Origin: Nitrospinota bacterium | GTDB lineage: Bacteria; Nitrospinota_A; UBA7883; JACRGQ01 | DNA: 64,000 nucleotides | Assembly (NCBI GenBank): GCA_016212275.1 | Contig: JACRGR010000017.1 | Location: 25,316-89,315, forward strand | Direction: 5' to 3' | Shown: one piece after another, positions 1 to 64,000 of the stretch | Layout: every line of letters starts with the position of its first letter | Position numbering within the stretch: the first letter of the stretch is position 1 | Program-made: the position numbers and the translations under genes | Notes under the pieces: generated by a model | Databases searched by the model: none | The model's input: the letters and a program-made list of their open reading frames with translations, nothing else | What the model was told of the DNA's origin: nothing

Positions 1-970
1 GCTCGCGTTGCTCCTGCCGGAAGAACGCGCGCTGGTGAAAGGAATCATCGTCAACCGCTTCCGGGGCGATCTTTCGCTATTTAAGGACGGCGTGGACTTC
101 ATCGAGCAACAGTCGGGCATTCCGGTGCTGGGGGTTATCCCGTCATTTTCGGACATCGTGATAGATTCCGAGGACAGCGTTTTGTTGGACGCGCTGGTGA
201 ACCCGCCTATGATCGTTGAAGAGGGAAAAACCGCCGTCGCCGTCATCCGCCTGCCGCACATCTCCAACTTTACCGATTTCGCGCCGCTGGTGCGCGAGCC
301 TTCCGTGCGCCTCTCGTACCTTTCGCGCCCGCGCCCCCTGGACGGGGTGGACCTGCTCATCCTGCCGGGAAGCAAGAATACCATCGCGGACCTAATGTGG
401 CTCCGCGAAACCGGATGGGAACCGCTTATCCGCGAATTTGCGTCAAAGGGCGGAAAAGTGGGCGGCATCTGCGGCGGATATCAGATGCTCGGCATGGTGG
501 TGGATGATCCGCATGGGATGGAAGGGGAAGCGGGAAGAAGTGCCGACGGCCTCGGCCTACTGCATGTGAAAACCGTGCTAGGTAAGAAAAAGCGGCTAGC
601 CCGCGCCACGGCGCTTTGGAACGAAGGGAAGGAAGAGATCACGGGGTACGAGATCCACATGGGAATAACCGAGGGGAATGCCAGGCCGTTCGCCATTATC
701 ACCGAAAATGGGAAACCGCATCACGATGGCGCGGTTTCCGATGATGGCCGGGTGTGGGGAACGTACCTTCACGGATTGTTCGACGAGCCGGAATTCCGAA
801 AGGCATTTTTGGCAACACTGGGAAAGGCGGTGTTGAATGGCGATGCCCATTCGCGCATCGCCTTCAAGGAACGGCAATACGACCTGTTGGCGGCGTACTT
901 CAAGCAACATCTGAACATGGAAAAACTTATCGCGCTTGCCGGCATTGAAAACCAGACTGTTACGGGGTGA
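1..970 (+). CDS. cobQ: Cobyric acid synthase, C-terminal glutamine amidotransferase part (5' end lies outside the window)
   Basis: The translation matches the CobQ/CbiP C-terminal GATase-like region (…GICGGYQMLG…) and the ORF runs in from the window edge. Confidence 0.75.
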   Translation, partial: LALLLPEERALVKGIIVNRFRGDLSLFKDGVDFIEQQSGIPVLGVIPSFSDIVIDSEDSVLLDALVNPPMIVEEGKTAVAVIRLPHISNFTDFAPLVREPSVRLSYLSRPRPLDGVDLLILPGSKNTIADLMWLRETGWEPLIREFASKGGKVGGICGGYQMLGMVVDDPHGMEGEAGRSADGLGLLHVKTVLGKKKRLARATALWNEGKEEITGYEIHMGITEGNARPFAIITENGKPHHDGAVSDDGRVWGTYLHGLFDEPEFRKAFLATLGKAVLNGDAHSRIAFKERQYDLLAAYFKQHLNMEKLIALAGIENQTVTG

Positions 971-1506
971 ATATGCGAGAAGAGGTTAAAGGGTTAACGG
1001 TTATTTTCACCGGCAACGGCAAGGGGAAAACCTCCGCCGCGCTGGGAGCGGTCATGCGCGCGCTGGGGCACGGCTGGAAGTGCAAGGTGATCCAGTTCAT
1101 CAAGGCGAACAGGGAAACCGGCGAGATTCTTCTGCTCAAAAAACTCGCGCCGGAACTGGGGATCGAACAGTTCGGCATGGGGTTTACCTGGCTGAAGGAT
1201 CACTCTCCCGAAGAACACCGTGAGGCCGCGCAAGCCGGGTTCAATGCGGCTTTGGCCGACATTCGATCCGGCAAGTACGGATTGATGGTACTGGACGAGA
1301 TTCTGTACGCATTGGGAAAGGGATTGGTATCGCTGGCCGACGTGCAGGAGGCCATCCGCCAAAAACCGTCCCACATGCATCTGATACTCACCGGGCGCGG
1401 CGCGCCGCAAGAGCTGATCGAGATGGCCGACATGGTAACAAGCATGGAGCCGGTAAAGCACCCGATGGAAAAAGGGATACCCGCCCAGCGGGGGCTGGAT
1501 TTTTAA
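967..1506 (+). CDS. cobO: Cob(I)yrinic acid a,c-diamide (corrinoid) adenosyltransferase
   Basis: The N-terminus carries the CobO/BtuR P-loop-like 'GNGKGKTSAALG'. The ORF is 179 aa and overlaps the cobQ stop by 4 nt. Confidence 0.8.
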   Translation: MNMREEVKGLTVIFTGNGKGKTSAALGAVMRALGHGWKCKVIQFIKANRETGEILLLKKLAPELGIEQFGMGFTWLKDHSPEEHREAAQAGFNAALADIRSGKYGLMVLDEILYALGKGLVSLADVQEAIRQKPSHMHLILTGRGAPQELIEMADMVTSMEPVKHPMEKGIPAQRGLDF

Positions 1507-1571
1507 CGTCATTGCCAAGCGGGTGCCGCATACGATAAGGTAGAGCGGTTTTCAGGGGAATCGGAAGGGGA

Positions 1572-3023
1572 ATGGAAGGCAAAATCCTTATCGTGGACGA
1601 TGCGCCGCTTATGCGGGAAATGCTCGCCGACGCGCTCGCGGAAAACGGCTATGCCGTCGAAATGGCCGAAAACGGCGAACAGGGGTTCGAGAAGTACAAA
1701 AGCGATCCCGGCATCGGCTTCATCATTTCGGACATGGAAATGCCGGTGCTCGACGGCATCGGCTTTATCAAAAAACTGCGCGGCGCCAACTACGAGGTTC
1801 CGATAGTGGTGCTCACCGGCAACAAGGAGGTAAACTCCGCCATGGCGGCTATCAACGCGGGGGCGGACGACTACCTATTAAAGGACGAAAACATCCAGGA
1901 AACCATCCTGATGCACACAAAAAAGGTGTTTGAAAAGCGCAAGATAATAGACCAGATCAAGAAACTGAATGAACAGCTGAAGGTCCGCAACCAGTTCATA
2001 AAAACAACCTTCGGGCGATATATGTCCGACGAGGTGGTGGAGAAGCTTCTGGAATCGCCCGACGGTCTGCGGTTGGGCGGTGAATCGCTTCTCGTAACCA
2101 TCGTGATGACCGACCTTCGCGGGTTTTCCGCCTTGTCCGAAAAGCTTTCGCCGGAAGCGGTGGTTGATATGCTCAACGGGTATCTGAAAGACATGACCGA
2201 TGTCGTCTTCAAGTATTCCGGCACCATTATCGAGATCATCGGCGACGCCATCATGATCCTTTTCGGCGCGCCCACCACGCGGCCCGACGACGCCGACCGC
2301 GCCTTGGCCTGCGCGCTGGAGATGCAGTTGGCGATGGCACAGGTGAACCGGCGGAACCGGGAACACGGGCTACCGGAACTGGAGATGGGAATCGGCGTCA
2401 ACACCGGGAAGGTGGTGGCGGGAAACGTGGGGTCCGACATGCGGGTGAAGTACGCCGTGGTGGGGAGCAACGTGAACCTGGCTGGCCGGGTGGAATCGTT
2501 CACCGTCGGCGAGCAGATACTCATCACCGAATCCACGCTGAAGGCCACGTCGCTGACGGCCAAGATCGGCGGAGAACTTCAGGTGCCGTTCAAAGGTCTG
2601 GAGAAACCGGTGACGGTGCATGAACTACTCGGCGTGAGCGGCAAATTCAATGTCGCCCTTCCTGAAGAGGAGCCGGTTTTTACCCAATTGAACGAAGGCG
2701 TACCGGTCAAGTTCGAGGTGCTGAATGGGAAGTTCTCAACCGGAGAGGTCCAAGAGGGCCGGATAACGCAACTTTCGGAAAAATGCGCCGTCTTGGGATC
2801 AACGGTCCCTGTGGCCGTTCATGCAAACCTGAAAATGACGATCAATGGCATCACAAAAAGCACCCATGAAGGGTTTACTTACGCCAAAGTGCGCCGGGGA
2901 ACCGATGCGGGAAGTGTTGTAATTCACTTCACCTTTGTCCCGCAAGCGGTAAGAAATCTATTCGATGTCATGCGGGGGTACCGTCAAATAAACCGGGGAG
3001 GGAAGCCGCCAACTGAATTGTAA
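1572..3023 (+). CDS. Response-regulator receiver + class III adenylate/guanylate cyclase, with an extra C-terminal ~125-aa domain of unknown function
   Basis: The N-terminus has a REC domain (LIVDDAP…SDMEMPVLDG). A cyclase homology domain follows (MTDLRGFSAL…IGDAIMILFGAP). The C-terminal tail is not recognisable. Confidence 0.75.
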   Translation: MEGKILIVDDAPLMREMLADALAENGYAVEMAENGEQGFEKYKSDPGIGFIISDMEMPVLDGIGFIKKLRGANYEVPIVVLTGNKEVNSAMAAINAGADDYLLKDENIQETILMHTKKVFEKRKIIDQIKKLNEQLKVRNQFIKTTFGRYMSDEVVEKLLESPDGLRLGGESLLVTIVMTDLRGFSALSEKLSPEAVVDMLNGYLKDMTDVVFKYSGTIIEIIGDAIMILFGAPTTRPDDADRALACALEMQLAMAQVNRRNREHGLPELEMGIGVNTGKVVAGNVGSDMRVKYAVVGSNVNLAGRVESFTVGEQILITESTLKATSLTAKIGGELQVPFKGLEKPVTVHELLGVSGKFNVALPEEEPVFTQLNEGVPVKFEVLNGKFSTGEVQEGRITQLSEKCAVLGSTVPVAVHANLKMTINGITKSTHEGFTYAKVRRGTDAGSVVIHFTFVPQAVRNLFDVMRGYRQINRGGKPPTEL

Positions 3024-3048
3024 CCGGAGAGGTCCCAGAGCGCGCTTT

Positions 3049-3077
3049 CTTGACTAGCCGCATTCGCAATCATATTT
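3049..3077 (+). promoter_or_regulatory. Candidate sigma70-like promoter (TTGACT-17 bp-TATTTT) upstream of the hybrid kinase gene
   Basis: Hexamers and spacing were read directly from the sequence about 70 bp upstream of the 3147 start. Confidence 0.25.
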
Positions 3078-3146
3078 TTTCCCGCTAAATACAATCATCT
3101 ATTCCTGCCACAAAGGGGTTACAATTTAGGTGGGTGGCAAAATGTT

Positions 3147-6100
3147 ATGAACCGTTCCAACTTCTTTTTGTCCTTGTTCTGTCTATTACTGACATTCTCT
3201 TATCCAGCCAACGCGCGACAGATAGACGTTCAATTGACCCAATCGGAACGGGCGTGGCTATATAAGCATCCGAATTTGAAACTGGGCACGGTTCCCGACT
3301 GGGCGCCTCTCTGCTTCCGCGGCAACAAGGGGGAGCTTTCCGGCATAGCGGGTGCCTACAAAAATCTGATCGAGAAGAAACTTTCCATCTCATTTTCACT
3401 TATTCCCGACGCCCCTTGGGACGAAGTACTCGATAACATAAAACACCGAAAAACGGATGTGGTAATGTTGTTGGGCCAAACACCCGCCCGCGACAACTAT
3501 ATGGTGTTTTCCGAGATTTTGCTGGAGCTTCCGTATGTCATCATCACCCGCACCGACGCGCCTCACGTTAGCGGCGTTTCACGGCTGGCGGGAAACCGGG
3601 TGTCGGTGCGCAACCGTTTTGTGTCGCACGAATGGCTCGCCGCGGAGCATCCGGAAATAGCGCTGTTCCCCAAGAAGAGCACCATCGAGGCGCTTCAAGC
3701 CGTAAGTTCCGGCGAGGTGGATGCGTACGTCGGCTCGTTGGCCGATGCAAGCCTTGCCACTTCGCAAGCGGGGCTGGCAAACCTGAAAATAGCGGCAAGC
3801 GCCGATTTTACCAACCGTCTGCGCATCGGCGTGCGGAAAGACTGGCCTGAACTTGTCCCCATTTTAAACAAGACCATCGCCACCATACCTGGAGCGGAGC
3901 ACCATGAGATATGGGACCGCTGGATACATCTAAAACAACCGGGTATTGATCCGCGGACGTTGTACGGCTTGGCCGTGGCATTTATCGTCGCCGCGTTCAT
4001 CGGCCTTGTTATCCATAATCTCCGATTGAGAAATGCCTATTCCGGGATCAATGAGAAGGTGCGGGAACGGACGAAGGACCTTGAAGGGCTGAACAGGGAA
4101 CTGAAGGAAAGCCAAGCCCGCTACCATGAGATATTCGAGCAGGTGACCGATTACATTCTGGTGCTGGATCCCGCGCAAGACCCTCCCGTTATCATTGATG
4201 CCAGTGAATCCGCCTTTCGGATACACGGCTACACGCGCGGGGAAATGGTGGGGCGCCCAATAACAATGATTGATGTGGAAGGCGCCAAAGTTCCAGGGAG
4301 GATGGATGAAATACTCTTGAAAAATCCGCTTCAATTCGAGGTGCTTCACCGCCGGAAGGACGGGAGCACCTTCCGCGCGGAAGTGCTGGCAAAGCTGATA
4401 AACGTCAGCGGTAAGCAATTGATGTACACCGTGGAGCACGACATCACGGAAAAAAAGAAGGCGGAAGTTATTTTGCAAAGCCGCGCCGATCTGTCGGACC
4501 TCGCGGTGAAGTCGTCGCTCGACCAGCTTATCCAATCCGCGCTCGACTTGGCGGAACGGCAGACATTCAGCCAAATCGGCTATTTCCATTTCGTGGATGA
4601 TGACCAAGAGAACCTGACCCTGCAAACCTGGTCCACCAATACTCTCCAGAACATGTGCAAGGCCGAAGGGAAGGGGATGCACTACCCCGTGAGCAAGGCA
4701 GGGGTTTGGGTGGACTGCTTTCACGCCAAGAAACCGGTCATCCATAACGACTATGCCGGCCTTCCCCATAAAAAAGGTCTGCCCGAAGGGCATGCGCCGG
4801 TCATCAGGGAGCTTGGCGTTCCGGTTTTGCAGGGTGACAAAGTGGTGGCGATCCTCGGCGTGGGCAATAAGGAAACCGACTACAACCAGGACGACGTTGA
4901 AGTGGCGTTTCAGATCGCCTCGATCCTGTTCGACCTGGTGGAACGGAAGCGGGCCGAAGAGGCGTTGGCGAAGGAGTCGGCCCGGTTGCATACATTACTG
5001 GAAACCGCCAGCGACGGCATCCATGTAATGGACGAGAAAGGGAATATCGTCCAATTCAGCCAATCCTTCGCTCAAATGTTGGGGTACAGCCGCGAAGAGA
5101 CCACACGGCTCAATATGGCGGATTGGGAAGCGCGGATACCGAGGGAGGAGCTACCCGAAAAAATTCAGGCCCTCATCCGGCGTCCCGCAACCTACGAAAC
5201 AAAACACCGGAGGAAGGACGGAACGGAATTCGACGTGGAAATTAACGCCACGGGAGTGGTGCTGGACGGGAAGACCTACCTTTATGCTTCTTCCCGCGAT
5301 ATAACCGAGCGAAAGCGGGGAGAGCGCTCCCTGCGAACGGCGAAGGAAACGGCCGAGAACGCCACCCAACTAAAGGACAAATTCGTTTCCCTTGTCGCGC
5401 ATGACTTGAAGTCGCCGCTCACGATCATGACAGGATTCCTGAAATTGATCCGCTTGAATTCGTCCGATACATTGAACGACAATCAGCGCCAGATATTGGA
5501 CCGGGCCATAGATGCCGGACGCCAAATGACCTCATTGATCGAAGATATATTGAGCCTGAGCAGACTGCGGACCGGCGCGGTCAAGCTGAACATGGAGTTT
5601 TTCGACGCCCGCCAGTTGGGAAAAAAGATCGCGGCGGACTACTATCACGCGGCGCGGGATAAGGGGATAGAACTGATGAGCGATATACCCGAACACAGCC
5701 GGATATATTCGGACAAAACGCTGTTCAGCGAAGTGATAAACAATTTCGTCACCAACGCGGTAAAGTTCTGCGGCAAGGGGGACCGGATCACGATCTCTAT
5801 GGCGACCAATGGGGGCGCCACCGTTTTTGTATCCGATACCGGACCGGGGATGGAACCCTCAATCGCCGAACGATTGCTTTCCCGCGAGGAAAGCGTTTCG
5901 GCCCGCGGCACCGCGGGGGAAACCGGGAGCGGTTTTGGACTGATGATCGCAAAGGAGGTTATCAAAACACTCGGTGGTGAATTCCTGATGGAATCAGCGG
6001 TTGGGAAAGGGAGCCGGTTCGGGGTGCGGGTTCCGGCCGTTCGTCCGCTGATCTTATTGGTGGACGACGATCCGGCGTTTCGGTTCCTGTTGATGCAATA

Positions 6101-6410
6101 CCTGAATATGATAGATGTGGCAATCGTTGAGGCGGATGATGGTGAAACGGCAATGAAGTTCATTTCCGAAAGTGAAAACATGCCCCATGTGGTCATCTCG
6201 GATATCGAAATGCCAAAAATATCCGGGTTGGAATTGCTTGCTTATATCCAGTCGCGACACGAAACAAGGGGAATCCCGGTCATTATCGTTTCAGGTAAAC
6301 ATGGAATGGAGATTCGGGATGAAGTGTATGGCTTGGGTGCCAAGGAGTACCTTACCAAGCTAATTGACCCCGATGATTTCATACCCCGCATGCGTCGCTA
6401 TATAAGCTGA
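3147..6410 (+). CDS. Hybrid sensor histidine kinase (periplasmic solute-binding-protein family 3 domain, TM, PAS-GAF-PAS, HisKA, HATPase, C-terminal REC)
   Basis: The N-terminus has a signal/TM segment. The H-box is 'LVAHDLKSPL', the G-box region is 'GSGFGLMIAKEV', and the terminal receiver is 'LLVDDDPAFR…DIEMPKISG'. Confidence 0.85.
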   Translation: MNRSNFFLSLFCLLLTFSYPANARQIDVQLTQSERAWLYKHPNLKLGTVPDWAPLCFRGNKGELSGIAGAYKNLIEKKLSISFSLIPDAPWDEVLDNIKHRKTDVVMLLGQTPARDNYMVFSEILLELPYVIITRTDAPHVSGVSRLAGNRVSVRNRFVSHEWLAAEHPEIALFPKKSTIEALQAVSSGEVDAYVGSLADASLATSQAGLANLKIAASADFTNRLRIGVRKDWPELVPILNKTIATIPGAEHHEIWDRWIHLKQPGIDPRTLYGLAVAFIVAAFIGLVIHNLRLRNAYSGINEKVRERTKDLEGLNRELKESQARYHEIFEQVTDYILVLDPAQDPPVIIDASESAFRIHGYTRGEMVGRPITMIDVEGAKVPGRMDEILLKNPLQFEVLHRRKDGSTFRAEVLAKLINVSGKQLMYTVEHDITEKKKAEVILQSRADLSDLAVKSSLDQLIQSALDLAERQTFSQIGYFHFVDDDQENLTLQTWSTNTLQNMCKAEGKGMHYPVSKAGVWVDCFHAKKPVIHNDYAGLPHKKGLPEGHAPVIRELGVPVLQGDKVVAILGVGNKETDYNQDDVEVAFQIASILFDLVERKRAEEALAKESARLHTLLETASDGIHVMDEKGNIVQFSQSFAQMLGYSREETTRLNMADWEARIPREELPEKIQALIRRPATYETKHRRKDGTEFDVEINATGVVLDGKTYLYASSRDITERKRGERSLRTAKETAENATQLKDKFVSLVAHDLKSPLTIMTGFLKLIRLNSSDTLNDNQRQILDRAIDAGRQMTSLIEDILSLSRLRTGAVKLNMEFFDARQLGKKIAADYYHAARDKGIELMSDIPEHSRIYSDKTLFSEVINNFVTNAVKFCGKGDRITISMATNGGATVFVSDTGPGMEPSIAERLLSREESVSARGTAGETGSGFGLMIAKEVIKTLGGEFLMESAVGKGSRFGVRVPAVRPLILLVDDDPAFRFLLMQYLNMIDVAIVEADDGETAMKFISESENMPHVVISDIEMPKISGLELLAYIQSRHETRGIPVIIVSGKHGMEIRDEVYGLGAKEYLTKLIDPDDFIPRMRRYIS

Positions 6411-6808
6411 TGGGGGCGGGAGAAAGGGGATGAATAAAGCTTCTCCTCAACCCGAACATGCACACCAAGACGCACCATATCGTACTTGACATAATATACC
6501 TTATCGGAAGTCGCGGGCGTGGCATTCGAAATTGATGGCGTGGCGGTAATCAGAAATATCGCGAAGACTGCTATCTTTGCCAGCTCCCTTAAGCGGCCTG
6601 TCCTTCTGTCTTTCAACCACGCTTGGGTTAGGCGGTCGTCTTTAATGCCCAAGGCTTTTTCAATGTCGGTTGCCATCTCGATTGAAACTTTTGTGCGGCC
6701 TGTTTCAATGGCGGAAATGTAAACGATTCGTTTATGGAGTAATGCCGCTAACTGTTCTTGAGTGAGTCCTTTTTCAAGACGGAATTTTCTCATGGTCTCT
6801 GCAAACAT
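6398..6808 (-). CDS. XRE-family helix-turn-helix regulator (putative prophage repressor)
   Basis: The N-terminal HTH is 'LTQEQLAALLHKRIVYISAIETG' and a hydrophobic segment follows. The ORF reads across the left prophage repeat into flanking DNA. Confidence 0.55.
   Translation of the reverse strand: MFAETMRKFRLEKGLTQEQLAALLHKRIVYISAIETGRTKVSIEMATDIEKALGIKDDRLTQAWLKDRRTGRLRELAKIAVFAIFLITATPSISNATPATSDKVYYVKYDMVRLGVHVRVEEKLYSSPFSRPHQLI
6491..6512. repeat. Left copy of the 22-bp direct repeat (putative attL; dif-like core CATAA-TATACC-TTATC)
   Basis: It is an exact match to 13828–13849. Confidence 0.7.
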
Positions 6809-6836
6809 AATAACCCCTTCTGTTGATGCAAATAAA

Positions 6837-7316
6837 TTACCTCAATAGAAAATGTTTATCAAGGGTTTTTGTTAAGCCCACTATTTCTTCCGTCGAAGGT
6901 GGCTTTCTGTATCTCTTGAATGGGATGTTGGCCGCTTCAATATAAGTTGTTTTCACTTCGTCCTTTTTCTTTTGTGATTTTGAATTGTGGCTTGAATCAT
7001 CTAATTCAATTGCGGCAAGGACTAGAAAGTCTTTATTGCATATTACGAAATCAATGCTTCTCTGGCTGATTTTGTTCATGTGTTTTTGGCGGTCTTTGGT
7101 TGATCCTATTTCGATTAACTGCTTTAGGTCCACTTGCGCCAGAATTATATGGTCTGGTAGCGTTTTCTTGAGCAACCAAAAGAATTCTTGTTCTCTTTTG
7201 CTTAGCGGGTTCTTTTTTATTACTTCCAGTTCCTGCATCTTTTCTTTGCTTGTGAACTTTTTGATGAGTAATGCAATCACGCTCATCACTACAAGTAAGA
7301 AAAATGCACCTTTCAT
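6837..7316 (-). CDS. DUF2726-like (restriction-endonuclease-like/NERD-related) protein with an N-terminal TM segment
   Basis: The motif pattern is QVDL…IDFVICNKD…ELDDSSH. The gene is AT-rich and sits between the repressor-like gene and the divergent phage promoter region. Confidence 0.45.
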   Translation of the reverse strand: MKGAFFLLVVMSVIALLIKKFTSKEKMQELEVIKKNPLSKREQEFFWLLKKTLPDHIILAQVDLKQLIEIGSTKDRQKHMNKISQRSIDFVICNKDFLVLAAIELDDSSHNSKSQKKKDEVKTTYIEAANIPFKRYRKPPSTEEIVGLTKTLDKHFLLR

Positions 7317-7448
7317 GGGTTTGATAATTACCTATTAATTCTCCGAAAAATAGTTACAAATTTTACTTGACTTCTAAAATATACAACTCTTAAAATACTG
7401 TTTAAGCAAATTAATTAACATGAAATACTTTGAAATATAGGGGTGGTT

Positions 7449-7643
7449 ATGGCTTCTGGATTTGATGCCGGTGCGGTTCGCATGATTGTTTTTTCTCTCC
7501 GTCACGAAATGCCTATTTGTGATTCTGGTGGCGGTACTTTCACCGATGGCTACCACAAGGCTTTGGATGAAGTCCTAGAGCTTTTCGATATTTTCCGTAA
7601 CTCTGAAAAAAGAAAGGAGGTGGTCACCCAGGTTGATTCCTGA
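7449..7643 (+). CDS. Small hypothetical protein (first + strand gene of the prophage)
   Basis: An AGGGGTGG RBS lies 4 nt before the ATG. The product is 65 aa with no recognisable domain. Confidence 0.25.
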   Translation: MASGFDAGAVRMIVFSLRHEMPICDSGGGTFTDGYHKALDEVLELFDIFRNSEKRKEVVTQVDS

Positions 7644-7763
7644 TGGGGTACTCCCTCCCATAAAGACAATACGGGGGTAGTGAGTTCTTGGCGGTTTTTG
7701 ATACTTGACAAGCCAGCGACCGGAATGAATATGAGGGCGCGGCGCAAAAAGAAAGGGGCGATT

Positions 7764-8081
7764 ATGGCCTTTAAGAAAATTCAGTTGTTGGGGTGCGGCC
7801 AAATTAAAACGCACAAGACGGGCGATTACGACGGCAAGGACGGCAAGAAGGTGAAAACCGTTGACGTGGCTTTCCTGTACGACCGGGACGGGATATGCTT
7901 CCTCAACGACTTTCAGATCAGCGACCGGAACTACAACCCCGGCACGAAGGGGCTTGCATTCGCTGAAATCGGGCCGGAGTTGGTTGGCACCTCCGTTCTG
8001 TTCGTGGCGGAGGTCTCCGAATACGGCAACCGCATACTGCGCCTTGAACGTATGCCTGTAAAGGCCTCTGGGAACGTCTGA
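7764..8081 (+). CDS. Possible ssDNA-binding protein (gene V-like)
   Basis: The product is about 105 aa. There is a strong RBS (AAAGGGGCG) and the gene lies immediately upstream of the Rep gene. The assignment rests on size, position and a weak resemblance to an OB-fold. Confidence 0.35.
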   Translation: MAFKKIQLLGCGQIKTHKTGDYDGKDGKKVKTVDVAFLYDRDGICFLNDFQISDRNYNPGTKGLAFAEIGPELVGTSVLFVAEVSEYGNRILRLERMPVKASGNV

Positions 8082-8083
8082 CA

Positions 8084-9397
8084 ATGAATCCGCGCGGCAC
8101 CCCTTCCCTTCTGTTGATACTCATAGGGGTACTGCGTTTAAACGCCGCTCAAGGCGGTTCTATGGGTGCCACCGCCGACTCCCGCGTCAGCGGGCTAGGC
8201 GGTGGCCCCATCCCCCCTTACCCCAGTAATACGGGGGGATGGAACGTAATTTATTACACTTACAGCAATAAAGGGGGGGTGATGGGTCTTCCGGTTGTCA
8301 TATCCGGAGGGTGGGACTTACAGGCTTTTACTGCGAATTGGGATATGCCTCTTTTCGATTCTGACCACTTCAATCTTCTCATTGACCGGTTACGCCGGGC
8401 AAAAGGAAAATATGAGGTTGTCGAGGTTGACGGTAATCAATTCCGGCTACCCGGTTATAAGCCCGGCGGTTATTATGCTTTTCTCAATGAGAATCTGAAT
8501 ATCTGGATTAATCCTTCTTTGAATCCTACCCTCAAAGCTCAAATACATTCCGTTGGGGTGCATCGCTACGGTGTTGATGTTTTACAAGATATTGTTCGCG
8601 GCGTTGTGCGGTTTTTTGGTGGTGTCCCGGAAGGTGATTTCAAATTATTCCGGCAAGACTTTTTTGTTGACCTTCATGTTGATGAAATATCTGTAAAACC
8701 TGAAAACGTCCTTTCTCGCGCAAAAAAAATCCGGGTTGTTCACGATCCGTTATTGAGGGTTGAAACTCTCGGCGTTGGCACTCGCGGGAAGGAAACTGTC
8801 TTTTGCCGCATGTATGACAAGCGCAAGGAGATGGAAGAAACAAAAAAATACTGGTATCAGGCGATTCTTGATGAAAAGCCGTTATATGAAAAAGAACGTC
8901 CTGTTTGGAGGGTAGAGTTTGAAATCGGCGGTCTATACCTGCGCCAACTCGATTTGAGAGGTTGGGAAAAACTTAAAGAGCAGGAAGGGCATTTGCTTGA
9001 CCACTTATTTCATAAAACAGTTCGTCTTGTGCATCCAAATTTCGATGATAGCAACAAATCTAAAAATCCCCTTCTTCCTGAATGGCAAGTAATTCAAAAA
9101 TGGATTGCTGAACAATATCCCGGGTGGTCTTTCATTCTCCAGCGTGGCGCGAAGGTTCGTACTCTTGAACAGTTGAAAAAATCCAAGCAAGAACAGCTTA
9201 TAGATGCCATTCTCGCATATCGCGCTGTCCGTCAACTTCTTGGTGATGAAGAAAAACATATTCAAGGTTCCATTGAAAGTCTGTCGTATATGACCCGGAT
9301 TCCTTTTGGCTATGAGCGGTTGGAAAAAAAGAAATCTCGTTTGTTGGTTGTGGACAAACTGAAAAATGATGGCTGTTCTGATGAGGTTGGCGAATGA
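8084..9397 (+). CDS. Rolling-circle replication initiation protein (Rep_trans / filamentous-phage gpII/RstA-like)
   Basis: The protein is 437 aa and contains a '…CRMYDKRKE…' motif like the YxK active-site region of the Rep_trans family. Its position matches that family. Confidence 0.5.
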   Translation: MNPRGTPSLLLILIGVLRLNAAQGGSMGATADSRVSGLGGGPIPPYPSNTGGWNVIYYTYSNKGGVMGLPVVISGGWDLQAFTANWDMPLFDSDHFNLLIDRLRRAKGKYEVVEVDGNQFRLPGYKPGGYYAFLNENLNIWINPSLNPTLKAQIHSVGVHRYGVDVLQDIVRGVVRFFGGVPEGDFKLFRQDFFVDLHVDEISVKPENVLSRAKKIRVVHDPLLRVETLGVGTRGKETVFCRMYDKRKEMEETKKYWYQAILDEKPLYEKERPVWRVEFEIGGLYLRQLDLRGWEKLKEQEGHLLDHLFHKTVRLVHPNFDDSNKSKNPLLPEWQVIQKWIAEQYPGWSFILQRGAKVRTLEQLKKSKQEQLIDAILAYRAVRQLLGDEEKHIQGSIESLSYMTRIPFGYERLEKKKSRLLVVDKLKNDGCSDEVGE

Positions 9398-9515
9398 CAA
9401 CCGCGCAAATGTTGGACTTCATGACCGGCTGGGGTCTTTACATTACCATTTATTTTGCCGGTCTCGGTATATCTGCTGTCGTTAGCGTTCTACGTTCGGG
9501 CGAAATGTCCGAATG
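9393..9515 (+). CDS. Small hydrophobic protein (40 aa), candidate minor coat protein (pVII/pIX-like); absent from the ORF track
   Basis: The ATG overlaps the Rep stop (AATGA). The product is MTTAQMLDFMTGWGLYITIYFAGLGISAVVSVLRSGEMSE and lies immediately upstream of the major coat gene. Confidence 0.3.
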
Positions 9516-9542
9516 AATTCAAAAATGAAAGGAGGTGATTTC

Positions 9543-18400: not shown

Positions 18401-19973
18401 GCGGCCGGTCCGAGAGCACCGCCAGAGGCGTATCGCTCCCCATCGAGCCGATCGGCTCTTCCCCGTTCTGGGCCATCGGCCCCACGACCATCTTCAGGTC
18501 CTCGAACGTGTAGCCGAACGCGGATTGCCGCCGGACGAGCGTGGAGAAATCGTGGTGGTTGTCCGAAACGGCTGATGCGATCTGCCCCAGCTCCACTTTT
18601 CCTTCGGCCAGCCACTGCGCGTAGGGCTGGGCGGCGGCGTAGCGCTCCTTGATCTCCTCGTCGGGGATGATGCGCCCCTCTTCAAGGCTCGCCACGAACA
18701 TCCGTCCGGGCTGGAGCCTTCCTTTAAGAACGATATCTTCCGGCTTGAAATCCAACACGCCTGCTTCCGACCCCATCACCAGTATGCCGTCTTTCGTCAG
18801 GCAGTAGCGCGAGGGGCGTAGGCCGTTGCGGTCAAGCGTGGCGCCAATCACCTTGCCGTCGGTGAACGCGATGGAGGCGGGGCCGTCCCACGGCTCCATA
18901 AGCGTGGCGTGGTATTCGTAAAACGCTTTTTTCGCAGTGCTCATTTCCTTGTCCGAAGCCCACGCTTCGGGAATAACCATCATCATCACATGGGGGATGT
19001 CCCTGCCGCTCAGCGCCAACAGTTCCACCACGTTGTCGAGGATCGCGGAATCCGATTGTGTTTCGTCTATGATCGGTTTCAGCTTGTCCAGCTCGTCCTT
19101 GGTGAACATGTCCGATTCGGCGAAGACCGCCTCGCGCGCGCGCATCCAGTTGATGTTTCCCCGCAAGGTATTGATCTCACCGTTGTGCGCGATGAACCGG
19201 AACGGATGCGCCAGCGGCCACGAGGGCATGGTGTTCGTGGAGAACCGGCTATGCACCAGCGCCAGCGCGGAAACAAGGGTTTCGTCTTTGAGGTCGAGAA
19301 AGTAGGTGAACAACTGCGGCGAGGTGAGCATCCCCTTGTACGAAGTGGTGCGGGACGACAGCGACACCGTGTAAAACGTGTTCGACTTGTCCGCGCCCGT
19401 GGCCGTCACCGTTTTCTTCACATAGTTGCGCAAGACGTACAGTTTGCGCTCGAAGGCCTGCTGGTCCGCCGCGTTGGCGCCCCGCTTGATGAACACCTGC
19501 GCGATGTACGGTTCCACCTTCCTTACGGAGAGGCCGAGATTGCCGTTGTCCACCGGCACCTGCCGCCAGCCCAGAAGTTCCTGCCCCAGTTCGGCGGCGC
19601 AGGATTTGTAGATATCCATCACCTTCTTGCGGGATTGTTCTTCTTGCGGCAGGAACACCATGCCCGCGCCGTAGCTTCCTTCCGGCGGAAGGGTGAAGCC
19701 GAGTTTCGTGCATTCCTTTTTGAAGAAGGCATCCGGCATCTGGATGAGCAGTCCCGCGCCGTCGCCGGCGTTCTTTTCCGCGCCCACCGCGCCGCGATGC
19801 TCCAGATGTTCCAGTATCTCGATACCCTTGCGCACCAGATCGTGGGACTTTTCCCCTTTCAGGTTGGCGATGAACCCCACGCCGCAGGCATCATGTTCGA
19901 ACGAAGGGTCGTACAACCCCTCGGATTTCATCTCGTTGTGCTCTTCGTTCATCCTATTTCCATCACTTTTCAA
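15420..19973 (-). CDS. gltB: Glutamate synthase large subunit
   Basis: The protein is 1517 aa with the N-terminal amidotransferase 'CGVGFIANL' plus the FMN and GXGXG domains. Confidence 0.9.
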   Translation of the reverse strand: MKSDGNRMNEEHNEMKSEGLYDPSFEHDACGVGFIANLKGEKSHDLVRKGIEILEHLEHRGAVGAEKNAGDGAGLLIQMPDAFFKKECTKLGFTLPPEGSYGAGMVFLPQEEQSRKKVMDIYKSCAAELGQELLGWRQVPVDNGNLGLSVRKVEPYIAQVFIKRGANAADQQAFERKLYVLRNYVKKTVTATGADKSNTFYTVSLSSRTTSYKGMLTSPQLFTYFLDLKDETLVSALALVHSRFSTNTMPSWPLAHPFRFIAHNGEINTLRGNINWMRAREAVFAESDMFTKDELDKLKPIIDETQSDSAILDNVVELLALSGRDIPHVMMMVIPEAWASDKEMSTAKKAFYEYHATLMEPWDGPASIAFTDGKVIGATLDRNGLRPSRYCLTKDGILVMGSEAGVLDFKPEDIVLKGRLQPGRMFVASLEEGRIIPDEEIKERYAAAQPYAQWLAEGKVELGQIASAVSDNHHDFSTLVRRQSAFGYTFEDLKMVVGPMAQNGEEPIGSMGSDTPLAVLSDRPQNLFNYFYQLFAQVTNPPIDSIREESVMSLVSFIGAQGHILHETKEHCRVIEIPHPILANDELEKLKKLNHGRFTSVTIPILFKPEEGSLQSALEGVCKQALDAVTKGTNVIILSDRGVDARHAPIPSLLAVSAVHHHLIREGRRADCGIILETGEPREVHHFALLLGYGASAVNPYLAFESIADLLTRNILEEAIEEKAAKKNFTKAVDKGLLKTMAKMGISTIQSYIGAQIFEAVGLDDAFVDRYFTKTVSRLGGIGLEAIETETLARHRYAFPGETETARETTIESTGNYYWRARGERHTYNPETIELLQKATRTGDYATFKKFSKAVENGAGPNTLRHLLEFTDSKAIPLEEVEPEENIVKRFFTGAMSFGSISKEAHETIAIAMNRLGAKSNTGEGGEDPDRYKKLPNGDSRRSAIKQVASGRFGVTSNYLVNADELQIKMAQGAKPGEGGQLPGPKVDKTIAKTRHSTPGVGLISPPPHHDIYSIEDLAQLIYDLKNSNDRARINVKLVSEAGVGTIAAGVAKGHAEAVLISGHDGGTGASPLSSIKHAGLPWELGLAETHQVLMRNGLRSRIVVQTDGRLVTGRDAAIAVLLGAEEWGAATSALIVTGCVMMRKCHLNNCPVGVATQDPELRKNFTGKPEHVVNFFMFLARELREYMAQLGFRTVNEMVGHVEKLKAKDNITHFKAKHLKMDRLLHKAAKAGCQPYSCESQDFGMDSALDHQLIPLAKPALEKGEKVRAEITIRNQNRTVGTLLSAEVSRRYGEEGLPADTIHIKLKGTAGQSFMAFGAKGLTMELEGEANDYFCKGLSGGRAVLYPNRASMFKPNENVIVGNVAFYGATSGEAFIQGIGGERFCVRNSGANVVVEAVGDHGCEYMTGGRVVILGPVGKNFAAGMSGGIAYVLDEDGKSRHRINTGMVELDGLADPKETAMVKTMIERHHQFTQSPHAKKVLDSWNAMSPKFIKVMPHDYKRVMAEMERNRETAAV

Positions 19974-20039
19974 AAATGGGCCACATAAATCCGCAAGTGC
20001 GTTACTTTATCAAAGATTGTCCAGTTTGCAAGGCAAAGT

Positions 20040-21155
<1,116 letters not shown>

Positions 21156-22706
21156 CTAGAAGAAACGGGCCATGAAGAACTTGAAGTCTTCCTCATCCGC
21201 CATGATGCCGATACCGCCGAAGAAGGTGCGGTAGTATTTATTCGCCAGTTCGTCCCCGCCCACATACAGGAACAGGTATTTCTGCGGGAAGTACTTCGCG
21301 GTGACTTTCACCTGCGGACTCTTGGCGTTATTGTCATACCCGCTGAAATTGAACACGTCCGCCGTGAGCATCAGCTTGTCTTCCCATCCGTGCAGGTCCA
21401 GCCCCACGCCGCCGCTCGATTCCATAAGGCCGCCCTTGATGGTGACGTTGCCAAACCGCTTGGCGATGTAGAAACTGTACAAAAGCGAGTTAAGCGTGTT
21501 GCGCGGTCCGGTGCCCAGGTTGCGCCGCACATCCTCGCTGACTTCTATCATATAGTACTTGTCCTCGCGCGGCTTGACGCGGATGGAGAAGTACGATTTG
21601 CTCTGTTGCATTTCGGACTGGTATTCAGCGCGCGCGCCGATGCCCACTTTCATTGCGCCGGTCTGCTTGGTGAGGTTCTTTGCCCCTTCCAGCGTTTCGT
21701 TCAGGCCGTTGTAAACTTCCTCCTCCTGGACGAGCTTGCCGATGGTCCCCTCGCCCTTTTCGATCTTGGCGGTTATCTTCTTCACGCTGGCCATGATCTC
21801 GTCCAGCTTTTCGGAGCTTGTCTTCAGGTTCGCCATCGCCACCTTGAAGTTCTCGCGGTTTTCAACCAGCACGCCATTGAAGTTGCCCGACGCCTCCTTG
21901 ATGTTCGACATGCTGTCCTTCAGGTTCGTCCGGTTATCCGACACCATGTCGCGGATACCGCTGGCCGCCTGGTCCAAATGCTCCAGCAGGTCGGGCGCCT
22001 TTTCGGCGAACGATTTCGACATCGAGTTGAGGTTGGATATGGAGCCGCGCAGGTTTTCCCGGTTCTCGGTGAGGATAAGCTGGAGCACCGCGGTGGCCTT
22101 GTCCACGTTCGTGATGATCTGCGTCAGTTTTTCCTTGTTGCCGCCCACCACGTCATTCAGATCCTTGCTGAGGTTGGACAGGTTGCTGATGATGGATTTG
22201 AGCCCCTGTTTCCCCTCCTCGCTCCCGAACGATTCGCTGAGAGAGTTGGTGACCGTTTTAATGTCGTCCAGAGCGGCGGAGAGTTTCGCAACCATGTCGT
22301 CAATATTGGAGGGGGGAATGCTGTTCGCCAGCACCCCGCCATTGGACACATAAGTGGGGGAGAAGCCGGGCCGGATCTCGATGAACTTTTCGCCCAAAAG
22401 CCCCTTCCCCTGCACGGTGGCAACGGAGTCGTCCGGCACGTCGTAGTCGCCGTGCAGGCCCACGGTCACTTTCGCGCGGTAGTTCTCCAGTTCCACCTTT
22501 TTCACTTCGCCGATCTTCACGCCGGCCATCCGCACGTCCGATTTTTCGGTGACGCCGGTGATGGTCTTGAAATAGACGATGAAGGATTTTTTTCCGGTGA
22601 CGCTGAAAAGCTTTTTGCCGCCGATGGAAAAAGTCAGCCAGAATAACACCGCGAATCCGGCGATGATGAACACGCCCAGCTTCGCCTCATTGGTCCAGTT
22701 CTTCAC
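21156..22706 (-). CDS. MCE-domain protein (MlaD-like) with a long coiled-coil C-terminal region
   Basis: An N-terminal TM segment is followed by an MCE domain (…VRMAGVKIGEV…). It is downstream of the mlaE and mlaF homologs. Confidence 0.7.
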   Translation of the reverse strand: MKNWTNEAKLGVFIIAGFAVLFWLTFSIGGKKLFSVTGKKSFIVYFKTITGVTEKSDVRMAGVKIGEVKKVELENYRAKVTVGLHGDYDVPDDSVATVQGKGLLGEKFIEIRPGFSPTYVSNGGVLANSIPPSNIDDMVAKLSAALDDIKTVTNSLSESFGSEEGKQGLKSIISNLSNLSKDLNDVVGGNKEKLTQIITNVDKATAVLQLILTENRENLRGSISNLNSMSKSFAEKAPDLLEHLDQAASGIRDMVSDNRTNLKDSMSNIKEASGNFNGVLVENRENFKVAMANLKTSSEKLDEIMASVKKITAKIEKGEGTIGKLVQEEEVYNGLNETLEGAKNLTKQTGAMKVGIGARAEYQSEMQQSKSYFSIRVKPREDKYYMIEVSEDVRRNLGTGPRNTLNSLLYSFYIAKRFGNVTIKGGLMESSGGVGLDLHGWEDKLMLTADVFNFSGYDNNAKSPQVKVTAKYFPQKYLFLYVGGDELANKYYRTFFGGIGIMADEEDFKFFMARFF

Positions 22707-23483
22707 CTACTGCGCTCCTATATGCCGCCCCTGCACGGCCTCGGTCTGGCGGATTATCCGCCCGATCTCGACGAACTCCCGCACGGCGGGATTCGTTTGG
22801 TTGAACATTACCTCATCCGGCGTGCCTATCGCCACTATTTTTCCCTGATACAGCATCGCGATACGGTCGGCGATCCGGTTGGCGCTCACCATGTCGTGCG
22901 TGATCGTCACCGATGTCACCTTCAGCGCCCGCGTGGTTTTGATGATGAGGTCGTTGATCACGTCCGCCATCACCGGGTCAAGGCCCGTGGTCGGTTCGTC
23001 GAACAGGATGATCTGCGGGTTCATGGCGATGGCCCTGGCCAACCCCACCCGCTTTTTCATGCCGCCCGATAGCTCGGCGGGCATCAACCGCTCCACATCC
23101 TTCATTCCCACCATTTCCAGGCATTCCTTCACCCGTTCATCTATTTTCGATTGCGCCAAGTCGGTGTGCTCCTTAAGGGCAAATCCCACATTTCCGCCCA
23201 CTGTGAGCGAATCGAACAACGCCGCCCCCTGGAACAGCATCCCGAATTTTTTGCGCATCTCGTTCAATTCATCCTCATGCAGGTCGCCCACCACCTGTCC
23301 ATCCACCGTCACGCGCCCCGCGTCCGGGCTGAGCAGGCCGATGATGTGCTTGATGAGCACGCTTTTCCCGGTCCCGGAGCCGCCGATGATGACCATGCTC
23401 TCGCCCCGCTTTATGTGCAGATCCACCCCTTGCAACACATGGTTGTCGCCGAACGCCTTATACAGGTTTTCACAGAAGATCAT
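22707..23483 (-). CDS. mlaF: ABC transporter ATP-binding protein (MlaF-like)
   Basis: It has Walker A 'GGSGTGKS' and the signature 'LSGGMKKRV'. Confidence 0.8.
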   Translation of the reverse strand: MIFCENLYKAFGDNHVLQGVDLHIKRGESMVIIGGSGTGKSVLIKHIIGLLSPDAGRVTVDGQVVGDLHEDELNEMRKKFGMLFQGAALFDSLTVGGNVGFALKEHTDLAQSKIDERVKECLEMVGMKDVERLMPAELSGGMKKRVGLARAIAMNPQIILFDEPTTGLDPVMADVINDLIIKTTRALKVTSVTITHDMVSANRIADRIAMLYQGKIVAIGTPDEVMFNQTNPAVREFVEIGRIIRQTEAVQGRHIGAQ

Positions 23484-24296
23484 TCAGAATTTTGCTCCCC
23501 CGCCGCCGTTGGAGAACAAAAGCGCCGTCAAAATGTAATTTGCCAAAAAGATGAGCATGAACCCCATAACCACCGATTTGGTGGTGGCGGTGCCCACCCC
23601 TTCGGCTCCCCCTTCGGTGTAAAAGCCCTGATAGCAACCGACAACGGAGATGATGAACCCGAATACCATGGATTTTAAAAGGCCGGAGAACATATCGTTG
23701 TACTCCATGAACTCGAATGTTTTTTCCATGTACAGCACCGGGTTGGCGCCCAGAAGCATGACGGCAACCACGAATCCGCCAAGTATCCCCACGAAATCGG
23801 CCATCACCGTGAGGACCGGAAGCATCAGCGTCCCGGCGATCACGCGCGGCACCACCAGGTATTTGATCGGGTTTGCCGCCAGCGTGTAGAGCGCGTCGAT
23901 CTGCTCCGTCACCCGCATGGTGCCCAGTTGCGCCGTCATGGCGCTTCCGGCGCGCCCCGTGACCACCAGTGCGGTGAGCACCGGCCCCAGTTCGCGCGTC
24001 ATGGAAAGCCCCACCACGGTGCCCACCATGCTCTCGGCGCCGAACCGTTTGAACCCGGTATGACTTTGGAGGGCGAGAACCATCCCGGTGAACATGGCGG
24101 TGAAAAACACCACCGGAAAGGAATTGGCCCCCACTTCCACCATCTGATCCACGGCGGCGCCCATCCGCAGGGGCTTGCGGGAAAGCCACTTCATCGTATC
24201 CCCGACGAACTCCCCCATCAGGCCTATGGCTTTGACCATGTCAATGGTATAGCGCCCGACGAACTCCAGAGTGCCGACGGCGATCTTTTTTAACAT
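23484..24296 (-). CDS. mlaE: ABC transporter permease (MlaE-like); start chosen at the internal Met (ORF extends to 24401)
   Basis: The MlaE-family membrane topology and conserved C-terminal region are present. Confidence 0.7.
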   Translation of the reverse strand: MLKKIAVGTLEFVGRYTIDMVKAIGLMGEFVGDTMKWLSRKPLRMGAAVDQMVEVGANSFPVVFFTAMFTGMVLALQSHTGFKRFGAESMVGTVVGLSMTRELGPVLTALVVTGRAGSAMTAQLGTMRVTEQIDALYTLAANPIKYLVVPRVIAGTLMLPVLTVMADFVGILGGFVVAVMLLGANPVLYMEKTFEFMEYNDMFSGLLKSMVFGFIISVVGCYQGFYTEGGAEGVGTATTKSVVMGFMLIFLANYILTALLFSNGGGGAKF

Positions 24297-24473
24297 GACC
24301 GCCGCGTAGCTCGCTGAATTTCCATAGTTATTGACCCGTTTTTCACGCCCATGATAATACCCCGCCACCAGCGCGGGAGTAAAGGGCCGACTGTCAATCA
24401 ATCCTTGACTGTCAAATCTTTTGGATAGGTTCTTCGATGTGCGGTTGGGAGTGGAAAAAAGAAAATTCCCCTA

Positions 24474-26639
24474 TTACCGGCGCAATATCCGCATACCGTT
24501 AAACACCACTATCAGGCTTGCCCCCATATCGGCAAAAACAGCCATCCACAGGGTTGCCTTGCCCGCAAGCGCCAGAATGAAGAAAACCGCCTTGATGCCA
24601 ATGGAAAGGGAAATGTTCTGCCGCAATTTATACGAAACATCGCGGCTCAACCGAATGAAGTGGGGAAGCTTGCGCAGGTCGTCATCCATCAAGGCCACGT
24701 CGGCGGTTTCAATGGCGGTATCGGTGCCGGCCGCGCCCATGGCAAAACCGATGGACGCCCTGGCGAGCGCCGGGGCATCATTAATCCCGTCCCCCACCAT
24801 GCCGACATGTCCATAACGTTGTAACAGATCGTCAATAGCCGCCAGTTTGTCTTCGGGCAACAGGTCGCCACGCGCATCATCGATCCCGATTTTGGCGGCA
24901 ATCGCCCGCGCGGTGGTCTTGTTATCTCCGCTCAGCAAAACCGAGGCGACCCCCAGCCCGTGCAAATCACGGATCGCTTCGCCGCTCGTGTCCCGCAGTG
25001 TGTCGGCAACGCCGATAACACACAGCGACTCCTTTTCATTGCCGAGCACCACGACAGTCTTGCCTTCCTCTTCCAGCCGCCATAAGACCTCCTCCACATG
25101 GGGGCCGCAAATACCGAGATTTTCCATTTGGCGATGATTGCCAATATGGTAAAGGCGGCCATTGATAACCGCTTGCACGCCACGTCCGGGCAGGGACTCG
25201 AATAAGGTCGCCGGCAACAGCGTGGCAGGCCTCCCACCGCCTTGAGCGGACATTTGCCACGACGCAACGATGGCGGCGGCGGCAGGGTGTTCCGAATGTG
25301 TTTCCATGCTGGCGGCAAGGTGAAGAAGTTCCGCCGCGGGATGTCCGGCAAGTGGCACCACATCGGTCACCACGGGCCGCCCGTTGGTGAGCGTGCCGGT
25401 TTTATCCAGCGCGATGACTTTTATCAGGCGTCCGTTTTCCAAATGCACTCCGCCTTTCACCAAAATCCCCTGGCGCGCCGCCGCCGCCAGGCCGCTCACC
25501 ACCGTAACCGGGGTTGATATGACCAGCGCGCACGGGCACGCAATAACCAGCATGACCAGCGCCTTGTAAAACCACGGGGCAAAAGCGGCGCCAAACAGAA
25601 GAGGAGGAACCGCCGCAACCAGCACGGCAAAAACGACCACGGCGGGAGTGTAGTAATGCGCGAACTGGTCAACAAAACATTGCGTCGGCGCCCGCTTGCC
25701 TTGCGCCTCCTGAACGGAGTGGATGATATGGTCAAGGGTCGTGTGGCCCCTATTCGCGGTAACGCGGAACTCAAAAGAGCCCCGCTCGTTTACCGTTCCG
25801 GCAAAAGCCGGATCGCCCGGCTCCTTGACCACCGGAATGCTTTCTCCGGTGATCGGCGCCTGATTGACCGAACTGCCCCCCGCCGTAAGCACGCCGTCCA
25901 GCGGAATACGCCCGCCCGGCTTCACGCGGACGGTTTGGCCTATTTGCACCTCATCCACCGGCACTTCGCGCCATTCGCCATTGACGAGCTTCACCACGGC
26001 GGTCTGCGGAACGATCGCCATCAGGCCCCGAATTGCGTTCTTGGCCCGTTCCAGCGAAAGGGATTCGATCAATTCGGCGAGCGCAAACAGAAAGATCACC
26101 ACCGCCGCTTCAGGCCACTCCCCAATGGCGATCGCTCCGATCATGGCGATGCTCATCAAAAAATTCATGTTGAGGGTAAAGGTCTTCACGGCGATCCAGC
26201 CCTTGCGCAATGTGCCTAGACCGCCGGGGGCAATGGAAAGCAGTGCCAGGGCAATGACCTGTGGCGCGGTCTCTCCCGCCCCCATCCACGCGAGTATTTC
26301 CGAGGCGACGGCGGCGCTACCGGATAGGACCATTAACGCCCAGGTGCGGCGTGAAATCGCCGGCGCTTCCGCATGATCCGCCTTGCCTGTTGTAGCGCCT
26401 TCACAACTGGAACAGTTGCCTGTCTCAATCTTCCGCGGCATAGCGGCTTCCATGCCTATGTCGCGCAAGGCGCGAAAAATCGGCTGGTCATCGGCAAGCG
26501 AATGCGTGACGGTTAGCCGCCGCTCCAGAAGGTTAAACGACAGTTTCCCGATACCTGGCTCCGATTCGAGACGCTTACGAATCAGTTGCTCCTCGGTCGA
26601 GCAGTCCAAATTTCTGATAACGAAAACAGATCGTTTCAT
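24474..26639 (-). CDS. Heavy-metal-translocating P-type ATPase (P1B)
   Basis: It has an HMA-like N-terminus, the TM 'CPC' motif, the phosphorylation site 'DKTGTLT' and 'GDGINDAPAL'. Confidence 0.8.
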   Translation of the reverse strand: MKRSVFVIRNLDCSTEEQLIRKRLESEPGIGKLSFNLLERRLTVTHSLADDQPIFRALRDIGMEAAMPRKIETGNCSSCEGATTGKADHAEAPAISRRTWALMVLSGSAAVASEILAWMGAGETAPQVIALALLSIAPGGLGTLRKGWIAVKTFTLNMNFLMSIAMIGAIAIGEWPEAAVVIFLFALAELIESLSLERAKNAIRGLMAIVPQTAVVKLVNGEWREVPVDEVQIGQTVRVKPGGRIPLDGVLTAGGSSVNQAPITGESIPVVKEPGDPAFAGTVNERGSFEFRVTANRGHTTLDHIIHSVQEAQGKRAPTQCFVDQFAHYYTPAVVVFAVLVAAVPPLLFGAAFAPWFYKALVMLVIACPCALVISTPVTVVSGLAAAARQGILVKGGVHLENGRLIKVIALDKTGTLTNGRPVVTDVVPLAGHPAAELLHLAASMETHSEHPAAAAIVASWQMSAQGGGRPATLLPATLFESLPGRGVQAVINGRLYHIGNHRQMENLGICGPHVEEVLWRLEEEGKTVVVLGNEKESLCVIGVADTLRDTSGEAIRDLHGLGVASVLLSGDNKTTARAIAAKIGIDDARGDLLPEDKLAAIDDLLQRYGHVGMVGDGINDAPALARASIGFAMGAAGTDTAIETADVALMDDDLRKLPHFIRLSRDVSYKLRQNISLSIGIKAVFFILALAGKATLWMAVFADMGASLIVVFNGMRILRR

Positions 26640-26807
26640 AAGCGTTCCGTGCCAATGTTTAAGGGAGGACGCGCCATTCACGGGCGATAATTTCAGTTTA
26701 GTGTAACTATAAATTAATAACAATCTCTTCCCTTTGCCGTAAATCCCGCGCGGATGGCGCCTTAAATCCGGGCCAAAGGATGTTCACACCTGAGGTATCA
26801 TTTACTT

Positions 26808-28616
26808 ATGGAAAAGGAGAAACCTCTGCCGGATATTTCGGGGGTCCCCGTTCAGCCGGGGGTGTACTTGATGAAGGACGAGGCGGGAAACATCCTCTAT
26901 ATCGGGAAGGCGGTGAACCTGCGCAACCGCGTCCGTTCCTACTTCCAGCCCTCCGCAAAGCACACGGACCGCATCGCCGTGATGGTTTCATTGGCGCGCA
27001 AGGTGGATTTCACCGTCACGGGTAACGAAATAGAGGCGCTGATACTGGAAAACAACCTCATCAAAAAGGAAAGTCCGCGCTTCAACGTGATGCTCCGGGA
27101 CGACAAGACCTACCCTTACCTGAAACTGACGGTAAACGAAAAATTCCCGCGCCTGTTCATTGTCCGGAAAGTGCTGAAGGACGGCGCACAGTATTTTGGC
27201 CCCTATGTCTCCGGGAAGTCGGTGCGGGCGGCAAAGGCGCTCATCCACCGGATATTCCCCTTGCGGCTGAGCAAGGATAGCCTTGATGACGCCTCAATTC
27301 GCAGGCCCTGCCTAAATTACCACATGAAACGGTGCCTCGCACCGTGCGCCGGTAACGTGTCGGCGGAAGCGTATCGCGAGATGGTCGAGCGCATCGCCAA
27401 GTTCCTTCGCGGGAAAGATACCGAAGTGCTGGACGACCTGGAAAAACGGATGCGCACGGCGGCGAAAAACGACGAATTCGAACTCGCCGCCATCATCCGC
27501 GACCAGATATTCGCCATAAAAAACCTGCACGAAAAGCAAAGCATGGATACCGCGCGCCATATTGACGAGGACTACATCGCCGTCCTGTGCGAAGGGGGCA
27601 TCGGCATCGTCCGCATCCTCATGGTGCGCGGCGGCAAGCTGACCGGCGACCAGAACTTCACCTTCAAAAAAGCGGACGACCCAGCCGAACTGACCGGTGC
27701 GTTCATCGAACAGTTTTACAATTCGGCGTTCGCGGTTCCCGGCGAGATAGTGGTGAACGTGGATCCCGCCGACCGGGAAGTGATCGAGCGGTGGCTTTCG
27801 GACCTGAAAGGAAAAAAGGTGGAGATCATTCTGCCGGAGCGCGGACGGAAAAAACAGCTGATTGAAATGGCAATGGAAAACGCGCGCTTCACCCTGGCCG
27901 GTTTCGCGCAGGGGGAAGAGTCGCTCAAGGAAGCGCTGGGAGAGATAAAGAGCACGCTCGGCATGGAGCATTGGCCCGCGGTGATGGAGGCGGTGGACAT
28001 CTCAAATATGTCCGGACTCTCATCCGTGGGGTCTCTCGTCACGTTCTTCAACGGCGCGCCGAGTAAAAAGGACTACAAGCGTTTTCGCATCACCGTCACG
28101 GGGCCGGACGATTACGCGAGCATCGCCGAGGTTGTGCGGCGGCGTTTCAAGCGTTTAAAGGACGAGCAAAAACCGTTTCCCGATCTGTTGCTGATCGATG
28201 GCGGCGCGGGACAGGTAAGCGCGGCGGCGGAGGCCGTTCGCCCGTTCGCTCCCCATCAGGTCATCATCGGCATCGCCAAAGGGGATGACCGGAACAACCC
28301 GGAGACGGACAGGATAATCATGGCGGGAAGGAAAGAGCCGCTCCCATTCCCCGCCTCCAGTCCGGGCAAATTCATGTTGCAGAGGTTGCGGGACGAGGCG
28401 CACCGGTTCGCCATTCAATACCACCGGCAAACGCGGGAAAAAGCGGCATTCCGTCACGGCATCGAGGATTTAGCCGGCATCGGCCCCAAACGGAAAAAAC
28501 TGCTTATCCAGACGTTCGGAAGCCTGAAAGCGGCGAAAGAAGCCACGGTGGAGGAACTGCGCGCCGCGCTTTCCATCAGCGAAAAGCTGGCGCAAAAGCT
28601 CCACGAAAAACTGTAA
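26808..28616 (+). CDS. uvrC: Excinuclease ABC subunit C
   Basis: It has the GIY-YIG N-terminus (GVYLMKD…ILYIGKA), a UvrBC domain and a C-terminal HhH. Confidence 0.85.
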   Translation: MEKEKPLPDISGVPVQPGVYLMKDEAGNILYIGKAVNLRNRVRSYFQPSAKHTDRIAVMVSLARKVDFTVTGNEIEALILENNLIKKESPRFNVMLRDDKTYPYLKLTVNEKFPRLFIVRKVLKDGAQYFGPYVSGKSVRAAKALIHRIFPLRLSKDSLDDASIRRPCLNYHMKRCLAPCAGNVSAEAYREMVERIAKFLRGKDTEVLDDLEKRMRTAAKNDEFELAAIIRDQIFAIKNLHEKQSMDTARHIDEDYIAVLCEGGIGIVRILMVRGGKLTGDQNFTFKKADDPAELTGAFIEQFYNSAFAVPGEIVVNVDPADREVIERWLSDLKGKKVEIILPERGRKKQLIEMAMENARFTLAGFAQGEESLKEALGEIKSTLGMEHWPAVMEAVDISNMSGLSSVGSLVTFFNGAPSKKDYKRFRITVTGPDDYASIAEVVRRRFKRLKDEQKPFPDLLLIDGGAGQVSAAAEAVRPFAPHQVIIGIAKGDDRNNPETDRIIMAGRKEPLPFPASSPGKFMLQRLRDEAHRFAIQYHRQTREKAAFRHGIEDLAGIGPKRKKLLIQTFGSLKAAKEATVEELRAALSISEKLAQKLHEKL

Positions 28617-28694
28617 TTTCACTTCCCGCGCTTCCGCATCGGTTTCGGCATTGGATGCGCCGGGGATGGATATCCCCGGCACCGACCCATCGGA

Positions 28695-29738
28695 TTATTT
28701 CGGAAATTCCTTCGGCGCGGTGATATGCCGCCATCCCTCGCCGCTCAATGCTTCCATAAACGCCACGAGGTCTTTCTTCTCCTGCGCGGTCAGCCCCAGC
28801 TTTTCGACGCGCTTGGAGAGATTCGCGTTCGCCGCGCCCCCCTTGTCGTAAAACTCCACCACGTCCATCAGGGTTTTATCGCTCCCGTCGTGCATGTACG
28901 GGGCGGTGGCTGAAATATCGCGCAGGGTCGGGGTTTTGAATGCCCCCTTGTCCTCTTCTTTCTTTGTCACCACATACCGCCCAAGGTCGGGGTTCGTGGC
29001 GGACATCCCCACGCCGATATTGTGGTATTCCTCATCCGTGAAATTCGCCCCGCCGTGGCACCGGATGCAATTCCCCTTCCCCTCGAAAATATCAAGCCCC
29101 CGTTTTTCGCCGGCCGAGAGCGCCTTCTTGTCTCCCACCTGATAGCGGTCGTATTTGGAATTGCCGGAGACCACCGTCCGCTCGAAGGCGGCGATGGCGC
29201 GGGCCATGTCGTCTATGTTCACGTCCTTGCCGAACACTTTTTTGAACCACTCGGCATACCCCTTGATGGCGGCGATCTTTTTCACCGCAACATCGTGGTT
29301 CGGGATGCCCATCTCGATGGGGTTGGTTATCGGCCCCTTCGCCTGCGCTTCCAGCGTGGCGGCCCGGCCATCCCAGAACTGCACGTCGCTAAACGCCCGG
29401 TTGATGACCGTCGGGGCGCTTCTGCCTCCCTTTTGCCCTTTGATCCCGCTGGACACCGGCAGGTTATCGGTAAACCCGTTTGCCGGGGCGTGGCAGGTGG
29501 CGCAGGCCACCGTGTCGTCGGCGGAGAGCCGCTTGTCGAAATACAGGGCGCGGCCAAGCTCCACTTTCTCGCGCGACATCGGGTTATCGGCGGGTATCAT
29601 CACGTCCTTCGCGGAAAGGCCCAGCGGCAGTTTCAGCGAAAAATCGCCGGATTTCAGTGTTTCGCTCCCCGCGGCGAATGCCGCGGATGCGGTGAAACAG
29701 AACACCGCCAGGAACATAAGGCGCTTTCGGATATTCAT
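28695..29738 (-). CDS. Di-haem cytochrome c peroxidase
   Basis: It has a signal peptide and two CxxCH motifs (CATCH, CIRCH). Confidence 0.8.
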   Translation of the reverse strand: MNIRKRLMFLAVFCFTASAAFAAGSETLKSGDFSLKLPLGLSAKDVMIPADNPMSREKVELGRALYFDKRLSADDTVACATCHAPANGFTDNLPVSSGIKGQKGGRSAPTVINRAFSDVQFWDGRAATLEAQAKGPITNPIEMGIPNHDVAVKKIAAIKGYAEWFKKVFGKDVNIDDMARAIAAFERTVVSGNSKYDRYQVGDKKALSAGEKRGLDIFEGKGNCIRCHGGANFTDEEYHNIGVGMSATNPDLGRYVVTKKEEDKGAFKTPTLRDISATAPYMHDGSDKTLMDVVEFYDKGGAANANLSKRVEKLGLTAQEKKDLVAFMEALSGEGWRHITAPKEFPK

Positions 29739-29750
29739 TGCGGCTACCTC

Positions 29751-30287
29751 CTAAAAATGTTTCTTCAACAAGCCCTTTAGTATTTCCGCGTGGCGCGATT
29801 CGTCCGCGGCGGCGATGCGGAAAAACCCGGCAAGCTCGTCATGCCCTTCCGCTTTCGCCAGCGACGCGGCCTGATTCTTCCCCTTGTGCGCCCCCAGTTC
29901 GCCATTAAGCATTTGTTCCATGTCTTTCTTCAATTCGTCCGCAAGCTGGCTACTAACATCTATCTGCGCTTTGATGGAAGGGATTTTGCTCCCCCGGTGG
30001 ATGAAGTTCGCCCCGTGATACGCCTCTTCGGACGCGATGCGGTAAAGGGCTTCCGCCACCTCACCCAATCCAAGGGTTTGGGCCTTCAACGCCATTCCCA
30101 TGTAATGGGTCACTTCCCACGTTTCCCCTTTTATGTTCGCGTCCAGATAGGCCGGAAGGGTCATCCCCTCTTCTCCGGCGGGCGCGGCGGAAAATTTCGC
30201 CGCCAGCGCGTAGCAGACGGGACAATTGTCCGGCGGGGTATCCCCCGTGTGAAGGTAGCCGCAAACGGTGCATTTCCACTTCTTCAT
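29751..30287 (-). CDS. Reverse rubrerythrin (N-terminal rubredoxin-like CxxC…CxxC + ferritin-like domain)
   Basis: It contains 'KCTVCGY…CPVC' followed by a di-iron E-x-x-H helix region. Confidence 0.75.
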   Translation of the reverse strand: MKKWKCTVCGYLHTGDTPPDNCPVCYALAAKFSAAPAGEEGMTLPAYLDANIKGETWEVTHYMGMALKAQTLGLGEVAEALYRIASEEAYHGANFIHRGSKIPSIKAQIDVSSQLADELKKDMEQMLNGELGAHKGKNQAASLAKAEGHDELAGFFRIAAADESRHAEILKGLLKKHF

Positions 30288-30314
30288 GTATTTTCCTCCC
30301 TTGGACCGGTTAAG

Positions 30315-30767
30315 TTAGCTTCTTGAATTTTTCGACTTTTTCGCGGGTTTTGGTTTGCAGTTCCCGCAAAGGATATTGACGGTGACATCCACCCCAAGCA
30401 CTTCGTTTTGGTTCCTGATCTTCTTCGGCACGATGTCCGTGCCGTAAAGCTCCCAGAAATCGGTCAAACCGCCGCATTTCACGCACAACAGGTGGTGGTG
30501 CGGTCTGTTTGTGGTGTCGTATCTTTTCGCCGAATCGCGCGGTAACACGGAATGGGCGAATCCGTTTTCCTCCAGCCAGTCGAGTGTTGTATAGACGGTG
30601 TTCAGCGATATGGACGGGAGTATTTCCGCGACCTTCCCGAATACGTCGTCCACGTCCGGGTGCCCGTGCATTCCCATCAGCGTTTCATAGACTGCCCACC
30701 GTTGCGGGGTGAGCACAAGCCCTTTGGCCTTGAATTGTCCCCGGAATTCGTTATGGGAAAGGCGCAT
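30315..30767 (-). CDS. Fur-family peroxide regulator (PerR-like)
   Basis: A winged helix is followed by HHH and CxxC…CxxC metal sites. It is adjacent to the rubrerythrin and peroxidase genes. Confidence 0.7.
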   Translation of the reverse strand: MRLSHNEFRGQFKAKGLVLTPQRWAVYETLMGMHGHPDVDDVFGKVAEILPSISLNTVYTTLDWLEENGFAHSVLPRDSAKRYDTTNRPHHHLLCVKCGGLTDFWELYGTDIVPKKIRNQNEVLGVDVTVNILCGNCKPKPAKKSKNSRS

Positions 30768-30828
30768 AAAAGCAAGGTACCATGGAGAATTGAATAATTC
30801 AATAATCATTCCCGGATAGGAATAATTA

Positions 30829-31857
30829 CTATTTGGACAACCGCCTCTTTATTCGTTTTATCCGCGAAAGGGATTCCTCCACGCGGGCCGCGCTTATCTC
30901 CCCTTCCCGCACCAGCGTTTCAAACGTCTCCAGAAAATCCAGCACGGCGGGGTACGGTTCGCGTATCAGCAAAACATCCGCCCCGGCGTTCACCGCCAGC
31001 CGGATGCGGTCCCGCATGGAAAACTCGTTCTTCGCCGCGTTCATGTTCAGGTCGTCCGTCACGATCAGCCCCTTGTAACCCAACTTGCGCCGGAGGGTGG
31101 CGGTGAGGAATTTTTTGGAGAACGACACCGGCAATTTGGCGTCCACTTTGTCGAACCGGATATGCGCCGTCATGAAAAAATCGGCTTTGGCTTTTATGGC
31201 CGCGCGGAACGGAACGAGTTCCCGCCCGTTCAGGGTTTTCATCGGCGTGGACATCACCGGAAGCGCGAGATGAGAATCCACCGGAGTATCGCCGTGCCCC
31301 GGAAAATGTTTCCCGGAGGTGAACAGCCCCGCCTTGCGGAGTTCCCTTATCGCCACCACGCCCAGCTGGGCGCACGTCTCCGCGTCCGTCGAAAACGAGC
31401 GGTTGCCGATGACCGGATTGGCGGGATTGGTATGCACGTCCAGCACCGGCGCCCAGGTGAGGTTGAACCCAGCCCGTTTCACTTTTCTTCCGAGCGCGGC
31501 GTAGTTCTTCGCCACCGCTTTGATGCCCTTTTGCGCCACGTCCATTTGCGCCGGATGTTCCCCGATGAGCGTTTTCAGGCGCGATACCCTGCCCCCCTCT
31601 TCGTCCACGCTGATGAACGGGACCAGTCCGCCGCAGGCATTTTTTCCTTCGTTCAGTATCCGCGCGTTCAATTTTTTCAGCGCGGCAAGCGATGAAGGGA
31701 TATTTTCCTTGAAGTGGATGAAGCCGCCCACCTTACGGTCGCGGATGAGCGATTCCAGCGCCGGGTTCCAGCCATCGCCCGGAAAGGAGATGATGACCAT
31801 CTGCCCAACCGCCGCGCGCACGTCAAACCCGCGCGGCATCCCCTTCTTTTTCCCCAT
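30829..31857 (-). CDS. nagZ: Beta-N-acetylhexosaminidase (GH3)
   Basis: GH3 N-domain motifs are present (…KGLIVTDDLNM…). Confidence 0.75.
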   Translation of the reverse strand: MGKKKGMPRGFDVRAAVGQMVIISFPGDGWNPALESLIRDRKVGGFIHFKENIPSSLAALKKLNARILNEGKNACGGLVPFISVDEEGGRVSRLKTLIGEHPAQMDVAQKGIKAVAKNYAALGRKVKRAGFNLTWAPVLDVHTNPANPVIGNRSFSTDAETCAQLGVVAIRELRKAGLFTSGKHFPGHGDTPVDSHLALPVMSTPMKTLNGRELVPFRAAIKAKADFFMTAHIRFDKVDAKLPVSFSKKFLTATLRRKLGYKGLIVTDDLNMNAAKNEFSMRDRIRLAVNAGADVLLIREPYPAVLDFLETFETLVREGEISAARVEESLSRIKRIKRRLSK

Positions 31858-31874
31858 TGCCCCTCTCCCTGGTA

Positions 31875-32927
31875 CTAAGCGACCGCTTTCGCCAGCTTAT
31901 CCGCCAGCGCGTCGAAAATCTTGGCTATCTCGCCGTCGCCCAGCGCGATCGGTTCGCCGCTGTCGCCGGTATCCACAATCTTGCCTTCCAGCGGGATGCC
32001 GCCGAAGAACGGCACGTTCGCCCGCGCGCTTTCCCTTTCCCCTCCGCCTTTGCCGAAGATGAATGATTCCTTCTTGCAATGGGGGCAGACGAAATAACTC
32101 ATGTTCTCCAATATGCCCAGCACCCGCGTACCGGTCTGATCGAACATATTGACCGCTTTTTCCGCGTCGCGCAGGGCCACGTCCTGCGGGGTGGTGACCA
32201 CCAGCGCGCCGGTGATGGGAAGGCTTTGCACCAGCGAAAGCTGAACGTCGCCGGTGCCGGGCGGCAGGTCCAGTATCAGATAATCCAGTTCGCCCCACAC
32301 CACATCGTACAGCAACTGTTTCACCAGCCGCGCCACCAATGGGCCGCGCCAGATGAGCGGGGCTCCTTTATCCAGAAGGAGGCCGATGGAGACCGCCTTT
32401 ACCCCGAACTTTTCGGCGGGCAGGAGTTTGCCCTGCGCGTCCATCGCGTGAAGCCCCGAAAGCCCCAGCATGGTGGGGACCGACGGGCCATATACGTCCA
32501 AGTCCAAAAGACCGACTTTGTGCCCCTTTTTCGCCAATGCCACGGCCAGATTCACCGCGGCGGTGGACTTCCCGACCCCGCCCTTGCCGCTGGCGACCGG
32601 AATGATGTATTTCACCCCTTCAATCGGCTTTTTTTGCGGCGGCTCGGCGTGCCCCTTTGCCTGTTGTTGCTCACCCGCATATTTCACCTGCGCCTCAAGG
32701 CCCAAGGGCTTGAGCGCCGATGCAACCTCGCCCGCTATCTTCTGCTTGGTGGCATCATCCGCGGAAAGCCGCTTCATCGTCACTTCGATGGCGTGACCCT
32801 CCACGGTGAACTCTTCCACCATATCGAGCGATATGATGTCCTTTTCGAACCCCGGATACTGAACCGAGCCGAGTGCCGCGATGATGCGGTTCTTTAATTC
32901 ATCCGATGGATTGGACTGCTGTGACAC
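31875..32927 (-). CDS. apbC: Mrp/ApbC-type Fe-S cluster carrier ATPase
   Basis: It has the deviant Walker A 'SGKGGVGKST' and a CxxC motif. Confidence 0.8.
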   Translation of the reverse strand: MSQQSNPSDELKNRIIAALGSVQYPGFEKDIISLDMVEEFTVEGHAIEVTMKRLSADDATKQKIAGEVASALKPLGLEAQVKYAGEQQQAKGHAEPPQKKPIEGVKYIIPVASGKGGVGKSTAAVNLAVALAKKGHKVGLLDLDVYGPSVPTMLGLSGLHAMDAQGKLLPAEKFGVKAVSIGLLLDKGAPLIWRGPLVARLVKQLLYDVVWGELDYLILDLPPGTGDVQLSLVQSLPITGALVVTTPQDVALRDAEKAVNMFDQTGTRVLGILENMSYFVCPHCKKESFIFGKGGGERESARANVPFFGGIPLEGKIVDTGDSGEPIALGDGEIAKIFDALADKLAKAVA

Positions 32928-33132
32928 CGGGAACCCTTTCCTTTATCGTGCGTTCAATGCCCTGTTTTAATGTGATGGTTGAACTGGGGCATCCCGAACA
33001 GGCCCCCCGCAATTTCACCAGCACCACTCCTTCGCTGTTCACGCCGACCAGTTCCACGTCCCCCCCGTCCCGCTGGAGCATGGGGCGCACTTCGTCCAGC
33101 GCCTTTTCCACTTCTTCTTTTATCGCGGCCAT
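32899..33132 (-). CDS. NifU-like (Nfu) domain protein
   Basis: It is a 77-aa protein with the 'GACSGCPSS' motif. Confidence 0.6.
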   Translation of the reverse strand: MAAIKEEVEKALDEVRPMLQRDGGDVELVGVNSEGVVLVKLRGACSGCPSSTITLKQGIERTIKERVPGVTAVQSIG

Positions 33133-33261
33133 TATGGTTTCCTCCGTATGATTTTACTGTACTCCGCGGCCCGGCGGATACCTATGACTTTTCGCACCCG
33201 CCCGGATTTTACCAGAACATCCCCGCCGCGCAGTCAACAATATATGGTGTATAATCCCGCC

Positions 33262-34017
33262 ATGCGGAAAAAGCTTATCGCGGGGAACTGGAAACTCAAC
33301 AACAATTCACTGCAGACCGGCGACCTGATACGGAAGATCATCGCGCTCACCGCCGGCATCTCCGGTGTGGACGTGGTTGTCGCGCCGGTGTTCCCGTTCC
33401 TTCATGCGGCGCGGGAGGCCATCGGCTCCAGCGGCATCGAGCTGGCCGCGCAGGACGTTTTTTGGGAAGAAAAAGGGGCGTTCACCGGCGAGGTGGCCCC
33501 TTCCATGCTCGCGGACATCGGGTGCCGGTGGGCCATCATCGGCCACTCCGAACGGCGGCAGTACTTTGGCGAAACGGACGAAACCGTGAATAAAAAGACA
33601 AAGGCCGCCATTAAGGCGGGAGTGCGCCCCATCGTCTGCGTGGGGGAAACCTTGGCCGAGCGTGAATCGGGCGCAACCGAAAAGGTGATAGAAAAACAGC
33701 TTGAGGGCGGCTTCAGGGATATTTCGGAGTTCCCCATGACGGTCATCGCCTACGAGCCGGTGTGGGCAATCGGCACCGGCAAGAATGCCACCTCCCAACA
33801 GGCGCAGGATGTCCACGCCTTCATCCGCGGCTGGCTGAAGGCCAAGCGCGGCTCCGACGTGGCCGATGTCGTGCGCATACTATACGGCGGCTCGATGAAA
33901 TCCAGCAATGCCGCCGAACTGCTCGCCTGCCCCGACGTGGATGGCGGCCTTATCGGCGGGGCCAGCTTGATTGCCGAAGACTTCAGTGCTATCATCCGCC
34001 TTTCTGTCGGAAAGTAA
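33262..34017 (+). CDS. tpiA: Triose-phosphate isomerase
   Basis: It contains 'IAGNWKLN', 'GHSERR' and 'AYEPVWAIGTG'. Confidence 0.85.
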   Translation: MRKKLIAGNWKLNNNSLQTGDLIRKIIALTAGISGVDVVVAPVFPFLHAAREAIGSSGIELAAQDVFWEEKGAFTGEVAPSMLADIGCRWAIIGHSERRQYFGETDETVNKKTKAAIKAGVRPIVCVGETLAERESGATEKVIEKQLEGGFRDISEFPMTVIAYEPVWAIGTGKNATSQQAQDVHAFIRGWLKAKRGSDVADVVRILYGGSMKSSNAAELLACPDVDGGLIGGASLIAEDFSAIIRLSVGK

Positions 34018-34045
34018 ACGCGGATTTTTGGGAGAAATGCGGTAA

Positions 34046-34438
34046 ATGTTAAGCGGTATCCTTATAGCATTGCATGTTTTTGTCGCTCTGGTGCTCATCG
34101 TCGTCGTTCTTTTGCAATCGGGCAAGGGGGCGGGTATCGGCGCGGGCTTTGGCGGTTCTTCGCAAACCCTTTTCGGTAGCAGAGGTCCGGCGAGCTTTTT
34201 GAGCAAGTTCACCACCGCCGCCGCTATCATCTTTATGCTCACCTCGCTCACCCTTTCGGTCGTTTCGTCGAAAGTGGGCGGTACTTCAATCGTTGACAGC
34301 ATCCCCGCGAAGGAAGCGTCCCCGGCGGCCCCCGCACCGGCGGCATCGGCGGACCCGTTCAAGGCGGTCCACGAAGCGCAGGAAAAAGGAATGCCGGCAC
34401 AACAGAAAGGCCAGACGGAACCGGGCAAACAGCCGTAA
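34046..34438 (+). CDS. secG: Preprotein translocase subunit SecG
   Basis: It has the 'LLQSGKGAGIGAGFGG' motif and two TM helices. Confidence 0.7.
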   Translation: MLSGILIALHVFVALVLIVVVLLQSGKGAGIGAGFGGSSQTLFGSRGPASFLSKFTTAAAIIFMLTSLTLSVVSSKVGGTSIVDSIPAKEASPAAPAPAASADPFKAVHEAQEKGMPAQQKGQTEPGKQP

Positions 34439-34440
34439 CC

Positions 34441-36065
34441 ATGAAGCGAGCGCTCATAACCGCCGTTTTGCTGTTGGCAACGGCAGGCGCTCCCCCATAC
34501 ACCGTACACGCCGCGGAAACACACTCCGCTCCGGCCCACGGCGACATGTTGGTGGAAGCCTCCATCGGCGATGCCAGCAACCTCATCCCGATGCTCGCGG
34601 GCGACGCTTCATCCCATGCCATCGCGGGGCTTGTCTATTCCGGATTGGTCCGGTACGACCAGAATTGGGAGATCGAGGGGGAACTGGCCGAATCGTGGGA
34701 GATAAAGAACAAAGGGAAAACCATCATCTTCCACCTGCGCACAGGGGTGAAGTGGCACGACGGCGCGCCGTTCACCTCCGCCGACGTGATGTTCGGCTAC
34801 CGGACCATCATCAACAAAAACACCCCCACCCCCTATTCCGAGGATTTTTTGCAGGTGGAAAAGGCGGAAGCGCCGGACGATCTCACGTTCATCGTCCATT
34901 ACAAAAAACCGTTCGCGCCCGCGCTGGCCTCGTGGGGAATGCTCACCGTCCTGCCCCGGCACCTTCTGGAAGGGAAGGACATCACCAAGTCCGAGCTGTC
35001 CCGCAAGCCTATCGGCACCGGCCCCTACCGGTTCGTGGAGTGGCGGGCGCAGGAGCGTATCGTGCTGGAAGCCAACAAAGAGTACTTCGAGGGGGAGCCG
35101 TGGATACGGCGCTATGTGTTCCGTATCGTGCCGGACACTGCCACACAGTTTCTTGAACTGAAGACCGGCGCGCTGGACCTGATGAACCTGACGCCGATCC
35201 AATATTCCCGGCAGACCGGAACCAAGGACTTTCAGCAGAATTTCCAAAGATTCAGCTACACCGCGAACGCCTACACCTATATGGGGTACAACCTCCGGCG
35301 CGACATCTTCAAAGACGTGCGCGTTCGCAAGGCGATAGCATACGCCATTGACCGCAACGAAATAGTCCAGGGCGCGCTGATGGGTCTGGGCAAACCGACC
35401 ACCGGCCCATACAAGCCCGGAACCTGGCAATACAACCAGAACGCGGTAAAATACGATTATAGCCCGGAAAAGGCCCGCCAACTCCTTGCCGAAGCGGGAT
35501 GGAAAGACACCAACGGCGACGGCGTACTGGACAAAGGCGGAAAGAAATTCGAATTCGAGATCATCACCAACCTGGGCAACGACACGCGCAAAAAAACCGC
35601 CGAGATAATACAGGGAAAGTTGAAGAATGTGGGCATTTCCGTGAAGATCCGCGTGCTGGAATGGGCGTCTTTCCTCAAGGAATTCATCAACAAACGGAAT
35701 TTCGACGCCACCATCCTCGGCTGGACCGTCTCGCCCGACCCGGACATCTACGACATCTGGCACTCCTCGAAAACAAAGGAATCCGAATTCAACTTCATCA
35801 CCTACAAAAACGCCGAGGTGGACCGCCTGCTGGAAACGGGCCGCCGCTCGTTCGACAAAACGGTGCGCAAAAAAGCGTATGACCGGATACAGGAAATCCT
35901 GGCGGAGGAACAGCCATACTGTTTCCTTTTCTCCCCTTACGCCCTGCCCGCCGTGAGCGCGCGCGTGCATGGGGTGGAGCTGAACGAAGCCACCACCGGC
36001 ATCGGCTACAACTGGCCGATGAAATGGTGGGTCCCGGCAACCCTGCAAAAGTACAAGTTCCAGCC

Positions 36066-36069
<4 letters not shown>
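34441..36069 (+). CDS. ABC transporter substrate-binding protein (family 5, peptide/nickel type)
   Basis: It has a signal peptide and the SBP_bac_5 architecture. Confidence 0.75.
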
Positions 36070-38383
<2,314 letters not shown>

Positions 38384-38385
<2 letters not shown>

Positions 38386-39212
38386 GCGCGCAAAGGACCG
38401 TCAAGGTCCGCAACGTGACCTTCGGCAACCGCCTGCCGTTCGTGCTCATCGCCGGGCCGTGCGTCATCGAGAACGAAAAGCACGCCATGACCACCGCGGA
38501 GAAACTGAAGCGCACCGCGGACGACCTGGGCATCGGCCTCGTTTACAAATCGAGCTACGACAAGGCGAACCGGTCGTCGCTTAAATCGTTCCGGGGCATC
38601 GGCATGAAGCGCGGCCTGACCATCCTAAAAAAAGTGCGGGATAAATTCGACGTTCCGGTGATATCCGACGTGCATAGCGAAATGGAGATTCCCTCAGCCG
38701 GCGAGGTGCTGGACATCATCCAGATACCCGCCTTCCTTTGCCGCCAGACCGACCTGCTGGTGGCCGCCGCGCGCACCGGCAAAACGGTAAACATCAAGAA
38801 AGGGCAATTCATGGCCCCGCTCGACATGGCAAGGGTGGCGGAAAAAGTGCTCCACTCCGGCAACGACAAGATAATGCTCACCGAGCGCGGCACTTCTTTC
38901 GGGTATAACAACCTCGTCAACGATTTCCGCGGTCTCCAGATAATGGAGGGACACGGCTTCCCGGTCATTTACGACGCAACCCACTCGGTGCAATTGCCCG
39001 GCGCGATGGGGGAAATGTCCGGCGGCGAACGCCAGTACGTCCCTTCGCTCAGCAGGGCCGCGGTCGCGGTGGGGGTTGCGGGAGTGTTCATGGAAGTTCA
39101 TCCCGATCCGGACAAGGCCCCGTGCGACGGGCCGAACATGCTGAGGCTGAAAGAAGTTCCCAAACTGCTCGAAGACCTCAAGCAGATAGACACGCTGGTT
39201 AAAAGACTCTAA
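38384..39212 (+). CDS. kdsA: 2-dehydro-3-deoxyphosphooctonate aldolase (GTG start overlapping the pyrG stop)
   Basis: It contains 'LIAGPCVIE', 'YKSSYDKANR' and 'DATHSVQ'. Confidence 0.85.
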
Positions 39213-39230
39213 TCCCCTTCCCGGCTCGCG

Positions 39231-39698
39231 CTACATCAACATCGTCATAGCAATGAGGCTGATGATGAACAACGTGGCGAACGAAAGGAAAACCAGGAAT
39301 ATCGGCCATCCGCCGCTTCGGTTCTCGTTGAGCGCGTGCAATCCGATCCCCAAGCCGAACAGGCTGGCGACAACCCCCATCAAAAACGGATATATCCAGA
39401 AGGAGAAAAAGGAATCTTCGCCGGTGTCGCCCAGGTTTTCCAATCCGTAAAGGCGGAGAAGCAGAAATAAGAGAAAGAGGCCGAATGCCAGCGCCGCAAA
39501 GCGGCGAAACCCCCTTTGCGCGTTTGATTTGGAAATATTGAAAGCATCCGCTTGCGGGCCGGCGGCTACCCGTTGGGGGTTCGCTTCTTCCTTCTTCTTT
39601 GCCATCAATTTGAACATCCGCTTCGCGCTTTTGATAAATATAAGAAGCGGGAGAAGGTACACAAGCGCGGTAACGATGACAAGCGCTTTTCCGGTCAT
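39231..39698 (-). CDS. Hypothetical integral membrane protein
   Basis: It has four predicted TM segments and no recognisable domain. Confidence 0.3.
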   Translation of the reverse strand: MTGKALVIVTALVYLLPLLIFIKSAKRMFKLMAKKKEEANPQRVAAGPQADAFNISKSNAQRGFRRFAALAFGLFLLFLLLRLYGLENLGDTGEDSFFSFWIYPFLMGVVASLFGLGIGLHALNENRSGGWPIFLVFLSFATLFIISLIAMTMLM

Positions 39699-39718
39699 AT
39701 CCGTCCCATACGTTCCCT

Positions 39719-40612
39719 TTAATACTTGCCGCTCAGCCCTATTGCCATGTACCACCCCGTTTGCGGGGTAAGGTCTTTCACCAGGGTATCGCCATGCCAC
39801 GCCTCGAACTTGTTATATAGAGTGGTGCCTGCGTCCACTGCAACCGTCGCCCATTCCACGGGTGTCCAGCGTACCGCGGGTCCCGCGTACAAGGAAGTCT
39901 GCTTTATCTTGTTGGCGGCAAGCGTTGTCCCTTCGTTCACATGGTACTGGTTGCCGCGCACCGAATAGCCGAGTCCCGCTTCAAGCTTCTCCCCGGGAAA
40001 CAGCCGCCAGAAGGCAAGCCGGGTGGGTATCGCCGCATCTATCCGGTAGTTTTCCCATTTTTTGCGGTAAGTGACGAATGGCAACGGGATGGGATAGCCG
40101 AAATCGGATACATAGAACAGGCCGAGTCCCCACTGACCGCCGTCCTGCGGGACGGTTTCATACATCGCGCCACCCTGCAGGCGGATGGCATCAAACCCCC
40201 AATCGGAAGCCTCGCCGTGGTAGCCGAGATTCGCCATAACCATCAGCCGCGCGCCCCCGTCCAACGGTTTTATGAAATTCGCGTCGAACGTGAAGGATTG
40301 AAGCGGCCCGATAAAATCCGGTTTGCCACCCTGCCATCCGGAATTGAGCACATCCAGGTATGAGTACCGGAAACCGTACATGGAATACCCATTATTGATA
40401 ACTTCGAATGGCGCGGGAACAGAGGCTTTTATGCTGTATGAGGAATAGCCCAGTTTTACCCCCTCTTCCCCCGCCACCGGTTTTGCCGCGGGTTGGGGCG
40501 CGGTGTAGCGGTATTCGATATCCACTTTGGGGGAGGGCTTTTCCGCATGGGCGTTTATGACGGTCCCCAATACAAGGAACAGCGCCAGAGGCAGTGCTTT
40601 TCGGCTCATCAT
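39719..40612 (-). CDS. Putative outer-membrane beta-barrel protein (signal peptide)
   Basis: The signal peptide is 'MMSRKALPLALFLVLGTVINAHA'. The sequence shows an alternating-hydrophobic β-strand pattern and is rich in aromatic residues. Confidence 0.4.
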   Translation of the reverse strand: MMSRKALPLALFLVLGTVINAHAEKPSPKVDIEYRYTAPQPAAKPVAGEEGVKLGYSSYSIKASVPAPFEVINNGYSMYGFRYSYLDVLNSGWQGGKPDFIGPLQSFTFDANFIKPLDGGARLMVMANLGYHGEASDWGFDAIRLQGGAMYETVPQDGGQWGLGLFYVSDFGYPIPLPFVTYRKKWENYRIDAAIPTRLAFWRLFPGEKLEAGLGYSVRGNQYHVNEGTTLAANKIKQTSLYAGPAVRWTPVEWATVAVDAGTTLYNKFEAWHGDTLVKDLTPQTGWYMAIGLSGKY

Positions 40613-40665
40613 GCGATTGTATGATATAATTCGCGGAGAAACCTGCAAAACGAGGGATAAGAATA

Positions 40666-41571
40666 ATGATGGGATCGGCGGGAGCCAAAAGGATACTGCT
40701 CGTTGAAGACGAGCCGGGTCTGCTTTACGTTCATCACCGGATGCTCAGTAAACACCAATTCGAGATCACCGAGGCGCGGAACGGACAGGAAGCCATCGCG
40801 GCCTTCGAGGAACATGAGGGCAAATTCGACGCCATTCTGTCCGACCTCAACATGCCTGTGATCAACGGCATCGAACTGGCCAAGCGTAACCACCATCAGT
40901 TCAACCTGCCATTTATCGCCTGCACATCGGGGGCCCACCCGGACCAAGTGAAAGACCTGCTTGGGTACGGCGTGCGCGACTTCATCCTGAAGCCGGCCAA
41001 GGAAATGCACATGGTCAATATCGTCAACAACGCCCTCTCCCGGTTTGAGCGGTCCAAGGCGGCCGTGGCGGCTAACGGCGGGGCGTCCGAGTCCGTCAAT
41101 ATGAGCATCCCTTCGCGTCTGGAACGTGTCAGCCACGCGGAGAACTGGATCGGCGGTATCGTGGCCAACAAGGGGGTGCCGGGCGGCTCAGAGCGGTTCG
41201 CCATGTACGTCGGCGAATTCATTATGAACGCCTACGAACATGGAAACCTGGGACTTTCGGAACAATTGAAATGCGAACTCATCCTGGCGGGACAATACGA
41301 AAACGCGCTCACGATGAAAGAGGACGAGTGCAATAAAAACATTTCCATCGAAACCTCCTTCGTGAAGAACAGCGTGGAAATTGTCGTCGGAGACGAAGGG
41401 GCCGGGTTCGACTTCAACCGCTACCTGAAGATGTCCGGCGATGCGATGGCAAAACGCCTGATGATGCCCAACGGGCGCGGCATCCAGATGGCCATGCTCT
41501 ATTTCGACCGGATCAGCTACTCGGAGGGCGGTTCGCAGGTCAAGCTCGTCAAGAAACTCGCCGACGCGTAA
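40666..41571 (+). CDS. Response-regulator receiver fused to an RsbW/SpoIIAB-like (GHKL) kinase domain
   Basis: It has a REC domain (LLVEDEP…SDLNMPVING) and a C-terminal HATPase_c_2-like region (…VVGDEGAGFDF…). Confidence 0.55.
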   Translation: MMGSAGAKRILLVEDEPGLLYVHHRMLSKHQFEITEARNGQEAIAAFEEHEGKFDAILSDLNMPVINGIELAKRNHHQFNLPFIACTSGAHPDQVKDLLGYGVRDFILKPAKEMHMVNIVNNALSRFERSKAAVAANGGASESVNMSIPSRLERVSHAENWIGGIVANKGVPGGSERFAMYVGEFIMNAYEHGNLGLSEQLKCELILAGQYENALTMKEDECNKNISIETSFVKNSVEIVVGDEGAGFDFNRYLKMSGDAMAKRLMMPNGRGIQMAMLYFDRISYSEGGSQVKLVKKLADA

Positions 41572-41655
41572 AACGATTGCGGGAACGTCCTGTTTGCCGC
41601 CGCTCCCTCACCGGTCGAGGAAGACACTCGCTTCGATCCTCTGCTTTTGCCGATC

Positions 41656-41695
41656 AAAGAAATAAAACCATCCCCGCAGGATGGCTTTATTTCTT
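41656..41695. terminator. Bidirectional intrinsic terminator hairpin (AAAGAAATAAAACCATCC-ccgc-AGGATGGCTTTATTTCTTT)
   Basis: It is a perfect long inverted repeat flanked by A/T runs, lying between the convergent 40666–41571 gene and tRNA-Glu. Confidence 0.6.
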
Positions 41696-41770
41696 TGGTA
41701 GCCCCAAGGGGAATCGAACCCCTGTTACCGCCGTGAGAGGGCGATGTCCTAACCGCTAGACGATGGGGCC
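41696..41770 (-). tRNA. tRNA-Glu (anticodon CUC)
   Basis: The reverse complement folds as a cloverleaf with CCA. It is strongly similar to bacterial tRNA-Glu (…CGCCCTCTCACGGCGGTAACAGGGGTTCGATTCCCC…). Confidence 0.85.
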
Positions 41771-41792
41771 ACGGCTTACTAACAGAGTAATA

Positions 41793-41867
<75 letters not shown>

Positions 41868-41946
41868 GTCGTAGGGGGTAATTATAACCAGACGCGCCGA
41901 TTAGTCAATAACGATTCCGCAAAAAAATCGAATAAACAAAAGAAAA

Positions 41947-41993
41947 ATGGTCGGGACGGCGGGATTTGAACCCACGACCCCTCGCACCCCAAA
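41947..41993 (-). other. Orphan tRNA 3' fragment (anticodon loop to CCA; tRNA-Pro-like) = putative att site at the left end of the ICE
   Basis: The reverse complement …CTTTGGGGTGCGAGGGGTCGTGGGTTCAAATCCCGCCGTCCCGACCA has a T-arm, an acceptor 3' strand and CCA but no 5' half. A tyrosine integrase gene lies 180 bp away. Confidence 0.5.
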
Positions 41994-42170
41994 GAAGTTA
42001 ATTTAAAAACATAACTTCCATCCTATGAAGGATTTGGATTCCCAAATAGGTATTTTGTTGAAATATAGACACTTTCAAAGTATATTGGGGTAACTCAAAA
42101 TACCGCCAGGTCTCCGTGAAGTTGGACAACTCGGTGGGAATGATGGTGGGAAGATTCGGAGTCGATTGGA

Positions 42171-43421
42171 GTGCCGACACTTAAAAGACATAAGACACGA
42201 TACCCGGGAGTGCACTACATCCTTAACTCCCAGGGGCGGAAAGTCTTCTACATCATCTACTGGATAAAAAAAAACGCCGGCCAATTCAAAAAAGTCGAGG
42301 AAAAAGTCGGCGACGCCAAACGCAACGACATGACCGCGGCGCGCGCCGCCGCCATCAGGTCCCGGCGAATGTCGGGAGAAGAAAAGTCCAACCGTGAAAT
42401 GCGGATCGAAGCCAGAAAAACGGCGGAGTGGACCATCGGCCGGTTGTGGGAGGAATACCGGTCGCAAAAAGGCAAACCTCCGGACAAGCCCAACTATCAA
42501 ATTGGGACTTACGCCGACGCCGATTATTTCGCCTATGCGGGGCATTTAAAGGAACGGTTTGCAAAGAAACACCCCAGTGAGATCAGTTCGATCGAGCTGG
42601 GCCGTTTCCGCAATGAAAAACTCAAGGCGCTCTCACCGCAGTACGTGAAGCACTGCCTGACATTGTTGGTGCGCCTTGTCCGGTTCGGCGCGAAACACAA
42701 GTTGGTATCCCTGTTCGACTTCCAGGTTGAATACCCCCGTTTTGACAACAAGGTTACGAATCCGCTCAATGCCATGCACCTGAAAGCCCTGATCAAGACA
42801 CTGGCCGAATATGAAAATGCCCATGCGCGCGCGGTGGTCCTGACAGCCTTGATGACCGGACTGCGCCGTGGCTCCATCCTGCGCTTAAAGAAAAGCGACC
42901 TTGATTTCGAGCGGGGGACCATTTACCTGAACAGACCAAAAGGCACGCCAACCGGGGCAATTGAAACGATCCCCTTCCCTCTTCCCTTGCAGGGAATTCT
43001 CCGCGGTCTGCCGCCAAATGATTCGGATTACCTTTTCCCGGGGAGGGGCGGGGATTTTATGGTTGACGGCAAGCGCCACTGGATTGAAATTAAAAAACGT
43101 GCGGGACTGGAAGGGTTCCGATTTCATGATCTTCGGCACACCTTCGCCACCTTGGTGGCCGCCAGCGGCCAAGTGGACATCCGGGAACTGCAACGCCTCT
43201 TGCTCCACAAATCATTTGAAATGACCTTGCGTTATTCGCACCTACTCGATTCCCGGCTTCAGCAGGCATCGAACACCGCCTCGAACGTCATCCTCGATCT
43301 TGCAAAGGAGGATGAAGGTGAAACAGTCCCACGGTTTGGCTTATTGCCGGCACTTTCCCCGTCCGACATGAAAGACAAAAACTTCAAACCCGTCAGGAAG
43401 GGATCGGGAAAGACGAAATAG
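42171..43421 (+). CDS. int: Tyrosine-type site-specific integrase
   Basis: The C-terminal catalytic motifs are present (…HDLRHTFAT…LLHKSFEMTLRYSHL). It lies next to the tRNA fragment. Confidence 0.85.
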   Translation: MPTLKRHKTRYPGVHYILNSQGRKVFYIIYWIKKNAGQFKKVEEKVGDAKRNDMTAARAAAIRSRRMSGEEKSNREMRIEARKTAEWTIGRLWEEYRSQKGKPPDKPNYQIGTYADADYFAYAGHLKERFAKKHPSEISSIELGRFRNEKLKALSPQYVKHCLTLLVRLVRFGAKHKLVSLFDFQVEYPRFDNKVTNPLNAMHLKALIKTLAEYENAHARAVVLTALMTGLRRGSILRLKKSDLDFERGTIYLNRPKGTPTGAIETIPFPLPLQGILRGLPPNDSDYLFPGRGGDFMVDGKRHWIEIKKRAGLEGFRFHDLRHTFATLVAASGQVDIRELQRLLLHKSFEMTLRYSHLLDSRLQQASNTASNVILDLAKEDEGETVPRFGLLPALSPSDMKDKNFKPVRKGSGKTK

Positions 43422-44286
43422 CTTCCCGGCTCACCAGCAATGGATTCTTCAGCCTGGGAACCCTTAGGCCCGGAGAAAAGCACATAAGCTCGCTCCCTTC
43501 ATAATGTTCTCCAGCGCAATACGGAATGCCATAGGTGATACGATGAAAGCCTGAGTAAAGTTTCCTAATAGTGGGGGCGTTGTCATATGAAATAACCCAT
43601 GGATGTGAAATGTGCTCCCTTACGAGGGTCGCCAGCGTCACATGATCTTCGGCATTGTAGAAGTTTTCGTAGAGGTCCTGTCCTTTTACGAAATAAGGGG
43701 GGTCGAGATAAACGAGGCCATTCTTTCGAATAGATGGGATCACGTCCTTGATGAATTCAAAAGCATCCAGGTTGTAGAGATGTATTCGTTGTTTATAGCG
43801 GGCGATCGTCCGGATTTTTTCTTTGAGGGTGGCTTTATTGAACCGGGCGTCGATTTTCCACTTGCCGGTCTGTCCTTTCCCCCCGATTACCCCACCGCTC
43901 AATATTCCACTGCGGTTGGTACGGTTCAGAAACAAAGCGGCAAACCCCAAGTCCTGCAAAGTGTGTGAACCGGCATTCCGAAATACCTGTTGTTGCTTTT
44001 CCCATTCTTTCATCGTTACTTTAACCTGATCGATCCGCTTGCACAGATCATCAGAATGGTTCTTTGCCGAGAACCAAAAGGCGTAGATGGCCTTATTGAT
44101 ATCATTAAGGTAGATGGCCCGGGCATATCCATGAAACAGCAAAGAAAGAGCGAGACCGCCCCCGCCGGCGTAGGGCTCGACATAATGCACATCGCCCAGC
44201 CTGTTTGTCCTGATAATCAATTTAATAAAGTTGGCGAGGCGGCTTTTCCCCCCAGGATATCGCAATGGCGTATAGCTTGTTGGCAC
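43393..44286 (-). CDS. Dam-family N6-adenine DNA methyltransferase (orphan or cargo)
   Basis: It contains 'RYPGGKSRL', FxGxG-like 'VEPYAGGGG' and a 'DPPY' catalytic motif. Confidence 0.8.
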   Translation of the reverse strand: MPTSYTPLRYPGGKSRLANFIKLIIRTNRLGDVHYVEPYAGGGGLALSLLFHGYARAIYLNDINKAIYAFWFSAKNHSDDLCKRIDQVKVTMKEWEKQQQVFRNAGSHTLQDLGFAALFLNRTNRSGILSGGVIGGKGQTGKWKIDARFNKATLKEKIRTIARYKQRIHLYNLDAFEFIKDVIPSIRKNGLVYLDPPYFVKGQDLYENFYNAEDHVTLATLVREHISHPWVISYDNAPTIRKLYSGFHRITYGIPYCAGEHYEGSELMCFSPGLRVPRLKNPLLVSREAISSFPIPS

Positions 44287-44350
44287 TCATCAACCTCCCC
44301 AAATTGGCGCCAGTTTAACAGATACGCCTAGTGGTTGGCCATAGGGTAAT

Positions 44351-45712
44351 TTATATGGATCCTTCCAGTATGGAAAAGAACCCTTCCAAATTATCCCACG
44401 CTCTTTTCAGGTCTTTAGGCGATGCCTGATAGAGGTAATTATGGACATATGTATGAAAAGTATCAATTGAAGCAAAATGATGATCGTTTGACAGCGCTTT
44501 ATTAACCGCCTTCTCAACATTTTTATCAATTGTTCCTTTGGAAGCCAGATGCTGAAGAACAGCGGTGGTTTTTTCCTTAAGCGTCGCCCCTTTTCTCGAT
44601 GATGCCTTTACAGCGAGTTTATGCTTATCTTTATAGGCATCCACACATCCCTCAAAAAATACTCGAAAGAGCACGGAAACCGCGTTTGGGTATTCCTCCA
44701 CGGTCAATGACCGTAGCTCATGGTAAATCGCATTCAGCTTTTTATTGACTATCTCGATCTTGAACTGTTTTGGGATAAGCTTTTTCCGGTCGATGGAGCG
44801 TTGCGTTTGACGAGTTGTTGCGGCAACGGGAGCGCTTTCCCCCTCCCCGCCCGATTTTTCAGGATCGCCGTCAAGAACAAAAGGGATTGCCGCCTTTTTG
44901 CTCGAATCAAACAATGTTTCCTTGACCAATTTCTTGACGTACGTCTCACGCTGATCCTTGCTCTTGATATCATCCACTTTCTTTTTGCCGCCGGCCAGAT
45001 CCAAAATCATCCGTTTAAGGGCTTTGCCAATTTCGGAATCGTCGGTCACGCTTTTTAAAGCATCACCTTCAATGATCAGCCCCAGGAGGTCGCGGACGGC
45101 TGTGTCGTTCAAAAGACGGGTCAGATTGGTAATAGGAAAATCCTTCACCTGGTCATTGGCGACCAAGGCGTTTTCTTTGGCCCAATCCAACACCTTTATT
45201 GCATAAGCATCCTGCCCCGCATGCCCAATGCGTTGGTTAAAGCGTTCTCTTTCTTCCGCCCCCCAAGGCACGGTTCCCGCGCCCTCATGCTCTCCGCCAT
45301 GACGTAGCCGTACCCAGTGTTGCGCCGCATCAAAATCCTCCGCAATAACGCACTCTATTTCATCGGGAACTGAATGGGAAGGACTCTCCTTAAGTTGCTT
45401 TAGCTTTTTTTTGAGTAATTCATCCGGACATTTATCAACATCAAGAAGGAGTTGAAGGGCGGTAATCCTTCGATTTCCTTCCGCCACGATAAAATGCCCA
45501 TCATCTTCCTCGGAAGGGTAAACGAACACGCCATCGATTGGGCTCATCCCATGCTCAACGATATCCTTGGCAAGGCTGTATATCTTGTCTTTTATTTCTT
45601 TGAGCATCCATTCGACGATTTCGGGCTGGCTATTCTTTACTCCATGCCGGGCGTTTTGCGGATCAAGCAAAAGCTGGGTTAGCTGTATGGGTTTACGTTC
45701 GTATCTTGACAT
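44351..45712 (-). CDS. ParB/Sulfiredoxin-like nuclease-domain protein with a long C-terminal extension
   Basis: It has an N-terminal ParB-N-like motif (…FIVAEGNRRITALQLL…) and is 453 aa. Confidence 0.6.
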   Translation of the reverse strand: MSRYERKPIQLTQLLLDPQNARHGVKNSQPEIVEWMLKEIKDKIYSLAKDIVEHGMSPIDGVFVYPSEEDDGHFIVAEGNRRITALQLLLDVDKCPDELLKKKLKQLKESPSHSVPDEIECVIAEDFDAAQHWVRLRHGGEHEGAGTVPWGAEERERFNQRIGHAGQDAYAIKVLDWAKENALVANDQVKDFPITNLTRLLNDTAVRDLLGLIIEGDALKSVTDDSEIGKALKRMILDLAGGKKKVDDIKSKDQRETYVKKLVKETLFDSSKKAAIPFVLDGDPEKSGGEGESAPVAATTRQTQRSIDRKKLIPKQFKIEIVNKKLNAIYHELRSLTVEEYPNAVSVLFRVFFEGCVDAYKDKHKLAVKASSRKGATLKEKTTAVLQHLASKGTIDKNVEKAVNKALSNDHHFASIDTFHTYVHNYLYQASPKDLKRAWDNLEGFFSILEGSI

Positions 45713-45715
45713 TGT

Positions 45716-45937
45716 TCATCTTCTCCTCGCCCAAAAGGGCCATCTCCGCGAAAGACATAAATAACACGGGCGAAAACCAGCGCCACGCGCTTCGCCTTCT
45801 GATTGAAAAACGATCTTATTGGCCTGGGATATTTTCTGAGCTTGCCCGCATGATGGCTTATGGAATATTTGATGTTGACTGGAAGCCCAATACCCTCCGC
45901 ATATAGCGGAAAGGACCTTTTCAAATACCCCCATCAT
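45716..45937 (-). CDS. Stand-alone Ada-type Zn-binding (methylphosphotriester-sensing) domain-like protein
   Basis: It contains 'FHKPSCGQAQKISQANKIVFQSEGEARGAGFRPCYLC', which matches the Ada N-terminal Cys4 Zn pattern (…PSC…F…GFRPC..C). Confidence 0.4.
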   Translation of the reverse strand: MMGVFEKVLSAICGGYWASSQHQIFHKPSCGQAQKISQANKIVFQSEGEARGAGFRPCYLCLSRRWPFWARRR

Positions 45938-45939
45938 GA

Positions 45940-46737
45940 TTATTTAAATTCCTCCAACGACACATTCTGAAGAATATTACGCAAATCCAAAAGTGGCTCC
46001 GGCAACATTCGCCATACGAGACGCTCCTCGCCGCCTATCGCTTCAGAATTATTGTCCTTGCCCGGGAAATATTGACCGCTTCTATTTGGACGGGCTAGTC
46101 GGACGAACGAATGTGTGTTGTTATTTTTCACCGCCGATTTATTCACGAGCTTCAGGATATTTTCCTTAATCGCTTGCGGAACCTCCTTTAGCACATCGAT
46201 CAACTCATCCTTAATATCCCCTGCGGTCTTATATTCCGTCCGTAACCGCACTTGGCTATCTTTTTTCCAAACAAACCCGGCTCCATCCAATAGGCAAAGA
46301 TGTTCCCTTGAAAGCCAAAAGTAATCGGGAATTCCAGGTTGATAGCCGTCACCCGAGACTTCGACAAAATAGCACACGAGGAAGGAACGTGGTGTGCGAA
46401 GTAACAGATCATAGTCCGCCCTTTTAAGGATGAACTCTTTCCCTACAGTGCTCCGATGCCCCCCAGAGGTATCGCATCCCTTCCAATCACTATCGGCTAT
46501 CCGCCTTGATTTGACTTGGAAATATAATTGCTGCGGTATAGTCAATTCGGGCTTTGGAACGCAGACCATTTCTGTGTGGTTAAGGGCAATGATGTCGATC
46601 CCAATATCTGCGGCGGGCTTTGCAACATCCCAACCCATCATGTTTAACGTGCTCATCGTCAGGTGTTCAACCCCAAACCCAAAGTAAAGGTCTTGGATCT
46701 TTTCCCGTTCACTTCGCAAAACGGTCCTCCCCGGCAT
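45940..46737 (-). CDS. Hypothetical protein, possibly a PD-(D/E)xK-like nuclease
   Basis: It is 265 aa and is the first gene of the minus-strand operon. It has a weak 'DIGIDII…QVK' motif and no confident domain. Confidence 0.3.
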   Translation of the reverse strand: MPGRTVLRSEREKIQDLYFGFGVEHLTMSTLNMMGWDVAKPAADIGIDIIALNHTEMVCVPKPELTIPQQLYFQVKSRRIADSDWKGCDTSGGHRSTVGKEFILKRADYDLLLRTPRSFLVCYFVEVSGDGYQPGIPDYFWLSREHLCLLDGAGFVWKKDSQVRLRTEYKTAGDIKDELIDVLKEVPQAIKENILKLVNKSAVKNNNTHSFVRLARPNRSGQYFPGKDNNSEAIGGEERLVWRMLPEPLLDLRNILQNVSLEEFK

Positions 46738-46816
46738 CTGTCATTCCTGAGGACCATCAGGTAATAATCTAAGTTGCCCCCATTTCTCAAAAGCGCGGTC
46801 TTTGGCCGTCATTGGG

Positions 46817-47224
46817 CTATCCGGCCTTTTTTTTACGGAGCGCCCCTCCGGGCGCGCTTTTAAGAGCGGCGATCACCATAGCCTTGGCCTCCGGGGACGC
46901 GGCGTTAAAAAGCGCCAGCAGTTCTTTTTCCTCGGTTGTAAGGATCGATTCACTATTCCCATTGCCCCTAGAACTTGCGTTCTGCTTCAACATCCCACCC
47001 TCACCAGTAAGCAACCAGTGAATATTGACCCTTGTATTTTTTACAAGTTTCAAGCAGGCGTTATAGTTGGGCTTTGTTTTCCCTTCCAAGTAGTTTTTAA
47101 TCGAGTCGGGATCAAGACCGATAGCCCTTGACACCTCGGAGTAATTCAACTTACCGCTACCCGTGATTTTATCGCTGTATTCCTGCTTGATAAGCATTAG
47201 GAGGCGATCCTTAAAAGCTATCAA
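46817..47224 (-). CDS. Phage CI/XRE-like HTH repressor
   Basis: It contains '…NYSEVSRAIGLDPDSIKNYLEGKTKPN…'. Confidence 0.5.
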   Translation of the reverse strand: MIAFKDRLLMLIKQEYSDKITGSGKLNYSEVSRAIGLDPDSIKNYLEGKTKPNYNACLKLVKNTRVNIHWLLTGEGGMLKQNASSRGNGNSESILTTEEKELLALFNAASPEAKAMVIAALKSAPGGALRKKKAG

Positions 47225-47666
47225 AACAGCCTCCGATTCATTTCGGAATTACGCTTGACATTTTCCGATATTTATCGGAATATATCCCCATGCAAGCGGA
47301 AGGATGGAATATGGGCCGGAGCGGGATAGAAGAAAAAAGAAGTAACTTGGGGGTTTCAGGCGCACCTGAGAGCCTCGGTCCAGTGCTTCCGCTTGCAAAA
47401 TGGAAGTCCCGTTGCTCCCTGGGCCCCCGGTTATTTAATTCAAAACGCACACGCACATCTCCCCTTGCGAGTTTCAAGGGGAATCCAAAGGAATGCCCCC
47501 CGCTGGAAAAGGTTAGTCCCAAACTACCGGGCGTAACTGCCCGGAATCCCTATCCAGCGGGGAATTTTACCACGAAAGTACGGGATTTTGTACGGATTGT
47601 TACCCTAAAGGAAATCAGCGAGTGCGTCCCCGATGCAACCCACGCCGGAGAGGCGGACTTTGGGAT

Positions 47667-47906
47667 TCAGTGGAGGAGACGCGCGGCTACGGTCTGGATG
47701 ACGAGGAGCGCCACAAGCCACTTGATGATGTCATATTTCATCTCCGCCATCTCTTTGCGGAGCGTTTCGATGTCCTTCTTGGTGGCAAGGTCGGCGTGGG
47801 TCTCCTCGATGTTCTCTTTGAGGACTTCGGCCAGTTCCCGCGCCGCCGCATCGGGCATCGCGTGGCTTTTCAGCCGTTCGTATATTTTCAGGGTATCTAC
47901 AGCCAT
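47667..47906 (-). CDS. Small coiled-coil protein with a C-terminal TM segment (DUF1640-like)
   Basis: It contains 'MAVDTLKIYERLK…' and the hydrophobic tail IIKWLVALLVIQTVAA. Confidence 0.3.
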   Translation of the reverse strand: MAVDTLKIYERLKSHAMPDAAARELAEVLKENIEETHADLATKKDIETLRKEMAEMKYDIIKWLVALLVIQTVAARLLH

Positions 47907-48032
47907 GGGCGGATTATCGCACCATTCAGCCCAAAGGCGCAAGAGCCCGACACGGTTCCCCGTCCATCCGAAGACTTTCCAAGTAAAGTTCTATCGCCTC
48001 TTTGATGTTCTTGAAATAAGGACGCGGGAATC

Positions 48033-48281
48033 ATGAAAAAGATTCCCGCCGCGCCCATGATCCCCACCCTTGAATTCAAGGTCTACTACGTGCCATCGCT
48101 ACTCAAGGAAGGCGATGTGGCCACGATACTCGGCATCTCGCCGCTTACGCTCAGAAACGAGCGTTCGCGCGGCAAGATCAGCATCCCCTATGTACGGATC
48201 GGCCGGCTGATCCGCTACCGTATCGAAGACCTAAACAGCTTCATCGAGCAAAACCGTAAGGTTCCAATGGAGGTTGCATGA
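48033..48281 (+). CDS. xis: Excisionase/AlpA-like HTH (MerR-superfamily HTH_17) protein
   Basis: It contains '…DVATILGISPLTLRNERSRGK…YVRIGRLIRYRIEDL'. Confidence 0.55.
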   Translation: MKKIPAAPMIPTLEFKVYYVPSLLKEGDVATILGISPLTLRNERSRGKISIPYVRIGRLIRYRIEDLNSFIEQNRKVPMEVA

Positions 48282-48447
48282 CAAGCGAAACCTCCCCCTT
48301 ATACCTCTTCTCCCGGCTTGCCGGAGCTTACCCCGCTCCGGCGGCCCCCCCTAAGTCAAAAAGAAGTCCATGTGACTTTTCCTCCCTGAAAGCCGGGCGG
48401 AGTGACGCCCGCCCGGCCCTTCTCCTTTTGGATGAAGGTTCTTTACC

Positions 48448-48669
48448 GTGAAAACACGACATCGCGACAATAAGCGGCTCTTGATTACGTCTGCGAAAGC
48501 AGGCGGGCATAAGTGCGCCAACGGCGGTGAATGGCGAACGTGCGTGGATTGCGACGGGAGATTGCACGAGATAACCTGCACCAGCAGACTTGACTATCGC
48601 ATTGACTGTTGTGAGAAACGGCATAAGGCACTAGGACTGCCAGTTGTCATATCCGCCAGGGAGCCGTAA
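48448..48669 (+). CDS. Small Cys-rich (putative Zn-binding) protein, copy B
   Basis: The core 'LLITSAKAGGHKCANGGEWRTCVDCDGRLHEITCTSRLDYRIDCCEKRH' is about 94% identical to copy A. The shared DNA identity (~90% over ~170 bp) lies on the opposite strand. Confidence 0.45.
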   Translation: MKTRHRDNKRLLITSAKAGGHKCANGGEWRTCVDCDGRLHEITCTSRLDYRIDCCEKRHKALGLPVVISAREP

Positions 48670-48672
48670 AAA

Positions 48673-49368
48673 ATGGAGGGAGAAGGGAAATTAACCACAT
48701 TCATAAAGACTCCCCTCCCCGTCCCTCCGATGCTGGAGGAAGCATTCGGCTACGCCGGTTGCAGGCGGTATGTTGCATTCTACTGGGAGCCGTTCGGCGA
48801 CGAGCTCGCCTGGTACGACGGCGAGACGGGGGTGGTTGGGGCAAACTGGCCATCATGGATCGCGCTCATGCACCATCCCCTTTACCGGCTGGTTTCCGGT
48901 CATTTCAACTTCGGCAGTTCAAACGAACTTTGCACCCACTGGCTGGTGCTGGACCGCAAAGACCGGCAGTTCTACATAGCTGACCGGGACGAGGCCGACC
49001 GCTTCATGAAATCAACGAATGAAGCATGTGACCCGGCATACCGTCCGAGGCAGTCTTCCACGGCGCTCGACCTGGACGGCTTGGCGGATGAGATCAAACG
49101 CGGCGAAGGCGCCGTTCAACGGTTGTGCGACTGGCTAAATGAAGAAATGGTACGGCTGATGAGCGCCACGGAAACGCTTATTGCGCCGGGCGGTCCGGAA
49201 GCGCGATGTATCCATTGCGGCTGTTCTGACGACCTGGCGTGTATGACGCTTGAAGGGCCATGTCATTGGGTATGGGTGGACCGCAAAACAGGGAGAGGAC
49301 TTTGTAGCGGTTGCCACCGATCCGAAATCGCACCTGGCAACGGGCAACCGCTCATCATTCCAGGGTGA
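48673..49368 (+). CDS. Hypothetical protein with a Cys-rich C-terminus (CIHCGC…CxxxC…CSGCH)
   Basis: It is an ORF with good coding appearance and no assignable domain. Confidence 0.35.
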   Translation: MEGEGKLTTFIKTPLPVPPMLEEAFGYAGCRRYVAFYWEPFGDELAWYDGETGVVGANWPSWIALMHHPLYRLVSGHFNFGSSNELCTHWLVLDRKDRQFYIADRDEADRFMKSTNEACDPAYRPRQSSTALDLDGLADEIKRGEGAVQRLCDWLNEEMVRLMSATETLIAPGGPEARCIHCGCSDDLACMTLEGPCHWVWVDRKTGRGLCSGCHRSEIAPGNGQPLIIPG

Positions 49369-49391
49369 ATTTTATGAAGGGAGGTGACGGG

Positions 49392-49730
49392 ATGAACAGA
49401 GTGTACGAGAACGTAAGCGGATTTGTTCGGGGATTGAGGAGCCTCGCCGGCAAGGGTTCCAGGCCGGACGTGGTTATCGGGACCAGGATGATGCCTGGCC
49501 GGTGTGGCTTTCGGGAATACGTCGTGTACTCGGCGGAAGCGACAACCTGTGACGGGAAGATCAGCCTGGAAGTATGTTGCGGCGAATTGAATGGCGGCGT
49601 GGTGGACCGGATCACGGCTTCCGCGGTGGCGGATGTGCATCAGCGCATCCAAACGGTCTGCGCCGAAATCGGCATGTACATCATAATCAAAAAAACCGAA
49701 CCGGAAACGGCGGCCGCGTCCAGCATATAA
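49392..49730 (+). CDS. Hypothetical protein
   Basis: A GAAGGGAGGTGA RBS precedes the ATG. The product is 113 aa. Confidence 0.3.
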   Translation: MNRVYENVSGFVRGLRSLAGKGSRPDVVIGTRMMPGRCGFREYVVYSAEATTCDGKISLEVCCGELNGGVVDRITASAVADVHQRIQTVCAEIGMYIIIKKTEPETAAASSI

Positions 49731-49854
49731 AAATTCAATAAACGGAGAAGTCAATAATGGGCGCGCGAGGAAAGAGAAAAAGGAGGCGGATAAACGCCTG
49801 CTTGTGCGCCCGGGAGAAGTATTTGCGTTAACCATATAAGGGGGGAAAAGAAAT

Positions 49855-51681
49855 TTGGATGCGATGTTGTTACGCATAAGAACGGTCAAGCCCGGTTTTT
49901 TCTGGGACGAGGACTTGGCGCATTACCCGCCGCTGTGCAGGCTCTTCCTGGAGGGGTTATGGTGCGCGGCGGACAAAATGGGTCGGCTTGAGGACCGGCC
50001 GATGATGCTACAACACCTCATCTTGCCGTACGAGAAGAATGAGGAGTTGGCCGGTCAATACCTGGAACTGCTCGCCTCGCCCGGCCCCGTGCGCGGCACC
50101 ACCTACGTGAACCGGTACGAAGTTGTTGGCAAGCGCTATATCCAGTTGCTGGGTTTCCTTGAGGATCACCGCCCCGGCAAGTTTGAGCCGCCCAGCATGA
50201 TCCCCTCGGTTGACGGATTCGTGGCCGACGTGGAAGCCTTTAATACGGTGGTTGACGGCAAGCTCCGCAAGGAGGTATATCAAAGAGACGGGTACAAGTG
50301 TGTTTATTGCGGCGCGGATCTGGCGGCCGAGGCGCGCAAGATCTGCGTTGATTACGTTATCCCCCTGATGAAGGGCGGGGCCAGTAGCCGCAAGAACCTT
50401 GTTACGTCTTGCAAGAAGTGTCATGGCAGGAAGGGTGAGCGCACGCCGGACGAAGCCGGTATGGCTTGTCCGGAGGGTTTTGGTGAAAAGTTGCCGGAAC
50501 GGCCGTTTCAGCCCTCCATTCCTCTTGAAGATGGTGCGGACGGGGTCACTAACCCCGTCATGACCCCGTCCAACGGGGGTCGCAACCCCGTTAACCCCCC
50601 GTTGACGGGTGTTCGGCACCCCGTTGACGGTACGTTAACCACCCGTCAACATACCACTGACCAACTGTTACCCCACCGTGAACATACCGTTAACGGTGCT
50701 TCAACGGGCGTTAACCACCCTTTGACGGGTCAACGACCCCTTGTTAACGGTGGTCAACGGGTGGTCAACCCGCTCTTAACCACCCATGAACCCCCCGTTG
50801 ACACCTCTTCACCCCTCGTTAACCCCCTGTTAACGGGGGGTCAACCCCCTGCCGACGACCCCTGTCGTAGGAAAGGAACGGAAAGTCATGGAGAGGAAAT
50901 GAATGTAGATATCGTCCGGCATCAACCCCCGTCGCCACGGGGTCAAGCTCATTCGGTTCTCGGTGATTTCGAAGAAAGTCCCGAACCCGGTTCGGGACGA
51001 CAGATAAATTCTTCCGATGGAGATAAAAAAAATGAAAGTCCTCCCGGCGTTATTCCATTCCCCAAACCCTCAGGTAATGGTGGGAAAGGACAGGGATTCT
51101 CCGCCAGCGGTCGGCCAGGCGACTTTAAGCTGGTGGTGGGTAGCTCGAATCCGAGGGTGTTCAAACGTGCATCTGTACAGTACCAGCGCACGGAAGCAAC
51201 TGACGAGATCATCTCGTATCTCAACCGCCGGTTAGGGAAAGAATACGCTTTGGACGGTCAGAAATCCCTTGAGTGTGTTCATGGCCGCCTTGATGAAGGA
51301 TTCACGGTCGGCCAGTTCAAGATCGTTATAGACCGCAAAGCGGCGCTTTGGAAGACCGACCCCACCTACTCGGTCTATCTGCGGCCTCAGACGTTGTTCG
51401 GCGAAAACTTCGAATCGTACTTGAATGAGATTGACGGAAGCCAGGAGCAACGGCTTAAGGAATTACTCGCCATTTGCCAGAGTCGGCCAAACAGCCTCAC
51501 CGATCGGAGGATCGAGCATGATGGTTTCACGGCCGATGACCGGCATAGGGCGGTCCATGCTTATTTTGAGGAAGTGAAGGCGGCGTACAAGACAAAGAAC
51601 GTTGCCGTGCTTGAAGGTCTGGTCAAGGAGGATATGTACGAACGGATGCGCAAAATGAAGGAGGGTGGCAATGCGGGGTGA
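49855..51681 (+). CDS. Putative replication initiator: N-terminal domain + HNH endonuclease domain + repeat-encoded linker + conserved phage C-terminal replication domain
   Basis: The HNH region is 'CVYCGADL…CKKCH'. The C-terminus 'EIISYLNRRLGKEYALDGQKSLECVHGRLDEGFTVGQFKIVIDRKAALWKTDPTYSVYLRPQTLFG' matches the conserved phage replication-protein C-terminal domain family. Confidence 0.5.
   Translation: MDAMLLRIRTVKPGFFWDEDLAHYPPLCRLFLEGLWCAADKMGRLEDRPMMLQHLILPYEKNEELAGQYLELLASPGPVRGTTYVNRYEVVGKRYIQLLGFLEDHRPGKFEPPSMIPSVDGFVADVEAFNTVVDGKLRKEVYQRDGYKCVYCGADLAAEARKICVDYVIPLMKGGASSRKNLVTSCKKCHGRKGERTPDEAGMACPEGFGEKLPERPFQPSIPLEDGADGVTNPVMTPSNGGRNPVNPPLTGVRHPVDGTLTTRQHTTDQLLPHREHTVNGASTGVNHPLTGQRPLVNGGQRVVNPLLTTHEPPVDTSSPLVNPLLTGGQPPADDPCRRKGTESHGEEMNVDIVRHQPPSPRGQAHSVLGDFEESPEPGSGRQINSSDGDKKNESPPGVIPFPKPSGNGGKGQGFSASGRPGDFKLVVGSSNPRVFKRASVQYQRTEATDEIISYLNRRLGKEYALDGQKSLECVHGRLDEGFTVGQFKIVIDRKAALWKTDPTYSVYLRPQTLFGENFESYLNEIDGSQEQRLKELLAICQSRPNSLTDRRIEHDGFTADDRHRAVHAYFEEVKAAYKTKNVAVLEGLVKEDMYERMRKMKEGGNAG
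50560..50860. repeat. Iteron-like array: about 18 copies of the short motif CCGTTRACGG / GTYAACGG (GTTAAC/GTTGAC cores) inside the rep ORF
   Basis: It was read directly from the sequence. Direct and inverted copies are densely packed. It translates to a degenerate VNPLLTG-type repeat. Confidence 0.65.
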
Positions 51682-52201
51682 GCGGGATGAAGTGTGGCGT
51701 AGCGCCATGGAATGGGTGGACGGCAAGAAGCGGGTCATCGCGGCCCATGTGCGCCGCTACCAGGCGCACACCGCTTATGACGTGGACGACTACCTTCACC
51801 AGGCTTACATAACCGCCTTTGAGACGCTGGGGAAGGTCGGCTCGACCGGTCCGCGGTTCGAGCAGTTCTTCTGGGTGAATTTCAAGCATGCTTGCTTCAG
51901 GGTATCGATTGGACCAAACCTTCAAGACCTCACCAAGGCAATGCTTGTTTCCGGCGCGCAAAAAACGGGGGACCCTGCCGACCGTCAGGCGGCCATCGAA
52001 CTCATTTCCCATATGTCCCCGCGCGAGCGCGAGGTATGGGAACTTGTCCTGGACGGCGCGCACACGCGCAAGGAGATCGCCCGCCGTTTCGGCCTTCGCG
52101 CACCCCACCATGTGAAGATGCTCAAGCGTCGCGGTCTCGAGCGGGTGAAGAAGCGCGTGGCTGAAAAGCGGTGCGAAGTTCTGGAGGCGCTCGCGGGATG
52201 A
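51665..52201 (+). CDS. Sigma-70 family (ECF-like) sigma factor
   Basis: It has a region 2-like 'DDYLHQAYITAFE' and a region 4 HTH 'SPREREVWELVLDGAHTRKEIARRFGL'. Confidence 0.55.
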   Translation: MAMRGERDEVWRSAMEWVDGKKRVIAAHVRRYQAHTAYDVDDYLHQAYITAFETLGKVGSTGPRFEQFFWVNFKHACFRVSIGPNLQDLTKAMLVSGAQKTGDPADRQAAIELISHMSPREREVWELVLDGAHTRKEIARRFGLRAPHHVKMLKRRGLERVKKRVAEKRCEVLEALAG

Positions 52202-52626
52202 CTACGGCAGGATCACTCCCCCGCAAGTTGACCCGCCGGCTTGCCGAGCTCAGTCATATCGCCCTCCCCCTCTCCCCTGCCTGCCAGAGCAAGCTCGAAT
52301 GGCTTGCCGGATTTTGGCGCGATGAATGGTTCATCCGCATGGCAATGACTGGCCGCTCCCTTCGGCGTCGTCGCCAGATCGCGGCCAAGGCCGACCTTGC
52401 AAAGTGGGAACGATACGTCTTTCAACGCTACGTGAACGCCGCCCAGCGTCGAAAGCGGGGTGAAAAGGCCCCCCGGAAACTTTACCTGCGGGATGTGGCG
52501 GAAGAGGTCAATTACAACTACGGTGTCCCGTTGCCGGTGGTCATAAGCCGCATCCCGGCCATCAGAAAGAAGGCGCAAATGTACCTTCGGAGTGCCGCGA
52601 AGGGTGGAAAGGTTGTATCGAAATGA
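52198..52626 (+). CDS. Hypothetical basic protein, translationally coupled to the sigma factor gene (ATGA overlap)
   Basis: It is an ORF with no recognisable domain. Confidence 0.3.
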   Translation: MTTAGSLPRKLTRRLAELSHIALPLSPACQSKLEWLAGFWRDEWFIRMAMTGRSLRRRRQIAAKADLAKWERYVFQRYVNAAQRRKRGEKAPRKLYLRDVAEEVNYNYGVPLPVVISRIPAIRKKAQMYLRSAAKGGKVVSK

Positions 52627-52749
52627 CTCTTGAACAGGGAAAAAAGCGGTGGAGTAGAAAAAAGAAAAAGTTTGTATGTGGTGTGTTTGATGAGCACTTT
52701 TAAGCGTGGTTTGAATCTTAAAAACCTCACGATGAAAGGTTGATGGGAT

Positions 52750-53580
52750 ATGCAACACTCAGCCAACACCGGTGTCCTCCGGCAACTTTCGTTCCTGCAG
52801 GAGGACAAAGCCGCCGAGGCGATGGAGTTCCTGCTAAAACACGAGCCGCAGAAAGGGTATGCAGTAAAGTTCAGCGGCGGGAAGGACAGCATCGTGGTGT
52901 ACGACCTGGTTCTGCGCTCGGGCGTCCGGCATCGGGCTTTTTACAACTGCACCACAATCGACCCTCCGGAAGTGGCGAAATTCATCCGCCGGCATTATCC
53001 CGAGGTCCAGTGGCTTTATCCGCACCGGAATTTTTTCGACTATGTGATGCGCCGGGGTTTACCGACGAAGGTCAAACGTTGGTGTTGTGAGAAACTCAAG
53101 CACCGGGTGTCCAAGCGCACGTTCGGGACAAAGCATCTGGTGGTGGGGATCCGCGCCGAGGAAAGCCATACCCGGTCCGTTCGCGGCCGGATATCGGAGA
53201 TGGAGGGGCAGACCATCTATTCCCCGATTTTCAACTTCGACGAAGGGGAGGTGTGGGACTACATCGAAAGCCGTGGTCTCCCCTACCCCTCCCTGTACAA
53301 CGAGGGGTTCTCACGTCTGGGATGCGTTATTTGCCCGTATATCTGCAGGGGCGGCGGGGTGTTGGAAAAGCACAAGGAACGCTGGCCTGCGATGTACAGG
53401 CGATTTGAGGCGGTTGTGGCCGCACAATTCGAGGCGAAGCGGGGGTTCTTCCAGGAGCGAGGGATCACCGGACCGAAAGAACTGCTCGACCTTTGGTATG
53501 CAAGCAGACCTATCCCCCATTTGAATGCGCGTCAGGTTGATTTGTTTTCACCGAAAACGCCCGCAAAGGCGGAAAAGTGA
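52750..53580 (+). CDS. PAPS-reductase-family (PP-loop ATP pyrophosphatase; DndC/phage-type) protein
   Basis: It has the PP-loop 'KFSGGKDS' and the Cys motif 'WCCEKLK…GCVICPY'. Confidence 0.7.
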   Translation: MQHSANTGVLRQLSFLQEDKAAEAMEFLLKHEPQKGYAVKFSGGKDSIVVYDLVLRSGVRHRAFYNCTTIDPPEVAKFIRRHYPEVQWLYPHRNFFDYVMRRGLPTKVKRWCCEKLKHRVSKRTFGTKHLVVGIRAEESHTRSVRGRISEMEGQTIYSPIFNFDEGEVWDYIESRGLPYPSLYNEGFSRLGCVICPYICRGGGVLEKHKERWPAMYRRFEAVVAAQFEAKRGFFQERGITGPKELLDLWYASRPIPHLNARQVDLFSPKTPAKAEK

Positions 53581-53745
53581 AATACAAAACACTTTACTCA
53601 CGGTGGAGAGCAAGCAAGGTGGGAATAAAAACATCTTCACGGCTGTATACAAGCTCAAAGGCAGGGCGGACAATTCCCCTCCTCGTTCCTTGTCGCACAC
53701 GGATAATCGCTTGATAAGACCGTTGGATAAGATGCAGGGAAATCG

Positions 53746-54111
53746 TTGAACCGGCGGGCAATGGGAACCATGGTTGACCACATCTGCAAGCTGATAGAGG
53801 ACGGGCTCGATGCCAACGATCTTATCCGGGTGATCTCGTTTTGCGAATCGCGCCTCGATGCGCTAGGAATTGAGCTTGTTTCAAGGGTGGATTCCTCTTC
53901 CCCGCCGAGAACGGGCAAGGCCGGCGTGAAGCCCGGAAAGCGGCCACCCCGCGACCATGCCGTGGTGGTCGTGCGGAAGTTCGTCAAGTGCGGCAAGCCG
54001 ACCTGCTCCAAGTGCCCCCATGGCCCCTACTACTACAGCGCGCAGAGGACCGGCCGCGGCAAGACCAAATGGAAATACCTGGGAACCACCATTACCGGAG
54101 CCGCCCAATGA
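53746..54111 (+). CDS. Hypothetical protein (C-terminal CxxxxC…C…YYY motif)
   Basis: It is an ORF and its start is uncertain (Met at 53746, 53761 or 53770). Confidence 0.3.
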   Translation: MNRRAMGTMVDHICKLIEDGLDANDLIRVISFCESRLDALGIELVSRVDSSSPPRTGKAGVKPGKRPPRDHAVVVVRKFVKCGKPTCSKCPHGPYYYSAQRTGRGKTKWKYLGTTITGAAQ

Positions 54112-54659
54112 TGGCCACGGCCGAGAAGATCCGCGAGATCGTGGAGATGTGCATCTTCATCGCGCCGCAACCATGCACGCTGGAGCAACTTCACAAGGTC
54201 TTCGAAGGGAAAATCCCAAAGGATGAATTGAAAGCGATCGCCGACGAGCTGGTGGATTCAACCAGGGAGAAGGCGGTGATGGTGGTGGAGGTCGCCGCCG
54301 GCTACCAGATGCAAACGAACCCGGCCTACGCCGAATACGCGCGTCGCCTCATGGGAGACGCGAAGGAAAACGCGCTTTCGAAAGCGGCCATGGAGACGCT
54401 TTCGATAATCGCCTACAAACAGCCGGTCAACCAAGCTGAGATAGACGCGATCCGCGGCAAGAACTCGACCGGCGTTCTGGTAACGCTCGTGGACAAAGGC
54501 CTCATCAAGATGCTGGGGCGCGCGAAGGATCCCGGCCGCGCCTATCTTTATGGCACCACAAAAGAATTCCTGAAATATCTCCGGCTGAATTCCCTGGCGG
54601 ATTTGCCACCGGTGGAAGTATTCAGTCCTGAACAAGAAAGTGGAGGGATGACACGATGA
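54108..54659 (+). CDS. ScpB-like (SMC-ScpA/B complex subunit B family) winged-helix protein
   Basis: It contains '…ALSKAAMETLSIIAYKQPVNQAEIDAIRGKNSTGVLVTLVDKGLIKMLGRAKDPGRAYLYGTTKEFLKYLRLNSLADLP', which closely follows the ScpB tandem winged-helix signature. Confidence 0.6.
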   Translation: MMATAEKIREIVEMCIFIAPQPCTLEQLHKVFEGKIPKDELKAIADELVDSTREKAVMVVEVAAGYQMQTNPAYAEYARRLMGDAKENALSKAAMETLSIIAYKQPVNQAEIDAIRGKNSTGVLVTLVDKGLIKMLGRAKDPGRAYLYGTTKEFLKYLRLNSLADLPPVEVFSPEQESGGMTR

Positions 54660-54762
54660 CACCGACAGCGGAATTCAAGGGGGCGTTCATGGTTGGGGAT
54701 TGCGTGTATGTCCGCACCGCGGGCATTAATCAACACGGTCGAGAAGCCTACATTCATCAAGA

Positions 54763-54783
54763 AGGGTACCCCACCCGCGCATT
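54763..54783. repeat. 21-bp exact direct repeat GGGTACCCCACCCGCGCATTA, copy 1 (upstream of the parM-like gene)
   Basis: It is identical to 56072–56092. Confidence 0.8.
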
Positions 54784-54883
54784 ACTCGTGTGAAAGGTTA
54801 AAACGTTCCCGCCATTACGCCGCCCAAAGCGGGCAAAGGCGGGAATAAACGCACTTAACGCGCTCAATGGAGGGGTAAAAGTA

Positions 54884-55825
54884 ATGGTGCTCGGTTTGGA
54901 CATAGGGTTCGGTGATATCAAAGCGGTGCATGGGGAAGGCGTATTCCGGATGCCGACGGCTGTGGCGCACGCCAAAAGCGGCCTTTTGGAACTTGGCGAG
55001 TTCGCCGGGAACGAGGAAGAGTTCGTCTTCGGCGGCAAGGCCTACCACCTCGGTGAAAAGGCGCTCGAAAAGGCCCTTCCCACCCGTAGCTTCGACTTCC
55101 TGAAGAAATACGCCCCGTTACTGGCCTACAAGGCGGTCAAGGACACCGGGAAGAAGGTTAGCCGCCTCGCGGTCGGCCTTCCGCTTGCCTGGTACACGCC
55201 GCCAAACCGGAAATTCTTCACCTCCGCTCTCAAAAAGTTCGAGGTGAACGGCGAAACCATTTCCTTCGACCAGGTGGATATTTACCCGCAGGGGGTTGGG
55301 ATCCTGATGGATTACCGCTTCGGCGCCGACGGGAAAGAATTGCCCGGCACCGTAATTGACGGACTGGTGGTGGACATCGGGTTCAACACGGTGGACGTGG
55401 TCGTATTCTCGGACGGCGCGGCGGTCAAGTCCGACTCCGCCATGTTCGAGCGCGCCGGCGTTTCGCGCATCGCGCAGGACCTCATCCAGGCGATGCAGGT
55501 TGAGTGCGCAATCAACCTTTCCGAGCAGGAAGCCAAGAAAGCCCTGCTGGAGGGCGGAATCCGCGTTTATGGCGCGGAAAAGGACCTTACGGTCACCATC
55601 GAGGCAATCGCCGAGGATTACGTGGAGTGGCTCCTCGACATTCTCGCATCGCGCTGGGAGGACAAGCTACAGCGTTCCGGCAAGTTGATCATCGCCGGTG
55701 GCGGGGCCCATTTCCTCGCACGCGCCGTCCCGCAACGCTACGCGGATATCGTCCATGTTCCCGAACTTCCGGAGTTCGCCAACGCCAGGGGCTTTTACAA
55801 GGCAAGCCTCGCCAAGGATTCCTGA
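54884..55825 (+). CDS. parM: ParM/StbA-like actin-family partition ATPase
   Basis: The N-terminal phosphate-1 motif is 'VLGLDIGFGDIKAV'. The size is ParM-like and a small downstream partner gene follows. Confidence 0.6.
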   Translation: MVLGLDIGFGDIKAVHGEGVFRMPTAVAHAKSGLLELGEFAGNEEEFVFGGKAYHLGEKALEKALPTRSFDFLKKYAPLLAYKAVKDTGKKVSRLAVGLPLAWYTPPNRKFFTSALKKFEVNGETISFDQVDIYPQGVGILMDYRFGADGKELPGTVIDGLVVDIGFNTVDVVVFSDGAAVKSDSAMFERAGVSRIAQDLIQAMQVECAINLSEQEAKKALLEGGIRVYGAEKDLTVTIEAIAEDYVEWLLDILASRWEDKLQRSGKLIIAGGGAHFLARAVPQRYADIVHVPELPEFANARGFYKASLAKDS

Positions 55826-55841
55826 GCTGGAGGACCGGTCG

Positions 55842-56072
55842 ATGGAAAAACAAAAACTGATCGTCACCATCCGGGACGGAACACTCCTTAAGCAGGTGAA
55901 CCTGCTTCCCAAGAACATCCGCGGGAAGGTGGTGGAAAAAGCCCTGGCCAGCTTTTTTGACACGCCGGAGGGGAAAGGGCTAACGGGGTTATTTAAAGCT
56001 CCCAGAGAATCCCAAAAGGCGGAGAAAGTGCCTGCCAAGAACGTGCTTGGCGACTTTGGAGAGGGCGAATAG
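55842..56072 (+). CDS. Small protein downstream of parM, candidate ParR-like adaptor
   Basis: It is 76 aa with an N-terminal β-strand-like 'KLIVTIRDG'. The call rests on position only. Confidence 0.3.
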   Translation: MEKQKLIVTIRDGTLLKQVNLLPKNIRGKVVEKALASFFDTPEGKGLTGLFKAPRESQKAEKVPAKNVLGDFGEGE

Positions 56073-56092
56073 GGGTACCCCACCCGCGCATT
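56072..56092. repeat. 21-bp exact direct repeat, copy 2 (immediately after the parR-like stop and 33 bp upstream of the OmpA-like gene)
   Basis: It is identical to 54763–54783. Confidence 0.8.
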
Positions 56093-56124
56093 AAGAAAGT
56101 GACAAGCACGAAGAGAGTGAGGCG

Positions 56125-56928
56125 ATGAAAGGACTTCTCAAGCTATTTACGGTGATTTTCGTTTTTGGTGGAAACGCCCAAGCGTTCACCGCCATGCAGG
56201 TGGAATACAACCATTTTTCGAACGGCGTGATCGAGTATATCCCCTCCCCTCAATTCGTGGTCTGCAGGGAATGCCCGGCTCCCACCCCATTGGAAGTCCT
56301 TCCGCAGGTGGACATCAGCGTCCAGGCCAGTGCGGACAGTCCACCGGAGAACCCCGGCCCAACCGGCGGAATGTTTGCCATTCAGCAACCGGCCCAAGAG
56401 CCGGCGAACAACCCGATTCCGGAAAAGCGGATTGAATCCCCGGCACTCCCTCCAGCCGAAGCGCCAAAACCTGTGGATGTTCCTACAAAACTGGGGGACG
56501 AGGTGAAGGTTGTCGAACCTGCAAAAGAAAAACCTTCGGCGGCAGTCGTTTATTTCGAGACCAATAAGGACGGCCTTTCGGAAGAGTCCATACAGGAGCT
56601 GGCAGAGCTTAAAGATGATGAGTATAACATCATCGGTTATACAGATGATGTTGGTAGTTTAAATAGCAATGATTTGCTGGCGCTGAAAAGGGCCGAGCGA
56701 GTTGCGGAATATCTCAAATCCAAGGGCTTCACTGTCCGGTCCGTTACTGGCAAGGGGAAGTGTTGCTATGTAAATGCAAAAGAAAAGATGGAGTCGCTTC
56801 GGGGGTGGCCGTACCACCCCGGTGAGTATGAAAAGCTTCCAAGTTATGTACAAAAGGATTTGATAGGGTTTTTTAGCCGCCGCGTAGAGATCATTGAAAT
56901 CACCCCTTCAACGGAAGGATCGCATTGA
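56125..56928 (+). CDS. OmpA-family peptidoglycan-binding lipoprotein or OM protein (T4SS-associated)
   Basis: It has a signal peptide and a C-terminal OmpA_C-like domain (…NIIGYTDDVGSLNSNDLLALKRAERV…). Confidence 0.6.
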   Translation: MKGLLKLFTVIFVFGGNAQAFTAMQVEYNHFSNGVIEYIPSPQFVVCRECPAPTPLEVLPQVDISVQASADSPPENPGPTGGMFAIQQPAQEPANNPIPEKRIESPALPPAEAPKPVDVPTKLGDEVKVVEPAKEKPSAAVVYFETNKDGLSEESIQELAELKDDEYNIIGYTDDVGSLNSNDLLALKRAERVAEYLKSKGFTVRSVTGKGKCCYVNAKEKMESLRGWPYHPGEYEKLPSYVQKDLIGFFSRRVEIIEITPSTEGSH

Positions 56929-56942
56929 AAGGAAACGTAACC

Positions 56943-57740
56943 ATGAAAAAAGTGTTATTCGCATTCTTGGCATTGTGTGTCCTCACAAACGCTTACCTGC
57001 CGGAAGTTTCCGCCGCATGCGGGCCCGAATGCGGCTGTGCGGCGGCATCGTCGCCGCTTTCCGTCGATGATGCGGGAAAAGCATTCAAGGCCGCCTATCC
57101 CAACACTCCGATTGACAAGATCAAGCCCGGCGACCGGGAGGGGCGCTATGTGATCCATGTCGGCCCAAACATCTTCTACTTCGAGCCGCCGAACACGGTC
57201 ATCATGGGGAAGATCATCCAAAACGGCGTGAACATCACCGCAAAGGAAAACGAGGAGATGGCGAAGGAGGCCGATAAGGTCCTTCCCGCCCTCCTCAAAA
57301 GTCTGCCTCTCGACAAGGCGGTAAAGATCGGCCAGGGGAAAAAGACGGATATCACGGTCATAGAGGTGAGCGACCCCGACTGCGGTTTTTGCCGCCAGGC
57401 CCATGAGTGGTTTGACGCGAATACCGCCCTGACCAAGGGCGTGACCCGTTACGTCTTCTTCCTTCCGCTCCATCCCGACGCCCCCGCCAAATCGAAGCTG
57501 ATACTTTGCTCGAAGGACCGCGCGAAAGCCTATGGAGAAGTCTACGGCGGCAAACGTGACGCCGACTTCAAGACGCTTCCGGCAGGCTGTGACGAAAAGA
57601 CGGCGGAAGCGCTACTTCAGGAGCATCTCGCCGCGGCCCGGAAGTTAAACGTCCGCGGAACGCCGAATTTCTTTATCAGGGATACGAGGGTTCCCGGCGC
57701 CAACATGACGCAAGTGGAAGCACTGATCAAAACCAAATAA
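56943..57740 (+). CDS. DsbC-family thiol:disulfide interchange protein (TrbB-like) of the transfer region
   Basis: It has a signal peptide and a CGFC active site in a thioredoxin fold. Confidence 0.6.
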   Translation: MKKVLFAFLALCVLTNAYLPEVSAACGPECGCAAASSPLSVDDAGKAFKAAYPNTPIDKIKPGDREGRYVIHVGPNIFYFEPPNTVIMGKIIQNGVNITAKENEEMAKEADKVLPALLKSLPLDKAVKIGQGKKTDITVIEVSDPDCGFCRQAHEWFDANTALTKGVTRYVFFLPLHPDAPAKSKLILCSKDRAKAYGEVYGGKRDADFKTLPAGCDEKTAEALLQEHLAAARKLNVRGTPNFFIRDTRVPGANMTQVEALIKTK

Positions 57741-57753
57741 TGGAGAGGCCCGT

Positions 57754-58125
57754 ATGAAACATTTTTTGACAAACCTTTCGCCCGCGAAACTCCTTGTGAT
57801 CATGCTTATGTTCGCCGCGGCGGACATGGCGGTCGTGAAGTCGGTAACGTACGCCGCGACCTACACGGCGATGACGATCGAGCCCAAGAACTCCACCGAC
57901 GAATTCAATCCCTTGTACGAGATCATCGTCACCAAAGGGATCAAGCAAGGGGGGTATATCGTCGGTTTGATACTCATTTTCATCGGACTTATCACCGCCG
58001 GTTTCATGCACCAGTACAAGATGGCCGCCGTGGAGGTGTTTTCCGGGTTCGGGTTCGGCATGGGGAAGGCCCTTTACGACAAGTTCAGCACCGTGGCCAA
58101 CACGGCCAGCGGCGCGATCTTTTAG
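57754..58125 (+). CDS. traA: Putative conjugative pilin (TraA/VirB2-like)
   Basis: It is 123 aa with a long leader and two hydrophobic segments. It lies immediately upstream of traL as in F-type operons. Confidence 0.4.
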   Translation: MKHFLTNLSPAKLLVIMLMFAAADMAVVKSVTYAATYTAMTIEPKNSTDEFNPLYEIIVTKGIKQGGYIVGLILIFIGLITAGFMHQYKMAAVEVFSGFGFGMGKALYDKFSTVANTASGAIF

Positions 58126-58129
58126 GCCG

Positions 58130-58405
58130 ATGAAGAAAGTCCCGGTCTTCCGGCACCTTTCCCAGCAGGCGAAGATCCTCTGGCTCGAACTGGACGAGTT
58201 CCTATTGCTGGGAGGGTTCGTGCTGATCGGGTATGTGACACAGGTGCTCATCACCATGACGGTTGCCGGGATCATAATGATCGTCATTTACATGCAGGTG
58301 AAAAAGAAGTTCCCCAGGGGATTCATGGCGCATGCGTTCGTCTGGGTCGGCTTCATTGGTCTCAAGCGCTATCCCAACACGTTCCAGACCCTTTATTACG
58401 AATAA
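58130..58405 (+). CDS. traL: F-type T4SS TraL (VirB3-like)
   Basis: It is 91 aa with the '…ILWLELDEFLLLGGFVLIGYV…' TraL pattern. Confidence 0.55.
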   Translation: MKKVPVFRHLSQQAKILWLELDEFLLLGGFVLIGYVTQVLITMTVAGIIMIVIYMQVKKKFPRGFMAHAFVWVGFIGLKRYPNTFQTLYYE

Positions 58406-58984
58406 ATGCCGATGGAAGAACAGGTACACCTCTGGGAAAAAGACCGGCTCAAGTTCATGGTCAAGGCGCTCTGGGGGTTGGTGGTGGTACTGATCATCGC
58501 CCTCGTCTGGAACAGCTACAGCGTGAGACGGGACATCGACCGGGCGCTTAAAGAGTCCAAAACCATCATTATGACGGCCGACATGCTCATCTCCTACGAA
58601 GCGGCCGACAACAACCTGAGCGACGACTACATCAGGAAAATGGTGACCTACATACTTGCCAAGGAACTCAACTTCGACCCCTTAACGGCGCGGGGCGGCT
58701 TCGAGGAACTTCTCAAGCTGTATTCGGACGCGGAGAAGGATAACGCGATTAAAAAATACTACGAGATGGCCAAGCTGTACGAGGAAAAGGAAGTCGTAAG
58801 TTTCTTCAACCCGGTCTCCTACAAGGTCGACTCGCGCCAGGCCGGGCTGGTGGTGCAAGGACGCCGGCGGCTCTCCATCAAAGGAAAACCCCAACCTGAC
58901 GGCGAGGAATCCTGGCTGATCCGTTTCAAGATCGAAAACGCCCGGTTCCAGCTACTTTCGGTCATCCAGGTGGAAGGGAAATAA
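58406..58984 (+). CDS. traE: F-type T4SS TraE (VirB8-like)
   Basis: It is 192 aa with an N-terminal TM. Its size and synteny match TraE. Confidence 0.55.
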   Translation: MPMEEQVHLWEKDRLKFMVKALWGLVVVLIIALVWNSYSVRRDIDRALKESKTIIMTADMLISYEAADNNLSDDYIRKMVTYILAKELNFDPLTARGGFEELLKLYSDAEKDNAIKKYYEMAKLYEEKEVVSFFNPVSYKVDSRQAGLVVQGRRRLSIKGKPQPDGEESWLIRFKIENARFQLLSVIQVEGK

Positions 58985-58987
58985 CTT

Positions 58988-59935
58988 ATGCGTAACACTT
59001 TATTGCTCTGCTTATTGGCGGGCCTAACGCTCTCCACCACCCCTATGCTTGCGTCCGGTGAAGATAATGCCGCTCCCGGCGGTAATGAGACCACCAGGCC
59101 GCCACAAAACAATGCGGGCGTCCAATCGGGCGTTAAACGACCCGAGTTGCCTCCATCCCTCATCGAGGAAAATCCCTACGAGACCTACATCCAGAAAATG
59201 TTGGAGAAAGGGGAATACTCCCTCCCCTCTCCCGATCACGGCAGGATCACCGTCCTTCCGGAAGTGACCACGGTGGTGCCGCTTTCCGCGGTGGACCAGA
59301 ACCGGATCGTCTGCCCGGATTTAATCAGGGATGCCCGCGGGTCGATTGAAAAAGGACTTCTGGAACCGCAGATCGCCGGCAAGGAGGTATTCATCAAGTT
59401 CGCCTGGGTGGACACGGGCCGCGGCCCGCAGTACGCCAGACAACCGAACGAACTGTTCATCATGTGCGGCGATGAGCGTTACCAACTGCTGGTGCGTCCG
59501 CGGAAGATCCCCACGCAAACGATATACCTCTCGTCGGGGCTGAAGAAACGGATCGAACAGAACGAAGGGGTGTTCAAATCGAATTCCATAGAGGAATCCG
59601 CGATAAAAATGATCGCCCTTGTCCACAACGACGACCTGCCGGAGTCCTTCTCCATACGGGAGGTCAACCGGACACTCAACAAGTTCAAGGAGCTCAAGAC
59701 CAGGCTCAAGCGCAAGGTGATCGCCGAGGGGACGGGGATGGAACTGTACGAGTACGAGGTACTGCTGGCCGAAGGGATCAAGGAGGTGCGTCTGGATGAA
59801 GACATCGCCAAAAAGCTCGCGGGAGAGGAAGGTCTGCTCGCCTCGTCCGCGGCGCGCCACCAACTGACAAGGGAATGCCCGGAGTGCTCCGGGACGCGGA
59901 TATTCATCGTGAAATCGGTTTTCAGGGGCAATTGA
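58988..59935 (+). CDS. traK: F-type T4SS TraK (VirB9-like)
   Basis: It has a signal peptide and its size and position between traE and traB fit TraK. Confidence 0.5.
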   Translation: MRNTLLLCLLAGLTLSTTPMLASGEDNAAPGGNETTRPPQNNAGVQSGVKRPELPPSLIEENPYETYIQKMLEKGEYSLPSPDHGRITVLPEVTTVVPLSAVDQNRIVCPDLIRDARGSIEKGLLEPQIAGKEVFIKFAWVDTGRGPQYARQPNELFIMCGDERYQLLVRPRKIPTQTIYLSSGLKKRIEQNEGVFKSNSIEESAIKMIALVHNDDLPESFSIREVNRTLNKFKELKTRLKRKVIAEGTGMELYEYEVLLAEGIKEVRLDEDIAKKLAGEEGLLASSAARHQLTRECPECSGTRIFIVKSVFRGN

Positions 59936-59936
59936 G

Positions 59937-61223
59937 ATGGCCGACGAAGAAATCCCTCAAACGCCGGATCAGTATCCCCCCGCGAAGACAACGCTATGGA
60001 GCGGTCTTAGCGCCCAAACCAAAAGCTACATTTGGAAAGGGATCGGCATTGCCGGCGTAATCGTCTTTTCCACCGAAATCTACCTGATGATGGACGACTC
60101 ACAAGAGCAACCACCGCCAAAACCGGCGGTGGGGGTGGAGAAGTTCGAGTCAAACATGTCCTCCGGCTCGGTGAAGATCCTTAAACAAAGCGAAGCTATT
60201 GATAAGGACCTCACCATCGACCGTTTGACCAAACAGATCGAGGAATTTAAAAACCCCAAAGAGGCCAAAGAGCCCGGAAGTGGTGCCGAGATAAATAAAA
60301 ACGGGAATACTCCAGCCGGCGGTGCGGCCCCGGCGGATCTAAACAACCTGCCACTCCCTCCCCCGCCGGGCAAACTGGCCGAAACGGCAAATGTTTCCGG
60401 GATGCCATATCCTCCTCCGCAGGGCGGAGCCGCCACGCAGAACTTCAACCTTCCTCCAATACCGCAAAAGAAAGAGGAAAGGGCCGTACGGGGAGGCTTT
60501 CTTGTCGTCACGGCAAAGGTGGAGGAACCGAAAAAGGAACAGGACTCAAAAAAAAAGCCGATCGCCTATATACCTTCCGCATCCTGGACTGAAGCGGTCG
60601 TCCTCATCGGCGGATTCGCGCCGGTCGTAAAACAGGCGGACGTTTCCGCCGCGCCGTTCCTTTTGCGGATACAGACCCCCGCCCAGCTCCCCAACGAAGC
60701 AAAGGCGGATATCTCGGGCTGTTTCGTGCTTGCCGCCGGCGTGGGATCGCTCCAGGACAAGCGGGCCCACCTCAACGCCTACAAGCTGTCCTGCGTCAAC
60801 CGCCGGAAGCAGGCGGTCATCGACCAGACGATCGACGCCTACGTTGCCGAGACCGACCCGAGCATTGACGGCATCCGCGGCCCCGTGGTGGCGGAACTAA
60901 AGGAGCCGATGATCACATCCATCATTCTCGGCTCCATTTCCGGGATAGGGGATGTCATGAAAGCAACCTCCTCCACGCAGATCATCAGCCCGCTGGGGCA
61001 GACCCAGGCATTGGACACAAACAAACTGGGTCAGGCCGCGGTGGGCGGGGCGCTGACGAAAGGGTTCGATAAGTTGCAGGAATTCTACCTGCGCTTCATT
61101 GAACTTTCGATGCCCACCATCGGGGTAAGCGCGGGGATCCGGGTCAACGTCGTTTTCAAAAACGGCGTGGAACTTCAGTTAAAGGAGATCTGTTTGGAGG
61201 GTGAGGAATGTTCAGGCGAATGA
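59937..61223 (+). CDS. traB: F-type T4SS TraB (VirB10-like)
   Basis: An N-terminal TM is followed by a Pro-rich region and a C-terminal VirB10-like domain. Confidence 0.6.
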   Translation: MADEEIPQTPDQYPPAKTTLWSGLSAQTKSYIWKGIGIAGVIVFSTEIYLMMDDSQEQPPPKPAVGVEKFESNMSSGSVKILKQSEAIDKDLTIDRLTKQIEEFKNPKEAKEPGSGAEINKNGNTPAGGAAPADLNNLPLPPPPGKLAETANVSGMPYPPPQGGAATQNFNLPPIPQKKEERAVRGGFLVVTAKVEEPKKEQDSKKKPIAYIPSASWTEAVVLIGGFAPVVKQADVSAAPFLLRIQTPAQLPNEAKADISGCFVLAAGVGSLQDKRAHLNAYKLSCVNRRKQAVIDQTIDAYVAETDPSIDGIRGPVVAELKEPMITSIILGSISGIGDVMKATSSTQIISPLGQTQALDTNKLGQAAVGGALTKGFDKLQEFYLRFIELSMPTIGVSAGIRVNVVFKNGVELQLKEICLEGEECSGE

Positions 61224-61678
61224 TCGCGGTAATCGCATTGTTGCCGATGGTGGGTTGCGTGCTACCCGGGCAATGGATCGAACAAAAAGACCTTCCGTGC
61301 TCAGGTCCCCAAGGGTGGAAATGCCAGTCAATCAACCAGACCTATAAAGATGCCCTATCGGAGGGAAAGGACGGAAAGAGCGAGGCAACCGGAACCGATC
61401 ACCAAGATGCAGGTAATATCGGACGGAATGAATGGCGCCACCTCTACAAGCCTCCCGCGCCGGAATGGAGCATTGCCTCGCCGCGGGACGATGACGCTTT
61501 GAATGAAGGAAAACCGCTTCGAGATCCAGGCGAAGTGCTCCGGATAAAGATCTACGACTATGTTGATAAAAAAGGGGTGCTTTTCCGCGGGCGCTACGCC
61601 TATATCGAAGTCAAAAAGCCGCGCTGGAACCTTGGAGCCGGAATCGGCGGCAAGGATGGAAAAGGCTCCGTGAAATAG
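61208..61678 (+). CDS. traV: F-type T4SS lipoprotein TraV (VirB7-like)
   Basis: It has the lipobox 'LLPMVGC' and a TraV-like size. Confidence 0.5.
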   Translation: MFRRMIAVIALLPMVGCVLPGQWIEQKDLPCSGPQGWKCQSINQTYKDALSEGKDGKSEATGTDHQDAGNIGRNEWRHLYKPPAPEWSIASPRDDDALNEGKPLRDPGEVLRIKIYDYVDKKGVLFRGRYAYIEVKKPRWNLGAGIGGKDGKGSVK

Positions 61679-61679
61679 C

Positions 61680-64000
61680 ATGAAGGCGCTTAAGGGAACC
61701 GCCGCGCGCATCATCGAAAGACTCACCGGCGCGCCCACCCGGACCGGCCTTTTGGATATGGCTCGGCGCGACCGTTTTAGCGAATACCTCCCCTACCGGG
61801 TGTACCGGCCTGAGACGATGGCCTTCCACAACCTCGACAATACGTTGGGCTTCATTTGGAAATGCCATCCGGCATACTTTATGGACGATAAAGGGTCGGA
61901 CAGCCTCGCGCGCCTTTTGTCGATGGATTTCCCGGAAAACACCGTCATGCAGTTCATCCTGCATGCCAACCCGTTCATCCGGCCGATTCTGGACGAATAC
62001 AAGGGCCTTTGCGCCGTCCACGACAACCCGGTGTTGCGCAGGACCATGGATGAATACTGCCGCTTTCTGGAGGATTCGACCGGCGGCATGAAACGGATGT
62101 CAAAGATCCCGGTGCGCGACTTCCAACTATATGTGACCCTCAAATTCCCCATTCCTTCAAAGTCCAAGAACGCCAGGGTGACGCAAGTGATGCTTGACCA
62201 GCGCAACGGCGCGGAAGACATCCTGCGCAGTTGCGGACTGGCGCCGCGCTACCTTGACGCCGAAGGCCTTATCAATTGGCAGGGACGTATTCTCAATAAG
62301 GAAATATGCCTGCCCCGGCTTACCTATGATCCCCACGAGGAGATACACCGCCAGATCATCAAAGGGGGCTCGGTCATCCGGAAACACTGGAACCGGCTGG
62401 AGATCGCCCAAAACACATGGAAATGCCTTTCTCCCAAAAAACTGCCCAAGGAGGTTGATATCCTCCAAAGCAAACAGGTGATCGGCGGCATATGGGGGCC
62501 CAGTAGCGACATCGCCCAGATAACACAGCCGTTCGTGTATACCGTCAACTTCGTGTTCAAGAGCCTCAAGATGGAGATAGAGGCGAAGAACTGGCTCGTC
62601 TCGCGCAAGGAGTTCTACAAGGGGAAAGAGCAGACCCAAGCAAGGGAAAAGGCGGAGCATGCCACCGCGTCCGACAAGCTCGAACAGGGAGAGAAGTTCC
62701 TGCTCGTCATGCCATTGCTGTGGATATACGGGGAAGACCCGCATATGGTCGATTCCGCGGTGAGCAACGCCGCCAACGTCATATTCGCAGGCCAGGGGTA
62801 CGAAATGCAGAAAGACTGGGGCTTGCTCGATTCGCTGTTCCTGGCCGCCATGCCGTTCGGCCTGTACACGGACGAAGGCAATCTGGAGGTGATCGACCGC
62901 CATCACACCGTCACGGCCGAGGCGGCCGCGCGGCTCAGCCCGGTGCAAGGCGGGTACGCGGGGGGCGGCAATGCGGTGAACCTGCTTGTGGACCGGACCG
63001 GACAGATCATCCGGCTCGACTATTGGGACAAGGCCGCGGCCTCCAACCACAACGGCCTGATCTGCGCGTCCGCCGGCAAGGGGAAGTCGTACCTTCTGAA
63101 CTACATCGTAATGCGCTTGTTGGAGACCGGCGTGATAGTACGCGGGATCGACATCGGCAGGTCGGGCGAAAAACTCGCGAAGATTCTCAAGGCCCGCGTG
63201 ATGCGCTTTCACGATAAATCGGATATATGCATCCCCCCGTTCTCGCTCGTCAAGCGTCACGATGAAGGGAACCCGGATGATGAAGACTACCTTCCCTCGG
63301 ACATGGGGGCCACTTCACAGATATTCATGAACATGGTATATTCCTCCTCCCCCGCCGACGCATGGCGGAAAGAAGAGTCGCAGATCATGAAAGAAGCGGT
63401 CACCTGGGCCTACGACAAGGCGGGCGAGGAGGCGACCGTTGATATGGTGCAGGAGTTCCTCTACGGATTCCCGAGGTTTTCCCCTGAATTAAAAGACCGC
63501 GGGTCTTCTTCGGTGGTCAAGGGGATGGCGGAAATGGCCACCATCCTGGCCTACAGCCTGCGGGATTTTTCATCGAAGGGGGTGTTTGGACGGTGGGTGA
63601 ACGGCAAATCGAACGTCGACCTGATGAACGACCAGTACATCTACATGGAACTCGAGGAGCTGTTCGCCGCCGAGGAGCTGTTCCGGGTCATCTATCCGAT
63701 GACCATGGACTATGTTTCGAAGACCTTCTACCTCGGCGACCGGTCCGTGCGGAAGTTCATGTACCAGGACGAAGCCCACCTTGCCCTGAAAAAGGCGGGC
63801 AGGATAGCCGACCTGTTCGAGCAGGCGTACCGGCGTTTCCGCAAGCATAACGCCGGACAGAACATCATCACGCAATCGGTCCTGGACCTTATCAGTTTCG
63901 CGGGTGATGTCGGCAGGGTCATCTGGAACAACTCCGACAAGAAAATGTTGCTTCAATCGGAAGACTTCGATTCCGCCCGCAATGGCGCGAACCCCATCAT
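61680..64000 (+). CDS. traC: F-type T4SS ATPase TraC (VirB4 family); the 3' end lies beyond the window
   Basis: The open frame runs to the window end. It carries Walker A 'SAGKGKSYLL' and the TraC-F-type N-terminal region. Confidence 0.8.
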   Translation, partial: MKALKGTAARIIERLTGAPTRTGLLDMARRDRFSEYLPYRVYRPETMAFHNLDNTLGFIWKCHPAYFMDDKGSDSLARLLSMDFPENTVMQFILHANPFIRPILDEYKGLCAVHDNPVLRRTMDEYCRFLEDSTGGMKRMSKIPVRDFQLYVTLKFPIPSKSKNARVTQVMLDQRNGAEDILRSCGLAPRYLDAEGLINWQGRILNKEICLPRLTYDPHEEIHRQIIKGGSVIRKHWNRLEIAQNTWKCLSPKKLPKEVDILQSKQVIGGIWGPSSDIAQITQPFVYTVNFVFKSLKMEIEAKNWLVSRKEFYKGKEQTQAREKAEHATASDKLEQGEKFLLVMPLLWIYGEDPHMVDSAVSNAANVIFAGQGYEMQKDWGLLDSLFLAAMPFGLYTDEGNLEVIDRHHTVTAEAAARLSPVQGGYAGGGNAVNLLVDRTGQIIRLDYWDKAAASNHNGLICASAGKGKSYLLNYIVMRLLETGVIVRGIDIGRSGEKLAKILKARVMRFHDKSDICIPPFSLVKRHDEGNPDDEDYLPSDMGATSQIFMNMVYSSSPADAWRKEESQIMKEAVTWAYDKAGEEATVDMVQEFLYGFPRFSPELKDRGSSSVVKGMAEMATILAYSLRDFSSKGVFGRWVNGKSNVDLMNDQYIYMELEELFAAEELFRVIYPMTMDYVSKTFYLGDRSVRKFMYQDEAHLALKKAGRIADLFEQAYRRFRKHNAGQNIITQSVLDLISFAGDVGRVIWNNSDKKMLLQSEDFDSARNGANPI

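Follow-up and report, generated by a model that had tools for sequence, protein, structure and literature searches.

Beside an integrase in a Nitrospinota (Nitrospinae) MAG, four genes follow one another on the minus strand, and the question raised by this locus is whether they form one defence system or a system already known that happens to stand next to other genes. The stretch of DNA analysed, referred to here as the window, covers 64 kb of this MAG. The original prediction had described a nuclease-like protein, an Ada-type zinc domain, a ParB-like protein and a Dam-family methyltransferase as a combination not described before, carried on an ICE-like element and possibly acting as a type II restriction-modification (R-M) unit. 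The features on which our answer rests are collected in Table 1.

The cargo block and its host element

All four predicted ORFs are present and look like real genes. They had been described as packed with gaps or overlaps of 5 bp or less, which holds for the 2 bp between the nuclease gene and the 73-aa gene and for the 3 bp between the 73-aa gene and gene A, but not for the ParB-like and methyltransferase genes, which are 64 bp apart. The two short gaps suggest translational coupling of the nuclease, Ada-like and A genes. This tight spacing could reflect a local functional link of a kind that lies beyond the reach of comparative data.

The integrase was correctly placed beside the block. It is convergent with the methyltransferase gene, and the 3′ ends of the two genes overlap by 29 bp. 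At the other end, the minus-strand block is headed by a gene for an Xre/cI-type protein, likely the repressor of the element, which lies 79 bp upstream of the nuclease gene and has a GGAGG ahead of its TTG start; an excisionase-type HTH_17 gene is divergent from the cargo. Next to the integrase, direct reading of the sequence identified the 3′ half of a tRNA, likely an att remnant and the left border of an integrated element. No full tRNA was called here by ARAGORN, Rfam gave a weak tRNA-like/tmRNA match at 41948-42015, and an independent contig (L102) breaks at 41963. Neither an att direct repeat nor a second att copy was found within the 64-kb window.

The window also holds conjugation genes (TraE, TraK, TrbI/TraB-like and TraV), which mark the surrounding element as ICE-like, as had been predicted, and not as a prophage; a prophage was considered as the host element and dropped once these genes were found. 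The right border, a relaxase and an oriT are not in the 64-kb window, and we infer a single element that includes both the integrase and the conjugation genes and whose right border lies outside the window. The cargo region would then be the integrase-proximal end of an ICE-like element apparently inserted in a tRNA gene.

Table 1 Features of the cargo block and of the surrounding element in the window
Feature	Position	Strand	Basis or remark
tRNA 3′ half (anticodon loop to CCA, probably tRNA-Pro UGG)	41947..41993	-	direct sequence reading
Tyrosine integrase, 416 aa	42171..43421	+	PF00589, 4.6e-21
PD-lambda-5 B, D12-class N6-adenine DNA methyltransferase, 297 aa	43393..44286	-	PADLOC, PF02086
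Promoter-like motif TGGCCA-N18-TAAACT	44312..44341	-	in the 64-bp A-B spacer
PD-lambda-5 A, predicted effector, 453 aa	44351..45712	-	ParB/Srx-like N-domain, middle domain, C-terminal HEPN-fold domain
Ada-N-terminal-like zinc-finger protein, 73 aa (HZA04_02720)	45716..45937	-	PF02805
DUF4365/Hjc-like PD-(D/E)xK nuclease, 265 aa, C-terminal domain without assigned function	45940..46737	-	structure model, invariant residues
Xre/cI-type HTH protein, 135 aa	46817..47224	-	HTH_19, HTH_3, weak Phage_CI_repr matches
Excisionase-type HTH_17 protein, 82 aa	48033..48281	+	PF12728, 1.5e-9
Conjugation genes TraE, TraK, TrbI/TraB-like, TraV	58406..61678	+	Pfam: TraE (2e-19), TraK_N, TraK_C, TrbI, TraV

The ParB/HEPN protein and its methyltransferase

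Profile matches over nearly the full length of both proteins identify the 453-aa and 297-aa genes as a copy of PD-lambda-5, a known two-gene anti-phage system. Gene A matches PD-Lambda-5_A (PADLOC, PDLC03998) with an E-value of 3.4e-130, its residues 6-449 covering profile positions 4-463 of 466, and gene B matches PD-Lambda-5_B (PADLOC, PDLC04018) with 3.2e-117, residues 1-282 covering positions 1-281 of 291. A precedes B, and the two genes are adjacent and co-oriented. The expectation of a methylation-linked defence cassette is thus borne out by these matches, and the claim that the combination was undescribed is not. PD-lambda-5 was described from E. coli ECOR7 (RCQ13837.1/RCQ13838.1), with its architecture listed as 'ParB/HEPN, methyltransferase'; in E. 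coli it was selected and validated as anti-phage, with broad phage protection, and its discoverers read it as 'compacted RM+Abi' (Vassallo et al. 2022). It needs a delta-mrr host (Vassallo et al. 2022), which implies that the methyltransferase of the E. coli system is active. Gene A of the window shares only about 29% identity with its enterobacterial relatives, so that its function is transferred by homology, and phage protection by the pair is predicted from the ECOR7 system.

The predicted structure of the 453-aa protein splits into an N-terminal ParB/Srx domain and a C-terminal HEPN domain, in independent agreement with the 'ParB/HEPN' listing. The ParB/Srx nuclease domain of the original prediction was thus recovered, but the C-terminal HEPN domain had been missed. 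Invariant residues are N20, R22 and G79-N80-R81-R82 in the ParB/Srx-like domain, and E332, R350, E354 and H424 in the HEPN-fold domain. The latter is without the canonical Rx4-6H motif, which leaves RNase activity uncertain.

Gene B starts with a GTG preceded by a GGAGG Shine-Dalgarno sequence and carries the motifs PGGK (residue 11) and DPPY (residue 195). It had been assigned to the Dam family, and the D12 class is supported by these motifs and by the match to PF02086 (8e-21); its score against TIGR00571 'dam', however, is 69.2 bits and falls under the cut-off of 114.85. Judged by these models, the protein is D12-class only and not an orthodox Dam (GATC).

Conservation across related loci shows how tightly the two genes belong together. 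The comparison set consisted of 88 loci that carry an A homologue, and in 60 of them the upstream flank spans 1.2 kb or more. A methyltransferase gene lies within 150 bp downstream of A in 82 of the 88, the remaining 6 being cut by a contig end, and in all 82 uncut loci the constant partner of the methyltransferase is the ParB/HEPN protein. A stands upstream of B, adjacent and on the same strand, at 78 of these 82 complete loci. The A-B pair is obligate. Its homologues are found in prophages and chromosomal islands, and beside DarTG and type II and type III R-M genes. A separate search of genome contigs with the single A protein returned one partial and irrelevant match (L001, a Paceibacterota MAG).

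The spacer between A and B contains the promoter-like motif TGGCCA-N18-TAAACT, which has a single match in the 64-kb window, where 0.00 are expected, and recurs directly 3′ of the A stop codon in five further distinct PD-lambda-5 loci (L002, L005, L033, L035 and L078). Possibly, it serves the methyltransferase as a promoter of its own. A generic scan for promoters and terminators performed no better than on shuffled sequence. R-M systems require separate expression of the methyltransferase, and the motif would let B be expressed independently of A. The conserved element fits an R-M-like logic of establishment.

As a mode of action, we propose that B marks resident DNA as a D12-class adenine methyltransferase and that A acts as the effector once unmarked invader DNA appears. 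The ParB-like NTP-/DNA-binding domain of A would read the DNA and then license the destruction of nucleic acid, either by the HEPN domain or by a nuclease activity of ParB type. This scheme agrees with the 'RM+Abi' logic of the discoverers.

The nuclease and Ada-like genes

In the original prediction, the 265-aa protein had a weak PD-(D/E)xK-like signature. The structure model (pLDDT 91), of DUF4365/Hjc type, turns this into a real nuclease fold: it has a restriction-endonuclease-like core in which helix 1, strand 2 and strand 3 bear the conserved acidic and lysine residues, and the invariant residues of the family include Y18, G20, E24, D44, D48, Q74 and K76. On this model, the protein is a genuine member of the PD-(D/E)xK nuclease superfamily. 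The public annotation starts the gene at M28, which drops the invariant Y18, G20 and E24, so the longer ORF of the original prediction is the better one. The window protein gave no significant match in Pfam, NCBIfam or PADLOC. A word-indexed homology search found nothing beyond the protein itself, and the same type of search with the family alignment found two proteins only; the family, which has at least 53 members, was recovered by an exhaustive HMMER scan. Its members are solitary, without an adjoining methyltransferase, in 8 of 8 other contexts, most of them on short contigs. An HTH protein precedes the nuclease-family gene both in the window and at L011, and the two HTH proteins proved unrelated.

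The 73-aa protein scores 24.7 bits with Ada_Zn_binding (PF02805), whose threshold is 23 (E-value 2.4e-5). Its description as an Ada-type domain therefore holds, but not as a Cys4 one: in the alignment to the Ada structures 1ADN and 1U8B, His26 (in FHKPSC) stands opposite the methyl-acceptor Cys38, the other three cysteines being conserved, and the fourth cysteine of the protein, C13, falls outside the domain and is not shared by the relative at L010. The zinc ligands are likely H26, C30, C58 and C61. Methyl sensing, which had been attributed to this domain, is unlikely because a His replaces the methyl-acceptor Cys38. The L010 relative (match 3e-11) also has FHxPSC, and the same H-C-C-C module is found C-terminal on an MBL-fold hydrolase. 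Searches for the Ada-like protein gave no match in viral contigs and one match in the phage collection, and literature searches on the 'sunset domain' and 'Ada_Zn_binding' turned up nothing relevant to defence. The most likely role of this small protein would be in DNA binding, not in methyl sensing.

Neither gene accompanies PD-lambda-5 elsewhere. The original prediction had stated in advance that its idea would fall if the 265-aa and Ada-like ORFs were not conserved with the ParB-methyltransferase pair. Relatives of either protein were found at 0 of the 88 A loci, as judged for the Ada-like ORF by phmmer and a motif regex that could miss divergent forms, and the idea of a four-gene system therefore fails. 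No recurrent gene family was seen upstream of A among the related loci; tight upstream neighbours vary and include a type III Mod, a ResIII helicase, an HNH-like protein and unknowns. At the closest homologous locus (L002), the upstream position is occupied by two unrelated genes of 139 and 276 aa, which were compared with the 73-aa and 265-aa genes in case they were divergent versions of these, and proved unrelated. The nuclease and zinc-finger genes are local neighbours and not components of PD-lambda-5. The proposal of a type II R-M unit with the 265-aa protein as its endonuclease is not supported either, given that the nuclease family has no adjoining methyltransferase in its 8 other contexts and is absent from the 88 A loci.

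Readings of the locus and relation to known systems

The locus is a further copy of PD-lambda-5 with two unconserved neighbours. We consider it probable that we are looking at the cargo end of an ICE-like element carrying a complete PD-lambda-5 and two unrelated passenger genes. These passengers would be stacked in one transcription unit behind the Xre/cI-type repressor gene, and the nuclease would most likely be an independent single-gene effector of the mobile-element or defence-island type. Of the original description, the ORFs, the methyltransferase class and the Ada_Zn_binding match survive, but the gap size, the Cys4 assignment and the orthodox Dam do not; its interpretation keeps the methylation-linked defence cassette and the ICE-like element and loses the undescribed combination, the R-M unit being unsupported and methyl sensing unlikely.

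The two upstream genes could instead form a module of their own apart from PD-lambda-5, with the finger as a DNA-binding adaptor, inhibitor or controller of the nuclease. We regard this as unlikely: the genes are joined by the 2-bp gap, fusions of Ada-like H-C-C-C modules to DNA-acting hydrolases are found and an Ada-like gene lies in the neighbourhood at L010, but 7 of the 8 other nuclease-family contexts are without an Ada-like ORF, and the Ada-like gene at L010 pairs with a different gene of 246 aa. That 246-aa gene was tried as a nuclease-family member and was unrelated by the family-profile test.

A bolder form, in which the methyltransferase also licenses the coupled nuclease, with the Ada-like protein as its DNA-binding or regulatory subunit, the same methylation mark restraining the nuclease and one methyltransferase serving two unrelated effectors, we hold to be distinctly unlikely; at the least, it would make the nuclease family a new single-gene defence family absent from PADLOC.

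Pairs of ParB-like proteins and adenine methyltransferases are a feature of the leading regions of plasmids and ICEs. The original prediction pointed to them, and together with the conjugation genes on the element they raise the possibility of a role of the cassette in ICE establishment or anti-restriction and not in phage defence, the methyltransferase pre-protecting incoming ICE DNA and the ParB-like protein acting on the DNA of the element. This we judge very unlikely, since both proteins match, near full length, the profiles of a system validated as anti-phage, their homologues also reside in prophages, chromosomal islands and other defence settings, A bears a HEPN toxin-type domain, and the cassette sits in the integrase-repressor block, read with the repressor gene, an unexpected site for an early-transferred leading region.

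Least credible of all is an integrated four-gene system as originally modelled, with two effectors, the 265-aa endonuclease checked by the same methyltransferase and an Ada-like sensor or regulator: it draws on the shared strand, the 2-bp and 3-bp gaps among the first three genes, the intact catalytic constellation and restriction-enzyme-like fold of the nuclease, and the presence at L010, within 3 kb, of an Ada-like H-C-C-C protein together with a member of the nuclease family, but neither extra gene occurs at any of the 88 PD-lambda-5 loci, the invariable partner of the methyltransferase is A, the two genes at L010 lie on opposite strands in different operons, and the nuclease family lives without an adjoining methyltransferase in 8 other contexts, an arrangement untenable for a classical type II endonuclease.

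The preferred reading, a complete PD-lambda-5 with passengers, does not overturn current knowledge. It extends a system validated in E. coli but mechanistically unexplained to Nitrospinota and to an ICE-like carrier, and the 82 loci show the ParB/HEPN-methyltransferase pair as a strict two-gene unit with variable neighbours. The small DUF4365-like nuclease family, found on mobile elements and absent from PADLOC, is a reasonable candidate for defence screening.

Compared with the system of Vassallo et al., the window copy has the same two genes on one strand, a ParB-like+HEPN A followed by a D12-class B, and likewise rides on a mobile element near an integrase, as in the Vibrio prophage PQ189371. 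It differs in its Nitrospinota host, in its ICE-like carrier as against an enterobacterial prophage, and in being preceded by two tightly packed genes that are absent at other loci. The resemblance to type II R-M systems with Dam-like (D12/alpha-class) methyltransferases of the DpnII and MboI type lies in self-marking by an N6-adenine methyltransferase adjoining the effector, and in a separate promoter-like element ahead of it; here, however, the effector would be a ParB/Srx + HEPN protein and not a PD-(D/E)xK or HNH endonuclease, and the PD-(D/E)xK gene of the operon is not the conserved partner. From ParB/DUF262-domain effectors of the GmrSD, SspE and DndB type, A is set apart by a HEPN-fold C-terminal effector domain in place of DUF1524/HNH and by pairing with a methyltransferase rather than with phosphorothioation, and PD-lambda-5 is, as far as known, not modification-dependent. 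The nuclease differs from DUF4365 (PF14280), archaeal Hjc and BisI-family nucleases in carrying an additional domain of about 110 aa at its C-terminus. Finally, the 73-aa protein aligns with the N-terminal zinc domain of E. coli Ada (1ADN, 1EYF, 1U8B) over Ada residues 34-73, including Cys42, Cys69, Cys72 and GFRPC, but it has His for Cys38, the methyl acceptor and zinc ligand, and stands alone without the AraC-type HTH or O6-alkylguanine transferase domain; this H-C-C-C variant is also found appended C-terminally to a hydrolase.

Two conserved genes and two neighbours

All four minus-strand ORFs lie exactly where the original prediction had placed them, under the public locus tags HZA04_02715 to 02730 on a contig of 146 kb from a Nitrospinae MAG, in which the 73-aa ORF is annotated as a hypothetical protein. 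The block sits in a stretch of lower G+C content (0.46-0.51 vs about 0.57), converges with a tyrosine integrase gene, which it overlaps by 29 bp, and falls within a region matched at 100% identity by an independently assembled 6.6-kb contig (L102). Counted from upstream, gaps of 2 bp (nuclease/Ada-like) and 3 bp (Ada-like/ParB-like) bear out the tight packing described for the four genes, but the ParB-like gene (A) and the methyltransferase gene (B) are 64 bp apart, and B is served by a GGAGG ribosome-binding site and a GTG start of its own.

Searches against PADLOC-DB matched A to PD-Lambda-5_A (E 3.4e-130) and B to PD-Lambda-5_B (E 3.2e-117), both over nearly their full length. A had no real Pfam or NCBIfam model, with just weak GmrSD_N and DUF6953 matches, and its two effector domains, ParB/Srx and HEPN, are predicted from modelled folds. 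B is a D12-class methyltransferase in Pfam/NCBIfam and scores under the curated cut-off for orthodox Dam. On these profile matches, the pair is assigned as a complete new copy of PD-lambda-5, a system already known. PD-lambda-5 was obtained by functional selection from E. coli ECOR7, its cloning needed a delta-mrr host, and it gave protection from nearly all tested phages (Vassallo et al. 2022).

The conservation of the pair was surveyed in 88 fetched loci encoding A homologues (about 76 non-redundant). A methyltransferase homologue lies no more than 150 bp downstream of A in 82 of them, co-oriented in 78 and convergent in four, and a contig end truncates each of the remaining six. The PD-lambda-5 unit strictly comprises two genes. 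Neither a nuclease-family member (profile HMM) nor an Ada-like ORF (phmmer and motif regex) occurs in any of the 88 loci, 60 of which have an upstream flank of at least 1.2 kb. No recurrent gene family was found upstream of A among the surveyed loci: an ORF tightly abuts A in 22 of 71 non-redundant loci, these ORFs are heterogeneous (type III Mod, ResIII helicase, HNH-like protein, unknowns), and where homology is closest (43% identity), the nuclease/Ada-like position is taken by a pair of unrelated genes. The slot in front of PD-lambda-5 gathers variable genes, often of defence type. Because both extra genes are absent from the 88 loci and the upstream genes vary, the proposal of one four-gene, methylation-linked defence or anti-defence cassette does not hold; the nuclease and Ada-like genes are neighbours unconserved with the pair.

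Temperate phages also carry A homologues, and one such homologue, in a Vibrio prophage, adjoins the integrase together with a regulator and a type II endonuclease. In a further locus (L008), a DarT-Macro (DarTG) toxin-antitoxin pair follows a methyltransferase convergent with A, an instance of defence stacking around PD-lambda-5.

In the window and its nearer relatives, A and B are separated by a spacer with the sequence TGGCCA-N17/18-TA(G/A)ACT in it. This pattern has a single match in the 64-kb window, exactly in the spacer, vs 0.00 expected from shuffles, and it recurs just past the stop codon of A in five further distinct, divergent loci, two of which (L033 and L035) were left out when the motif was derived. 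It is similar to a sigma-70 -35/-10 pair. Its role may be that of a separate promoter for B, which could then be transcribed independently of A, or that of an operator.

Features of the window and of the compared loci
Feature	Position	Strand	Basis
Methyltransferase (B), 297 aa	43393-44286	-	ORF
ParB-like protein (A), 453 aa	44351-45712	-	ORF
Ada-like protein, 73 aa	45716-45937	-	ORF
Nuclease, 265 aa	45940-46737	-	ORF
Tyrosine integrase	42171-43421		
3' half of tRNA gene, anticodon loop to CCA, probably tRNA-Pro UGG	41947-41993	-	
Region identical to contig L102	41963-48609		
Spacer motif	44312-44341	-	pattern match
Spacer motif, L002 (A homologue)	3769-3797		pattern match
Spacer motif, L005 (A homologue)	6360-6388		pattern match
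Spacer motif, L033 (A homologue)	2210-2238		pattern match
Spacer motif, L035 (A homologue)	3726-3754		pattern match
Spacer motif, L078 (A homologue)	1858-1887		pattern match
Methyltransferase and DarTG pair, L008 (A homologue)	4057-6764		
Ada-like gene pair, L010 (nuclease family)	2107-3259	-	
Nuclease-family operon, L010	3442-6735	+	
608-aa protein	49855-51681	+	
20-nt direct repeats	50587-50834		
191-bp inverted repeat, two copies	13566-13756 and 48449-48639		
Second low-G+C island	6000-14000		
ORF with tandem repeats	11101-11342		

The nuclease and the Ada-like protein

The 265-aa protein, which is not significantly matched in Pfam, NCBIfam, PHROGs or PADLOC, is predicted from its modelled structure to have a nuclease fold, and its family is not in PADLOC-DB. 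Scanned exhaustively with HMMER, 1.8 billion representatives yielded 53 relatives of about 240-290 aa, in whose alignment Y18, G20, E24, D44, D48, Q74 and K76 are invariant. Since the first three precede M28, where the public annotation begins (HZA04_02725, 238 aa) and so loses them, the longer ORF, with its ATG at 46737, has the better start. Eight further genomic contexts each show the family member as a solitary gene, never beside a methyltransferase; among its neighbours are SRA-HNH and HNH-HIT genes, a PIN_12 protein, an Abi_C protein, an Xre-type HTH with an integrase, and the integrase/HNH region of a Bacillus plasmid. We take the 265-aa protein to be, most likely, an independent effector nuclease of the sort carried by mobile elements or defence islands. 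At the defence-island-like locus L010, the SRA-HNH (ScoMcrA-like), HNH-HIT and nuclease-family genes form one operon.

The 73-aa protein scores above the Pfam threshold for Ada_Zn_binding and can be aligned with E. coli Ada over residues 34-73, which upholds the Ada-type assignment but not its Cys4 character. Where Ada has Cys38, the zinc ligand that accepts the methyl group, the 73-aa protein has His26 (FHKPSC), leaving H-C-C-C. Its fourth cysteine, C13, falls outside the domain, and the L010 relative, which also has His at the Cys38 position, does not keep it. Because of this replacement, the methyl-sensing role earlier suggested is unlikely, and the most economical reading would be a small DNA-binding module. 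In one phage-collection record, an MBL-fold hydrolase carries this H-C-C-C module as its C-terminal tail. Of the eight other contexts of the nuclease family, just L010 has an Ada-like gene; it lies 3 kb off on the opposite strand, in a pair with a gene unrelated to the nuclease family. The products there are a 128-aa Ada-like H-C-C-C protein and an unknown 246-aa protein, encoded opposite the nuclease-family operon.

The host element and the proposed mechanism

The minus-strand block runs from a short coiled-coil ORF through an Xre/cI-type HTH gene, the nuclease and the Ada-like gene to A and B, and is divergent from an excisionase-type HTH_17 gene. To the right of the latter are encoded replication-initiator/HNH, sigma-like, PAPS-reductase-like and ScpB-like proteins, a ParM/ALP actin, TraE, TraK, TrbI/TraB and TraV. 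These Tra and Trb proteins make the element ICE-like, and a prophage identity was rejected on gene content. Directly left of the integrase, between it and an intact tRNA-Gly gene and with an intact tRNA-Glu also close, a tRNA 3' half is probably the att remnant of the element; no second copy was found within the 64-kb window. In ICE and phage immunity regions, cargo behind a repressor gene is expressed in the integrated state, and by analogy the cargo here would be too.

In the 608-aa protein, a phage replication-initiator N-terminus occurs together with an HNH nuclease domain, a Phg_2220_C domain and a repetitive Pro/Thr/Val-rich linker, to which the 20-nt direct repeats belong. Separately, a 191-bp inverted repeat (84% identity), within which contig L102 breaks, encodes a conserved Cys-rich protein of about 60 aa (…AKAGGHKCANGGEWRTCV[DE]CDGRLHEITCTSRLDYRIDCC[ED]KRH…). 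Each copy is located where a low-G+C block (6-14 kb; 42-48.6 kb) ends on the right, an arrangement suggestive of two related mobile modules within the window. The second low-G+C island (0.42-0.48 vs about 0.57) also holds an ORF with tandem repeats of about 100-125 bp.

In the proposed mechanism, B would methylate resident DNA and A would engage DNA through its ParB-like domain; on unmarked DNA, the HEPN (or ParB-type) activity of A would stop infection, while the nuclease and the zinc finger would act separately. It is improbable that, in this particular element, the mark set by B also controls the tightly coupled nuclease. Set against known systems, the region as a whole is of modest interest, comprising a new member of one of them and two unconserved neighbours.
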